Shown here: positions 1 to 64,000 of the stretch, piece after piece | Position numbering within the stretch: the stretch's first letter is position 1 | Layout of the letters: every line of letters begins with the position of its first letter | Assembly: GCA_002269645.1 (NCBI GenBank) | Contig: NIVC01001912.1 | Coordinates: 1-64,000, forward strand | Source: Macrostomum lignano | Taxonomy: Eukaryota | Length of the DNA: 64,000 nucleotides | Reading direction: 5' to 3' | The notes under the pieces: model-generated | Told to the model about the DNA's origin: nothing | The model's input: only the letters and a program-made list of their open reading frames with translations | Database searches by the model: none | Position numbers and translations under genes: made by a program

Positions 1-246
1 ATGAATTTGGTCAAACTTTAGAAAAAACGGGAGAAAGCTAAAGGATTTTTTGACAATATTGGATCCAATTTTAGACCAGCTGTTCAGAAAATTTTTAATA
101 AATTAGGAAAAGATTTTAATATCATTGAAAAACACGACGGAAGCGGATTATATCTCGAAATGCGACCAAAAGCAGGTTCAGGAATTTTCTTAAATTCAAA
201 CGTTATGGGCAATGGATTGCTATTACCAAAAGCAGATCTCGAATAG
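1..246 (+). CDS. 3' end of a Polinton small protein with repeated GSGLYL/GSGIFL/GNGLLL motifs (core-protein-like)
   Basis: Manual translation ...KHDGSGLYLEMRPKAGSGIFLNSNVMGNGLLLPKADLE*, stop at 244-246; the 5' part is outside the window or frameshifted. Confidence 0.5.
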
Positions 247-330
247 GCTCCTGGGGGGAGGGTCTGGACACCAAAAACACAAAATTAAAAAATCAATAAT
301 TCAAACATTATATAAATTTTATTCTATAAA

Positions 331-3300
331 ATGGAAGCAATTTTAGCTCAAATCGACAACCTGAACTTAGAGCACAATTAATAGCTCAAATCGAGCACAA
401 CGAATTGCGATAGGGCTGAAATAGAAGCAAGAATTAGGGCAGAAAATGAGATACGTTTAGAAAGACAATTAAATGATATTGATAACCCAACCACAAGGAC
501 AAAATGGAGCTGAAGTAATATATATAGATATAGATATAAATACAAATTATAAAGAATATTTTAAACAAATGAAAGATAAATTAAAGACCATATTAAACAA
601 TTATACTATAAGGCCAAATAACAAACGACAGCCAATTAAGTATAAAATAGAAGTTGAAACAGAATTTAAAAAACCAAATATTCTTAATGCAAATTCAGAA
701 ATTGAAGTAATAAATAACTTTTCACAAGAATCATATAAAACATTATTATCAATGGGAAATTACAACAATCAATTCGATCAAATAGAAGCTGAGTTTGATG
801 AATGGATAGATAAGATGACAGAAAACGGATCTGGGTTTATATTTGTATCTGTAATTCAGCAATAGTAAAGATTGCACCTATAGAAATTCTTAAAGGACGA
901 TCACATATGAAGCTCAATTTAAATCACCTATGATTATAAATCCAGACAATAAAGATAATAAATGTTTATTATGGTGTTTATTAATTCATAAATATCACAA
1001 TCAAGTAGAATCACACATTAATAAAATATATAATTATAGACAATATGAGGATGAAATAATAATGAAAAACATATCATACCCAGTAGCAATAGATGATATA
1101 TATAAGATTGAAAAAATGAATGGTTTAAATATTAATGTGTTTACAATTGAAGAACCAAAAGATCTAGAAGAAATTCAACCGATCCAGAATGGTATAAGAA
1201 AGGTGTTATCTTGTTAAGCCAGCAACTGATATAACAGCACCAGATCAAATCGATCTTTTGTACATACAGCGCGAAAATGAAACACATTATATATACATAA
1301 AAGACATTAGTTCTTTTTAGAGAAAATAGAAATAGATATCCACTATGTAGAAATTGTTTCACATTTAAAAAGGATGAAACAGCTCTTAAAAACCACCAAC
1401 GATTTTGTTTAGATCACAAATTTACTAATGCTATAATGCCAGCATGAAGATGCAACCCTAAAGTTCCAACAACATTATATGGCAGTTAAAAAACCAATAG
1501 TAATATATGCTGATTTTGAAGCAACAAATGTTCCCTTAAAAGAATCACAGACAGTATCTGATGGTGAATGCACAAAAAAATTGGCACAACAGTTTCCGAA
1601 TAGTTATTGTATATATGTACACTCGTAGCTGATCATATATTTAAATCAAGGATGATTACTTACCACGGTAATGATGCAGCTAAGCACATGGCAGAATCAT
1701 TAGTAAATGTATTTGAATATATTCAAAATCAATATGATAAATTATCAAAAAATATTAATATGACAATAAGGATAGAGACAATTATAAAAATGCAACAAAT
1801 TGTTTTATGTGCAAAAGATATTTAAGTAAGAAAAATAAGATACGAGAACATTGTCATCTAACGGAATTATCGAGGGGCAGCATGTAGATCATGTAATGCA
1901 AAAGAAGGAAAAGGATGTAAGGAAATACCAGTATTTTTTCATAATGGTTCCGGATATGATTTTCATTTCTTAGTTCGAGAATTGCTTCATTTAGGAAAGG
2001 ATGAATATGAAATAAATATATTACCTAAAACATCAGAAAATTACATATCAATAACATATGGTAAGAAATACTCCCATCTAGTTTTTCTAGATTCCTTGAG
2101 ATTCTTATCAACATCTTTAGCAAATGTTGTTTCATCATTAGTTCCAAAACCATGGGATTTAGAAATAGTAAAGAAAAACTTTCCAATACTATTGAATCGT
2201 TTCAAAAAGAAAAACTATCCGAGGAAGAACTAATGCTATTAACTCGTAAGGGCATCTATCCATATGAATATGTAACATCTGAAGACGTATTTTTCATACC
2301 GAATTAACCCCAATTGAAAAGTTTTATTCAACATTATCACAAACAAATATAAGTGAATCGGATTATGAACACGCTCAAAAAGTATGGAAATACTTTAATT
2401 GTAAAACATTTAAAGATTATCATAATCTATATCTTAAAGCAGATGTTCTCCTATTAGCTGATGCATTTGAAAACTTTAGGAATCATACATATGAGAATTT
2501 TAAAATTGATCCCGCATATTGTTTCAGTGCACCGGGATTAACATGGGCTTGTGGTTTGAAACATACAGATGTTAAGATTGATTTACTAACTGATCATGAT
2601 ATGTTGTTAATGATTGAGAGAGGAATTCGCGGCGGATTCTCGGGTGTACTAGGAGATAGATATACTAAAGTAAATAATAAATATCTACCAAATTATAATA
2701 AAAAAGAAAAATCATCATATGTATTATATCTAGATGCAAACAATTTATACGGTGGTTGTATGAAACAAAAATTACCAATAGCTGATTTCCAATGGGAAGA
2801 TGACCCCGATTATTACAAAAATATTCCCGAAGGAAGGGGCTGTATCGTAGAAGTGGATTTGCAATATACTCGGGAAGCAAAAGCAAAAACATATAAATAT
2901 CCTTTAGCTCCAGAGCATTGTTCAGTTAATGAAGATGATTTATCACAAACACAAAAAGATTATCTTAAAGCAGATAATGCAAAACATCTAGCAACAAAAA
3001 AATTAATATTAAATTTACATGATAAGAAAAACTATGTAGTGCATTATAAGCTTCTACAATTTTATGAAAAGCAGGGATTAAAAGTGTCTAAAGTACATCG
3101 AACAATATCGTTTATTGAGGAAGATTGGTTAGCTAAATATATTGACTTTAATTCAAATCAGAGACAGATGTCAAAAACAAATTTTGAGAAAGATTATTGG
3201 AAATTAATGAATAATGCTTTTTATGGAAAAACGGTTGAAAATATTAGAGATAGAACCCAATTCCATTTAGAAAAGGATATTGATAAAGCAAAGAAATATT

Positions 3301-4234
3301 TCTCAAAACCTAACTTTAAAGATTTTATAAAATTTGATGATAACTTTATGGGTATTCATATGAGAAATAAAACAACAAAATTTCTTAAACCAATATTTAT
3401 TGGAATGGTTGTTTTAGATTATGCAAAGCTAGTAATGTATGAATATTATTATGATGTTATAAATAAAACATGGCCAGATAACTATCCAATATATGCAGAC
3501 ACCGACAGTTTGGTATTTAAGGTTGAAACAGATGACGGACGGAGCCGCGAACCAAAGGTTCGATGTCTATAAAGATATGGAAAAAATTAAGGATACATTG
3601 GATACCTCCGACTATCCGGATAACCATCCTTTAAAATCAGATCAAAATAAAAAAGTTGTACTTAAAATGAAAGATGAATTAAATAGCAAAATCATAACCG
3701 AGTTTATAGCAATAAGATCAAAATGCTATGCATTTAAAGTTTTAGGACAGGAGGGAGAGGTAAAAAAATAAAAGGGGTATCAAGGCAGCAGTTAAAAAGA
3801 TAACATTTGATGATTATAAAAACGTACTTTTAGATTACCTTAATACAATTGAAAATTATCATGCTCCACAATATCGATTAAATTCAGATAAGCATCAGAT
3901 GTTTGTCATCGAGACAGATAAAAAAACATTAAGTCCATTTGATGATAAAAGATATTTAGATGATAAAATTAAAACATATCCATATGGTTTAAAAGAAGAG
4001 ATAAAAAATATGATAAAAGATAAAAAACAAAAAGAAGATATAATAAGCAAATATAATGAATACAAAGAGGCAATAAATAATTATTATTACGATTGTGATT
4101 GCGAATCCGAATGTGATTGTGAATATAATACATTTCTAGAATATGAAAAAGATATAGATAATTATTATTCAACATTTCCAAAAGAACTTAAAAAATTAAA
4201 CAAGGAAAAAGTCTTGATAACTGGAAGAGATTAA
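331..4234 (+). pseudogene. polB: Protein-primed family B DNA polymerase (pPolB), broken by several frameshifts/stops (decay or assembly error)
   Basis: ORF pieces carry exonuclease motifs (VIYADFE, FHNGSGYDFHF, FLDSLRFL), polymerase motifs (YLDANNLYG, KLMNNAFYGK, YADTDS) and C-terminal LSPFDDKRY; aaaATG start at 331. Confidence 0.92.
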
Positions 4235-4438
4235 CAGAAAAATTACTTATCGGGTCTGTAAAAAACCAAAGCATGTAATTGTTTGAGCAAATCATTAACT
4301 TCAATTTCATATATTATTGAGCACCAATTATCCTCACAGTCGGCAGGGTAACTTAAACAATCTTTATTTTTTTCCTAAGTTTTTTTATTTTTCTAACAAG
4401 ACGATCAATTTTCAATTTCAATTACTATTTCAGCATAA

Positions 4439-4642
4439 TTAATTGCTTTTGTATAAAACGTTTTCTTTTATCCAAGTCGTATCGGATAGGAAACATATCA
4501 TCGTATAAATCAACTTCGTTCGATCACCATAATCACTATAAAACATATTATTTATTTTTTTATTAATATCATTAAGTTCACGCTCTTTAGTGATAAGGAT
4601 TTTTATCGTATCATCGATACGCGTGCTTTGCATTGTCTCCAT
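4439..4642 (-). CDS. Polinton hypothetical protein (contains a degenerate double-hairpin unit at 4605-4636)
   Basis: 67-aa ORF with aaaATG context inside the element; no recognised domain. Confidence 0.4.
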   Translation of the reverse strand: METMQSTRIDDTIKILITKERELNDINKKINNMFYSDYGDRTKLIYTMICFLSDTTWIKENVLYKSN

Positions 4643-4663
4643 TTTCTTATAAAAAATTTAAAC

Positions 4664-4993
4664 TTATTCGGGGTCATCCTCCCAAACCGAAGCCAATTTT
4701 ACAGTCCTATCACTCTTTTTATTTTTTGGTTGTTTTAGTTTAAATTGCAACCCACTCTCCAGACTGTATTTCATAACAAACGCTTTTGGTTTATTAATAA
4801 CTAAAACAGGAAAATTTTTAACATCATCTCCGCTTAGACATAAAATTTTTTGCCCATCTAATTGTAAAAATATTGATTGAAGCCCAATAAATTTAACCTG
4901 TCTCAAACATATAATATTATATTCTTTATTCTCCAATATATTGGGTGTGAGATAATTAATCACATTAGAATCGGTTTTGAACCAGCTCTCCAT
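4664..4993 (-). CDS. Polinton hypothetical protein
   Basis: 109-aa ORF with aaaaATG start like other viral genes; tightly packed. Confidence 0.55.
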   Translation of the reverse strand: MESWFKTDSNVINYLTPNILENKEYNIICLRQVKFIGLQSIFLQLDGQKILCLSGDDVKNFPVLVINKPKAFVMKYSLESGLQFKLKQPKNKKSDRTVKLASVWEDDPE

Positions 4994-5099
4994 TTTTAAT
5001 CTAAAAAAATAACAAAAAAATGAAAGACATTTATGTTTGTAATAAATGTAACGTGACTATGCACAGAGCTCAAACAGCAAACGGAGATATATATCATAT

Positions 5100-5531
5100 G
5101 TGTATTCATGTTCTAAAATATATCAATTTGAAAAAACAAAAAAGATTGAAAACTCATATTACTATTTTAAAAACACAATTTTAAGAAATCTTACAAGAGA
5201 CATTTCTCATCCAATTTTAATTCCCGGAAATAATGTTTATTTATATAATAACTTTTTCCATTTAAATAAAGGAAAGGGATTAAGTTCGAAAGACGCTGAA
5301 AGGATTTTAATTTTAGTTGGATATTATTTTAATTTTCTTATTCGAGAGAATACAAAGTTTATAAGGATAGGTAACATACCTAACGAAATGTTACTGAAAA
5401 AGTCATTGGAATTTTTATGTATTGATAAAAAATTTAAACCTAGGATTACAAGAGAATTACCACTTTGGGAAGAATATATAACATATGCATTAGAAAAACT
5501 AAACAACATTAAGTTCTACCGCACTACCTGA
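5100..5531 (+). CDS. Polinton hypothetical protein
   Basis: 143-aa ORF within the element; no motif recognised. Confidence 0.45.
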   Translation: MYSCSKIYQFEKTKKIENSYYYFKNTILRNLTRDISHPILIPGNNVYLYNNFFHLNKGKGLSSKDAERILILVGYYFNFLIRENTKFIRIGNIPNEMLLKKSLEFLCIDKKFKPRITRELPLWEEYITYALEKLNNIKFYRTT

Positions 5532-5622
5532 CCTCGGGCTTTGTACTCCCATACTCATAGTTTCGGTTTGTATTCAATAGTTTCTATCGGAGGAGCTTTG
5601 GGTTTGTCCAAACGCAATTCCT

Positions 5623-6172
5623 TCAATTCCATATCGGTAAAAGTTTCAACATCAAAATTCTATTTCTATCTTTTAAATATTTTTCATATAACTCAACCGC
5701 GGTTGATAATTCATGAATAGTTATCTCTCCGTCATCCAATATTTTTTGCACATATAAATATAATTGATTTTTATATTGTTTTGCAACATCTCTTAAAGAT
5801 TTATATTTTTCCTTTCTTTTTTTAAGATATAATTTAATTGCTAAAAGTATTGATAAGTTCCTGATCAATTCAAAACCTGATATTGAGCCAATTGAAATAC
5901 CTAAAAATAATTGAGATAAATTAAGAGTTGGAAATGATTGTAAAACACCTAAAACATTACACATAACATCGATAAGCTTCCAAATCCAATATTGAAAAAA
6001 TCCATATTTCTTATATGGTTTGAAACTCTTCTTACTTTTTTAGTATATAAATCATAATCATAGTTAATACGATCAACATTACTTAACATGTGACCCTTGC
6101 GTTGGTCGTGCATAGCACGCGAACCTTCGGTCGGTCAAAATGTTCCCTTTTATCTGCTTCAGATACCGACAT
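5623..6172 (-). CDS. Polinton membrane protein (hydrophobic segments, KILDDGEITIHEL motif); frame restored by one base missing in the hairpin unit at 6105-6136
   Basis: The 113-aa track ORF extends upstream to MSVSEADKREHFD... (ATG 6172) if one T is added in GGT(T)CG. Resembles the conserved Maverick protein with a 'KALxDGxIxxxEF' tail. Confidence 0.55.
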
Positions 6173-6256
6173 TCTCGTCTATTTTTAATAGCACCAAAAT
6201 GAATTCCCCACGCTCTTTGGGTATTTGCCCGGAGCTTAATAGGTATTGTATTGGAC

Positions 6257-6484
6257 TTATTCTTTCTTTTTTCTCCCATTTAAATCCAATTTCCAAAACT
6301 CTTGAAGTATAATATGATTTTTTAATAATTTAATTAATTCTTGAAGCTTCTTATTATCCTGAACATTTACAGTACTAAATAAAAATTTGGTATGAGATTT
6401 GAATGTTTTTATATTTGATTCTTGTTTAGGAATAGGAATAATAACATTATTTTGCCGCATCGATGGAGTTCTACTAAAAGCCAT
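6257..6484 (-). CDS. Polinton hypothetical protein
   Basis: 75-aa ORF with aaaATG start; may be frameshifted at its 3' end. Confidence 0.35.
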   Translation of the reverse strand: MAFSRTPSMRQNNVIIPIPKQESNIKTFKSHTKFLFSTVNVQDNKKLQELIKLLKNHIILQEFWKLDLNGRKKKE

Positions 6485-6570
6485 TTTATATAGAAATATT
6501 TAAGGTATTGTGCATAGCACGCGTATCTTCGATACGATCGAACCTTTGGTTCGCGACTTAGGCTTTAGCC

Positions 6571-8499
6571 TTAGGCGATTTCGGTTTGTGGCCGTTCCAA
6601 ATATGCGGTCGCAGCAAAATCATATCCTGCCGATGTGCTACCACAAACGGCTGCACCACGAATAAAATGTGCAGCATCCGATCCTCCAGTTCGAGCACCA
6701 AAACCCATAAGAGTTCCCGTTTTATCTAAATCTCCCCAAGTTCCACTATCATATGTAAAAAAGTTTTGCCCAATTAGCGTATATGTATTAGCTGATACAT
6801 TGTATGTGCTTATTTGATACCAAACTCTTTGATTTAAAATATTAATTTCAAAAAGATGCCAATCGCCGTTATCAATATTAGCATAGGTTATAGTTTGATC
6901 TGCGTCATTAAGAACATCATTACGAGCTGTTGCACCGTCTGATTTTATATTGCTCCAAACAACCCCAACTCTATCATGCCATTCACTCGCAAACACAATC
7001 AAGCCGGCGCGGGTTGTTAACCCGGATCCAAATTCACTTGTTGGACGTTCGTGACAATATGCATAAAACCAAACCGCATCAGCACCACTTCCTGTAGCAT
7101 TAGCAACTCGGAAATAGAAGGAGGCGGAGATATTACGAAAATGGGTGAAATTAAATTGCAACGCTCCAGACTGACCACTTGCTTCATCAGTAATTCTAGC
7201 TCCATTTTGATAATCAATATAAGTAGCGTTACCAACAAAACTTCCAGTTGGAAAAATATCACCGGCTGTGGTTGGGTTTTGATATCCAGTCCAATTGCAA
7301 ATTACAGGCTCGTACAAAGCGGCATCGATTGCAGGTATTCCATCCAATTTTATTTTATCATTAAAAGACATTCGGCCATCCGCCGTTTGTGTTACTCGCG
7401 TATCAACATAACCTTTAGTAACAACAGAACTGTTATTGTTTATAGTAGAGATATTAGTAATTGTATTACCTCCCATATCAATTGATTGATTAACCACTCC
7501 CAAATTTAAATCAAGAATTGTAAACGTCTGTCTATAAATCTGGAAGGTTGACAGACCCGGGTTGGTTGAACCCGAGTTGATGTAAGACAGAACAATCTGA
7601 AATATGAATATGTTTTATCAAAATTTTGTGTGACATTAATTGTTTGAGTTGAGTTATTTATTGCTACAGAACTATCCGCAGGTATTAATACGTCCCAACT
7701 TGTATTGTCATTACTTCCCTCAAATCGCCATGATGCTGGGTGCTCGGTTGAAGGTGATGGCCTACCACGTAAATCAATTTTATAACACATTATTGCGGAA
7801 GGGCATTGGACTTGAATCCAATAATCGGTTTGAGTATTATTGGTCGCCCAATCTGTTGCATTATCTCCATCAAAAGCTTTCCAGCTTGCAAAATCGGTTG
7901 TATTAAATGCTGTGCTGGCTGTAATTGCAAAACCATTTCCACTCCAATCTGACATAGTAGGTATGTGGCCGGTTTCAACCGTTTGGAATCGATCCTGCTT
8001 TAAGGCTCCACCTCCAACTAAATTATCAACTTCGGTTTTGGTATAGGAATCAGTTATATCTCTTTTTAAATTTAAGGAATTATCAACTTCAGTTTTGCTA
8101 TAAGAATCAGTTATATCTCTTTTTAAATTTAGGGAATTATCAACTTCGGTTTTGGTATAGGAATCAGTTATATCTCTTTTTAAATTTAGGGAATTATCAA
8201 CTTCAGTTTTGGTATAGGAATCAGCAACATTCCGTTTTAAATTTAGGGAATTATCAACTTCGTTTTGTATAAGAATCGGCCGTATTGCGTTTTAAATTTA
8301 GGGAATTATCTATTTGAGTTTTGGTATAGGAATCTGCAACATTTCTTTTTAAATTTAGTTTAGTATCAACTTCACTTTTTTTATAACCTTCATCTTCATT
8401 AATATATCGGTTATCTCCGAATGTAACACTTATTCCACCAGAAGTACCACCACCAGTACTTGATGTTCCGTTCCATGAGGGTGTTCCAGAAAATAACAT
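6571..8499 (-). CDS. Fibre/spike-like protein: 19-aa repeats + F5/8-type C (discoidin-like) domain + legume-lectin-like domain; two apparent frameshifts
   Basis: ORFs 8254-8499, 7506-7955 and 6571-7503 join into one frame after fixing indels near 8265 and 7575 (...GSTNPGLSTFQIYRQTFTILDLNLGVVNQSIDMGGNTITNI...). Motifs: SYTKTEVDN repeats; ASWKAFDG...W...WIQVQ; GSGADAVWFY. Confidence 0.7.
8031..8385 (-). repeat. 57-bp coding tandem repeat (~6 copies, SLNLKRDITDSYTKTEVDN)
   Basis: Unit aattatcaacttcggttttggtataggaatcagttatatctctttttaaatttaagg on the + strand. Confidence 0.9.
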
Positions 8500-8509
8500 T
8501 TTTTACTGT

Positions 8510-8977
8510 CTATTTTATAGAGTCTAAAATCATCTTAAATACTTCGGGGGGTTCCTTCGAGTTATTGATCGAACCTTTGGTTCGCGGACTCCGTCCGATC
8601 TTATATAAAAAATACAACGCAGCCTGTCCGCAATAACTTTTATCAAAGGTTTGAAACTGTCCGTGATAATCTCCACATAAACGATTTTTAGTATGATTAA
8701 ATTTGTCTTTTATTTCCTGTAACGGAGGAAGCGCGTATGAATCAAAAAAATAAACAAGTTTCGGTTTTGAATAAACTGCTGACCAATGAACACCATTTTC
8801 TTTTGTTGTTTCAATATTAACAATGAAAGATCCATATCTTGGTAAGTCTTTTATCTCATCCCGCATAACACATCTGAATGGTTTTATTTTTAACTGCCTC
8901 GCCCAATTTGTTAATTCGATATTGCTTGTTGTGTCTGTTCCATATCGTTGTTTAAAATCATCCCACGTCATGGTCAT
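8510..8977 (-). CDS. Adenain-like cysteine (maturation) protease
   Basis: GVHW, FDSY and QFQTFDKSYCG catalytic motifs; carries an in-frame 10-aa hairpin-derived insert (GRSPRTKGSI). Confidence 0.9.
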   Translation of the reverse strand: MTMTWDDFKQRYGTDTTSNIELTNWARQLKIKPFRCVMRDEIKDLPRYGSFIVNIETTKENGVHWSAVYSKPKLVYFFDSYALPPLQEIKDKFNHTKNRLCGDYHGQFQTFDKSYCGQAALYFLYKIGRSPRTKGSINNSKEPPEVFKMILDSIK

Positions 8978-8978
8978 T

Positions 8979-9152
8979 TTATGTTCCTGAAAAACTCTTG
9001 GTTTTAGTTAGTTTCGTAGGTGTGGGTTTTAATAGTTCCTTTCGGATTTTTTCTGCCTGTAATTGTTTCAATTTTGTTAGTTCGATTTCATAATTATCCT
9101 TTGCGTTTTGAACTTTTTCCGTTTGTTTTTTTAAAGCATTGTTGTTACCCAT
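8979..9152 (-). CDS. 57-aa basic small protein (MGNNNALKKQ...), below the ORF-track cut-off
   Basis: taaaaATG start; exactly fills the gap between penton and protease; N-terminal Met-Gly. Confidence 0.55.
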   Translation of the reverse strand: MGNNNALKKQTEKVQNAKDNYEIELTKLKQLQAEKIRKELLKPTPTKLTKTKSFSGT

Positions 9153-9162
9153 TTTTACAGTA

Positions 9163-9948
9163 CTAAACCTGTTTTATACGTAAAATTATTGTTATTGACT
9201 GCCCACCAAAACTTATTAATCTATCGCTTTCATCTACAATCCTAATATAAATTGATTGAACATTATATTGATTTAATGGGTAATATATTGGGGTTTGAGG
9301 TGATACAATCATTTTCTCTCCAATTGGAACAGCAAGAAATGGGATTGAATAAATAATTCCACGTTGAACCAAAACTCCGTTATCGTCTGTTATATAACCA
9401 CCGTTTGAAATGTCGGTTGTTATATTAATTGTATTTACTCCACCCTCTATATTTCCAACTGTATCACCGGTGCTTGATGTGGTAACTATTCGGGAATTAA
9501 ATCCAAGTATGGTTCTGAGTGAATTTGCAATTGTGAAATCAACCTGATATCCGGATTCGAGTGATAGTGTGAATCTTCCAGACGGTAAATCAACACCTAT
9601 AACAATTGCTCCTGCTACCCAATCTCCATTAGCTGTTAATTCTCCTTCTATATAAGCATTCAAATCAGTATAGCTATACGCACCCGGGCTAACACTAAAT
9701 GTTGTCCAATTGGCTCCGGAATCTTTAGAATATCTAAATTGATTATTTGTTGCATTAATTAATTGAGGCATGTTGAAAACCGAAAATAGTATTAAACCTA
9801 TTTGATAACTTAGGCTTTGATCGAGTTGTAATGGATCGCGCAATTGAATCCGTTGCTCGCTGGTTGTCATTATAAACTGTAATGTTGTACTAAATTTTGA
9901 ATTAGTTCGATCTACCAATTGTTTTATAGTATTTAAATTTGTAGTCAT
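9163..9948 (-). CDS. Minor capsid protein (penton, single jelly-roll)
   Basis: Maverick penton-like motifs (INATNNQFRYS, PGAYSYTDLN, LRTILGF, YYPL, VDESDRLISFGGQSITIILRI); taaaaATG at 9948. Confidence 0.8.
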   Translation of the reverse strand: MTTNLNTIKQLVDRTNSKFSTTLQFIMTTSEQRIQLRDPLQLDQSLSYQIGLILFSVFNMPQLINATNNQFRYSKDSGANWTTFSVSPGAYSYTDLNAYIEGELTANGDWVAGAIVIGVDLPSGRFTLSLESGYQVDFTIANSLRTILGFNSRIVTTSSTGDTVGNIEGGVNTINITTDISNGGYITDDNGVLVQRGIIYSIPFLAVPIGEKMIVSPQTPIYYPLNQYNVQSIYIRIVDESDRLISFGGQSITIILRIKQV

Positions 9949-9981
9949 TTTTATAGTGGGAAATCGTGCCATAGGCACGAA

Positions 9982-10773
9982 CTAAGTCTCTTCTTCCTCA
10001 TTATCTTCTTTTATCAGATCTCTTAAGATTCGATTTTTCCTTTCTAACCTAGGGTTGATATATATATGTTTGTATTGGCTATCTCCCAAATTTTTTTACA
10101 CAAGCTTTTAAATGGTTTTGTATCCAATCCAGGATTAAATCTAGCGTGTATATTTTGTAAATCATAATTATCTAAATCAAACATTACACAACAACTTGCA
10201 TTCTTTTTTATAATCGATTCTAATTCTCTAAAGGACTGTGTTAGATAAAAAGCTCCGATTCCATCTCCTCTACCACTAACAAAAATTTCCTTTTGCAATT
10301 CTTGATCACCGTCATTAATACAATCATCAAAAATAATTAGTGTTTTATCATTTTTTGGAATTTGATCATAGCCTAATCGGGTTGATACTCTAACAGTTGG
10401 GGCTCGTTCGGTGATGTTTTCTGGTTCGAACCTTTGGTTCGCGGACTCCGTCCGATCTTCTGCCATTTTTTACATAAATCCTCAATGTCATCGAGTGTAA
10501 ATCGCGGTTCGTCATCATCCTCATATTGCTCATATGCTCTTAACATTCTAAACAAGACATCTTTTTTTAATTTGTTTTTTAATCCATGTTTAAGAAATTC
10601 ATAATATTTTATTCTAGGTTTATTAGTATAAATTATTAAATTATTATAGTCTAGCATTCCATCGTTGTTAACAGGTCATAAACAAAGTGTGTTTTTCCTT
10701 TACCCGACCCACCAATTACTAAACAAAGAAAAGGATCATTTGGAAATATTTTATTGTGTTTTGCTTTTACCAT
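9982..10773 (-). CDS. A32/FtsK-like genome packaging ATPase (apparent frameshifts near 10650, 10470 and 10060)
   Basis: Walker A GGSGKGKT (~10700-10725), Walker B LIIFDD, SGRGDGIGAFYLTQS, IIKKNAS. ATG at 10773; probable C-terminus ...RDLIKEDNEEEET*. Confidence 0.88.
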
Positions 10774-10825
10774 TTTTTAAGTAAATAATTTAAAGTGGGG
10801 CGACGGTCGGAGACCTGCACTCATT

Positions 10826-12298
10826 TTACAATGGTGCGTCCCGAACAACCGTGCCATCAGCTTTAGCAATTGACAAATATTCCTCTAGAAACAATACGTG
10901 GGCGTCGATTGCCTGATTACCGGTTTTATTAATCTCTAACATATAATTAAGTCCAATATTGGCTATGTTTTCTTTCTGTGCCGTTAGATCATAAACAACC
11001 ACTGGATGGATGTTTAGAAACTCTGTGGGTGTGTACTGAGGAACGGCATATGCTTCATTTTTGGCATAATCGTGATAATATTTTATAAAATCATTAACAT
11101 CATTATTTGCAATATTTAGATTAAGAGGATCTTTAACCGGATAGTATTGGTCATCAACCTGCAGGCGGATATTCTGAACATTAAACTCGTTAATTGCAGC
11201 AACTGCGTTGTCTGTTGCGGTAGCTGCTTGTGCTGCTATGTCACCCGATTGAAGCCAATATAAATCCCCATTTGCTCTTTTACTCCTTCTGTTTGTTATC
11301 CTAAACCAAACAAAAATATATCTCACCCGACGTTTTGATGTCAGTATTTGCCACTGGAATGAATCCTGGTTATTATTAATGGTTCGCATAAAATGTCGAC
11401 GATTCAAATAAAATATTTCCTGATCATGCGTTAACTGATTATCGATGTGTTTTAAAAGTGGGGCTGTTACCTCAATAGTTGGTACGACTAATTGAATTGA
11501 ATCTATACGAACTGCTATATCGGTTGAAATTGAGGTTCCATAAAGTATCCTAGGCTGATATCCACCAGATATTTGCAACTGTATCCCAAATTTTAATCCT
11601 TTCCATACCCGATTTGGTGAGAAAAACCCAAATAGTGGAAAGATTGAAAAGTCCTGCTCATATGCTGTTGCTGTGGTTAAAACCGCGACTGGGAATTTAT
11701 TCTGACGATCTATAAAACCGGTGTTAATAGCTTTTGTATTAGTCATAGTGGTTACAACTGGAACTATATTGGTATTAAGGTAAACAATTAGAGCTGCAGT
11801 ATCTGCACCAGCTGCGTTTTGTACATTAGGGAAAACTACTGCTTGACCATTACCTTTATCCGGCATCCACCCAACATTATCACCAACTTGTTTTGATAAA
11901 TAAGTATAATTTAAATGTTTCAAAACTCCATTAATCTCTGCGGGATTTGATGCTGTCTCAACCTCGGCTCCATTAACTGATAGTTGGGCTTGGGAAAAAC
12001 ATTTATAAAACCAATCATTTTCTATTATTATTCCGGATCGATCTGCGATATCTCCGGCTGCAAGAGCAGTTCCATCATTTCTAGTATATAACCATCTAAC
12101 ACGGAAAAATGCATTTTTCATATCCAATATAGTGTTGGTTGCGCCGATGTCAAAAGTTACCGTTCCAGTAGTAAAGTTATTTGAATTATCACTTGTTGGT
12201 AGGGTATAATTTAAATCTCTTGCTCTGACCTCATTAATATACTGTCGGTGCTTTTTGAAATGAAATTTATCACTCCACATAGTTTTTGTTTCAGCCAT
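10826..12298 (-). CDS. Major capsid protein (double jelly-roll)
   Basis: Intact 490-aa ORF with Maverick MCP-like N-terminal motifs (FDIGATNTILDMKNAFF; FSQAQLSVNGAEVE) and C-terminal VVVYDLT; lies next to the ATPase and penton. Confidence 0.8.
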   Translation of the reverse strand: MAETKTMWSDKFHFKKHRQYINEVRARDLNYTLPTSDNSNNFTTGTVTFDIGATNTILDMKNAFFRVRWLYTRNDGTALAAGDIADRSGIIIENDWFYKCFSQAQLSVNGAEVETASNPAEINGVLKHLNYTYLSKQVGDNVGWMPDKGNGQAVVFPNVQNAAGADTAALIVYLNTNIVPVVTTMTNTKAINTGFIDRQNKFPVAVLTTATAYEQDFSIFPLFGFFSPNRVWKGLKFGIQLQISGGYQPRILYGTSISTDIAVRIDSIQLVVPTIEVTAPLLKHIDNQLTHDQEIFYLNRRHFMRTINNNQDSFQWQILTSKRRVRYIFVWFRITNRRSKRANGDLYWLQSGDIAAQAATATDNAVAAINEFNVQNIRLQVDDQYYPVKDPLNLNIANNDVNDFIKYYHDYAKNEAYAVPQYTPTEFLNIHPVVVYDLTAQKENIANIGLNYMLEINKTGNQAIDAHVLFLEEYLSIAKADGTVVRDAPL

Positions 12299-12332
12299 TT
12301 TTTTAAGTTAAAAAAGTTTTTTATGTTAAAAA

Positions 12333-12998
12333 ATGAGTCAATTTATGGACGTTGATGGAGAGTTAGCGATTTATAAAGAGAAGCAAAGATATTCTGATTT
12401 TGTTAGAAATTTACAAAAAAGAAAGTTAGGAATACAATTAGCTGGCGAAAGATTTGCTGCTCCTTTTGTTAATCCTATTACTGGGAAAATTAGTGAACTA
12501 GAAAAAACAGATAAAGACCTTCTGGAAAAAATTGCTACGAATACTGAGCCAAAAGAGGATGAAATTTTGGATGAGCCGCCTGCTTATGATGTTGATCAAG
12601 CTCAATTGAGAGTTGCAGAGTTTAGGGCTGCAGATAGGGATGGAGTTGAACAATTTCCAAGAGTACCAGCTAGTATTGCTGTGACAGATTTAGGTAATAA
12701 TAATTATCGAATTGGTAGAGTTGATAAAAATCGGATTGAACTATATAGAGAATTGGGTGGAGCATATAATATTATTATGAACCCTAGGGTAAAATTTAAC
12801 CCTGAATTATATACTAGGGATGAATTAGTAAGTGCAAAAATTTTTTATGATGAGTTAGGAGGAGCTGTTAAAAATACAAGTTTGTATAAAAGAATTATTA
12901 TTTCTATAAATAACAAACCAGCTGTTGGAGAAGGATTTAAAACACCGCGAAAACTTGTTTTAGCTGCTGCGAAAGCTGCTGGACATACTGGTGTTTAA
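12333..12998 (+). CDS. Polinton conserved hypothetical protein
   Basis: 221-aa ORF with aaaaaATG start; C-terminal LVLAAAKAAGHTGV resembles the 'L..A...AGNT' tail seen in Maverick proteins. Confidence 0.6.
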   Translation: MSQFMDVDGELAIYKEKQRYSDFVRNLQKRKLGIQLAGERFAAPFVNPITGKISELEKTDKDLLEKIATNTEPKEDEILDEPPAYDVDQAQLRVAEFRAADRDGVEQFPRVPASIAVTDLGNNNYRIGRVDKNRIELYRELGGAYNIIMNPRVKFNPELYTRDELVSAKIFYDELGGAVKNTSLYKRIIISINNKPAVGEGFKTPRKLVLAAAKAAGHTGV

Positions 12999-13025
12999 TT
13001 AATTGTTAAATTTATTTTTTATAAA

Positions 13026-13655
13026 ATGGAAACTAAAAAGATTTGTAGTCGATGTAAAGAAGAGAAACCAATGACTAAAGATTTTTTTAGATGGAGAAAT
13101 GATTCAAAAAAATTTAGAAATGATTGTCGATCTTGTGAGAAAGTTATATCAAAACTGTGGAATAAAAACAATAAAGAATATATAAAAAATAAATATCACA
13201 CTGATGAAAATTACAAACTTATTATCACCTCACGAAATAGAATAAATCAACTATTAAAATCAAATAATGCTCGAAAAAATAATCATACTATTGATTACCT
13301 TGGTTGCTCAATTGAATTCTTTATTGATTGGTTAAATTTCACAAAACATTATTATGTTCCAAAAGACTATGGTGGTGCTTTACATATTGATCATTTTATT
13401 CCTGCTTCTTCATTTAATTACAAAGACGAAGATCATATGAAAAAGTCTGAACATTGGACAAATAAAAGATACTTAGCTGCTATTGATAATAAAACTAAAT
13501 TTGTTAAACAACCAACAATTGAAGAATTTGCAAAACAATTGGTGCTATCATGTATTTTTAAGGCTATAAAAAATGAGCAATCATGCGACGCATGCGAACC
13601 GAAGGTTCGATCGGACGAAGTCCGCGTTCCTTCGGAACGATCAATTAGTATTTGA
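13026..13655 (+). CDS. Free-standing HNH endonuclease with N-terminal CxxC...CxxC zinc ribbon
   Basis: KICSRC...DCRSC; YLGCSIEFF; LHIDHFIPASSF...HWTN..L...DN.TK, the pattern of large-DNA-virus/phage HNH nucleases. Confidence 0.85.
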   Translation: METKKICSRCKEEKPMTKDFFRWRNDSKKFRNDCRSCEKVISKLWNKNNKEYIKNKYHTDENYKLIITSRNRINQLLKSNNARKNNHTIDYLGCSIEFFIDWLNFTKHYYVPKDYGGALHIDHFIPASSFNYKDEDHMKKSEHWTNKRYLAAIDNKTKFVKQPTIEEFAKQLVLSCIFKAIKNEQSCDACEPKVRSDEVRVPSERSISI

Positions 13656-15213
13656 AGGAGGATTGTTAGATGTTCAAAAAGGATTAACAAGCTTACCGAG
13701 CGTTTTTACTACTGGGAGGTATACAAATGAATTACACATGCCGTCTTACAACTTCGCAGGTTAACCCGTGGCCTGAGTGAGGAAGGCAATGTCCTTGCTA
13801 GTCACTATTTGTGGCGACATCTTCAAATTGCGTGAAACCCGTCATACAGCTTCAAGTACCACTTCAATTGAGAAATCTTTTGAAGGAACAGAGGTAACTC
13901 CTCTTCCCAATGGTAAAAAGCTTGAAGACATGGTGGCAATGCGCAGCCAAGCTCCTAAGTATTTTAAATATAAGGAGAAGGTTCAGAGAGCAGACGGAGA
14001 TGGGCGGTAATTATCGCCGCTTAAGGTGTGCTCCAGCCTCATTCGAAAGATTGAGGGTAAACTGCCGGGGACTCGCTTAGATTTGAGATTAAATCCTGAC
14101 AATACTCCAAAATCTGATTCAATTCCAATAAATGGTATTGACTGGTTAGCATATTATCATGACTTAGCATACAGAGATGCTGACAAGAACCCGCCCGAGG
14201 AAGCATTAAGATTAAAACATGAAGCCGATCAAAAAATGATTCAAGGATTAGATAACTTGCAGGGATTATCGGTAGGGCAAAGATTAACTAGGTGGATGGT
14301 TAAAAAGATCTTGCAGTCTAAAGTTAAATTTGGTTTGGGAATTAATTACAACCAACATGGAAATAATTGTGTCGAGTGTTTATTATTAAGTGGTGGTGGG
14401 TTAAGTTCTGATGAGGCAAAGATTCTTCATAAAGAATATCGAAAACCGAAATTTTATAGAAAAATCATGAACTTCAAAAAGAATGAAATTTGGTATGCTG
14501 ATTTAATGTCGATGCCGAACGAAAGAGGATATAAATATATCTTAACCATATTAGATGGTTTTACTCGATACGCGTGGGCTGTTCCTTTAAAATCCAAAAA
14601 GGGAGAGGAGGTTGCTGCTGCTTTTAGAAGTCTTGGAGAAAAAAGTGAACGGTTGTGTGTTGATGAGGGAAAAGAATTTTACAATCCTCATATGTATAAA
14701 TTATATCATTTTGAAAAAGGACAAGAAAGGAAAAAAGACGCGAATGGGGAGTATATTAATAAAATTTATTCTATTTATGGAGAAAGTAAAAACGCATTAA
14801 TAGAAAGATTTAATCGAACTTTAGGTAAGAAATTATGGTTTCAGTTTAGTCTTAATGGAAACCAAAAGTGGGTAAAAATATTACCAGACGTTGTAAAAGA
14901 TTATAACAATTCATATCATTCGGCGATAAAGATGACTCCTCAACAAGCTTATAACAAACCTGAAAATGTTAAGGTTACTTTTGGAGAATTTGAAAAAAAG
15001 AAAACTAAAGGTTTTAAAGTTGGTGATTCTGTTTATATCTATAAATGGAAAGATAAGTTTGAAAAGGGAAGAAAAGGATATTGGAAAATAAGTGAGAAAT
15101 TTACTATCAGTAAAGTTTTAAATACCAATCCCACAACCTATATAATTGCTGATAAGGATGGTGAAGAAATATTGGGTTCTTTTTATGAGAACCAGATAAT
15201 GTCTGCGAACTAA
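13573..15213 (+). CDS. PLA2 (parvovirus VP1u-like)-integrase fusion, join(13573..13761,14065..15213), 445 aa after splicing
   Basis: Spliced junction gives ELHMPSYNFAG|PGTRL (Ca-binding loop), followed by YYHDLAY and EAD; rve integrase D-D-E (WYADL, CVDEGKEFYN, IERFNRTL) and SH3-like C-terminus (FKVGDSV...GSFY). Both exons are in the same frame. Confidence 0.92.
13762..14064 (+). ncRNA. Group I self-splicing intron, subgroup IC1-like, 303 nt, no internal ORF
   Basis: 5' exon ends in U and the intron ends in G. P1 CAGGU/GCCUG. P AAAUUGCGUGAAA (13825), Q AAUGCGCAGC (13938), R GUUCAGAGAGCA (13981), S AAGGUGUGCUCC (14023). P7 GAGCA/UGCUC, P3 CAUCUUC/GGAGAUG, P5abc with A-rich bulge and L5b GAAA, CCUAAG...UAAGG receptor in P6, P8, P9 with GAAA loop, P9.0 AG/CU. 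Confidence 0.95.
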
Positions 15214-15223
15214 GTTCAAACAG

Positions 15224-15421
15224 TTACTTAAGACAACATGGTAGTAAATTTTTTATTACAAACAAAAACAATATTATTACTATTATTGTTACTAATATTA
15301 TTATTGACATTTGTTCAACTGTTATCAAACTTAAATTTTCATTAAGTTCATTAATTGGAACATTTCCGATGTAGGAGTAATCGTGCAAAGCACGCGAACC
15401 ATGGGTTCGATTTACCTTCAT
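15224..15421 (-). CDS. Small single-pass membrane protein (probable start MKVN at 15421)
   Basis: aaaaaaATG context; C-terminal hydrophobic run IIILVTIIVIILFLFVI; in-frame 30-nt hairpin unit at 15380-15409. Confidence 0.55.
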   Translation of the reverse strand: MKVNRTHGSRALHDYSYIGNVPINELNENLSLITVEQMSIIILVTIIVIILFLFVIKNLLPCCLK

Positions 15422-15494
15422 TTTTTTATATATATTTTTCACAATAAATGTCGTTTCTGTTATAGAATAATAGTTCATTTTTTAAATATTTTTT

Positions 15495-15809
15495 TCACAT
15501 AAAAATTTCACTTTCATTCTCTGAATCACTGGTTTCATATGAACTATTTGTTGATTCGGAATCTGTTGATCTAACCTCCCAATCATCCGAATTTAAATAA
15601 TCTCCAAGTTGAAATATTAACTCACCCTCTTGTTCTAAATCATACATCTCATCTAGCTCTAATGGATAAAGTTTTAGGTCATGCTTGTCGTCATATTTTA
15701 AATAAACTTCATCAATTATTCCATTCAAAATATGTTGTTTTATTATCTCTGCATTTTTAGCAACAGTCTCAAAAGTATCACTAACAGAAAAGGTGTAAAC
15801 TCGGGTCAT
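15495..15809 (-). CDS. Acidic Polinton hypothetical protein
   Basis: 104-aa ORF with aaaaATG start and a D/E/S-rich C-terminus. Confidence 0.5.
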   Translation of the reverse strand: MTRVYTFSVSDTFETVAKNAEIIKQHILNGIIDEVYLKYDDKHDLKLYPLELDEMYDLEQEGELIFQLGDYLNSDDWEVRSTDSESTNSSYETSDSENESEIFM

Positions 15810-15913
15810 TTTTAGTAACAGAAAAAGACCCTTCGCGCCTGCGGCGCGGCAGCGGGTTATAGAGATTTGGAAGTGTTAGAAGTGTTGGGGGTGTTGGAAG
15901 AATTGGGGAGTGT

Positions 15914-16177
15914 AGTAGTAGGTAAAACGACGAGTACAGATCAGCCCTTTTTTAATGGCCGTTTATAAGGTTCCAGAGGGGGGACACGAGGGGAGTGTTG
16001 GGAATTAAAAAGAAGTGTTGGGATTGATTTTTATTGTTAGGGGGTTTTTAGATGTCTTTTTGTGTTAATTGTGATTAGATGTGTTTTTTTATTTACCCCC
16101 CGTGTCCCCCCTCTAGACCCTTAAAACGGTCATTAAAAAAGTGCTCTGGGTCTGTACTCGTCTTTTTACCTACTACT
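15914..16177. repeat. Polinton right terminus with internal inverted copy of the terminal ~80 bp
   Basis: 15914-15995 (AGTAGTAGGTAAAACGACGAGTACAGA...GGGGGGACACG) is the imperfect reverse complement of 16096-16177. Confidence 0.85.
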
Positions 16178-16399
16178 GGGGATTCCGATAGAGATGGGGA
16201 TTTGTGTTGATTGGGGATTTCAACAGATATGAGGATTTGTGTTGATTGGGGATTCCGATAGAGATGGGGATTTGTGTTGATTGGGGATTCCGATAGAGAT
16301 GAGGATTTGTGTTGATTAGGGATTCCGATAGAGATGGGGATTTGTGTTGATTAGGGATTCCGATAGAGATGGGGATTTGTGTTGATTGGGGATTCCGAT
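16178..16399. repeat. 35-bp intronic minisatellite (Polinton insertion site)
   Basis: Unit ggggattccgatagagatggggatttgtgttgatt, ~6 copies. Confidence 0.9.
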
Positions 16400-16487
16400 C
16401 AAAATGGGACTTATATTATAATGAAAAATTCTAAGAGACCGAGATTCTGAGGAGGAACTAAAACTGCAAGACGAAGAAACATCTCAC

Positions 16488-18302
16488 CGTAGTCTGGTGG
16501 ACAGCCTCGTAGGTGAGGGTGCCCGAGCGGGACACGATGCCGATCTTGCCGGGCTTGTGAATATGCCCGGGCATGATGCCAATCTTGCACTGGCCGGGAG
16601 CGATCACGCCCGGACAGTTGGGCCCAACTAGGCGACTTTTGGTCTGCTGGCTGAGCCGGCGGCGCACGCGGACCATGTCGTGCTGCGGGATGCCCTCGGT
16701 GATGCACACAATCAGCGGCACCTCGGCGTCCAGAGCTTCGTGTATAGCGGCCGCCGCGAACGGGGCGGGCACGTAGATAACTGTGGCATCGCACTGGGTA
16801 GCTTTGCGCGCCTCCGACACGGTGTTGAACACGGGCAAGTTCAAGTGCGTCTGGCCGCCTTTGCCAGGCGACACGCCGCCAACCATCCTGGTGCCGTACT
16901 CGATTGCCTGGGTGCTGTGGAAGGTGCCCTGCGGGGATTCGGGATGTCAGGCTTGATGCGGTTGGGGGCATGAGTGAGTGATTGCATTGAGTTGGGATCT
17001 GGATAGAATCCAGTTGGGATCTGGATAGAATGCAGTTGGGATCTGGATAGAATGCAGTTGGGATCTGGATAGAATCTGGTTGGGATCTGAATAGAATCCT
17101 GCTGGGATCTGGATAGAATCCAGTTGGGATCTGAATATAATCCAGTTGGGATCTGGATAGAATCTGGTTGGGATCTGGATAGAATCTGGTTGGGATCTGG
17201 ATAGAATCCAGTTGGGATCTGGATAGAATCTAGTTGGGATCTGGATAGAATCCAGTTGGGATCTGGATAGAATCTGGTTGGGATCTGGATAGAATCTGGT
17301 TGGGATCTGGATAAAATCCAGTAAGGGATCTGGATAGAATCTGGTTGGGATCTGGATAGAATCTGGTTGGGATCTGGATAGAATCCAGTTGGGATCTGGA
17401 TAGAATCCAGTTAGGATTTGGATAGAATCCAGTTAGGATCTGGATAGAATCCAGTTAGGATCTGGATAGAATCCAGTTGGGATCTGGATAGAATCCAGTT
17501 GGGATCTGGATAGAATCCAGTTGGGATCTGGATAGAATCCAGTTAGGATCTGGATAGAATCCAGTTAGGATCTGGAGAGAATCCAGTTGGGATCTGGATA
17601 GAATCCAGTTGGGATCTGGATAGAATCCAGTTGGGATCTGGATAGAATCTGGTTGGGATCTGGATAGAATCTGGTTGGGATCTGGATAAAATCCAGTAAG
17701 GGATCTGGATAGAATCTGGTTGGGATCTGGATAGAATCTGGTTGGGATCTGGATAGAATCCAGTTGGGATCTGGATAGAATCCAGTTAGGATTTGGATAG
17801 AATCCAGTTAGGATCTGGATAGAATCCAGTTAGGATCTGGATAGAATCCAGTTGGGATCTGGATAGAATCCAGTTGGGATCTGGATAGAATCCAGTTGGG
17901 ATCTGGATAGAATCCAGTTAGGATCTGGATAGAATCCAGTTAGGATCTGGAGAGAATCCAGTTAGGATCTGGATAGAATCCAGTTGGGATCTGGATAGAA
18001 TCCAGTTAGGATCTGGATAGAATCCAGTTGGGATCTGGATAGCTATATGGGATCCAGATGAAACAATATAACCTATTGGGATAGAGACAAGGGCCTAATC
18101 TTAAAAATACAGGCAGTATCTAAGAGTGAAGGCGAAATCCCATAAGCCTCACCTGCTTGCCAGTGAAGCCCTGGCAGATGACTCGCGTATCCTTGTTAAT
18201 AGCCAGGTTGGACCGAGTGGTCGCATAGTCAGACAGGAGCCGACTAGTTGCTAGGCGAGTCTGCCTAATGGCCAAAAGTATTCGGGAAGAGGCAAACGAC
18301 AT
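16488..18302 (-). CDS. SUCLG1: Succinyl-CoA ligase alpha subunit, exons 1-2 (18153..18302, 16488..16928); remaining exons lie beyond the Polinton
   Basis: MSFASSR...[14 protein letters not shown]|[25 protein letters not shown]...LVGPNCPG...[15 protein letters not shown]; canonical GT-AG phase-0 junctions. Confidence 0.96.
16990..18042. repeat. 22-bp minisatellite in SUCLG1 intron 1 (~48 copies)
   Basis: Unit gttgggatctggatagaatcca; contains an internal CTGGAT-aga-ATCCAG inverted repeat. Confidence 0.95.
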
Positions 18303-21300
18303 GGCTGACCAGGCTAAAATAGTAAATAAATAGTAAACAAGTGCATAAAATACTTCAAAAAATAGAATAACCAACAAAGTTACAATAGGATAAATCATGC
18401 TTTTTTAAAATAATACTTGTAGATTATTATTAAAAACATGACATCTTGAAAAAATGCATGTACAAAGCCTGATTTTAAACAAAGTTTTATGCCCATAGCC
18501 TTTTTAATAAATGAAACTAGAAAAGCATCAAGTTTTAAGTTATTACAAAAAATCACATATTTGGTGGGACACAAAAGGAGATGTTTTTTCAATAAAAATC
18601 AATGAATGAAAACTTTTGTATGTTTTTTATTTATTATGAAATTTATTTAGTAATACTATCATTATAAAATAGTTAAAATTATGTTCAAAGATACCAAAAA
18701 GATGAAGCTTTCATTGAAGGCATTACAATACTTAGCTAAACTTAGCCAAGTACCTAGCTAAAAAATTTTAAAACTATATACTAATTTATATTCTATCAAA
18801 AAGCCATTTGATATTTTTCAAATAGAATTGCATGATGTCTAAGTTGTAGCCAATTGAATCTACTACCTATCCAACTATGTATATTAGTGGTCCTCTAATG
18901 ATAAATACTTTATTGCATGTTCTAGTTAAGTTAAATGAATCATAAAGCATTGCATTGCCTCACCTCTGCCTCAGCATTACCTCATCTCTGCCTCAGCATA
19001 GTTACTTTTCAAGTCTACTATTGGTTCAATACTCTATAATGCTACTTGTATGCAATTCTATAATTTTATTAACCCAGACAGATTTAAATACCAAAAATAC
19101 TGATTTTACCTTTTATTTGATTTATTTATTTACTTGAACTATTGATATAACAAAGATAATATAATATCTAATATTTAGAATTAGCAAATTCATATTACAA
19201 CTCCTTTGTATTTCATATGCTTCAGAATGAATTGTATACCTTTAGTTAGATAATACTAATTAAAGAGCACTAAACCCTAAAATAGCATTTATTAGATAGC
19301 AAAAGCATTGTTATACCCTATAATGCCTTTTGGATAGAAATTATACCTTCTATATATAGACTACTATGTTATATTATACTACTTTACTATATTAGCTTAA
19401 ATAAAAATGATATTCTTAAGAATAAACTATACTTATTTTTATTATTAAAGATATTGTCTTTTTGCTAAAAATAAAAAAATTCAGAAGCCTTTTTAGGCCA
19501 ATACCTTGACATATATAGTGTAGATAGCACAGTATAAAATATAGTAATGTAGCAAAATAGTATAGTGCAATATTGAGTGTGTTAAAAAAACTATATTTAA
19601 GTATTTATAAACTTTTTAAAACATATGGTAGATATTATAGACTATGGTTTAGAATAATAGCTATGCCTTTAGACATTTAAGTAATAATACTATTACTAAT
19701 AGTCCAATTTAACTTGGTTTATATATTTATATACTATTATAAACAATTTTTTTTATCAATATATATTAATAATGAATAAAATTTCTTTAACTTTCAGAAA
19801 AAACATTAAACAAAGCATTAACAATGAATTTTTAATACAAATCTATTAGTCTATTAATTACAAAAACTTTAACTAGCTTTATCCAATGTTGCCACTCAAG
19901 CTAGAATAAATATTTACACAGAGGATCAAATTTATATAGAAGACAAGACTGCCCTTTTTTATTCATAAGTTGATATGGCAGAAAATCAATATAATGTTTT
20001 ACACTTTTGATAAGTCCATTGATTATATAATAGTGCAACTAGTATTTTTGCTTTAGGTTTATCAATTGAATTATTAGTATAATTGGGTCATTCTATAATA
20101 GGGTCCCATCATGTTTTTAAACTTTAAGCACTTTTTACAATTGTAACTTTTGAACCATAATAGATAGAACAAAGCTGCAAAAAGCAATCTATGTCAAACT
20201 TCTAGTTCTTTATTTTTTATATAGCTGCTTATAAATTCTAAAACAATTGAATACATAGCAGATCATACACTATGCAGATAGTCATTTGGTAATAAAAAAC
20301 AATTATATATAATACATAAAGTATAAATATATTCTTACTAAAAATACTAACATATATAAGTATTAATATATATATAATTTAGTAGTATAAAGCAGTGTTT
20401 TTTTACTAGAAAGGAACTATTGCTATGTGTATTGATATATTATATTATTATAACATATATATATATATAACATATATATATGACTATGTTGTAATAACAT
20501 TTTACAACATTACATAGCATAACATACAGCATATATAGCAAATACATTTTGCTTCTTGATTTAAACTATAATAGTATAACAATAGGTTAATAAGATGGAG
20601 TATTAGAATATAGAATAGAATATAGAAGATTATGGGATAGAATATATAAGGCACATTGAAAGATAGAGTGACTATTTTGCTTGTATAGAAAAAATAATTT
20701 TTTTTCATTTTTGTACATTTGTACAAAATTAAAAAAAAGTGTTATGCAGGAGTAGCAATATTTGTTTATTATTTAATTATGTAAGCCACTCAGCCAAATA
20801 ATAGGTCTATTACAACTAATAAAAATTGTTTAATTTAAACTATAATATGAACATTTCATTTCAAGGGTTTCAACCCACTTTGGTGAAAGAATTTTGGCAA
20901 GAGTTTAGTACCAATAAAAAAACTTGTGCAATGACCATTTTGTCTAAAGCTGACCATTTAGGCAAAAGATTTAGTCCAGGCTTTGCTGAAGAGTTTTTGT
21001 TGTTTTAAAAGAAAGTTAAAAAGAAAAACGGCAAACTAGTTTACTTTGTTATATTCCAACCCTTGAATAGAGGGCAAAATAATTTAATGCACTAAACTAG
21101 AACTATGCCCTATAATTTATATTATTTATTAATATTAGGCCCTTATACAAAAATATTTTTAGTTTTATATAAATTATAGCTATACATTCTAGCATTCATT
21201 TACTCTTAGGCTATCCTAAGCTATGCTTTTCTGAACATTTAATGATTGCTAAACAACTGAACAATGTGATTTGGCACAAATTTATTGAATATAATGGACG

Positions 21301-24300
21301 TGTCAACTCAGCACAATTTAGTTCAGGCACAATTTCATTCCACGAATAAATTATAAACTAACAGTCCAACACTAACAGGATACGCCAAGAATGAAATCTT
21401 TCTAAATAAAACAATTATAAGAGCAACATAAAGAAAGAGTGGTCGGCTGTGAATTTTTTGTAAATTTTATTTTCTTGATTGATCTCAATTTCATAGTTCA
21501 TCTACTTTGAACTTTATTCTCACTTCTGGGCGGCGATGATTAACTAAATCATCCTGCTGCTACTACTATTATTTGATTCGCGTCTTAGAATAAATGATAC
21601 GACTCAAAAAAATCTTTTCGGCTTTTGAATCAGAAAAAAATTATAGTTATATAACGCTTGCTTTTTTACTTCATGAATTTGGCTACATTTAGTTTAAATT
21701 TAAACTTTTAAGTACGGATGTTTTATTGACAGTTTTTGTTTTAAATTGTTCCAATAATTTTTTGTATCGTATGCTTGAAATTTCAAAGCTTCAGAGGACA
21801 TTTCAAAACCTGGCAGGCGGGCACTGTGTGACGAATAAGGCGAATAAGACGGATTTGTGTAGCGGTTAATTTAGATAGTTCACGATTAGTTAGCAGATCG
21901 GCAAGCCGCTTCAACCCTTAGACTTTTGCTAGTGCTACTTAAAATTGCTGGATCAGTTAATTAACTAATTGGTGTGCCAAGGTAGAAGGCGGAAGAGTTG
22001 GTGTAAGGAGGCCAGACAGCGTCACAGCTAAGGGTTAGCGAGCCTAGGTCTAGAAGCGAAGCAAGGGGAAGGGCGAGAGCGGCTGCTGACTGCAGTGTAA
22101 GCATATATTTAAAGGTAAACAGATAACAACAACACCCTTAATCCAAAACCCAGACAAACAACCCCCCCCCCCACGCGGCGCGCAATGTACATGTACAAAT
22201 TAATCGATAAATATATCAAGCAAGAATAACATGTCAGTACAAGTACATAGGTAGAACTACTTTACGAGAAATAATAACGATATGAATGAAATACAAATAA
22301 TAGAATAAATACATACGAGGCTACAAAAACAAAGCAATTAACAGTAAAAATAGCGCGATAATAATACGTACGAATATTGTTAAAATAAATGAAAGAATAC
22401 GGTATGCATATGAAAATAAAGAAATACGATACACGCTTCTACGAATCACACTGTCCCAACTGGAGCATTTCTTTGACTGCAAGCTGGCTATCTCTGGTAG
22501 ATGCCTGGCCACGGAGGACCTGTCAGTGGGCATAGTCTAGATATGTAGGCGTGCTCACGCTCGGTCCCAGGAGGTGCGCCAGCTAGATGTGACGCTACCA
22601 GAAATAGTAAGTAATAAGAAACACAAGAAGCGAAATCGATAAAATTGAACTGGATCTGAACAGAATCTCGGCTAGTAGGATATAAACACACACATGCCAT
22701 GTATGGCCAGCTTTATTCCGTGTGTAAGCCTCATGCAATTCTGGAGCAGATCGAAGAGCAGGAACATCGCTTCGTACTTATTTCTGAGTTTATATACGAA
22801 TATTGACTGCCGAACCTAACTTGACTTGGTGGCTTCCCGGTCCGAAGAAGACGCAGCGCGGGGAGGCGAGCGCGCGGTCGATTGCCATGGCTTCCTCTGC
22901 CGCAGTCGAACCCACTAGACCATTAACTTAACCTAAACCGGCCATTACATTCGATGTAGCTTAACCTAAAAACTAACCTTTTATCTAATCCTATACATGT
23001 AAATCCGAACGTGAACCCTTATCCTAAACCTTAAGCCCAACCCGGCCTAATAATGTAAATGGTCGCAATCGAAATGTCGTGCTTTCTCTGCTTGAATTAA
23101 TGCACAATACTGCGTTTGCTTTCCTTTTCAACGAGACGAGAAGCGAGACGAACGAACTGCAAACAAAAACCGGGCCTGCAGATGATTTTACATGCATTGA
23201 ATAGGAGCCTGCATGATCATAGTGAGTCATATATATACAACCTTCGATCTAGTTCTCTATTATAGTTCTCTAAAGCTCACTCATCTCAAAAGCAAGTCTT
23301 TTTTCATGCAATTGAAGCGTTCTGCGTTTTTGTTCGATTTTCGGTTTTTCTGACATTCTACAGACTACACTGTACATGCCACCGCCTTCATTAATTCTAC
23401 TTTACATGTAACAGTGTACCGAAATGACTTTTGAGCTGTCTTTTGAAAATATAAATTAAATTTATGGTTAATTACTTCGTTTATTTAAGAAGCTTTCAGA
23501 TGAGGAACGAAATGGATTGGTATTCAATACTGTTATCAAAAAGGTAATTCAGACAGCTCAGCTCCATTAGCTCCAACTCGAATATTTAATTCGCTAAACG
23601 CGCTACATGCCTTAGCTATAATGCGTGAAGAATTGAATTAATGCTTGCATCTCGCACGGTTTCAAGTGCCAAATGAATCAAAGAGCAACTTGTTGAGCAT
23701 GGAGATGAACGAGAACGCGGGAGTCTTGGCTGATGAGGCCCTGAGCAGACGGTAATTGATTGACTTACTCGCGCTAAGACATTGTCAGAGACCATCGCGT
23801 GTTGCAGTGCAATACAAGGTAAATTCATTTAATTTCTTCATCCCCTCGCTAAGGTATGGCTAAGGATCGAAATGGCAGGTTTTTTTGCGGACAAGCCTCA
23901 AATTGAGAAGCATTCTGGAAATGCATCGGAAGAATGAAAGGGCTCGGTTATAATCAACAATTGATTTTGATATTTGGAATAAAAATGAGTACCATGACAC
24001 CAACTTGAGATACCTGTGTGTGATTGGAGGAGGCTGCATGGCCTTTTGATAACCGTTTTGATAATTCAACTAAATTCCAATTAGAACAAAAAATGGACAT
24101 GTTAAACAAATCGTTAAACACCCCGATAAACGTATTTTAAACTCCTTAAACGGCCTAAAGGCAAGAGGCAAGTCTATACAGTGTACTTTAGGGATGCATA
24201 AGGGTGTTTAATGATTGTTTAAAAATGCCGCCGTTGGCGAAAATTTCAAATTGGAATAAATCGAAAACCAAAACATATCGTGAAAGTCCTTCTAATAATC

Positions 24301-24864
24301 TATTGAAAGAATTTCAATGTTTTATTGTAATTGGATAAGGACTCAAGTGCACATTGATTTTATCTTTGAGGAGCAATGAGAGCAAATTTGTGTTATTACG
24401 TCATTGGTGTTGCGTGCGGTGGGTGCGTTATTTAATCTCTTGAATCAAGTTACAACATGCAGCCACTTAACTGATTTAAACGCATTTATAGAATCGAGCT
24501 ACTTTTAGTAGTTTTAATAGAACATTATAATCAGAGTTGGGAATTCGCAAACAAATAGCGCTTGATTATCGCAATTTTAGACAATCGGACGCAATTTTAA
24601 AGACACGCAAGTGTAGTATAAGTTTCTAAAGGTCTTTTTAGCAATACTTGACTGATTATAGCCCCCCTTACTTGGCGCCAAGTCCCAAATCAGTTTATAC
24701 CGTTGGCCTAGAGAGTTCGTTCGTATACGAGCTATGAGCCTAATAGCGAAATTGAATCTCAATCTAATCTTACCGAACACTGTGTACTTTTTGTTTGAAT
24801 GCACCCAAGCTGCTAGTCAAGAAGCACGAACTAAGAGAGAAGAGTTTTCAGGTGCCACATTCGG

Positions 24865-26764
24865 TCAGTCAGCGTCTTGGGATTGCGAACTCTGTCCAAG
24901 GAGGGCAACTGTCGAGATTTCGCCAACTTGGATTGTTGCGTCTTCAGCGTAGATCTCCACGGCGCCTGCACCGTCCGACTGTTCCGCATTGTCGTTGGCT
25001 TCAACATTCTCGCCCGCTTCAGCCGGGTTGATCACGCCGCTCAGCAATGAGTTCTGCTGTCTTAGCGCGCTGTGCTCGAGCCCGACTGCACCGCGCTGGG
25101 ACCGACGACACCGTTGAAGCGCCTGCCGAATGTCGGCTCGCAGAGCCAGGTAGATGGCTGGTTTGGCCACCAGCATCGCGGAGGTGCAGATGGCGGAGCA
25201 GAGGCCCAGAGCCAGGAGTGGCACGCTGCCGCGCTGGCTAGAAGGCGCCTGGGCAAAGTAGGCAGTGAGCAGCAGCGACTGCGGCAGGCTCAGCAGGTGC
25301 GCCAGGCACAGCCAGAGTGTCAGCTTAACCAGCTGTCGTTGTCGCTGCGCCTCAGGCTGCTGCTCTTGCTGATTGTCCCGCTGTTGAGCTCTGGTGTGTA
25401 AGCATGTCAGCTTGGTAATTAGCGATGTACAGTAAAACAGGATTACCGGAGGAATGACCAAGACTGTTTGATGCTGGTAGGGGTTGAGGCAGCGCCATGA
25501 AACCTGGTTTGCCGTGTGATTCAACCCCAAGGCACAGAGAGTGCCCTGTGTGAGCTGTGTATGAGTGCGTGCCTGAGTACAGTATTGACGCGCTTGCATG
25601 TGCTCAGAAGTCAGCGGAATGGGCAGAATTGCCTCTCCGCTGGTTGTGGGACGATGTCGATATAATTTTATAGGGTTTGATGCTATGCAAACGGAAGCAC
25701 TTCATTGACTCATGGTGAGTCAACTTTCACCAGTTCCAGCTCTCCGCACAACTGAGATCTTGAGGATTACTAACTCAAACGCACTTGAGTTCACAAACTT
25801 ACTCAGCTAGAGATTGCTGGTGCTGCAGTTGCTGCAACGGCTGCACCGTTGGCCAGCTGCGGTAGAGGAAATAGGCAGCCAGGCTCAGCGGCAGCAGCTG
25901 CGTGGCGGCAGACAGACTGAACAGAATCCAGCCAATAGAGGCCTGGTCAGTAAGCAGGACGGGCAGGGCCACGGTAAGCCCGCTGGCAAAGCTGAATGCC
26001 AGTATGCGGCACTCGCTGAGCACCAGGAACCAGATGTTGGCGCCCAGCGCTAAGAAGGCCAGCAGACTGGGGAACATGAAGATGCCGCACGGCGCTGAGC
26101 CAATCAGCCGTTCGCAGGCGCGCCGATCGGCGAATCTGGCCAAGCCGCCTAGCATGAGGGCGTTCATACTGAGGCAGGACTGCCCGATGTACATGCGAAA
26201 CCGGCACTGCAGAGCCGGTCCGAGAGCTTCAACTATGCCCATCGGGCTGTTTCCATCACCAGTTGCCACCGCGGCAGTTGCTCCTGGTAGCAACGGTGCC
26301 AGGTAGTCGCTAGCCAAGTAGTTCAACGCAAGCGCCATGTCGGAGATGGCATTGGCGCAGATTCCGATGACGCCAATATCCGTGAGCCGGATTCGGCCAA
26401 TGTGGAGCAGCCAAAGCACCAGGCCGTTCAGAAACAGCGAGGTCAGCAGCACGGCAGCTAGGAGGACAAAGACGGAAGCTGAGGATTTCCCGCCGGAGCC
26501 GAACCACAGCGCCGAGCTGGGCATCCCGTGACACGTGACGCCGTCGTCGACGGAGCTGAGGAGCTCGCGGGAGTCTTCGCTGTCCAACGGCTCGTGACAG
26601 CGTAGCAACGGCGTTAAGGAGCGCAGCAACATCCGCGTTAAAGCCTCCCTTCGACTGGAACTTTGCATGGCTTTGGCTTCTCTGTGCGCTTCGGCGTCCA
26701 GCTGGTTGGTAACTGCCAGTGCTGTAGTTGAACTTGCGGATTCTGACGTCGATGGATTGAGCAT
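24865..26764 (-). CDS. Divergent class A-like GPCR, two exons (25803..26764, 24865..25390)
   Basis: Multiple hydrophobic helices; TM7-like AKPAIYLALRADIR (NPxxY-like plus helix 8); GTAAGT donor and CAG acceptor join in frame (SLAE-AQQR). Confidence 0.65.
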
Positions 26765-27186
26765 TTGGGACGCGCGATGTATGGAGAATAAAGTAAAGAT
26801 GGTAGGGAAAAAAAGCGGAGAGACGAGATAGAACTGGGTGGGTGAATTTTCTCAGTCGCTCATTGGCTCTGAGGCTGAGGAATGCACTGCTGTATGAGTG
26901 TGCAGAGGAAGAGAGGGCTCTAGAAGCCAAATGACTAGCATTCATTGCCGTCACAGCCTCCTTTTAGGCTTTGATTTTGCCTGAATTCGCATTTCGCTTT
27001 TTGAAACAAAAAGAATTAAATGCTACAGAGGCACTGTTGCAGCCACTAAATATGAAATCGAATTGAGATTGCTTTTCTACATTTAATAGTATTGCTCAGC
27101 TCTAACCTAACGGAGCTTGCGAAGAAGGAAATGAGAGGCAGTCGCTGAGGATTAGAGGAAGTGACACTGCACCTGCTCCTGAAATA

Positions 27187-27348
27187 AGTGACTGGCAACA
27201 GGGGCAACCTGGATGGAGCAGGGAGTCAAATCCCTGCAATCAGTGACTGGCAACAGGGGCAACCTGGATGGAGCAGGGAGGCAGATCCCTGCAATCAGTG
27301 ACTGGCAACAGGGGCAACCTGGATGGAACAGGGAGGCAGATCCCTGTC
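27187..27348. repeat. 55-bp tandem repeat (~3 copies)
   Basis: agtgactggcaacaggggcaacctggatgg... starts at 27187, 27242 and 27297. Confidence 0.9.
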
Positions 27349-28149
27349 TCCCACTTAAAAACCCTTAAAAGAGAGTCGAGGAGCCAAAAAGTACAGGGCA
27401 GATCCCGATGCAGAAGTTTGGGTTCCACCATGCCAGCTAATTTCAATTCCAGCTGCGTATACCACACCGCATCGCTTCCTTTGAACTCAGCCGGGGTTGT
27501 TGAGCTGAGCGGGGGCTGTGGGAGATTTTTCTTCCCAGCTATTTTATTTTCCCTGCCAAGCGTGAACTGCAGCTCTCTGCTAAACCAAAACCGAGTCCTT
27601 CAATTCTCTGAGCTTTGCTGTGTGTTTTTTTACGAATGACCAAATTGAAGCAATATGGGATGGAATGAGGAGAGCATCGCACTGCACGCAATCTGCAGCT
27701 ATCTAAATAGGCAGCTCAGCATCCCTGAAGCATCATCCCATCTTTTTATTACATTCCGTGCCTCATCATATTATCATCATAATCGCCATATTGCTTCCTG
27801 GAATCCTTACCCACCTCTTAATGGCTAGTTGGCCTTAAGTGGAGACTTAAGTGCCCCTCCCCAACTACTCTGCCATCTACTCGTAAGTTATCATTTTTCC
27901 TACACATTTTTAGCCTACTAATCCATTACACAGCTTTGCTAACCTCATCAAACCTCAAACAAATCTCAACTTCTTCATGCCAAACAGCTTAGCATGCAAC
28001 TGAAGTATCATACTGATGCTCCCAGTGCTTCCTGCTTGCAAACCAGTGTTTGCACCAGAAATTGAAATTCATCTCTGCATTCAGTCATAAAGAGCTCTCC
28101 CTGCTTCCCTCTCTCAATCTCTCTCCCTGATTCTCTGGGAGAGTAGAAC

Positions 28150-30012
<1,863 letters not shown>

Positions 30013-30014
30013 AG

Positions 30015-32122
<2,108 letters not shown>

Positions 32123-32529
32123 CAGTTTCTCTCCCCACTTGTCTCTCCCCGTTCCTCTCTCCTTTGAACTGACAGGCATCGCTTATGCACTTTAGCTGAA
32201 TTGTTTCTGCAGGAGTCCCAGCTGCTGCTTTGAATGGCGGTCTTTTGCAATAATGCAATTTGCTTTTTACCTGTGCATTTTGTTCCCCACCTGTTACCAA
32301 TTTGTAAGGATGGGACTCCCCGCCATCCTATATGCGTTGCGTGTATTGACTTGACTGGCTCTGGCGATGCTAAAGTGAGTGATTGAGCGATTTAAAAGAG
32401 TGATTGTTTAAGTGGTTTACTATAGTAAAAGACTGCTGTGCTGGTAAATACTCTCTAATAACTCCGCTAAGGATGAGGGTATGCAAAGGTTGGTAAGAGA
32501 AAGCCTCAATCCCCCACGCTCTGAGGACT

Positions 32530-32870
<341 letters not shown>

Positions 32871-33489
32871 GTCAGCTAGGAGTGTGGCGGATCAGTCAAT
32901 CACTCCTGAATTAAATAATATTGGATCCGGGAAAATGCGTAGAAGAGAGTGCCAGTCACTGGCAATTAATTTAATTGGGAGTCGTAAAATATTAATCAGA
33001 GGTAATTGTCTTTGCCACTCGAAAAAAATCCTAAAAATGACTGGATTCTCATTCTTGCAGTCTGCAAATTGAAGCTTGTAAATTTGCTATGGTCAGTAGA
33101 CTCTCACTGATAACTCACAATGCTGGATTGCTGATTTTTAATGCCTTAGACAAAGTCTCGTCTTGTGAAGGAAATCGAAAAGGCCGAATTTGAGCAGTCT
33201 GGGAATCAGGACGCGCAGTCGAGGGACACAGGAGAAGTTTCACGTCGTCCTTAATTTTTTAACGAAAAGCTTGAAATGTTAGGAAAAAGGGTAAAACGGA
33301 GGCGGATTTTCTAAGAAACGCTGAGCCGAGTCAAATAACCGGCCTGATGCGGGCTGGCACGCATAGACTGGGGCAGAGACAGAGAATTCAATGACTGCTT
33401 CTCGCGCTCCTTTCTCTTTCAAAGGCAGCCAAGTCAGGCCAATACAGAAAGCTGGCTTTGATCTGTAACAGCGGAATTAAGGATCCATG

Positions 33490-33848
<359 letters not shown>

Positions 33849-34175
33849 TCAATTGAATTGTGAAAAGCCAGCGTGTTTCCGCAAGTGACTTTTGCTGCAT
33901 AATACACATTTGGCAATATCCGGGGTCTCACAGATGACGAGGAGTGTTGCACGCACTTTATGCATCGATCGATCTACACTTACTTATTGCCTTTCTACTC
34001 TGTTACTGATATAAACTTTCCAGACTTCCAGTCCCAAAAGTCTGAATATTGAAGTGTTGCTTTTATACTATAGTTCTATTTGATTCGCCACAATTGATCA
34101 CTATAGTTCGTGCTGTAACATGAAAGGCATGCTCTGGAAATTCTACTTTGTCGGCTAGAGAAATGAAGCTAACAT

Positions 34176-34270
34176 ACTCGTAGCATAGCAGTCTAGGGAA
34201 CAGACTCGTAACATAGTGCAGTCTAGGGAACAGACTCGTAGCATAGCAGTCTAGGGAACAGACTCGTAGC
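34176..34270. repeat. ~28-bp tandem repeat (3 copies)
   Basis: actcgtagcatagcagtctagggaacag. Confidence 0.85.
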
Positions 34271-36806
34271 TGAACAAGACTGTAGATGATTTAATTAATC
34301 TTCTAAAAAGTTTTTAATGGAATTTTTCCTACAGAAGTTTGCAGAGACTGCGACTGAGACATCTCATTGGATTTTCTTCTTGTTCCTTGCAATTTCCCTT
34401 GGGAGGGCAGGTGGGTGGGGTTTCATTTAGTGAGCCAAATCCCGTGATGCGACAGATTTTTCTCAGACTAGTTGCGAATCTGGAGAGGATTAAATTTCCT
34501 AAACGAAAATTTTGGAAAAGATTTAATTTATAAGTCAATCTGCGTGAGATGCCAGAGGAGAACTCTTTCGAATTCACGCGACAACTTCGAGTACATACGC
34601 GAATGCTATTGCCACATTTAAATTACTGCCAAAGCTCGTGAAGTGGCACGAACTTGTTCTATTTTTGGTCAAGTATAAGAAAATCTGCATCATTAATTAT
34701 AGAATTAATATACTGTCTGTTAATACTCATTCATAGTCGCTAACTTGGTAATACTCCCTGCTCAACCTCTGCTCCTGATAACGACTCGTGTGCCCTCCCC
34801 CCCCCAACTACTACTGCGGATACGAGCAGCCGTGATTTACGACCTCCTGCAGTGCGCCTACCAGCGCCCGTCTGTCTACATGCTCATAATTTCCCCCCAA
34901 CCCGCGAGCCAGCCGCCCAACCTACTCATGCAGTGTCCTGCGGCCACCAACTTGACTCCACCACAAGCTGTCCGGACTCTTGGCTAAGTAATTCGTAGCG
35001 CAGATGGGGGCGAGCAGCATGTACCATGTACGAATGAATGAGAGGAGAGAAGCAAGGAAGAGCAGAGCTTGCAGAGCCGACCTCATTTCTGGTCTCATGG
35101 GGGCGGAGCTGCGGCTAATCGTCTCTCCAGCTTCCAGAAATCTGACAGTGTTTTTTTATTCTTCATCTTTTTTTCATCTGATTTCGCTGCTCAACGCTGG
35201 AGATGTCAAAGACACACACAGGCTGTTATAATGGACCCGACAGCCAAAGCATCTGTAGCTTTATTGTGTTATTTCATCATTTCGCACAATATATGAAACG
35301 CAGAAGCATAGAAAGCGGAACCAGATTAACAATTTCTTCATCGGGATAATGGCACCCAGGAAACGTTTCGGAAGCATGTAAAATCCCGCAGGGCATTTTT
35401 AATTCATGGCTTGCTAATATGATTTTTGGCGGCATAAATTCTTTATAAGCATACAGCCTACTGATAGTAGAGTTAATACTAACGGCAAATAAATCCAATG
35501 TATTTTAAAATTCGATCAAATTCATTCAATCCGAACTCGCAAGCTCATGGACAGCCACGAGACGGTGGACTGCCAATTTCGCTGCTGACCAGGTTTTTGC
35601 TGCAAATTGCATTAGCAAGAGATAGAGAGTTTGCAGCTCTTTAGCACTGAACTAGCATATAACTTTTGACCTTGTAAAGTCAATCTTGTGAAGAAAAATG
35701 ATGCTTAAAACAAAACAGCATCCGTCCTGAAAGCCAGCTATCTGGGCTAAGATATCAGCATCCTTTGATCTTCGGCATCAAAGCCTCCCTTTAAGCCACG
35801 GCTTAGCCCTAACTCTCTCTCTTTGATGCTTGGCCTACTAACAACTTCCAATTGACCCTTGACATCTCAGCAAAACCCCTTCAGCAATTTTTCCATGAGT
35901 CTTTTTACATCTCAGTTGTTTGCATGCCGAACCAGCGTATATCGAGATGCATGATCGATAATGACTGGTGAGCAGCTTCCAAGGAGGAAGAGACAGGAGA
36001 CATTTGGATCACTGAAGCAGTGACAGTGACTGTTTTATGTTTTTTAGCTTGCTTTTTTAGTCGTCTTTTTACTTTGGTTGTCAAGACAGAGAATATCTAT
36101 TATAGATATAGATATAACTTGTCCTTAGTACAATAGTACCTGCGAGTAGACTTACGTATATAGCACTGCTTCTTCTAATTTCTAACCCTAGCATGCTCCA
36201 CAAATTCGAACAGATTTCTTACTACACACACGTAAATTTTATTTCAGAGACCCATGGCAACTGTCTGCAAGCCACCTCTGTTTCATTCTCAATTATGTAT
36301 AGACTCAGCCAAAAATACACTTGCAGAGCTTCGCTGGCTTTTTTCACTGGTTTAATAGCATTTTAATACCCTGCAGCAAAGATGTGCTAAATACGAAAAG
36401 ATTCGAGTGCAGAACTTGCAGAAGCAAGTATAGTGCTAGTGGGGCGGATAGGAGCGACTGTGCAGAGAGAGTCTTGCAAAAGACCACACTATAGCCGATC
36501 AATTTGAGCACAAAGCGGGGCTGCGCACTCGTGAGCACAGTTTGAAGCAGGCCCCTCTCTCCCTGATCTCTTCTCTTTCCCATTGCCTGCTTGTTGTAGG
36601 CGTGCCCGTACAGCCTGACTGTCAGTCTTTCCTCTGCAGGTAAACCCGCTTCTCTCTTTATCTTGCAGCAGCCCCGCACTTGAGCGTGATGCTATTTATG
36701 CAGTCTCTACGCGTTCTATTTGATCTATAGCAACAAAAGCGAGACCATAGCTACATAGCGACGCAACTGCGCCAGTGTAAAATTGCACTATTGATAAGCA
36801 ACTCCG

Positions 36807-38006
36807 ATGTCTTCAGACGAAGAGACCGCCGCCGTGCCCAGCTACCAGCAGGAGTATCGACGACAGCTCGAGCAAGCGGATGCAGATGACGAGCGGGACG
36901 CTACGCTCAATCCGGGCGCCGGACTGCTGACGGAACGGTCCGTTGACAGCAACTGGGACGACAATCGCACCGACACTACCGCTCTGGACGGTGATGAAAC
37001 TGGCGGAGAATGGGACTGCTTCCAACGGCTAATGCTGCCGCCAGTTGAGGCTGAGGATCTGATTCGACCGAGTCGACAGGGACCGGACAGGCAGATGTCA
37101 ACTGGCGAGCGCAAGCCGCGACGCTTTGCGATCTGCCACAGCCAGACTGGCTTCGCCAACGCTGAGCCGCTGCTGAAACGGCAGGACAGCGCTGGCTCGC
37201 CGCCATTGTCTTCCCTTCTGTTAGTCAAGTACTATGACACGCACGACCGACTGGGCGTATTCGATGGACACGAAGGATCGCATCACGGCGATCAGTGCCT
37301 GAACCTGGAGCCCGGCAGCCAGTTTGTCGATCTGTGCGTCAGCAATCGCTACAAAATGGTGTACCTGGTGGACCAAGAGAATAACCGGATTTACGGTGTG
37401 GACCTTACGGGTCAACTGCAGTTCATCATTGCAAAGCGCTTGTCTTCACCGCTAGCTGCCTGTATGGACGATCGGCACTCCATGCTGTTCGTACTTCAGC
37501 GTCGGAAGGTGCGCCTGTTCCAGGTAAACCAGCCCACTGATGAGCAGCGGCGCGGCCGACGGCAGAGACACCACAAATACATTGGAAGCATCAAGTCGAA
37601 TGACTTCCGCAATTTGGCTTCCGCTGATGTGCACGACGGTCGACTCTGGCTAGCGGATAGCCAGGCAGATCAGGTGCACGTGTACGCTTACCGTGACACG
37701 GGAATGGAGCCTGTGCACATCATCAGCCTGCAGAATCCGATCTGCGTCAGTCTGGACGCCAGTGGCAGCGCTTTCATCGCTTCCGGAGAGCCGCTGCACC
37801 AAATTAGCGTGTACGAACCCGAGGGGACTCTCGTTGGTAGCTTTGGTGGCTGGGGTTCAAAGCCTGGAAGCATGAAACTGCCGATTGGAGTCTGCGCCTA
37901 CCAGCTCAGCCACCTGGTCGACAAGCGAATGGTGGCTGTCTGTTGCTTCGGCGAGCACAAAGTCCGCATGTACGCTCTGAAGAATTTGGATACGAGTGTC
38001 ATTTAA
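36807..38006 (+). CDS. Single-exon NHL-repeat beta-propeller protein
   Basis: 399 aa; NHL-like blades (VYLVDQENNRI, LWLADSQADQVHVY, GSFGGWGSKPGSMKLPIGV); acidic N-terminus. Confidence 0.75.
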   Translation: MSSDEETAAVPSYQQEYRRQLEQADADDERDATLNPGAGLLTERSVDSNWDDNRTDTTALDGDETGGEWDCFQRLMLPPVEAEDLIRPSRQGPDRQMSTGERKPRRFAICHSQTGFANAEPLLKRQDSAGSPPLSSLLLVKYYDTHDRLGVFDGHEGSHHGDQCLNLEPGSQFVDLCVSNRYKMVYLVDQENNRIYGVDLTGQLQFIIAKRLSSPLAACMDDRHSMLFVLQRRKVRLFQVNQPTDEQRRGRRQRHHKYIGSIKSNDFRNLASADVHDGRLWLADSQADQVHVYAYRDTGMEPVHIISLQNPICVSLDASGSAFIASGEPLHQISVYEPEGTLVGSFGGWGSKPGSMKLPIGVCAYQLSHLVDKRMVAVCCFGEHKVRMYALKNLDTSVI

Positions 38007-38451
38007 GCATCTGACCTTAAAACGTTACTAAATTTACCGTTTCTTGCGCCCAAATTTCAAAAATACTTTATGTATCTAACCAAGGACTACATGTACTCAT
38101 TTACATTAGTCGTCCTTGTATCTTCAATCAACAAAAAAGCTAAGATGACAAAGAAGCGACTATTTGTACAATATGTACTGGCGTGATGCATTTGATTTGA
38201 ATAAATATACGAGTACATGCAGAATTGCATGGCTATTCGACGCTTCGAAGATTTTTCTGAGAATTATCTTTGTAATATCGGGTGTTTTCAACTGAAAATC
38301 AATTTAGTATCTGCCTTAATTAGATTTTTATTACACGTGTAAAACAGTTACTACGAGCTATGTTAAGCTCATAAGAAAAAAGAGCTGAATACCTAAATAA
38401 CTGCACAACATAATTACCGCATTGAGATTCTCATAAAGCCTGCATGGCTTT

Positions 38452-41400
38452 CCCTCTGGTAAATAAACCAGATAACACCACAAGATAATTTGCGAATCTT
38501 GTCAGATTCACTACCGATTTCCTTGTTTGAGGTGCGAAACTGGTGAAACCACCAGATTCGTCACCAGGTAATTTTTTGTTTTCTTGGATGACTGTTATCT
38601 GGTCAGTTATCTGAATTTCACCAGATAACATGGCCCAAATCTTGCTTAGAAATCAGATTACATGACAAGATTCGCCACCAGATAATTTTTTGTTTTCTTG
38701 TTTGACCGTTATCTGGTGAGTTATCTGAATTTCACCAGATAACATGGCCCGAATCTTGCTTAGAAATCAAATTACATGACAAGATTTGCCACCAGGTAAT
38801 TTTTTGTTTTCTTGGTTGATTGAATCTTGTTTGAATCGGAATTTCACAGGATAACATAGTGCGAATCTTGTTTAAAAGACAGATAACAGTACAAGATTTA
38901 AATCAGGATAACTGTGCGTTATCTAGTCTGTAAGAAACCTGTGTGAATCTGAAATTTACCGGATAACGGGATGCGAATCTGGTTTGCATAACAGATAATG
39001 GGAAAAGATTTCAATCAAGATGCCTTTGTGTTATCGGGTCTGTAAGAACCCGTTGTACTTTTCACCCATATTTTTTTCAGAATTTCGTGATCCAGGTTTA
39101 ATTTATTAATTGATTTCCAAGTGAAGGCCCGGATCAGCATTTTTAGCCCGGAATAGCCCCTTTTTCCGGAAATGTGATCCTGCAAAAGTTCGGGAAAAAG
39201 GAAAGCTGTTCCGGCTGCATTTTCCAAAATTTTTCACCTTGAACACTGCTAAATTCTAATTGTAGACCCAAATTTCAGGTTTTCCAAATGAAAATGTTCT
39301 GGATGAGATTTCAGGAGTTCAGTCGGAATTCCTCAGTGATCTAGACCAAGTGATTCGGCAAATCCACAGGGATCAGGTCCCATTGACTCGAATCTCTATG
39401 AAGTTATGGATAAGACTGGACTTCGCGTCTGTTGTGGCTCAAGGCAGCTCATAAGCTGACCTGCGATGGATAATCAATCCTCGCTTCTGTTGTGGCTCAA
39501 GGCAGCTCATAAGCTGACCTGCGATGGATAATCAATCCTCGCTTCTGTTGTGGCTCAAGGCAGCTCATAAGCTGACCTGCGATGGATAATCAATCCTCGC
39601 TTCTGTTGGGACTCAAGGCAGCTAATAAGCTGACCTGCGATGGATAATCAATCCTCGCTTCTGTTGGGACTCAAGGCAGCTCATAAGCTGACCTGCGATG
39701 GATAATCAATCCTCGTTTCTGTTGGGACTCAAGGCAGCTGCTAAGCTGACCTGCGAGGGGTAAAGTGCCATATATCAGCAAACGCTAGCGCTCGTAATGT
39801 GAGGCCGTGCCCACCCTCCCTGCAGGTGATAGCTTTGTTGGCTCTCCAACAAACTATTGCATTCTTATGGTGCTGGAGAGGTTTGACTCCCAATGGCATG
39901 TAGTCTGTCGCGGTTACTTAGTGTATCAGATTACCCTATTATCTGGTGCAGCTGGGTGTCTAGATGGAGCTGTGGCATGGTTCCAAAAGCTCCTACTGGC
40001 CCAGTTCTAAGGTAGCCTTTTTTTAAGACAGACGTTATTCTAGCTCTTGCTAGAGCATGCTCCATTGGGTTGTCTAAAGCGTCTGCAGTGTTGGTGTATG
40101 GCCACCAGTGAGGGATAATTGAACCCCGCTTCAACCGATGAATCAGAGTTGAGCAGTTGACTGAAAATGCTGACCTACGAGGGGTAATCAAACCTCGCGT
40201 CTTTTGTAGCTCAAGGCAGCTGCTAAGAGTAGTCACTTTTATTTAACTACGCGGGTCAATCTTTAATCCGAGGGGTAATAAAGCCTCGAAATTGCAAGGT
40301 GAATTGATCTGCTTTTCGGAGGCACTGTAGCGTCCGTAATGTGAGGCTGTGCCCATCCTCCGTACAGGTGACAATTGAAAAATTGTTGCGCCCTGATTGT
40401 GTGCGAGAGGTTTGACTACCACTGGCATGTAGTCTGTCACAGCTGCTTAGTGTGTCAACGGGCTGAATGATTCTATCGTCATATTTGACGCTTAGAAGCA
40501 TAAGTCAGCCAACCATATTGTTTGGCACAGCTGGGTGTCTAGACGGAGACTGTGGCATAGTTCCAAATAGCTCTAACTGGCCCAGTATGCAAAGCAGCTT
40601 TCCTATTAAGATAGACGCTAATCCGATTTTTTTCGGTGCATGCTCCATTGGTTTGTCTAAGGCGTTTGCAGTTGCACCAGCCGAGAGCAGTCAAGTCAAG
40701 AGAGTAGTCGTTACAGACCATGAGTGTCGGTAATCTTGTCGAGATTTAATAAATCCTCGAACAAGTCAAGGGAGTAGTCGTTACAGACCATGAGTGTCGG
40801 CAATCTTGTCAGCCACTTTTTTCGGAGGGTGTCAATGCTTCGAACGACGCAGTTGATGACGCCGTTGGACGATCGTCCATCGCACTAGCGACATCTGCAA
40901 CGCCAAGTCGGTTGGATATTACTGTTGGCGCACGGGATTGCGAAGACAATCAGGTAAGAGTTTCCAGCGTAGTCGGCATTTCGTGGACGCAACGAAGCCA
41001 GCGCCGCGCGAGCCGGCGCATCAGATGATACACCATTCACTTTGTCTCCGGTCTACGAGCAGCCGATCAACGAAAGCCAGTTGATTCCGGACGACGACTA
41101 TGCTACGAATGACAATTCTATCGACGCAGCTGACATTACTAGTGAACAGTCGTACAATCTGGTAATGATTGTCGGCGAAACGTCGCTGTCTGTTAGAGCT
41201 GGGCGATCGAGTGTGTATGTACATTACTGTTTCTTTATAACTGTGTATATTTTGGAGAAACTGCCTTCCATCGCCATTTAATTTAACTTTAATAATGCAG
41301 AGTCGTTCCATTGCGCCGGCATATAATGCAAGCGCCCGTCAGTGGTCTCATTAATCGCCTTCCACGCGCGCGACCCGATCTTTCAAACGTCTGGCTCACG

Positions 41401-42137
41401 CGTCGACTGCCATCAGAGTCGCGTCCGAGTACAGCAGGTCCGACCTGCGACTCAGCACCAGCTCGCAGCAGATCACCAATTCAGTAGTATCAATTAGTAT
41501 CCACAGTATAAGTAGGTCTACTTATAACTGGACTGTCGAAACTCATACGTATGCCACGCTGTTCTCCAGAAGTTTTTGTTCCTGTTGAGTTTGTTCCTGT
41601 TCCTTGTTTAGTTTGTATAAGGCGCTTACAAAGTACAACCCGCTGTTAAATATAGAGATGCTACTCATAAAATCTTGAATCACCAACTTCTTATACGCAT
41701 CTTTACTGCGAAATTTGATGTCAATGCCTTCCGGCTTCTTTCGCATGGATTACCCGACTGTTACCTGCTCAGCGAATCCTGTTTGCCAGACAGGATAACA
41801 AACAAGATAACAAACAGGATAACACGATGTTTCCCTGCAGGATTCGCATGAATTACCCGACTGTTACCTGGTCAGCGAATCCTGTTTGCCAGACAGGATA
41901 ACAAACAAGATAACAAACAGGATAACACGGTGTTTCCCTGCAGGATTCGCACGAATTACCCGGCTGTTACCTGGTCAATGAATCCTATTTGAATCTTGTT
42001 TGAAACAAGGAAACGTAAGATTTCGTCACGCAAACAAGATTCATACAAGATAACATTTTGCATAACCGGAATAGGGCATGTTATCTTGTTTGAGCGAATG
42101 TTATCTTGTGGTGTTATCTGGTTTATTTACCAGAGGG
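38452..42137. mobile_element. Non-autonomous DNA transposon with 37-bp perfect TIRs (CCC...GGG), EnSpm/CMC-like
   Basis: ccctctggtaaataaaccagataacaccacaagataa at 38452-38488 and its exact reverse complement at 42101-42137; TT on both flanks (possible 2-bp TSD); GATAAC-rich subterminal tandem repeats (~113 bp left, 103 bp right). Confidence 0.75.
39428..39757. repeat. 58-bp tandem repeat (~5.6 copies) inside the TIR element
   Basis: tctgttgtggctcaaggcagctcataagctgacctgcgatggataatcaatcctcgct. Confidence 0.9.
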
Positions 42138-44402
42138 TTAATGGGATCTCAAAATGTTTTATCGACCCGGTAAAAAGATTGTTCAGCTTTATTTCCTGAT
42201 ACATCGCTCAATATGAGCACACGTGCGTATATCTAGTCGACAATTTCCCGCGACAACGGCCCTGTTCGATTCGCCCAGGCGTTGCGTCAGGGCGCCGCGA
42301 AAAACGAAATTTTATTTATATATAAATGCATATAATAACGGTTTAGACTGGATGGTCTGTATATATGTATGCAATATATATTTTATTCATGTATCTAATT
42401 ATATAAAATAATAGATATAATATATCTAATTAGATTTTATCTATAACTAAACATTAAAATAGCCTATTTGTTTCATAGGAATATACGTCCCAACATACTC
42501 AAATATACGAGTAGACTCGAGTTGCCAACCGTATAGGAGGAGATCCGCGTTAAACCCGGCCGGTCGATCCACTCAGTTTTAGATATAACGAGGCCAACTC
42601 CTCAGTTGGAGGAGTAAGGGGATAGAACTCCCATCGCCAGAATTTCATTCCCTGAAATCCATCAGCTGAATCCCATGACCCGAATCCCATCTTCCAAATC
42701 TTCTATGAAACCTCTCAAATTCTTTTCTCTCCTCTCTGCTCTCTCATCTCTCTGCTCCCTCCCCTCTCCTCTCTTACTTCTACTCTCGCTTCTCTCTCTC
42801 TCTTTTTCATCTCTCACCTTTCCTCTCTCCTCTTCTCTCTACTCTCCCCTCTCCTTTCTTCCCTCTACATTCTCTTCTCTTCTCTTCTCTCTCCCTCTTT
42901 ATTACCGCCTCACTCCCCTCTTCTCTCACCTCTATCATCTTTAATCTCTCTCCTCTCTTATATCTAATTTCTTTTCTATAATCTCTCCTCTCTTCTCTCT
43001 ACTCTCTTATCTGACTGACTGAAGGCACCGATAATAAAACCAACTGAAATTTGTCACCCGCCTCCTTACTCAAACGATAGCTGGCTTGAATGTACGTACG
43101 CAACCCCTCAACTTTATCTGACTCTGACCTATCGCAAAAAGAACTACAATCTTCGCAGAAAGCTTAAAAAGTATGGAAATCGTTTTTTCAATGCTGTGCT
43201 TTTTGTATTCATATTTAAAGCAAACAAACAAAACTTATATCCCCAAACTTAGCGTTGCAAGATCTTTCCAGCAATATAATTCTAGAATTACTCCATTTTG
43301 GAATTACTCCTTAAGGTGGGTGCGTACGTACATTTTAAGGGTTCAATACAAGGACCACTGCGTATAAATAGCAAGATGTAAAACTAAAAAATCGTGTAAA
43401 TTTTTAGGAGGTCGATTTCCTGGAAAAAGACACTGCGAAGATAGGAGAAAATCATTTTTTCATCACAAAATCTATTATTTCATTTAATCTGGGGCAGTGA
43501 AGATTATCATTTCTTTAATTTAACATGCACAACATGTTTAGTATGTTATATTTTAATAGCTGTGTAGTGAAAGTATATTGTTTTCTTTTCATTTCTTATA
43601 AGCTGGTTTATAAGCGGGTGCCGAACTGGTCAGCACCCGCTTATACAGTGGTCCTTGGTTTAATATACCACGCAGATAGATTGGCAGACTCCTTAACCAA
43701 TCACCTTACACTCCTTAATAACTCCCCTCACTCCTATGCTGCACTCCTTGGAACAACTTCTAGCTCCTAACTCTTGATTCTTGAACTTTATAGCATAGTA
43801 TACAAAATTAATTCACCCCTTGCTAGGAGCACTTCTGACGCCCAACTCCTAGCTGCTTGCTCTTAAATCTATAATACGTCCTGTAGAATGCTGCATCGTC
43901 ATTAAGTTGTAAAAATCACTGATAATGATAAGAGAAGTGCTAAGAAAGGCAAGTGTTGCCAATTTTTATAAAATAAGTGCACAAGACAAATTTTTTTACT
44001 GTTTTAGAGTTTCTATTATAAATTTGTTTTACCTGCTTTTTCTAAGATGTAATACCTGTTTAAATGGTAACAAAAAAGGTCACTCTGCACAGCTAGGTCA
44101 CGATGACCGGATTTTCAGTTCTCGGTTCAGTTCCGAAATTTAAATTAATTCACTCCGGATTGCCTCTAAATAGTTAGTGTATAAACAAAGTAAAAACATT
44201 TCTGCTCCAATTGCACTTAAACAGCAAATAAAAAAGCATTGCCATTGCAATAAATATTTAAATTATATTATTTTTTTATGATAGTTTTACATTTTATTGT
44301 AATTTTTTCGTCAGTCATTTTAGCGCGCATATGAAACTTATGCAAACGAAATTCAATAAGCACATTGCTTTCGAATTGCTTGGAGAATGCCTAAGGCAAA
44401 GG

Positions 44403-44591
44403 CAGTGGCGCAACCAGGTGGGGGGCGGGGGCGGTCGCCCCCCTCTTATAGGCGCGGAGACCCAAAAAATCAAAGAATCAGAGGGGGGACCAAGCGAATT
44501 TTCGCCAAAACAGAGCCACCCCTCCGACCCCTCTCCCGGGACTTTACCCTCCAGAATCCGCCCCCTCATAAAATTTCTGGTTGCACTACTG
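44403..44591. mobile_element. hAT-like MITE
   Basis: TIRs CAGTGGCGCAACCAG / CTGGTTGCACTACTG; TSD not preserved. Confidence 0.6.
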
Positions 44592-45234
44592 AACGAAAGT
44601 TTCCTTACACACCCTCTCTTCAATATAAATTTTGAATTATATTATATTTCAATATAAAATTATAATATTTTACATATTATAATTATAATTTTAATTTTAA
44701 TTACATGTATATATAATAATATAATTAAAAAAGATATTTAATTTATCTGCACTTTCTTTGAAAATTTAATCTAATAAGAATAAAATATAAGCATAAAAGT
44801 CATGCTCAAATGTCTTTTGCTGAGCAAAACTGTCACTCTATAATGATGGTAATTAATATTTACGCGTAGATGAACTTTGTTTTAGTTTTTAGTTACTCTT
44901 AAGACTAGAAAAAAATTACCTGGGACTATATGAAGTATAATTTGTTTTAACTAATTGTTTTACTTAAATGAATAAAAAATATATACACTGTAAAAGTTAG
45001 CTCATAACAGCAACAACAACAACAAATTCTGCAGCTAGCAATCAAAGTCACAGAGCAGGGTGCTTCAGATGGCGCGCCGCAGAGCCTGAGAGCGGACGAA
45101 GTCCCCCCGTTGGCAGTGTCGGGGCGCCCTGGCGTCGCGTACGTAGGAGGCAGTCCACGTATCGACGGGTTTGGGCCTGACCCCGCGCCTGAGCGGGCCC
45201 TGCAGAGTGAGCAACAGGACGTCCTGAACAGGTT

Positions 45235-45350
45235 GGCGTGTTGACAACCAGTCCGACGCTCAATGCCACCTTGACCAACCTGTCGATCTGGCGGGATGCC
45301 ACCTTGAACGGACGAGGACAGGAGAGCGAGTTCGTCGGCGTAGCCAAGCA
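45235..45350 (-). mobile_element. Non-LTR retrotransposon RT fragment
   Basis: LGYADELALLSSS...QIDRLVKVALSVGLVVN (YADD-region motif, frameshifted). Confidence 0.6.
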
Positions 45351-46455
45351 AATAATAATAAGGCGCTTTTCGCCGTGGCGGCGACCGATGCGTCTGCGCA
45401 GCGCAGGAAGCCGTCGTTAGTCGAGGAGACTGCGGTCCGAAGCACCCAGTGGCAGCAGCACGAAGAGAAACGGCGCCAAAGTGTCGCCATGCAGAACTCC
45501 TGATGAAGTGTCGAACTGATGATGATTTACATGTATGTAATCGCCCTACTAGTGAACCGTCTTCTCATGGGGGAAGGATCAGATCGTATGACTATGGATG
45601 GCTGCCAGCCGTCTATGACCAGACTATGACCGACAGATCGCCCTTCAGATTGTCCCGCCCATGCAAATTGATAACAATTTTTGGTAGTGCTATATTAGAG
45701 ACGCGGTAAGGACCCAAATGTGCCCCATCGATAGCTAAGGTGCAAAAATTGATCATCGGGTTATTGCATGACCCATGCACTGGCTGCCACCACTCTGTGA
45801 CCTGGCGAACCTGGATCTACGGTATGACCAGACCTGGCGAGGCCGGAGCCCCGCCTGGGATGGGTATCAAGGGTTGGAGCTAGCGGCGAGCAGCATGCAG
45901 CCGAATAGCTATAATAGGAATCTGCTTGGGCACAAATCGGGAACTCCGGGATCATACAGACGGATTTTTATCAGGGGATCCTTTTAAGGCTGTGATGACA
46001 TACGGTTCAGATTGCAAAAAGTACATGTAGTGTATAGAGAAAACGTAGAACAGCTATACATGTACATCTAGTTTGGATTGATCAATGGGTTCGGGCCTGG
46101 CTCCTCATATGAAAGGTTTCCTCTCCACATGGAGCACCAGACCGCTGATGTGATGAACCACTGCTGGCCGCAGCGTGCGTCTGCGTCGTGGCATGTCAGG
46201 TCCGCTGATACGTCAGCAGACACAGTCAGCATCTCGGTCTTCAATATGCTGACAACGCTTGAACCCACCTCTTTCTGTGCTTTCAACAGACGAGAAAAAG
46301 AGGCTGAGGTCGCCAGCGTTGCCAAACAAGCTTAGGTGTTTTTTGCCGCTGTGGCGAACGATGCGTCTCCACAACAGATAAAAAAAGCAGGAAGAAATCT
46401 CTCCATTTCAGCATTCGAGGTGTGCCACGAAGCTCACAGATGTTCAATTGAAAAG

Positions 46456-48092
46456 CAGTGCTGGGCGTTAACTAGTTAATTGTTTAACTAGTTAATTAAC
46501 TAGTTAAATTTTTTTAAAAATCGTTAAATTTTCGTTAAATTTTTATGTATTGACTAGTTAACAAAAATCGTTAATTTTTTCCTGTAAGTTAAAGTTAAAT
46601 GACAAAAGTTAATAATTCCGGGAAATGGAGTTCCCCGGGTTCAAAATCCGCGGGTTTCAACAGCTTATATGCCATTAAAAAGTAAAATTAATACATACAT
46701 AAAATAACTTCGCCTTTCTAAGCATTATTTAATGCGTCACAAACTATTACATGTATATATTTCAGTTACAAGTTATAATGTATAGAATATTCCGGAAGAT
46801 TCTGGAATCTTCAACTATTATCTATTGATATTCTACCCAATGACTACTAGAAGTTATCGTTGTACATAGGGATGTCGATTCCCCAGGGAATTTTCTTATT
46901 GGGGACCTGGGGAATTTACTGTCATTCCACGGGGACCCCGGGGAAAAAATAAGTAAAAAACGGCGGATAACTTAGATCTTTATAAGTCACTAAGTGGCAT
47001 TTTTTAAACTTTGATTAAAGCTTTGGATGGACTACATATTCAAGGCGCAAGGGTAAAAAATTTAAGCAATGTTTGTTTAAAACTGTATTTGACAACGTGG
47101 CATCACCAAATCGTGCGCGCACCTTTATCAGAAAGGGTCCAGACTCCGGAGGCGGAAAATGCATACTCAGCAGCTGCACTCGTGGGAGGATAATTAATGA
47201 ATGAGACTGTTTTTATAATCGGAATTTTAATTTCTTGCAGATACATGTAAATCACCATTTTGTCCTGTCTAATACGGAGTATTTTGTTATTGTATGACAC
47301 CCCCCTATGCGTCAGTGACTGACACAGGATATGGCGCTGTGCCTGTGTCAAATCTGTCAAGCCGTCAACGTAGACCAACACAATAGTCAGTAAGGCTTCT
47401 TTTTCCTGACAGGTTTCTACGCTCGTACATTCAATTTGCTTGATTGAAAGACTCATAGTGAAAAAAAAACATTCAAACGGGTCGCTAATTTCATAAGACC
47501 GAAATTTCACAACGCCGAAAATTCTGCATGCAATACAATCCTTATTGTAAAGTTTTCTACAATGTGAAATTTTGGTCTTATGAAGTTTCGGTCTTGTGAA
47601 GTATGGTGTTTCGGCGTTGTGAAATTTCAGTCTTCTGAACCCCCCCCCATTCAAACGTGTGTTGTGTTTGAAATAATACATTGAAATAAGTAGTTTTGTG
47701 GTAAAAAAAGCATAGACAGAGTTTCAATCAGCTTTCTGTGAATGATTTTCTTATTTAAATGGCAAAAATTTAGTTAAAAATGCTTTTTTTCTCCCCAGGG
47801 TCCCCGGTCTAATTCCCAGGGGAGTATTCCCTGACAAGCTCCCCAGGGCGCCGCGACCTGGCCACAGCCGCGCCGCGCCGACCTGAAATTTAAAAAACAC
47901 ACTGAACACATGTCCAGGAAAATGTCACTTTTTCTGTTAGGGAATTATTAACTTTAACTTTTAACTTTTCAGAAGTTAAATTTTGGGCAAAAGTTAAATA
48001 ATTAACTAGTTACAGTTAATTTTTTTGGAGCAATTAAATTAACTTTTTAACTTTTAACGAGTTAAAAAAATTGATTAACTTGCCCAGCACTG
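46456..48092. mobile_element. Defective hAT transposon with 8-bp TSD (TTGAAAAG), nested small elements and a transposase remnant
   Basis: TIR CAGTGCTGGGC...GCCCAGCACTG; TSD at 46448-46455 and 48093-48100; minus-strand PPTSAAAEYAFSASG (hAT dimerisation motif) near 47130-47190; small internal IR element at ~47478-47645. Confidence 0.85.
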
Positions 48093-49190
48093 TTGAAAAG
48101 ATATTTTTGGTGTAAGGTCTACTCAGATGTTATATTGCAAAAATGCTTTTAGTTTAATTTTAAAAAGATTTTCCTTGCTGTAGAATGCATTTGATTTTTT
48201 TGTACAGTCACCATCTACGTCGTAAATTCTAAAGAAAATTCACTCCATTTCAGCATTCGAGGTGTGCCACGAAGCTCACAGATGTTCAATTGAAAAGATA
48301 TTTTTGGTGTAAAGTCTACTTAGATGTTATATTGCAAAAATGCTTTTAGTTTAATTTTAAAAAGATTTTCCTTGCTGTAGTATGCATTTGATTTTTTTGT
48401 ACAGTCACCATCTACGTCGTAAATTCTAAAGAAAATTCACTCCATTTCAGCATTCGAGGTGTGCCACGAAGCTCACAGATGTTCAATTGAAAAGATATTT
48501 TTGGTGTAAAGTCTACTCAGATGTTATATTGCAAAAATGCTTTTAGTTTAATTTTAAAAAGATTTTCCTTGCTGTAGTATGCATTTGATTTTTTTGTACA
48601 GTCACCATCTACGTCGTAAATTCTAAAGAAAATTCACTCCATTTCAGCATTCGAGGTGTGCCACGAAGCTCACAGATGTTCAATTGAAAAGATATTTTTG
48701 GTGTAAAGTCTACTCAGATGTTATATTGCAAAAATGCTTTTAGTTTAATTTTAAAAAGATTTTCCTTGCTGTAGTATGCATTTGATTTTTTTGTACAGTC
48801 ACCATCTACGTCGTAAATTCTAAAGAAAATTCACTCCATTTCAGCATTCGAGGTGTGCCACGAAGCTCACAGATGTTCAATTGAAAAGATATTTTTGGTG
48901 TAAAGTCTACTCAGATGTTATATTGCAAAAATGCTTTTAGTTTAATTTTAAAAAGATTTTCCTTGCTGTAGTATGCATTTGATTTTTTTGTACAGTCACC
49001 ATCTACGTCGTAAATTCTAAAGAAAATTCACTCCATTTCAGCATTCGAGGTGTGCCACGAAGCTCACAGATGTTCAATTGAAAAGATATTTTTGGTGTAA
49101 AGTCTACTCAGATGTTATATTGCAAAAATGCTTTTAGTTTAATTTTAAAAAGATTTTCCTCGCTGTAGTATGCATTTGATTTTTTGTTTA
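48093..49190. repeat. 197-bp satellite array (first unit starts at 46401 and is split by the hAT element)
   Basis: ctccatttcagcattcgagg recurs at 46401, 48243, 48440, 48637, 48834 and 49031. Confidence 0.93.
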
Positions 49191-49431
49191 TTTATTTTCG
49201 TGGAACTGAACGTGGAACTGAAAATCCGGTCATTAGGTCACGAAAGAAATTGGTTAATTCACTAAACTTTTATTCGCGAAGAAGTATTTGAATACACTGA
49301 CTCATACTGGCCAAACAGGCTACATGTATTTGCCTGAGCCAAACTCGTACTGCTACTACTACTACTACTACCTAATAATTCAGTTACAAACCTAGAGCAA
49401 ACAGCGTTTATTTCAAACAACTGCTCTTTAT

Positions 49432-49628
49432 TAGGGATTCCAAAATCCCGACATTTTACAATCCCGGGATTGAATAGTCCCGAAATCCCGATGCTGTTGA
49501 AATCCCGGGATTCAAAATCCCGGAATCCCGGTGCTTTTGCAATCCCGGGATTCGATTCCCAAAAAATCCCGGGATTCAAATCCCGGATTTTTGGCCCCAA
49601 TCCCGGGATCCCGGGATTGGAATCCCTA
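49432..49628. mobile_element. hAT-type MITE with 8-bp TSD CTCTTTAT
   Basis: TIR TAGGGATTCCAA / TTGGAATCCCTA; many internal ATCCCGGGAT palindromes; TSD exact on both sides. Confidence 0.9.
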
Positions 49629-52600
49629 CTCTTTATAATAATCTAATAATCCCGCCAGAATTATCAAACCAACTAACGCATTGTAATTTTCTGTTAGACT
49701 CAGTAATTGGAGCTTGATTTAACTGACGAAATGATACAATCAGACATGTTTGATCCTCAGTGTTTCAATAGCAAAGTAAAAATCTTTAATTCATCAAACT
49801 CTGTCAAAAAATTGTCATTTTTGTGACTTACCCTTCTTGGTCTGCTATAGGCCTAATGTGTACTCAACTGAAAGTTGTGCATATATGTATATATGTATAT
49901 ATCATTGTACTTGTCAATGACAATGATTCACAGAGAAATTCATTTGAATGGATTTGCCAATTTTGCTGATTAGGCATTAGGGCATAACTATAGGGGGCCT
50001 AGTTTTGTTCATTTAATTATTTTTTCATTTTAATAAATAAACTGTTAATGAAGATTTATGATTGTTACAAGATCACCAGATTCCACTGATGATTTTTTAA
50101 TGATGCTCTGGCTTGTTGGTATAGGGGCCTATTATAAAATAACATATTTTTATAAAATAAAATAAGTTGTTATATTTTTGCTAGGCTATTTTTATATTAA
50201 TACACAGAATAATAATGTAATACGAGTATTATATCAAATTATTTTTTAAATATGTTTGTGCTCAAAATACTTTAAGTTTTGTGCTTTTTGAAATATTTTT
50301 GATAAAGTATTTACATGTTTTATATTAATACTATTATAAATTCTAAACACAAATACAATGCTATATCTTGTGTAATGACTCAGACTAGCTATTTAGTTTG
50401 GCGAGAGAAACGATGCACTTAAATGAGCCGACTGCTAATTAAATATATTTATAGGCACGAGAGCATTGCGTAATAAGAGTATTGCTACGAGTTAGTTCAT
50501 CGACCAAGCCAAGTACATTATTATCGCGCAGAGCGTACACTGCATCTTGCTATATCTTTTTTCTTTTATACACTCAAGCTCTAATGTGGCACTCAGGTTT
50601 GAAGAGCCCTAGCAGCCAGGATGGAATTCTTGAACAAAAGTTGTTATGTGTTTGTGCGCGCTTGTCAAATTCGTGTACATTTGCATGCTAAAAAGGAGCC
50701 TACTTGCGCACTCTTAAAGAAAGTGTGTGCGCACTCCATCGTATGTGCTTGCAAAGAAGCTGTTTGCCGCAGAATCACAGACAGGATTTGACTTTTACAT
50801 GCATTCAACATGGTTATGTGCCATATAGTATATGCATGCTCAAGTTCTCCTACTTTTCATAGTCCGGAAGGTTGTTTTTACACCAGAAAATTTTAAACAA
50901 AAGTAAAACAAAGAATAATAGTTTTTAGCAAAAACAGTTACTTTAAAGTTTAGTGAAACTCTTATAATTTTTAAAGAATATTTTCTTTAAAAAATTATAG
51001 TTTTCAAGCTACTTTACACTTAAAGTACAACTTTCTAATTTACATTGGCATAAGAATTGAAAAACTAAAAATTTCATTTTTTAGCACATGGGCCTGCCAT
51101 TATCTGCATTATGACTTTTTTATAGCTGGCATGCAAACTTGCTGTTTTTTAGCGTGTTTTCCTACCCCCGAGCAAGAATTCCATCCTGGCCTAGCAGCAA
51201 CTATAATAGCAATGAATATAATATATAGGACAGACATGGGATAAAAGAGTCAGATATGGGATAGAAAAGAGTCAGATATAGGAGATTAAGACAAGTAAGA
51301 TATGGGACAAAGAAGAGTCAGATATGTAAGAGAGAAGTCAGATATAGGCAAAAGAAGAGTTAGATATAAGATACAAAAAAGTCAGATATAGAAGAGAAAG
51401 GAATCAGATTGAAGGACGGAATCAAAAGAATAGGACTCCTTTAAATAAATGAAAAGACAATGGAAATTGCAAATATTTTCTATTCAAACATAAGAAAGAC
51501 AATGAATAACATAGAGATATTGAACTCCCAATAGTATGTGTGCAATACATTATATTTATAAAAAATTAGTTCTTTTATAATGTTGTAGTTTGGCATTATA
51601 GCCTATTGGCTATTTATTATATCTAATCCTAAATAATATTTTGCACTATTTTCACTATTACATTGTATAGCTACCAGAAACAAAATAATAAAACATATAA
51701 CAGTGCATACACATTTTGTTAGCATTGTTTTATTTCAACTGCTATGAAAAAAAATTGTTAAACTTGCATAGCAATAAGTATTTAAACACTCAACTATAGT
51801 AACAGGTTAAGAAAAGAATATTCAAAAAACATAACAATGTGCAGAATTGATGTATGTATTCATACATATGGGATAAACATGGGATAAAGAAAAGTCAGAT
51901 ATGGGATAGAAAAGAGTCAGATATGGAAGATCAAGACAAGTAAGATATAAGACAAAGAAGAGTCAGATATAGAAGAGTTAGATTGAAATAGTATACCACA
52001 AATACCATGTCATTTATCAAAACTATTTTGCCACTTTGAATAAAACTTAAAACAAAGTTAGATAAAATTGGGTTTTTATTGCTAAGCAGGGATAGAGAAA
52101 CTACAAAAAAGTTCTATAGGAATATAAGCAAATGGTAAGACAAATAAGAAAAATTGAAATGAAGTATGAATTAAATGAAAGATGCACAAATGAGAAGGAG
52201 AAATTGTCAATTGATAATGCCTAATGATAGTAGATACAGAAGCAAGATATGGTATGATATAGAACATGGATAATGAATAGAAAAATAAAGAGAGCAGTTA
52301 GTAGGTAACAGAAATATTAAAAATAAACAAGTTGCTATAAACAATTTTTAATTCAAATTCTTTAAGCAATAGATACATATAAACAAACAGAATAAAAAAC
52401 AAAATACTCTTAAGAAAAAACTAAATGTATTGTTATACAATTCTTAAAAAACATATACACAAGAAAATAGACAGATTGATAAGTTTTATAAACAGAGAAA
52501 GATAACTTTTTTAGTAAGAACCAGTGAGTAAGTTTGGGAAGACTGGGAGGTTTGGCTCATGCAAAGATGTGAAATGTATTTTAAATTCTCACAATTGCAA

Positions 52601-55600
52601 CACTGCAATAAAACAAAACAAAACAAAATGATATAAGATGGAAACATGCCAAATTGCATTTAATTATATATTTTCATATCATTATATATTTTCTAATCCA
52701 TAAAAAGTCTTACTATGTACTTCCTTCCAAAGGCTCTATTAATTTGATATACAATAAAACTGACAACCATTCTTTTGTACAAGTACAATAGTTAGGTCAA
52801 GCTAGCCCTAAACTAAAACTTGACAAAAAGCATTCCATACCCACAAAGTAGGTCTTAAATGCTTTCTAAAGGCGTCACTTGTGCTGCGCTGCCATGTCCC
52901 ATTCAGAATTTATATGGAAAAACATTGTAAATTTGAGGGTGCAAAATGCCATTAAAATACAAAAATGCAATAAAAAACTGTATCTATTATTTTCAAAATT
53001 TCATATCAGACTACTTTAAGCATTTATCTATAAACAATAAGGCTAGGGAGACAAAAAAAGTACAAGTTTTTTTTTCTATTTGCATTTGAAAATTATACTT
53101 CATTTTTGCTGATTTTCACCTTTTAATGTACAAAGTACCTTTAAATTGTTAAGATCCACATGTGCTATACCTTGTTGAAAAGGGCATCCAAGCAGCTGTT
53201 CAATGATGCAATACGAGTTTCTTAATGTTACACTAGCCAAAAGTTACACACCAAAAACATCAAAATTTTGTCAAGCCCCCAGGTTTTTGCAGCTTAGCTC
53301 AGACTCAGAATGTCATGAAGAGTTGATAATTTATGCAATTATCACTGAATATGTTGGCAACAATAAAAAATGGGCAGCTATGCTGCTCTATAAAATGCAC
53401 AATTGTTAAGGCTGCTTTTATGAGTAAAAAAAATAATAAAGAATGGCAAAAACATGTTTTTGAGGTTTGAATCCAAAGAAAGTTTTAGTTGGGCACTAAA
53501 ACAAGCTGAAACCAACTAAAAAATTTAGGCAACATCCAAGTTATTGTAAAAACAAAAAGCTAAGCAAAAAAGAGTTTTATTTAATCTTTAAGAAGGTTGC
53601 AAAATGCAGCTATAGAAAATGTACTTTTAAAATACATGTGTACTTTTGTAAAAAATGCACACTGGAAAATGCGCATGCCTTCACTCAATAGCCCCAGATG
53701 TTTTGTTGATTGTTCAGCAGCTCAAAGATCATGCTGATGCTTTGAGCTGCTTTATACCAAACTTTGAAAAATGACAATTTTTTTGCGCCTCAAAAACATT
53801 TTTTACTTTTTGATATAAAAAAGTGCTTATGAACTAAAAATTATCCTATTATTATAGCTTATAAATGCCCTTATAAGCTCATATAGAGCATTAGATGACA
53901 GCATATAGTCAATCCTTTTTTGATATCAAAATTTTTGAGCAAATTAAAAAAATTGTTTTTCATTGCCATGGCAACCAAAAAAGTGGCCTTGACAACCAAA
54001 CCTATATGAACTGAAAGGCCTAGGAAACATTTCAGCAAAAACTACATGCCTCTGCTATGTAGCATTCTTAAACAGCAATATCAAGAATTTGAAAAATATC
54101 ATTTTTAGTGTGTGCAGTTGCTACCCTATCTGATTTAGGATGGGTTCACATTTTGTAAGGTCTTTACTGGCTTGCCCATCCTAAACCAGCTTAGTTAAAT
54201 TCAGAATTTTGCATAATTTATGTGTACATTTATAAAGGATATCCTAAAAGTCCATTTAGCAACCACACATTTTACCATAGAGGAAAAGTAAGTAGCTTAG
54301 CCACACTAATATTTTCATATGCACCTATACTCTATATAGCAAAAACCTTAGTTATAAGCTTGAGTTTTTCAAAGAGCCAGCACAACTTTTTCAACCCAGG
54401 GTTTTTTCACCTGCCTAAAATAGCTGAATCATGGATGAAGAGGGCAATTTTGAGCAGTGCTCATATATTTAAAAAAAATCTATGAAGAACACCAGCTGCA
54501 CAAGTTCATTGACAACTTTTGAAGCCTTTTGGCAACATGCCTTTACTGAGTGAGTGGTTTACAAATGGTATGCCCATTTCAAAGATAAAGCACATAAAGC
54601 ATGGTGATCTATGACAATTTAGATTCTTATATAGCTAGGACTCTAAAGGAGCCACTGGAGAACTATAGTTGGGAAATATTGCTATACCTTTCATATTCTG
54701 TTAACATAAATTCCTGCAACTTTTACTTCTTAAGTTAAAAAATCAGCTTTGAGGCTATTACTACTACTGCATCAATTAGCTTTTTGATACAATTGTCCAA
54801 GTTTTCCAATAGCTGTGATTCCAGCACTGCTGATAGAGTCAGGAATCTGCCAGAGTGCTAGCAATGCCTGATTGCAGCTATGCAAAGGATGCTACTTTGA
54901 AAGATTATAGAATTATGTAACTTCCCAGTTTTTTTGTTACATTTTTATAGTTACTGAATGGACTCCTTGTATATGCCTATAATAATGGTAATCCCTTATT
55001 ATTGATTAATATACATATAAAGGCTAAATTCATGTCTAGCTGTTGTATCTAAATTCCTTTCCTTCAGTATATCAATCATATTAGATTTGTATATGTATTA
55101 TATAACCTAATTCCTCTCACTTAAAGTAAGACTTAGATAAGTCTTTTATCCTTGAGCTTAGTATTATTTAAATCCCAGATTTTTTGGGTACAGTTTAACT
55201 AAATTCCTTAGCCTTTGAGTTTAATGATAACTTTTGTGATTTAGTATAGAAATGATTAAAATCAACTACTAATGAGACAAGTATAATCTTGTAATATTGT
55301 TTATTTAAAAAAATATAATTTATAACCATACTAGCAATTTGTATTTAAAGTTATACAAGTTCTACATTTGTGGGTGGGCAATTCTCTAAGAACTTCAAAC
55401 TCAAAAATAGTTTTAACTCCTAGTAGTCTATCTAAGAGATATTGTAGTATAACTATCAAAACAGTGAAGAATTTATAGCATAGAACAAAGTAATTATATT
55501 AACAGTACTAGCTAATAATATTTATTCAACCAGCTAATATCAAGTTTTTGACGAAAAAGAAACCCAGTTCCCGATTTCCTCCTGCCAAATCCCCAGTTTC

Positions 55601-55616
55601 CTGATTGTTCGTCATC

Positions 55617-58600
55617 ATGCCGCGCACCTTCGAAGAAGAGGAACAATTCCTTGAGCGCCTGTCGCCGCACAGCTGGCGCATCAAGCAGGGCTTCGTTGGC
55701 AACATGCGAGTCGAAGGCGTGTTCTATGTCAACAGCCATCTGGAACGGCTGATGTTCGACGAGCTGCGCCAGCACTGCCGCTCCGCTGGCTACGGCGGCT
55801 TCCTGCCCGGCATGAAGCAGATCGCCAACGTAGCCGCCCTGCCAGGCATTGTCCACCGGTCTGTTGGCCTGCCGGACGTTCACAGCGGCTACGGATTCGC
55901 CATCGGCAATATGGCAGCCTTCGACATGGACGATCCTAGCGCTGTTGTGTCGCCTGGCGGAGTCGGATTCGATATTAACTGCGGCGTGAGGCTGCTGCGT
56001 ACGTCGCTGTTTGAGAAGGACGTGCTGCCTGTCAAGGAGCAGCTGACTCAGGTGTGCAATTTTGCTTTGGCGGCTTTTGTCAGTATGCCGCGACCCCTAG
56101 TTCGATTCTTGGAAAATTTGGCCGGGGGTCGTGCGATTCACAGCCGTGAGAGCCAGCCAGCATGACGATTAGAAAGTCACGAGGGCAGCTGTGCACCCTT
56201 GTGAGCTGTGTGTATTCTGGAGGATGGATATTTCCAAGGCTGAGTTTGAAAAGCAGAAATTTGTTCTCTTTAACTCTAAGATTGCTATCTATGCTGCAAA
56301 CAATAACAAACTAACAATTCTATCATATCGATTCATATGGCACTTTTATTACATTTACTAAATCATTTTTTTAAATATGCAACTGGCATGAGGAATATGA
56401 AGTTGCCAGATTGGCCTCTGTTGCCAAAAATCCAGTTGCCAATGAAATTTTAAAGGGACCAAGAAACCCCGTATGGCCCCAAAAACCCTGAGTGTCAATA
56501 GCCCAGTGGTCCAACGCGGCGCTCTGATGTGCCAGCGGCCCAGGCTCAATTCCAAGTGCCGTCACATTAATTTGGGGCTAAATTGGAATCTCGGCTTGGC
56601 TCTGCTCGTGCAATTAACGGCCTTGAGGGCCAACCCCCAAGGCACAGTGAAGTGTACATGCCTAACGATAATATAAAGTTAGGGCCGCTGTACACTCCTG
56701 TGTGAGTGTGTGCCTGTGCGTATGATTGCGTACGTATCCTTGCCCTTGTGTGCCTGCTCAGGCGAGTCGGCGGAATGGGCAGCAATGCCTCTCGCCGGTT
56801 GTGTGACAATGTCGCCTAAAGTGCGCCAAGTGCCATGTGACGTCAGTTGGTTTGAGAGTCAGTCAAGTCAGGTGATTGCAGTTGTCAAATATAATGTCAG
56901 AATATTGTCAGCTTATCGAATTAAATTTATTCCACCGGATCTGCAGGCCCTATTCGACCACATCCCAGTTGGCGTTGGCAGCAAAGGCGTGATCCCCATG
57001 GACGCCAACGCGCTGGAGGAGGCCCTGGAGATGGGCATGGACTGGTCGCTAAGGCAGGGCTACATCTGGGCAGAGGATAAGGAGCACTGCGAGGAATACG
57101 GCCGCATGCTGCAGGCCGATCCCACCAAGGTGAGAGAAGATTCTGTTTTATCTTATCCCCGTGTTCTTCATATTGCCTTCATCCTAATTAATGATGCCAG
57201 ATCCCAATCATTGATTTCAAATCCGAAAGGTTTTTATTTTTGAATACAAAGTTTGTTTTTTCGAATACGAGTTCTAATACTATTTCTCGATTCCAGATCC
57301 CTATTCTTGTTTCTAGCTCCCAATCTATTCCGGATCCCCAGATCACAGTTCCTGATTACAGATCCCAATTCCTAATTTCAAACCCCGATCACGATCTCAA
57401 TTCCCGATCCCAGAACATGGATTTCAATTCCGGATCCCAGATTCCGATTCCTGATCACAGATTTCAATTCCGGATCCCAGTTTCCCATTCCTGATCCCAG
57501 ATCCCAACTCCCGACCCAGATCTCAACTCCCGATCCCAGATCCCAACTCCCGGTCCTAGATCCCAACTCCCGATCCCAGATCCCAACTCCCGATCCCAGA
57601 TCCCATCTCCCGATCCCAGATCCTAATTCCCGACCCAGATCCCAACTCCCGATCTCAGATCCCAACTCCCGGTCCCAGATCCCAAATCCCGATCCCAGAT
57701 CCCAACTCCCGATCCCAGATCCCATCTCCCGATCCCAGATCCTAATTCCCGACCCAGATCCCAACTCCCGATCTCAGATCCCAACTCCCGATCCCAGATC
57801 CCAACTCCCGGTCCCAGATCCCAAATCCCGATCCCAGATCCCAACTCCCGATCCCAGATCCCATCTCCCGATCCCAGATCCTAATTCCCGACCCAGATCC
57901 CAACTCCCGATCTCAGATCCCAACTCCCGATCCCAGATCCCAACTCCCGATCTCAGATCCCAACTCCCGATCCCAGATCCCAACTCCCGATCCCAGATCC
58001 CAACTCCCGGTCCCAGATCCCAACTCCCGATCCCAGATCCTAATTCCCGATCCCAGATACCAATTCCCGATCCCAGATCCCATTTCCAGATCGTAGATCC
58101 CAACTCCCGATCCCAGATCCCAACTCCCTATGTAAGATCCCAACTCCAAATCCCAATTCCCGATCCCCGATAGATCTTCACCGAACCTACATGTACATTT
58201 ACCAGATTTTCCATCGTTTATGAGCATGTTTTCATTATCTAGAACCCCAGTGGTTGGCATTTCAAAATAAGCCAACAATGACTCGCAGGTAAGCGCCAGA
58301 GCCAAGAAGCGCGGTCTGCCTCAGCTGGGCACCCTCGGGGCCGGCAATCACTACGCCGAGATTCAAATTGTTGACGAAATCTACGACAGAACGGCGGCCA
58401 GAAAGATGGGCATAGACGAGGTTGGCCAAGTGTGCGTCATGATCCACTGCGGCAGTCGCGGCATGGGTCATCAGGTTGCCACGGACGCACTGGTTGCTAT
58501 GGAGAAGGCTATGAAGCGAGACAAAATCGAAGTGAACGATCGCCAATTGGCCTGCGCCCGCATCCAATCAGAGGAGGGCCAGGACTATCTCAAGGCTATG

Positions 58601-59702
58601 GCCGCGGCGGCTAATTATGCCTGGGTAAATCGGTCCTCCATGACCTTTCTGACTCGGCAGGCATTTGCTAGGCAGTTCGGGGCCAGCCCGGACGACTTGG
58701 ACATGCACGTGGTGTACGACGTGTCGCATAATATTGCCAAGGTGAGCGAGCGAGGGGTGGCGATAGAGGCCAAGGGCTTCTTAAGAGATGACTTGTTTAT
58801 CTTTGGCGAAGGGGTTTTAGCCTAGTGGTTAGAGCGTCGGACTCACGACTTGAAGGTCGGGTGTTCGATTCCCGATCCCACTGGAACAATTTGTGTCCTT
58901 GGGCAAGACACTTAACTCTGCATTGCTTCAGTTCACCCAGCTGTAAAATGGGTGCCAGCATTAGCTGGGGTAATTGAGGGTGTGTGTGGCGACCCCCCAG
59001 TCCATGGACTGAACAGCCGTACGCAGCCTTCAGATGCGCCGCGCAATAGCTGCGGCTGAGCTGTCGGTTGCACACCTGGCCTAATTGGGGCAGGTGTAAG
59101 GGAGTTGTCGTGCGATTCACACTTAAAAGAGCCAGCCCCCAAGGCACAGGAAGGTGTTGTTGTCCTGCTTTTGACTGTCTATTTTGCGTGTTTTAAACTA
59201 CAAAAAAGACTACCGATATGTATCGTATTTACCAGTTAGTCCAACCGTTATCCAGGTGGAGCGGCACTGGGTCAACGATCGGCCGCGTACTCTGCTGGTG
59301 CATCGGAAAGGCTCAACAAGGGCATTCCCGCCGCATCACCCTCTGATACCGGTGGATTACCAGCTGACCGGTCAGCCGGTGCTGATTGGCGGCACTATGG
59401 GCACCTGCTCCTACGTGCTCACGGGCACCGAGCAGGGCATGAGGGAGACCTTCGGCTCCACCTGTCACGGCGCCGGCAGAGCGCTTAGCCGGGCCAAGTC
59501 TAGGCGCAATCTGGACTATACGGATGTGCTGCAAGCCCTGGAAGCTAAGGGTATTAGCATCCGCGTTGCTTCACCTAAGCTGGTCATGGAAGAGGCGCCA
59601 GAGTCTTATAAAAATGTCACGGACGTTGTTGACACCTGTCACGCTGCCGGTATTAGCAAGAAGTGCATTAAGCTGCGGCCTATTGGGGTTATAAAGGGAT
59701 AA
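55617..59702 (+). CDS. RTCB: tRNA-splicing ligase RtcB, complete: join(55617..56051,56947..57129,58289..58741,59256..59702), 505 aa
   Basis: [47 protein letters not shown]; all introns GT-AG, phase 0. Confidence 0.98.
56492..56650 (+). mobile_element. tRNA-derived SINE (degenerate) in RTCB intron 1
   Basis: A box TAGCCCAGTGGT, B-box-like GGCTCAATTCC, 3' CCCCAAGGCACAG motif shared with other copies. Confidence 0.55.
57480..58170. repeat. 20-bp minisatellite in RTCB intron 2
   Basis: Unit gatcccagatcccaactccc with variants. Confidence 0.95.
58811..59165 (+). mobile_element. tRNA-derived SINE with conserved central domain in RTCB intron 3
   Basis: tRNA head (TAGCCTAGTGGTTAG; GTTCGATTCC), then GTGTCCTTGGGCAAGACACTT and CACCCAGCTGTAAAATGGG blocks typical of widespread metazoan SINEs, and a CCCCAAGGCACAG tail. 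Confidence 0.8.
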
Positions 59703-59779
59703 TTTCTAATTTGTGGTGCGCCTCAAGCTCTTGGACTTGTTCGGTTTTATGTTGCTGAGTTATGCGTCATCTGCCAGTG

Positions 59780-60485
59780 TCAGGTGGGATCCCTGCACTT
59801 CCTCATCTCCCAGACTCCTCGCAGGTGTAGGATGGGATTCCTGCACTTCCTCATCTCCCAGACTCCTCACAGGTGTAGGATGGGGATCCCTACACTTCCT
59901 CATCACAGGTGTAGGATGGGATTCCCACACTTCCTCATCTCCCAGACTCCTCATAGATGTGGGATGAGATTCCTTCACTTCCTCATCTCCCAGACCCCTC
60001 AGGTGTGGGATGGGGATTCCTGAATTTCCTCATCTCCCAGGCTCCTCAGGTGTGGGATGAGATTCCTACACTTCCTCATCTCCGAGACTCCTCACAGGTG
60101 TGGGATGAGATTCCTACACTTCCTCATCTCCCAGACTCTTCATAGGTGTGGGATGGGGATCCCTGAACTTCCTCATCTTCCAGACTCAGGTGTGGGATGG
60201 GGATTCCTGCACTTCCTCATCACAGGTGTGGGATGGGATTCCCGCACTTCCTCATCTCCCAGACTCCTCAGGTGTAGGATGGGGATTCCTGCAATTCCTC
60301 ATCTCCCAGACTCCTCAGGTGTAGGATGGGGATTCCTGCACTTCCTCATCTCCCAGACTCAGGTGTGGGATGGGGATTCCTGCACTTCCTTATCACAGGT
60401 GTGGGATGGGATTCCCGCACTTCCTCATCTCCCAGACTCCTCAGGTGTAGGATGGGGATTCCTGCAATTCCTCATCTCCCAGACT
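59780..60485. repeat. ~46-bp degenerate minisatellite downstream of RTCB
   Basis: ggatggggattcctgcacttcctcatctcccagactcctcaggtgt with short variants. Confidence 0.9.
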
Positions 60486-61204
60486 TCTAGCTGGAACACT
60501 GAACTTTCTGATCTACCTTATACTCGTGCCACCATTAATTTAGACACGCTAAAGTATAGACTATTAATTAAGTCAGTGCATTTTCGCATCCGTGTCATTA
60601 TTAGATCCTTCTATTGATACTTGAAGATTGTTTCTTCATCTCTGTTGCCAAATGTTAATCAGTAATCTAACCTGCAAACCTGTGACTAGCTTCATTTGAT
60701 ATTAAAGTACGTGTACTGTACAATACACGAGCTAGTCTTAATAGTTTAAGACACATCCTGGTGTGAAAGTTAGCTTACTCTCTTCAGATCTGTTGCCTTC
60801 CTACAAAATTATAATCCAGTTTATTATATAATTTCAACCCCCCCCCACCGCATGGCCTACATGTTTCATCAATTCTAAATGTTTCAAAATTGTTTTAATT
60901 GCTTAGTTTTTTTGCTTTCTTTTTCTCGCGTTACGTAGCTAGTATTGTTAATAATAAATTTCAAATGCAGGATTATTGAATTATATCTTTATTGAAATAA
61001 CTGTGGCTGTTTGTTAAAATCTTTTTAAGCCATTATCTCAGCAGGTAGGTAAAAATTATAAATACTCGTATTCCTAGTTTGCCCCCCCTCCCCTGTGTTA
61101 ATTCCGGCCTATTCCATGACAATACTCGTAATCGAGAATCGCCGATGAATCTCCATGAAATGATCACCCCTTCCACTTAAGAACCGTCCATTAAATATCC
61201 CGAA

Positions 61205-61905
61205 AGTATCGCCCCATAAATCTCCCCAAAGGAGTCGCTCATTAATCTCCCCAAAACAATCGCCCATAAATCTTTCCAAAACAATTGCCCAGAAATCTCC
61301 CCAAAACAATCGCCCATGAATCTCCCAAAAGAATCGCCCTTGAAACTCCCCAAAAGAATCGCCCATAAATCTCCTCAAAATAATCGCTTATAAATCTTCC
61401 AAGAATTCTTCCAAGAATTTTTTCACCAAAAAATCCCCCATAAATCTCCTCAAAAGAATCGCCCACATTTTTCACCAAAAATCCCCCATAAATCTCCCCA
61501 AAAGAATCGCCCACATTTTCACCAAAAAATCCCCCATAAATCTCCCCAAAAGAATCGCCCACATTTTTCACCAAAAAATCCCCCATAAATCTCCCCAAAA
61601 GAATCGCCCACATTTTTCACCGAAAAATCCCCCATAAATCTCCCCACAAAATCCCCCATAAATCTCCCCAAAAGAATCGCCCATAAATATCACCAAAAGA
61701 ATCGCTCATAAATCTCCCCAAAAGAATCGCCCATAAATATCACCAAAAGAATCGCCCATAAATATCACCAAAAGAATCGCCCATAAATCTCCCCAAAAGA
61801 ATCGCCCATAAATATCACCAAAAGAATCCCCCATAAATCTCTCCAAAAGAATCGCCCACATTTTTCACCAAAAAAATCGCCCAAAAATCTCCCCAAAGAA
61901 TCGCC
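61205..61905. repeat. ~25-bp degenerate minisatellite upstream of the kinase gene
   Basis: aaaagaatcgcccataaatctcccc and related units. Confidence 0.85.
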
Positions 61906-62040
61906 CATAGAACTATAACCTAAAGCTATAACATAGCCGCTTTGGTCTTCATGCTCCAGTCTTCCCTTCCCAGCTAAGCATCGTCTGCAAGAGGTGTTCG
62001 GACTTGAAATCAATATAAACTGCTATAAACAGAAGCTGCA

Positions 62041-62675
62041 ATGTCGGAGGAAGTCCGAGACGGAGAGCAGACCATAACGGCGTCCAGCTCGCAGCAGCAG
62101 AATGCTCAACCCCCTGCTCAGCAGCAGCAACCGACTGCAGCGCAAGTCGGCCACGGCTCCTTGAAGCCATTGGCTCTGCACAACACTGCCTCGGTTGCCT
62201 CCTTCGGCTCTGTCGTCGGTGGCGCCGCTCCTGCAAGCGCCGCAGGCGCCGCTGCAAGCACCGACGTTTGGCCAAAAGGCAAAGTGAACTACGTGATGGA
62301 CAAGCAGCTGGGCAGCGGCGCCACCTCGCGGGTGTACAAAGCATTCTGCCCGCTGAAGAATAACGCCGAAATAGCCGTGAAAGTGGTGAACCTGGACAGC
62401 AGCTCCGTGTCAATGGACGAGTTGCACAGAGAGACTCAGGGCATGAAGAAGCTGAGACACGAAAATATTGTTGCCTATTATGGCAGCTTCATCGAGGATC
62501 AGTTTCTGTACATTCTGATGGACCTGTGCGAGCGTTCGCTACTGGATATGATTAATCACGTCAAGGCCACCAGGGACATCACGCACGGTGTGCTGGACGA
62601 GTGCACCATTGCCACTATAATGCGAGAGGCAATCAAAGGATTGCAGTATATACACGAGAATGGCATTGTGCATCG
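62041..62675 (+). CDS. OXSR1: STE20-family kinase OSR1/SPAK (fray), first coding exon
   Basis: LGSGATSRV, AVK, SMDEL..E, HENIVAYY.SF, GVLDECTIATIMRE, IVHR|GT donor; OSR1/SPAK signature (paralogue assignment uncertain). Confidence 0.85.
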
Positions 62676-62736
62676 GTGTGTTCATAATTCAGCTATATGT
62701 TTACGTTTAGTTCAATATTTTAATCGCTCAGCTTTG

Positions 62737-63902
62737 GACTGGCATGAGAATCTCCCTTAGACTGGCATGAGAATCTCCCTTAGACTGGCATGAGAATCTC
62801 CCTTAGACTGACATGAGAATCTCCCTTAGACTGACATGAGAATCTCTACTATACTGGCATGAGAATCTCCCTTAGACTGGCATGAGAATCTCCCTTAGAC
62901 TGGCATGAGAATCTCCCTTAGACTGACATGAGAATCTCTACTATACTGGCATGAGAATCTCCCTTAGACTGGCATGAGAATCTCCCTTAGACTGGCATGA
63001 GAATCTCCCTTAGACTGACATGAGAATCTCTACTATACTGGCATGAGAATCTCCCTTAGACTGGCATGAGAATCTCCCTTAGACTGACATGAGAATCTCT
63101 ACTATACTGGCATGAGAATCTCCCTTAGACTGACATGAGAATCTCTACTATACTGGCATGAGAATCTCCCTTAGACTGGCATGAGAATCTCTACTATACT
63201 GGCATAAGAATCTCCCTTAGACTGGCATGAGAATCTCCCTTAGACTGGCATGAGAATCTCCCTTAGACTGGCATGAGAATCTCCCTTAGACTGACATGAG
63301 AATCTCCCTTAGACTGTCATGAGAATCTCCCTTAGACTGGCATGAGAATCTCCCTTAGACTGACATGAGAATCTCTACTATACTGGCATGAGAATCTCCC
63401 TTAGACTGGCATGAGAATCTCCCTTAGACTGACATGAGAATCTCTACTATACTGGCATAAGAATCTCCCTTAGACTGGCATGAGAATCTCCCTTAGACTG
63501 GCATGAGAATCTCCCTTAGACTGGCATGAGAATCTCCCTTAGACTGGCATGAGAATCTCCCTTAGACTGGCATGAGAATCTCCCTTAGACTGACATGAGA
63601 ATCTCTACTATACTGGCATGAGAATCTCCCTTAGACTGGCATGAGAATCTCCCTTAGACTGGCATGAGAATCTCCCTTAGACTGGCATGAGAATCTCTAC
63701 TATACTGGCATGAGAATCTCCCTTAGACTGGCATGAGAATCTCCCTTAGACTGGCATGAGAATCTCCCTTAGACTGACATGAGAATCTCTACTATACTGG
63801 CATGAGAATCTCCCTTAGACTGGCATGAGAATCTTCCTTAGACTGGCATGAGAATCTCCCTTAGACTGGCCTGAGAATCTCCCTTAGACTGGCATGAGAA
63901 TC
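62737..63902. repeat. 23-bp intronic minisatellite (~50 copies, two unit variants)
   Basis: gagaatctcccttagactggcat and gagaatctctactatactggcat. Confidence 0.96.
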
Positions 63903-64000
63903 TGATTAATTAATTTAATTCACGGCCAAGATAATTTCAAAAATTCATTGTCTATACATATCGGTAGCTTCTTTAGTCCTGCAACCGGCACAATCTATCT

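What the first reader, a model, noticed from the sequence alone, without database searches (positions are those of the whole stretch)
13026..14064. Free-standing HNH endonuclease abutting an ORF-less group I intron: candidate collaborative-homing pair in a eukaryotic virus
Seen: the HNH gene (13026-13655) overlaps the start of the PLA2-integrase gene and ends ~106 nt before the intron insertion site; the intron itself encodes no nuclease. Established: in phages (T3/T7-like DNA polymerase introns; cyanophage psbA intron with F-CphI), a neighbouring free-standing endonuclease cuts intron-less alleles and the intron protects its own allele (collaborative homing). Inference: this HNH may recognise the uninterrupted ...TTCGCAGGTCCGGGGACT... 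PLA2 site and spread intron plus HNH among co-infecting or co-resident Polintons.
Basis: inference. Interest (0 to 1): 0.78.

Follow-up and report, generated by a model that had tools for sequence, protein, structure and literature searches.

The report
Swappable nuclease beside Polinton self-splicing intron
A virus-like element in a eukaryote's genome has a self-splicing intron with a DNA-cutting gene parked beside it, and a sister element has a related cutter inside the same intron, which looks like the phage route by which introns become mobile, although cutting itself is not shown.

Summary
A 303-nt ORF-less group I intron (13762-14064) interrupts the YxGPG loop of a Polinton PLA2-integrase gene, 106 nt after an HNH-type gene. 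Copies elsewhere in the genome change the story. The HNH sits in an ORF-precise slot that in at least 37 other copies holds an unrelated Eco47II-like PD-(D/E)XK nuclease. In a sister Polinton family, a 66%-identical homologue of that nuclease lies inside a related intron at the same site, and 8 of 8 checked nuclease-free copies there are intron-less. The HNH family is itself intron-encoded in giant-virus group I introns. So the slot very likely holds homing nucleases aimed at the PLA2 5' region. For the HNH itself, strict collaborative homing is unproven and its stated refutation is partly met: all 3 intron-less copies (of 131) carry an HNH, 2 of them open. HNH alleles are also only weakly linked to intron alleles. 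No cleavage or splicing was shown. Best reading: one genome holds free-standing nuclease plus ORF-less intron, nuclease inside intron, and empty sites. Interest 0.78.

The parts
12333..12998 (+). Upstream Polinton gene (221 aa, no family); left neighbour of the nuclease slot
   Evidence: present upstream of both HNH and PD-(D/E)XK slot occupants
13026..13655 (+). Slot nuclease, here HNH/His-Me finger type: N-terminal CxxC...CxxC zinc module, long helices, D122-H123...N146...N155; the last ~20 codons come from a palindromic insert and the PLA2 5' end
   Evidence: replaced start-to-stop by a PD-(D/E)XK ORF in 37 copies
13577..13641 (.). Small palindromic insert(s) at the slot/PLA2 junction, absent from many copies; similar motifs at 3547 and 15394
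13573..13761 (+). PLA2-integrase exon 1; its last 10 codons are hypervariable among copies and are the candidate nuclease target zone
   Evidence: dS 0.95 against 0.31-0.42 further upstream in the same exon
13762..14064 (+). ORF-less group I intron (type A), guide sequence pairing with the exon end, terminal G at 14064
14065..15213 (+). PLA2-integrase exon 2 (parvovirus-type PLA2 domain fused to rve integrase)
   Evidence: rve 32.0 bits (cut-off 32.6), Phospholip_A2_4 E 0.019; uninterrupted 431-432-aa frames in natural intron-less alleles
1..15809 (.). Surrounding integrated Polinton-like element, cut by the contig start; polymerase and ATPase genes in pieces; beside an exon of a host succinyl-CoA ligase alpha gene
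   Evidence: polymerase, capsid and protease labels are recalled from motifs and have no Pfam hit

Best explanation
The position between the upstream gene and the PLA2-integrase start is a slot for free-standing homing endonucleases (HNH alleles or an Eco47II-like PD-(D/E)XK enzyme) that cut rival copies in the PLA2 5' region (exon 1 to intron insertion site). Repair from the cutter's own copy converts the region, so nucleases replace one another and ORF-less introns are carried along and/or protect their allele. The PD-(D/E)XK enzyme also exists inside the same-site intron in a sister family, the composite stage of the Bonocora-Shub pathway. SHOWN: the intron, the slot swap, the intron-encoded homologue, the copy counts, conserved catalytic residues. 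INFERRED: cleavage, target position, protection by the intron, direction (free-standing to intronic). For the HNH alone, I put 'cuts the intron-less junction and is blocked by the intron' at about 0.4.
For: Slot swap shares the start codon and the end overlapping the PLA2 ATG. Slot and intronic PD-(D/E)XK are 66% identical over 150 aa; Pfam RE_Eco47II 23.8 and 28.3 bits, cut-off 25.9. Family 2: 28 of 28 Rfam-found introns carry the ORF, and 8 of 8 checked copies without it are intron-less. Family-2 intron+ copies have the last 6 exon bases of family-1 type (27 of 28), while their intron-less alleles lack the U needed at the splice site, as expected from co-conversion. The HNH family fills 4 of 7 large inserts between intron P and Q elements among 80 IMG/VR loci, plus 2 neighbouring introns. 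HNH catalytic and zinc residues are invariant in 10 of 10 allele groups, while dN is 0.217 against 0.029 in exon 2 at similar dS (0.41 against 0.32). Two introns with different cores share the 5' site, each guide sequence matching its exon.
Against: 3 of 3 intron-less family-1 copies have an HNH, 2 open; L031 differs from the window's exon flanks at only 3 of 30 and 2 of 30 bases. All segments of the element are mosaic, so identical alleles in different backgrounds are not special to the slot. Linkage of slot partners: intron 0.77, upstream 0.63-0.70, distal exon 2 0.70; a control centred on exon 2 gives intron 0.72. Near-fixation of introns in family 1 could be a founder effect. 77 of 104 type-A introns end in A rather than G, which is unexplained. 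Slot and intronic PD genes are old relatives (dS 1.26), so no recent jump is shown.
Confidence: 0.6

Rival explanations
1. Intronless homing or marker exclusion only: the HNH alleles cut rival exon-1 or slot sequences and are protected by sequence polymorphism (as T4 SegF/SegG). The intron spread by the intron-encoded PD-(D/E)XK enzyme and lost it, or is a passenger.
For: HNH in 3 of 3 intron-less copies; the two open ones are allele groups not shared with intron-plus copies at 90%. Exon-1 diversity peaks 12-22 nt before the splice site (0.33 against 0.02-0.11 in exon 2). The window's HNH allele travels with unlike exon-1 and intron alleles.
Against: The PD-(D/E)XK enzyme occupies the same slot, and its homologue is tied to the insertion site in family 2; 37 of 37 PD-slot copies have an intron.
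Confidence: 0.25
2. The slot nuclease is a weapon or helper of the element (cutting competitor viruses, host DNA or family-2 elements, or processing the genome for integration or packaging), and its closeness to the intron is incidental.
For: No empty-slot family-1 copy was found; fast amino-acid change in the DNA-binding half (omega 0.76); nucleases are the fifth commonest gene class in these viruses, with unclear role (10.64898/2026.10.13.758929, passages); HNH fused to helicase upstream of rve integrase in cryptophyte PLVs (PMC12220804, passages).
Against: Two unrelated folds swap precisely; one also sits inside the intron; family 2 does without a slot.
Confidence: 0.12
3. Neutral history: decayed integrated copies shuffled by gene conversion, with an inactive HNH and an intron inherited from the founder.
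For: Polymerase and ATPase of this copy are in pieces; 38 of 103 HNH-slot copies fail my intactness filter, some only because the fetched stretch lacks the start; mosaicism is general.
Against: 65 of 103 HNH frames are open with the motif; dN/dS 0.40 in the nuclease half; compensatory changes in intron P9 and P1.
Confidence: 0.03

Closest known systems
Cyanophage S-PM2 psbA intron with F-CphI (collaborative homing; PMC6083498, passages)
   Same: ORF-less group I intron beside a free-standing beta-beta-alpha-metal nuclease; the window protein's best PHROG is endonuclease VII
   Different: Eukaryotic integrating virus; the motif is IDHF, not DHDH flanked by CxxC; the nuclease also occurs in intron-less copies; the slot is shared with a second fold; cleavage not shown
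Bonocora and Shub 2009 pathway to mobile introns (not read; described in PMC2988022 and PMC11296320, passages)
   Same: A free-standing nuclease near an ORF-less intron, and a homologue inside the same-site intron
   Different: Here both stages plus empty sites lie in one genome in two Polinton families; the nuclease seen in both states is PD-(D/E)XK, not the HNH; direction inferred
T4 free-standing endonucleases: intronless homing (SegF/SegG), MobE trans homing, SegH/Hef replacing mobC/mobE (PMC2988022, passages and reference titles)
   Same: Unrelated nucleases replacing each other in one intergenic slot; variable sequence near the presumed target
   Different: The slot is only 110-190 nt from an intron site; eukaryotic element
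Group I introns of Polinton-like viruses of protists (PMC12220804, passages)
   Same: RF00028 introns of about 300-380 nt in PLV genes
   Different: Those reported lie in a short gene before the capsid gene; no PLA2 site, paired nuclease or intron-encoded nuclease in the passages read; supplements not read
Giant-virus group I introns with HNH/GIY-YIG endonucleases (Bodo saltans virus, PMC5871332, passages; IMG/VR loci L264, L309, L325, L342)
   Same: Same intron core motif; the same HNH family is encoded inside such introns; ORF-less offspring introns and trans-acting nucleases were proposed
   Different: Here the HNH is outside the intron, and the intron-encoded enzyme is Eco47II-like, in a 5' peripheral loop
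Alpha adintoviruses / Polintons with PLA2X (PMC8502044, passages)
   Same: Parvovirus-type PLA2 domain in an integrase-bearing element
   Different: PLA2 is fused to the rve integrase; the paper's main text has no passage on group I introns or endonucleases

Membership tests
Group I intron (RF00028) | Core P3-P9 above the Rfam cut-off | tested here: met
   65.9 bits against 50
Group I intron (RF00028) | U-G pair at the 5' splice site and terminal G | tested here: met
   Window: U13761 with the guide, G14064; 77 of 104 sister copies end in A
Group I intron (RF00028) | Splices out of RNA | tested here: inconclusive
   No spliced joint among 8 joints in 4 runs, contigs only
HNH / His-Me finger nuclease | Catalytic D-H and two Asn in a beta-beta-alpha motif | tested here: met
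   H123, N146, N155 invariant and D122 at least 90% in 128 aligned proteins; strand-strand-helix in a pLDDT-95 model
HNH / His-Me finger nuclease | Fold match to solved HNH domains | tested here: inconclusive
   Foldseek rows mostly Cas9 HNH, BrxU, Cap5, but best E 0.15; VIA Z 3.8-5.3 for these, with two unrelated rows higher
DHHRN (F-CphI / endonuclease VII) family | DHDH flanked by CX2-4C and CX2C | tested here: not met
   The motif is IDHF and the four cysteines lie in a separate N-terminal module
Collaborative homing pair | ORF-less intron with an adjacent free-standing nuclease | tested here: met
Collaborative homing pair | Intron-less alleles lack the (active) nuclease | tested here: not met
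   HNH in 3 of 3 intron-less family-1 copies, 2 open. Holds for PD-(D/E)XK: 0 of 37 slot copies are intron-less and 8 of 8 family-2 intron-less copies lack it
Collaborative homing pair | Nuclease cuts the intron-less allele; the intron blocks cutting | not testable with these tools
   Needs a cleavage assay
Collaborative homing pair | Nuclease and intron are co-converted | tested here: inconclusive
   Partner rank 0.77 for the intron against 0.63-0.70 for flanks; control 0.72
Intron-encoded homing endonuclease (family-2 PD-(D/E)XK ORF) | Nuclease ORF in a peripheral loop; present with the intron, absent from empty alleles | tested here: met
   ORF closed by a 9-bp inverted repeat in the 5' periphery; 28 of 28 and 0 of 8
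Polinton / adintovirus | Protein-primed PolB, rve integrase, A32 ATPase, capsids, protease, terminal repeats | tested here: inconclusive
   rve just under cut-off, A32 E 0.008, PLA2 E 0.019; PolB, capsid and protease labels recalled from motifs; termini not mapped

The most novel reading that the evidence does not exclude
An animal-hosted Polinton lineage shows the full birth of a mobile group I intron: free-standing nucleases (HNH and Eco47II-like) drive two ORF-less introns into the PLA2 calcium-loop codons, and the Eco47II-like gene entered the intron, letting the composite invade a sister family that lacks the slot. This would be collaborative homing in a eukaryotic virus, a restriction-enzyme-type homing nuclease, and group I ribozymes in an animal nuclear genome.
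Probability: 0.3. Interest if true: 0.92.

Novelty: new variant of a known kind. Interest (0 to 1): 0.78.

Why it matters
Collaborative homing and the route from free-standing nuclease to mobile intron are described from phages. This genome holds the proposed stages side by side, with natural substrates: empty sites, two introns, two nuclease folds and about 10 HNH allele groups. That makes the model directly testable in vitro in a eukaryotic virus. It also suggests a job for the unexplained nucleases common in Polintons and adds an Eco47II-like enzyme as a candidate homing endonuclease. If the host is an animal (compatible, not shown), nuclear group I introns would be unexpected: PMC10964413 (passages) calls them absent from metazoans except a few non-bilaterian lineages and five shark species.

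Tried and rejected
Splicing: no RNA holder listed; 4 runs laid, contigs only, no exon-exon joint; uninformative. 3' splice site at 14055 (Rfam end): rejected by intron-less alleles and P9 covariation. L186's 1159-nt type-B intron as a nuclease carrier: I saw no nuclease-like ORF in the insert by eye. Type-B intron against Rfam: no group I hit; it is called a group I intron only from its shared 5' periphery, P1 pairing and recalled core motifs. Relatives outside this genome: none in viral contigs with PLA2-integrase or PD-(D/E)XK queries; 0 of 80 fetched metagenome loci (of at least 120) related; the alignment query was unusable. The homologue search for the PD-(D/E)XK protein timed out; its single-sequence fold was unusable (pLDDT 36). 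The PDB sequence search for the HNH gave nothing meaningful. The one-mismatch pattern search was at chance level (54 against 54 control); of 30 fetched loci only the 3 exact hits were PLA2 genes. C393 as an empty-slot copy: a rearranged fragment. Mosaicism as evidence of HNH homing: rejected, all segments are mosaic. Earlier scan findings: none. Literature: no listed title or passage describes this arrangement in searches; subscription papers and all supplements unseen, and supplements of PMC12220804 could list the same introns.

Full report
OBSERVATION. The window is the start of contig C1912 of a 764-Mb eukaryotic assembly. Bases 1 to about 15.8 kb are an AT-rich Polinton-like element with an rve integrase (32.0 bits, cut-off 32.6), a weak A32 ATPase and a weak parvovirus-type PLA2 hit. 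Polymerase, capsid and protease labels are recalled from motifs; the polymerase and ATPase are in pieces. Next to it is an exon of a host succinyl-CoA ligase alpha gene, about 78% identical to the best PDB chain (counted by hand; that the chain is mammalian is recalled), and a kinase closest to OSR1/SPAK. This is compatible with an animal host but does not show it. Rfam finds a group I intron (65.9 bits). Three natural intron-less copies read straight through the YxGPG loop and fix the intron at 13762-14064; a compensatory change in P9 in 8 of 104 copies supports that 3' end. The upstream ORF 13026-13655 stops 106 nt before the site. Its 83-nt overlap with the PLA2 start is mostly a palindromic insert.

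THE HNH. There is no Pfam hit, but there are 9489 relatives at E up to 0.001. H123, N146 and N155 are invariant in an alignment of the window protein with 127 of the best 150. PHROG endonuclease VII matches at E 1e-11. The model is confident (pLDDT 95); its Foldseek rows are mostly HNH domains, though none is significant. I fetched 80 of at least 122 IMG/VR loci chosen only by a 17-nt motif of this intron's core. Seven have a large insert between the P and Q elements; 4 of the 7 encode this HNH family, and 2 more members lie in neighbouring introns (direct phmmer E 7e-16 to 2e-9 in that small set). Most of these introns sit in giant-virus capsid genes (recalled motifs). So the family is used as an intron-encoded nuclease elsewhere.

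CENSUS OF FAMILY 1. The HNH search scored all 134 candidates and the second-nuclease search all 114. After dropping 8 loci without both exons and 4 duplicates, 131 copies had a resolved junction: HNH with type-A intron 83, HNH with type-B intron 17, HNH without intron 3, PD-(D/E)XK with type A 21, with type B 7. Nine further PD-slot copies all have type A. Some are probably haplotype duplicates: 68 of 116 remain after collapsing. No empty-slot copy was found, but only 150 of 315 PLA2 candidates were scored, and 3 HNH copies are largely deleted. Type B (322-326 nt) shares the 5' site and periphery but has a different core and a guide sequence matched to its own exon variant; Rfam does not recognise it.

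THE SLOT. The second occupant is an Eco47II-like PD-(D/E)XK protein (Pfam PF09553 E 4e-5; ESM Atlas 0.94). It starts at the same ATG as the HNH and ends at the same overlap with the PLA2 start. HNH alleles fall into 10 groups at 54-90% identity. Their zinc and catalytic residues are invariant; dN/dS is 0.76 in the zinc module and 0.40 in the nuclease half, against about 0.09 for exon 2 at similar dS. The last 10 codons of exon 1 are unusually variable (dS 0.95, computed on 37 distinct haplotypes, which inflates it).

FAMILY 2. An Rfam search of the genome (28 candidates scored) returned a second Polinton family, with PLA2 about 60% identical, and a related intron at the same site, 836-895 nt long. 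All 28 carry, in a 5' peripheral loop, an ORF 66% identical to the slot PD-(D/E)XK protein, above the Pfam cut-off in L205. No nuclease lies upstream in the copy with the fullest upstream context (L203). Of 54 family-2 PLA2 hits, 30 have this ORF nearby and 24 do not. I read 8 of the 24, and all 8 are intron-less, with no HNH or PD hit at those places (two are interrupted upstream by foreign DNA). Intron-plus family-2 copies end exon 1 like family 1 (27 of 28), whereas the empty alleles have C at the splice position and could not form the U-G pair. That fits DNA-level homing with short co-conversion from a family-1-like donor (inference).

MECHANISM. An ORF inside an intron, present with it and absent from empty alleles, is the usual signature of a homing endonuclease for that site (established knowledge). 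Its homologue standing free about 115 nt upstream of the same site, always with an intron (37 of 37), is the arrangement of collaborative homing described for F-CphI (PMC6083498, passages), and the pair matches the pathway summarised in PMC2988022 and PMC11296320 (passages). The HNH occupies the same slot and comes from an intron-associated family, so it most likely competes as a functional equivalent. I put this general reading at 0.6. The direction free-standing to intronic is plausible, because family 2 has no slot to receive a free gene, but the two PD genes are long diverged (dS 1.26) and loss from the intron cannot be excluded.

AGAINST. All 3 intron-less family-1 copies carry an HNH; 2 are open with intact motifs, and L031's flanks differ from the window's at only 5 of 60 bases. 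The window's HNH allele (97-100%) occurs in 10 other copies, 8 of which have exon-1 ends only 70-73% like the window's. Mosaicism affects every segment, and slot-intron linkage (0.77) barely exceeds flank and control values (0.63-0.72). 77 of 104 type-A introns end in A with P7 unchanged, which is unexplained. No splicing was seen and nothing was assayed. Strict collaborative homing by the HNH: about 0.4.

KNOWN AND NEW. Group I introns in Polinton-like viruses of protists are reported (PMC12220804, passages; supplements not read). Nuclease-bearing and ORF-less introns are known in giant viruses (PMC5871332, passages). Collaborative homing has been raised for these viruses only as an analogy for helicases or replicases (PMC11296320 and 10.64898/2026.10.13.758929, passages). 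HNH insertions in nematode Polinton polymerases are a different case (10.1101/2023.08.22.554363, passages). Searches listed nothing on a PLA2-site intron, a swappable slot or an Eco47II-like intron nuclease; Bonocora and Shub 2009 and Zeng et al. 2009 were not read. No similar locus was found outside this genome.

VERDICT. Observation confirmed; interpretation partly supported and broadened. It works like a phage homing-nuclease slot beside an intron. Membership of the HNH in a collaborative-homing pair fails one test and awaits the decisive assay. New variant of a known kind; interest 0.78.

Noticed in passing
L067:1637-1962 and 23 other family-1 copies (type-B intron): A second intron with a different core at the same 5' site, sharing the type-A 5' hairpins and P5 region, missed by Rfam. 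Its 3' splice site is unclear: the position matching type A is followed by a stop, while two nearby G positions leave the frame open in 22 of 24 copies.
   Followed up: partly
window 14064 and sister copies: 77 of 104 type-A introns end in A instead of G while P7 is unchanged; exon 2 is open in 48 of them.
   Followed up: partly
window 3547, 13594, 15394; also inside family-2 intron L203: Short palindromic inserts (GCGAACC..GGTTCG core) scattered through the elements, often in frame, polymorphic among copies.
   Followed up: partly
window 15913-16178: About 265 bp bounded by inverted repeats that start AGTAGT, like Polinton termini (recalled), followed by a ~30-nt tandem repeat; possibly a mini-element or element ends.
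   Followed up: no
window 16458-16886 (-): Host succinyl-CoA ligase alpha exon followed by a GT donor, so the element may lie in a host intron.
   Followed up: partly
window 6571-7955 (-): Two fibre- or lectin-like genes, one with an F5/8 type C (discoidin) domain.
   Followed up: no
L066 and L183 groups: Longer HNH alleles (198 aa) with a different N-terminal half occur only with type-B introns (11 of 11 intact copies).
   Followed up: partly
L509 (G000:C1049): A more distant, intron-less PLA2 copy with no nuclease in the 850 nt read; possibly a third family.
   Followed up: partly
L264, L306, L309, L325, L326, L342 (IMG/VR): The same HNH family encoded inside group I introns of giant-virus genes, with no Pfam model for the window's member.
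   Followed up: partly
window 30021-31148 and 55617-57243: A weak GIY-YIG hit (E 0.026) and two RtcB pieces in host DNA.
   Followed up: no

What the first reader, a model, noticed from the sequence alone, without database searches (positions are those of the whole stretch)
13762..14064. Complete group I self-splicing intron (IC1-like) inside a Polinton gene in an animal nuclear genome
Seen: a 303-nt insert splits the PLA2 Ca-binding loop. Removing it at U|...G gives ...TAC AAC TTC GCA GGT|CCG GGG ACT CGC = YNFAG-PGTR, in frame. The insert has every group I element: P1 (exon CAGGU pairs with IGS GCCUG at 13771-75, U.G at the splice site), terminal G, P/Q/R/S, P3, P5abc with A-rich bulge and GAAA L5b, a near-canonical 11-nt receptor (CCUAAG/UAAGG), P8, P9-GAAA and P9.0. 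P7 is GAGCA/UGCUC instead of the usual GACUA/UAGUC, and P4 is GCGUG/UGCGC: compensatory changes that indicate selection on the fold. Established: IC1 introns are typical of protist/fungal nuclear rDNA, and group I introns occur in some phages and algal viruses; in animals they are known essentially only from mitochondria of non-bilaterians. Inference: a Maverick/adintovirus has carried a ribozyme into a protein-coding gene of an animal nuclear genome. I know of no description of this.
Basis: partly seen in the sequence, partly recalled or inferred. Interest (0 to 1): 0.97.

Follow-up and report, generated by a model that had tools for sequence, protein, structure and literature searches.

The report
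Self-splicing intron in flatworm Polinton
A complete, apparently intact group I (self-splicing) intron sits exactly inside the calcium-binding motif of a phospholipase–integrase gene of a virus-like Polinton element assembled into the genome of the flatworm Macrostomum lignano, a place where such ribozymes have not been described.

Summary
Rfam's group I intron model (RF00028) matches window 13752-14055 over its full length at 65.9 bits (gathering score 50, E about 1e-14). Checked by hand, 101 of 102 proposed base pairs form, from P1 with U.G at the splice site through P10. The 303-nt insert (13762-14064) splits a PLA2-integrase gene. Exon 1 ends ...YNFAG and exon 2 starts PGTRL.... Of the 120 best relatives, 51 read straight through this point, so the junction is exact. 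Two diverged relatives (58-59% identical) begin with a near-identical translation of the intron's 3' end, so the same intron sits at the same site elsewhere. Five more relatives start at the junction.

The window is the first 64 kb of contig NIVC01001912.1 of the Macrostomum lignano Mlig_3_7 assembly, so the host assembly is a bilaterian animal. An HNH/endonuclease-VII-like ORF lies directly upstream.

Caveats:
- The element lies at a contig end, so integration is shown only by contiguity.
- Its polymerase and ATPase frames are interrupted.
- Splicing is untested.
- RF00028 hits were already reported in protist polinton-like viruses in 2025.

Verdict: a real new member of a known kind in a new host context; interest 0.68.

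The parts
13573..13761 (+). Exon 1 of the PLA2-integrase gene (63 codons, ATG to ...YNFAG). Its last five bases, CAGGU, form the exon strand of P1.
   Evidence: Sequence. It aligns as a separate row to the N-termini of 18 relatives.
13762..14064 (+). Group I intron, 303 nt, with no ORF. It starts with an in-frame UAA and ends with the terminal G at 14064. GC is 45.5%, against 32.4% in exon 2.
   Evidence: RF00028 at 65.9 bits. Helices checked. Composition.
13769..13775 (+). Internal guide sequence, the 3' strand of P1. G13771 pairs with U13761 at the 5' splice site.
   Evidence: P1 pairs 7/7. P10 (13765-68 with 14066-69) pairs 4/4.
13846..13929 (+). P5abc-type three-way extension: P5a, P5b capped by GAAA (13872-75), P5c, and an AAAAA bulge (13915-19).
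13946..13982 (+). P6/P6a/P6b, with a tetraloop-receptor-like CCUAAG (13954-59) / UAAGG (13971-75).
   Evidence: That it acts as a receptor is inference.
13988..14033 (+). P7 (GAGCA 13988-92 / UGCUC 14029-33), enclosing P3' (13996-14002) and P8 (14003-18). P3 and P7 form the core pseudoknot.
   Evidence: Consensus comparison in the alignment.
14065..15213 (+). Exon 2: the rest of the PLA2-like domain (with an H-D-x-x-Y motif), the rve integrase core and a C-terminal domain. It is an intact ORF of 382 codons.
   Evidence: Pfam rve at 32.0 bits (cutoff 32.6) and PF08398 at 15.7 bits over profile positions 21-68. PFV integrase at 1e-6. 451 relatives, most with PF00665+PF08398.
13026..13655 (+). 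Free-standing HNH/endonuclease-VII-like nuclease ORF (209 aa, intact). It ends 106 nt upstream of the intron and overlaps the start of exon 1 by 83 nt in another frame.
   Evidence: PHROGs endonuclease VII 5.5e-11 and HNH 4e-5. Invariant H123, N146 and N155, with near-invariant D122 and three Cys. Model pLDDT 91.8. Foldseek top hits are HNH domains, but the best E is 0.13.
473..4234 (+). Polymerase region of the element, with family-B motifs A, B and C visible in the translation. Broken: seven stop-free stretches of at least 75 aa, in all three frames.
   Evidence: No Pfam, PDB or phage tblastn support.
10044..10657 (-). A32-like packaging ATPase. Broken: two overlapping stop-free stretches in two frames, meaning one frameshift.
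   Evidence: Pfam Pox_A32 E 0.0077, below threshold. Counts.
10826..12298 (-). Intact 490-aa ORF in the position and of the size of a major capsid protein. This is putative only.
   Evidence: No family hit. The single-sequence model was unusable, pLDDT 29.5.
7506..7955 (-). ORF with an F5/8 type C (discoidin) domain.
   Evidence: Pfam PF00754, 2.1e-12.
15914..16399 (.). Boundary zone between the element and the host flank: a 264-nt inverted repeat (15914-16177), then a 35-nt tandem repeat x6.4 (16177-16399).
   Evidence: Which side it belongs to is not resolved.
16458..16886 (-). Host exon of succinyl-CoA ligase alpha (CoA-binding domain). The exons for the C-terminal half would lie beyond or under the element.
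   Evidence: Pfam CoA_binding, 1.4e-20.

Best explanation
A canonical group I intron with no ORF, 303 nt long, interrupts the PLA2-integrase gene of a Polinton/Maverick-type element. The element lies at the start of a 222-kb contig of the Macrostomum lignano genome assembly.

Shown: the RNA has every element needed for the two-step guanosine-initiated reaction. These are P1 with U.G at the 5' splice site, an internal guide that can also form P10 with exon 2, the P3-P7 pseudoknot, a P4-P6 domain with a P5abc extension, P9.0, and a terminal G. Removing exactly 13762-14064 brings ...Y-N-F-A-G next to P-G-T..., the Ca-binding loop that relatives encode without interruption.

Inferred: the transcript self-splices, and only the spliced mRNA gives the full protein. 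Unspliced RNA stops at the first intron codon.

Shown at protein level: the intron is optional in the family. It is absent from 51 of the 120 best relatives. It is present at the same site in at least two relatives whose proteins are 58-59% identical, and probably in five more.

Inferred: this patchy distribution at a highly conserved site is the pattern left by intron homing between co-replicating genomes.

Speculative (about 0.35): the intact HNH/EndoVII-like ORF 106 nt upstream is a free-standing homing nuclease that acts in trans on intron-less alleles, like collaborative homing in phages.
For: - RF00028 matches over its full length at 65.9 bits.
- 101 of 102 hand-checked pairs form.
- The fold z-score is -2.45.
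- Exon 1 and exon 2 align as separate rows to 18 continuous relatives.
- 51 relatives are continuous and 7 start at the junction. Two of the seven begin with a 13-residue peptide that matches the window's translated intron 3' end at 11 of 13 positions.
- PF08398 matches exon 2 only from profile position 21.
- The contig is NIVC01001912.1 of GCA_002269645.1, which is M. lignano, and the window has no N gap.
- The nuclease ORF hits PHROGs EndoVII/HNH, has invariant D-H...N...N columns and gives a confident model.
- Collaborative homing is described in PMC3984707.
Against: - There is no expression or splicing evidence.
- Only one copy of the intron's DNA was available, so there is no covariation test.
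- The element is cut by the contig start, and its polymerase and ATPase frames are interrupted. This copy may be dead, or the interruptions may be PacBio indel errors.
- No near-identical paralogue appeared among protein hits. The best was 72%, from a metagenome.
- The nuclease has only weak structural matches and no Pfam family, and nothing links it to this target site.
- The worms were fed diatoms, and no contamination filter is mentioned.
Confidence: 0.7

Rival explanations
1. The intron is real, but the element is not part of the flatworm genome. On this view the first 16 kb of the contig is a polinton-like virus of a protist from the culture (diatom food or another microbe), joined to flatworm DNA by a chimeric read or a mis-assembly. 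The case would then be one more protist PLV intron of the kind reported in 2025.
For: - The element is at the very end of the contig and is truncated there.
- The boundary is a 264-nt inverted repeat plus a tandem repeat, a setting prone to assembly artefacts.
- All close relatives come from metagenomes, none is near-identical, and only four of the 120 listed come from NCBI records.
- The element is 31.9% GC and the host part 42.3%.
- The worms were fed Nitzschia, and no decontamination step is mentioned.
- RF00028 hits are known in protist PLVs (PMC12220804).
Against: - The sequence is continuous, with no N gap, inside a Canu contig.
- The interrupted polymerase and ATPase frames fit an endogenous decaying copy better than a replicating virus, though read errors could mimic this.
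- Host introns here are equally AT-rich, about 28% GC, so composition does not separate the two.
- The 35-nt boundary repeat resembles the host intron minisatellite.
Confidence: 0.22
2. The intron is a fossil. The element is a dead endogenous copy, and the intron is intact only because the insertion is recent. It is neither transcribed nor spliced in the worm.
For: - The polymerase region is in seven stop-free pieces over three frames, and the ATPase is in two.
- The element is truncated at the contig edge.
- There is no expression evidence.
Against: - 101 of 102 pairs are intact.
- Exon 1, exon 2, the nuclease ORF, and the capsid-like, penton-like and protease-like ORFs are all uninterrupted.
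- The frame interruptions may be assembly errors in AT-rich PacBio sequence.
Confidence: 0.3
3. It is not a ribozyme: either a chance resemblance or an ordinary spliceosomal intron.
For: None beyond the single anomalous blank scan.
Against: - E is 1e-14 to 1e-16 over the full model in four runs.
- All helices pair.
- No GT...AG pair at these bounds keeps the frame and the conserved G-P-G motif.
- The same 3' end is conserved in relatives whose proteins are only 58-59% identical.
Confidence: 0.01

Closest known systems
RF00028 hits in endogenous polinton-like viruses of protists (Paulinella micropora, Desmodesmus armatus, Rhodomonas lacustris; PMC12220804, 2025)
   Same: A group I intron of about 300-380 nt inside a protein-coding gene of a small double jelly-roll-type eukaryotic DNA virus integrated in a nuclear genome. 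It has no intron ORF and was found with the same Rfam model.
   Different: Those hosts are protists, and in Rhodomonas the interrupted gene is a roughly 50-aa ORF upstream of the capsid gene. Here the assembly is a bilaterian animal, the element has a polymerase-like region and an rve integrase, and the interrupted gene is the PLA2-integrase, at its Ca-binding loop. I could not compare sequences: the supplement files held as text contain neither search term, 'RF00028' nor 'Intron_gpI'.
Phage ORF-less group I introns with neighbouring free-standing homing endonucleases ('collaborative homing', reviewed in PMC3984707)
   Same: An intron with no ORF at a highly conserved coding site, optional among relatives, with an HNH-type nuclease gene next to it.
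   Different: In the phage cases, cleavage of the intron-less site was shown experimentally. Here nothing links the nuclease to the site. The nuclease family has no close relative of the window's ORF among the relatives seen. The intron has no close phage relative, only a 48-nt core match.
Tetrahymena-type (IC1) nuclear rDNA introns
   Same: The architecture: P2 plus P2.1, P5abc with an A-rich bulge and a GAAA L5b, a receptor-like motif in P6a/6b, P9.0 and a terminal G (the comparison rests on my own knowledge of the IC1 layout).
   Different: It sits in a protein-coding gene, not rRNA. It is much shorter, with no P9.1/P9.2 extension. No subgroup-specific model was available to test membership.
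Group I introns of giant viruses (for example in RNA polymerase genes; PMC10675990, PMC5871332)
   Same: A self-splicing intron in an essential, conserved protein-coding gene of a eukaryotic DNA virus.
   Different: Those introns often carry their own endonuclease ORFs, and their hosts are protists or algae. This one has no ORF and sits in a 16-kb-plus Polinton-type element.
Group I introns of animal mitochondria (non-bilaterians; PMC3984707, PMC5633667)
   Same: The only setting in which the literature I searched places group I introns in animals.
   Different: Those are organellar, occur in cnidarians, sponges and placozoans, and often encode LAGLIDADG enzymes. This one is on a nuclear-genome contig of a bilaterian, inside a virus-like element.
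PLA2X genes of adintoviruses and PLA2 domains of Polintons (PMC8502044)
   Same: A parvovirus-type PLA2-like domain (PF08398) in a Polinton-class element.
   Different: There the PLA2 is a separate virion gene with a pX-like tail. In this family it is the N-terminal domain of the rve integrase.

Membership tests
Group I intron (RF00028) | Covariance-model score above the curated gathering score, over the full model | tested here: met
   65.9 bits against 50, model positions 1-253 of 253.
Group I intron (RF00028) | P1 formed by the exon end and an internal guide sequence, with U.G at the 5' splice site | tested here: met
   P1 pairs 7/7, with U13761.G13771.
Group I intron (RF00028) | Terminal G at the 3' splice site, with P9.0 and/or P10 to position it | tested here: met
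   G14064. P9.0 pairs 2/2 and P10 pairs 4/4.
Group I intron (RF00028) | Conserved core: P3-P7 pseudoknot, P4-P6 stack and P8 | tested here: met
   P3 7/7, P4 6/6, P5 7/7, P6 2/2, P7 5/5 and P8 6/6.
Group I intron (RF00028) | Excision restores an uninterrupted host gene | tested here: met
   Exon rows abut at the conserved G|PGT, which is continuous in 51 relatives. The joined translation itself was not run.
Group I intron (RF00028) | Guanosine-dependent self-splicing activity | not testable with these tools
   No RNA data or assay is available here.
Subgroup IC1 | Match to subgroup-specific models or phylogeny | not tested
   Rfam has a single model. P2, P2.1 and P5abc are present and P9.1/9.2 are absent. 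This resemblance is a lead, not a test.
Polinton / Maverick (Polintoviricetes) | Retrovirus-like (rve) integrase | tested here: met
   Pfam rve at 1.6e-7 (32.0 bits, cutoff 32.6). PFV integrase at 1e-6. Relatives carry PF00665.
Polinton / Maverick (Polintoviricetes) | [quoted passage not shown] | tested here: inconclusive
   Motifs A, B and C are visible in the right order in the translation. There is no Pfam, PDB or phage tblastn hit.
Polinton / Maverick (Polintoviricetes) | Double jelly-roll major capsid protein and penton protein | tested here: inconclusive
   ORFs of the right size and place exist. They have no family hits, and the single-sequence model had pLDDT 29.5.
Polinton / Maverick (Polintoviricetes) | A32/FtsK-type packaging ATPase and Ulp1/adenain-type protease | tested here: inconclusive
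   Pox_A32 at E 0.0077, below the cutoff. The protease is judged only from catalytic-type residues seen by eye.
Polinton / Maverick (Polintoviricetes) | Terminal inverted repeats and a target-site duplication | not testable with these tools
   The left end is cut by the contig start.
HNH (beta-beta-alpha-metal) homing endonuclease | HNH-type catalytic motif and fold | tested here: inconclusive
   PHROGs EndoVII 5.5e-11 and HNH 4e-5. Invariant H, N, N. Foldseek top hits are HNH domains, but the best E is 0.13 and TM is at most 0.34. No Pfam family matches.
HNH (beta-beta-alpha-metal) homing endonuclease | Cleaves the intron-less allele at or near the intron insertion site | not testable with these tools
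   Only its position next to the intron suggests this.

The most novel reading that the evidence does not exclude
A splicing-competent group I intron lives in the nuclear genome of a bilaterian animal. It is carried by an endogenous Polinton and still moves among related animal-associated Polinton viruses by homing, with the neighbouring free-standing HNH nuclease acting in trans. If so, the phage-type intron/endonuclease lifestyle operates in DNA viruses of animals, and a Pol II-type viral mRNA in an animal nucleus depends on a ribozyme for its reading frame.
Probability: 0.25. Interest if true: 0.88.

Novelty: new member of a known kind. Interest (0 to 1): 0.68.

Why it matters
The reviews I read place group I introns in bacteria, phages, organelles, nuclear rDNA of microbial eukaryotes and some large viruses. 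In animals they place them only in the mitochondria of non-bilaterians. A structurally perfect one inside a Polinton gene on a flatworm nuclear contig would extend that range to a bilaterian genome and to the Polinton/adintovirus class.

It would also give a concrete, testable case of an animal-nucleus mRNA that needs ribozyme splicing. Public M. lignano RNA-seq could settle that. The patchy presence of the intron at one conserved codon boundary across diverged relatives, next to an HNH nuclease gene, suggests that homing shapes these viruses as it shapes phages.

For annotation, it warns that apparent truncations of Polinton genes can be self-splicing introns and not decay.

Tried and rejected
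- Spliceosomal intron: rejected. No GT...AG pair at these bounds keeps the frame.
- Close phage relative of the intron: none, only a 48-nt core match to Brochothrix phages.
- Second structured RNA in the element: none at E<=1 in 1-14400. One search gave an anomalous blank and is not used.
- Exon 1 as a protein query, to count short ORFs that stop at the junction: no candidates.
- Nuclease ORF in Pfam and PDB by sequence: no Pfam family for it or for 29 relatives, and only a weak Hpy99I match.
- Nuclease ORF in the word-indexed search: one weak hit. The exhaustive search found 9,489.
- Polymerase piece against Pfam, PDB and phage genomes: nothing.
- Capsid fold from a single sequence: pLDDT 29.5, unusable.
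- TIR search: no terminal pair, because the left end is missing.
- Supplement of PMC12220804, searched for 'RF00028' and 'Intron_gpI': neither term occurs in the two files held as text.

- The joined exon 1 + exon 2 translation and any search with it. The exons were searched apart, by reference.
- Any fetch of DNA of relatives or of other copies.

Two slips, reported as required:
- In my reasoning I noticed where some frame interruptions lie relative to a repeated motif. I stopped there, did not test it, and give no places.
Full report

Yes. Rfam's group I intron model RF00028 is the only family in the 64-kb window that reaches its gathering score. It matches 13752-14055 on the + strand over all 253 model positions, at 65.9 bits against a cutoff of 50, with E = 1.7e-14. 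The hit came back unchanged in three further runs. One permissive run on 1-16500 returned nothing at all. That contradicts the other four runs, so I treat it as a tool anomaly and draw nothing from it.

Split permissive scans found no other Rfam family at E<=1 in 1-14400, and the first of them found the intron as a positive control.

**2. Anatomy of the RNA**

I checked each helix by script.

| Helix | Coordinates | Pairs / note |
|---|---|---|
| P1 | 13757-63 / 13769-75 | 7/7, with U13761.G13771 at the 5' splice site |
| P10 | 13765-68 / 14066-69 | 4/4, with exon 2 |
| P2 | 13776-83 / 13792-99 | 8/8 |
| P2.1 | 13801-05 / 13811-15 | 5/5 |
| P3 | 13818-24 / 13996-14002 | 7/7 |
| P4 | 13829-34 / 13940-45 | 6/6 |
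| P5 | 13839-45 / 13930-36 | 7/7 |
| P5a/b/c | within 13846-13929 | three-way arm; P5b closed by a GAAA loop, AAAAA bulge on the 3' side of P5a |
| P6/6a/6b | within 13946-13982 | CCUAAG opposite UAAGG, one base from the classical tetraloop-receptor pairing |
| P7 | GAGCA 13988-92 / UGCUC 14029-33 | 5/5 |
| P8 | 14003-08 / 14013-18 | 6/6 |
| P9.0 | 14035-36 / 14062-63 | 2/2 |
| P9 | 14037-44 / 14049-56 | 7/8, GAAA loop |

The terminal G is at 14064. In all, 101 of 102 proposed positions pair. Unconstrained folding recovers the P5abc arm and the P6, P8 and P9 hairpins, with a z-score of -2.45.

P2, P2.1 and P5abc give the layout of Tetrahymena-type IC1 introns, but there is no P9.1/9.2, and I had no subgroup-specific models. 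'IC1-like' stays a resemblance.

The P7 and P4 differences from the Rfam consensus are paired changes relative to a family consensus. They show a sound fold. They do not show selection in this lineage.

**3. The host gene and the junction**

Exon 1 runs from the ATG at 13573 to 13761 (63 codons, ending ...YNFAG). The intron's first codon is an in-frame TAA. Exon 2 (14065-15213) starts PGTRL... and stays open for 382 codons.

Exon 2 carries an rve integrase core:
- Pfam gives 32.0 bits, just under the 32.6 cutoff.
- Foamy-virus integrase structures match at 1e-6.

Exon 2 also matches the parvovirus-type PLA2 profile PF08398, but only from profile position 21 onward (15.7 bits). That is expected if the first part of the domain lies on exon 1.

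A search with exon 2 alone found 451 relatives, almost all from metagenome assemblies, and most carry PF00665 and PF08398 together. I aligned exon 1 and exon 2 as separate rows against 18 longer relatives. Exon 1 ends and exon 2 begins at adjacent columns, and all 18 relatives are continuous there. Fifteen of them read G-PGT and three read G-AQT.

Among the 120 best relatives, 51 read through the junction. This confirms the splice junction to the base, independently of the RNA model. No GT...AG pair would keep the frame, so a spliceosomal intron is excluded.

I did not build or search the joined exon 1 + exon 2 product.

**4. The intron elsewhere**

Seven of the 120 relatives start one to thirteen residues before PGT with residues unlike the family's exon-1 end.

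- P0002 and P0039 are 59% and 58% identical to exon 2. Both begin with a 13-residue peptide that matches, at 11 of 13 positions, the window's own ORF starting inside the intron at 14026. That ORF is the translation of the P7 3' strand, P9 and the 3' tail. These relatives must carry the same intron at the same site.
- P0008, whose cluster holds 34 sequences, shares the first two residues of that peptide and has a shorter tail.
- P0012, P0026 and P0031 start with Met directly before PGT. That requires a start-type codon ending in G where intron-less genes have a glycine codon.

The intron is therefore optional and patchy, and it sits at the most conserved motif of the domain. This is protein-level inference.

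**5. Where the window comes from**

An intact host ORF (36807-38006), 21 kb from the element, is encoded at the same coordinates on NCBI contig NIVC01001912.1 (222,534 bp) of assembly GCA_002269645.1. I used a 200-nt flank, so no element DNA was fetched. That assembly is Macrostomum lignano Mlig_3_7 (PMC5730564). So the window is the first 64 kb of a flatworm contig.

The flank carries ordinary eukaryotic genes:
- a succinyl-CoA ligase alpha exon at 16458-16886, minus strand (Pfam 1.4e-20);
- RtcB exons and a protein-kinase exon;
- a Penelope-like retroelement remnant, seen by eye only, and micro- and minisatellites.

The window contains no N, so the join is inside a Canu contig and not across a scaffold gap.

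The element is cut by the contig start. No terminal inverted repeats or target-site duplication can be checked. The boundary is a 264-nt inverted repeat followed by a 35-nt tandem repeat. The succinyl-CoA ligase exons for the C-terminal half would lie under or beyond the element.

The worms were fed a diatom. The assembly paper describes Canu, Pilon and SSPACE, and a word search of it for 'contamina' found nothing. Integration is therefore likely but rests on a single line of evidence.

**6. The element**

Tool-supported features:
- the rve integrase;
- an F5/8 type C domain ORF (2.1e-12);
- a sub-threshold A32-type ATPase.

Features seen by eye only:
- family-B polymerase motifs A, B and C, in order;
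- Ulp1/adenain-type catalytic residues in the 155-aa ORF;
- capsid-sized ORFs.

The polymerase piece has no Pfam, PDB or phage tblastn match. The capsid model from a single sequence was unusable. I therefore call it a Polinton/Maverick-type element with moderate confidence.

State of the genes:
- The polymerase region is not one ORF. It holds seven stop-free stretches of at least 75 aa, in all three frames.
- The ATPase is in two stretches in two frames, which means one frameshift.
- Both exons of the PLA2-integrase, the nuclease ORF, and the capsid-like, penton-like and protease-like ORFs are uninterrupted.

I did not resolve whether the interruptions are real decay or indel errors of a PacBio assembly. 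I give no places.

**7. The neighbour**

ORF 13026-13655 (209 aa, intact) ends 106 nt before the intron and overlaps the start of exon 1 in another frame.

- It hits PHROGs families annotated endonuclease VII (5.5e-11) and HNH endonuclease (4e-5).
- The word-indexed search found one weak relative. The exhaustive search found 9,489, the best at 48% identity.
- In an alignment with 29 of these, H123, N146, N155 and K158 are invariant, and D122 and three cysteines nearly so. That is the pattern of a zinc-bearing beta-beta-alpha-metal nuclease.
- The AlphaFold model is confident, pLDDT 91.8.
- Its Foldseek matches are almost all HNH domains (Cas9 HNH, BrxU, ScoMcrA, Hpy99I, VcaM4I). Individually they are weak: best E 0.13, TM at most 0.34.
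- Pfam has no model for the family.

So it is probably an HNH-type nuclease. Its place next to an ORF-less intron recalls free-standing homing endonucleases and collaborative homing in phages (PMC3984707). Nothing here ties it to this target, and I rate that role at about 0.35.

**8. How it most likely works**

Shown: the RNA has all parts for guanosine-initiated self-splicing, and excision restores the Ca-binding loop.

Inferred: the transcript self-splices, and only spliced mRNA yields the 445-residue PLA2-integrase. The intron spreads by homing among co-replicating relatives.

Rivals:
- The element is a protist virus joined to flatworm DNA by mis-assembly (0.22).
- The copy is a silent fossil (0.30; compatible with the main reading of what the thing is).
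- It is a chance match or a spliceosomal intron (0.01).

**9. What is known**

The review I read places group I introns in bacteria, phages, viruses, organelles and nuclear rDNA, and calls them scarce in early-branching metazoan mitochondria (PMC3984707). RF00028 hits were reported in 2025 in endogenous polinton-like viruses of three protists, in Rhodomonas inside a short gene next to the capsid gene (PMC12220804). Giant viruses carry them in polymerase genes (PMC10675990).

PLA2-like genes of adintoviruses are known, but as a separate virion gene (PMC8502044). Here PLA2 is the N-terminal domain of the integrase.

I found no report of a group I intron in a Polinton, Maverick or adintovirus of an animal, and no paper that treats Polintons in Macrostomum; the single paper holding both words concerns Tc1/mariner transposons. 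The library lacks most subscription journals, so this absence is not proof.

**10. Verdict**

It is a new member of a known kind in a new host context: a bilaterian genome assembly, a Polinton-type element, and a PLA2-integrase gene.

The open points are integration versus chimera, activity, and the nuclease's role. All three can be settled with descriptive data that already exist publicly. Interest is 0.68.

- In my reasoning I noticed where some frame interruptions lie relative to a repeated motif. I stopped, did not test it, and report no places.

Noticed in passing
window about 3.5-15.4 kb (six copies); the one in the finding's gene is at 13595-13609: A GC-rich palindrome, CGAACC-N3-GGTTCG, occurs six times, all inside the element, against 0.06 expected by chance. 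One copy, followed by a second similar palindrome, lies where the nuclease ORF's end overlaps exon 1, and it raises exon 1's GC to 43.9%. It might be a 3'-end or regulatory hairpin, or a tiny mobile palindrome. Its function is unknown.
   Followed up: partly
window 13573-15213 and relatives P0001-P0120: In this family the parvovirus-type PLA2 domain (PF08398) is the N-terminal domain of the rve integrase. The adintovirus literature describes PLA2 as a separate virion gene. Some relatives add a chromodomain (PF00385).
   Followed up: partly
window 29469-31148 (+): A 559-aa ORF begins in a (CT)n microsatellite and then shows a GIY-YIG-type motif, like the endonuclease of Penelope-like retroelements. 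This was seen by eye, with no Pfam hit.
   Followed up: no
window 16990-18042 and 16177-16399: A 22-nt minisatellite (x48) fills the succinyl-CoA ligase intron. The 35-nt repeat (x6.4) at the element boundary shares short blocks with it, which hints that the boundary repeat is host sequence.
   Followed up: partly
window 15914-16177: A 264-nt near-perfect inverted repeat (outer arms 27 nt, 96% complementary) lies between the last element ORF and the tandem repeat. It could be the element's terminal structure, a MITE or an assembly artefact.
   Followed up: no
window 1-16500, Rfam 'evalue' mode: One search returned no match at all, although the same region gives RF00028 at 65.9 bits. A blank from that mode on a larger stretch should not be trusted without a positive control.
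   Followed up: yes
window 55605-59702 (+) and 62041-62760 (+): Host genes: four RtcB tRNA-ligase exons and the first part of a protein kinase. The exons are GC-rich (about 50%) and the introns AT-rich (about 28-30%).
   Followed up: no
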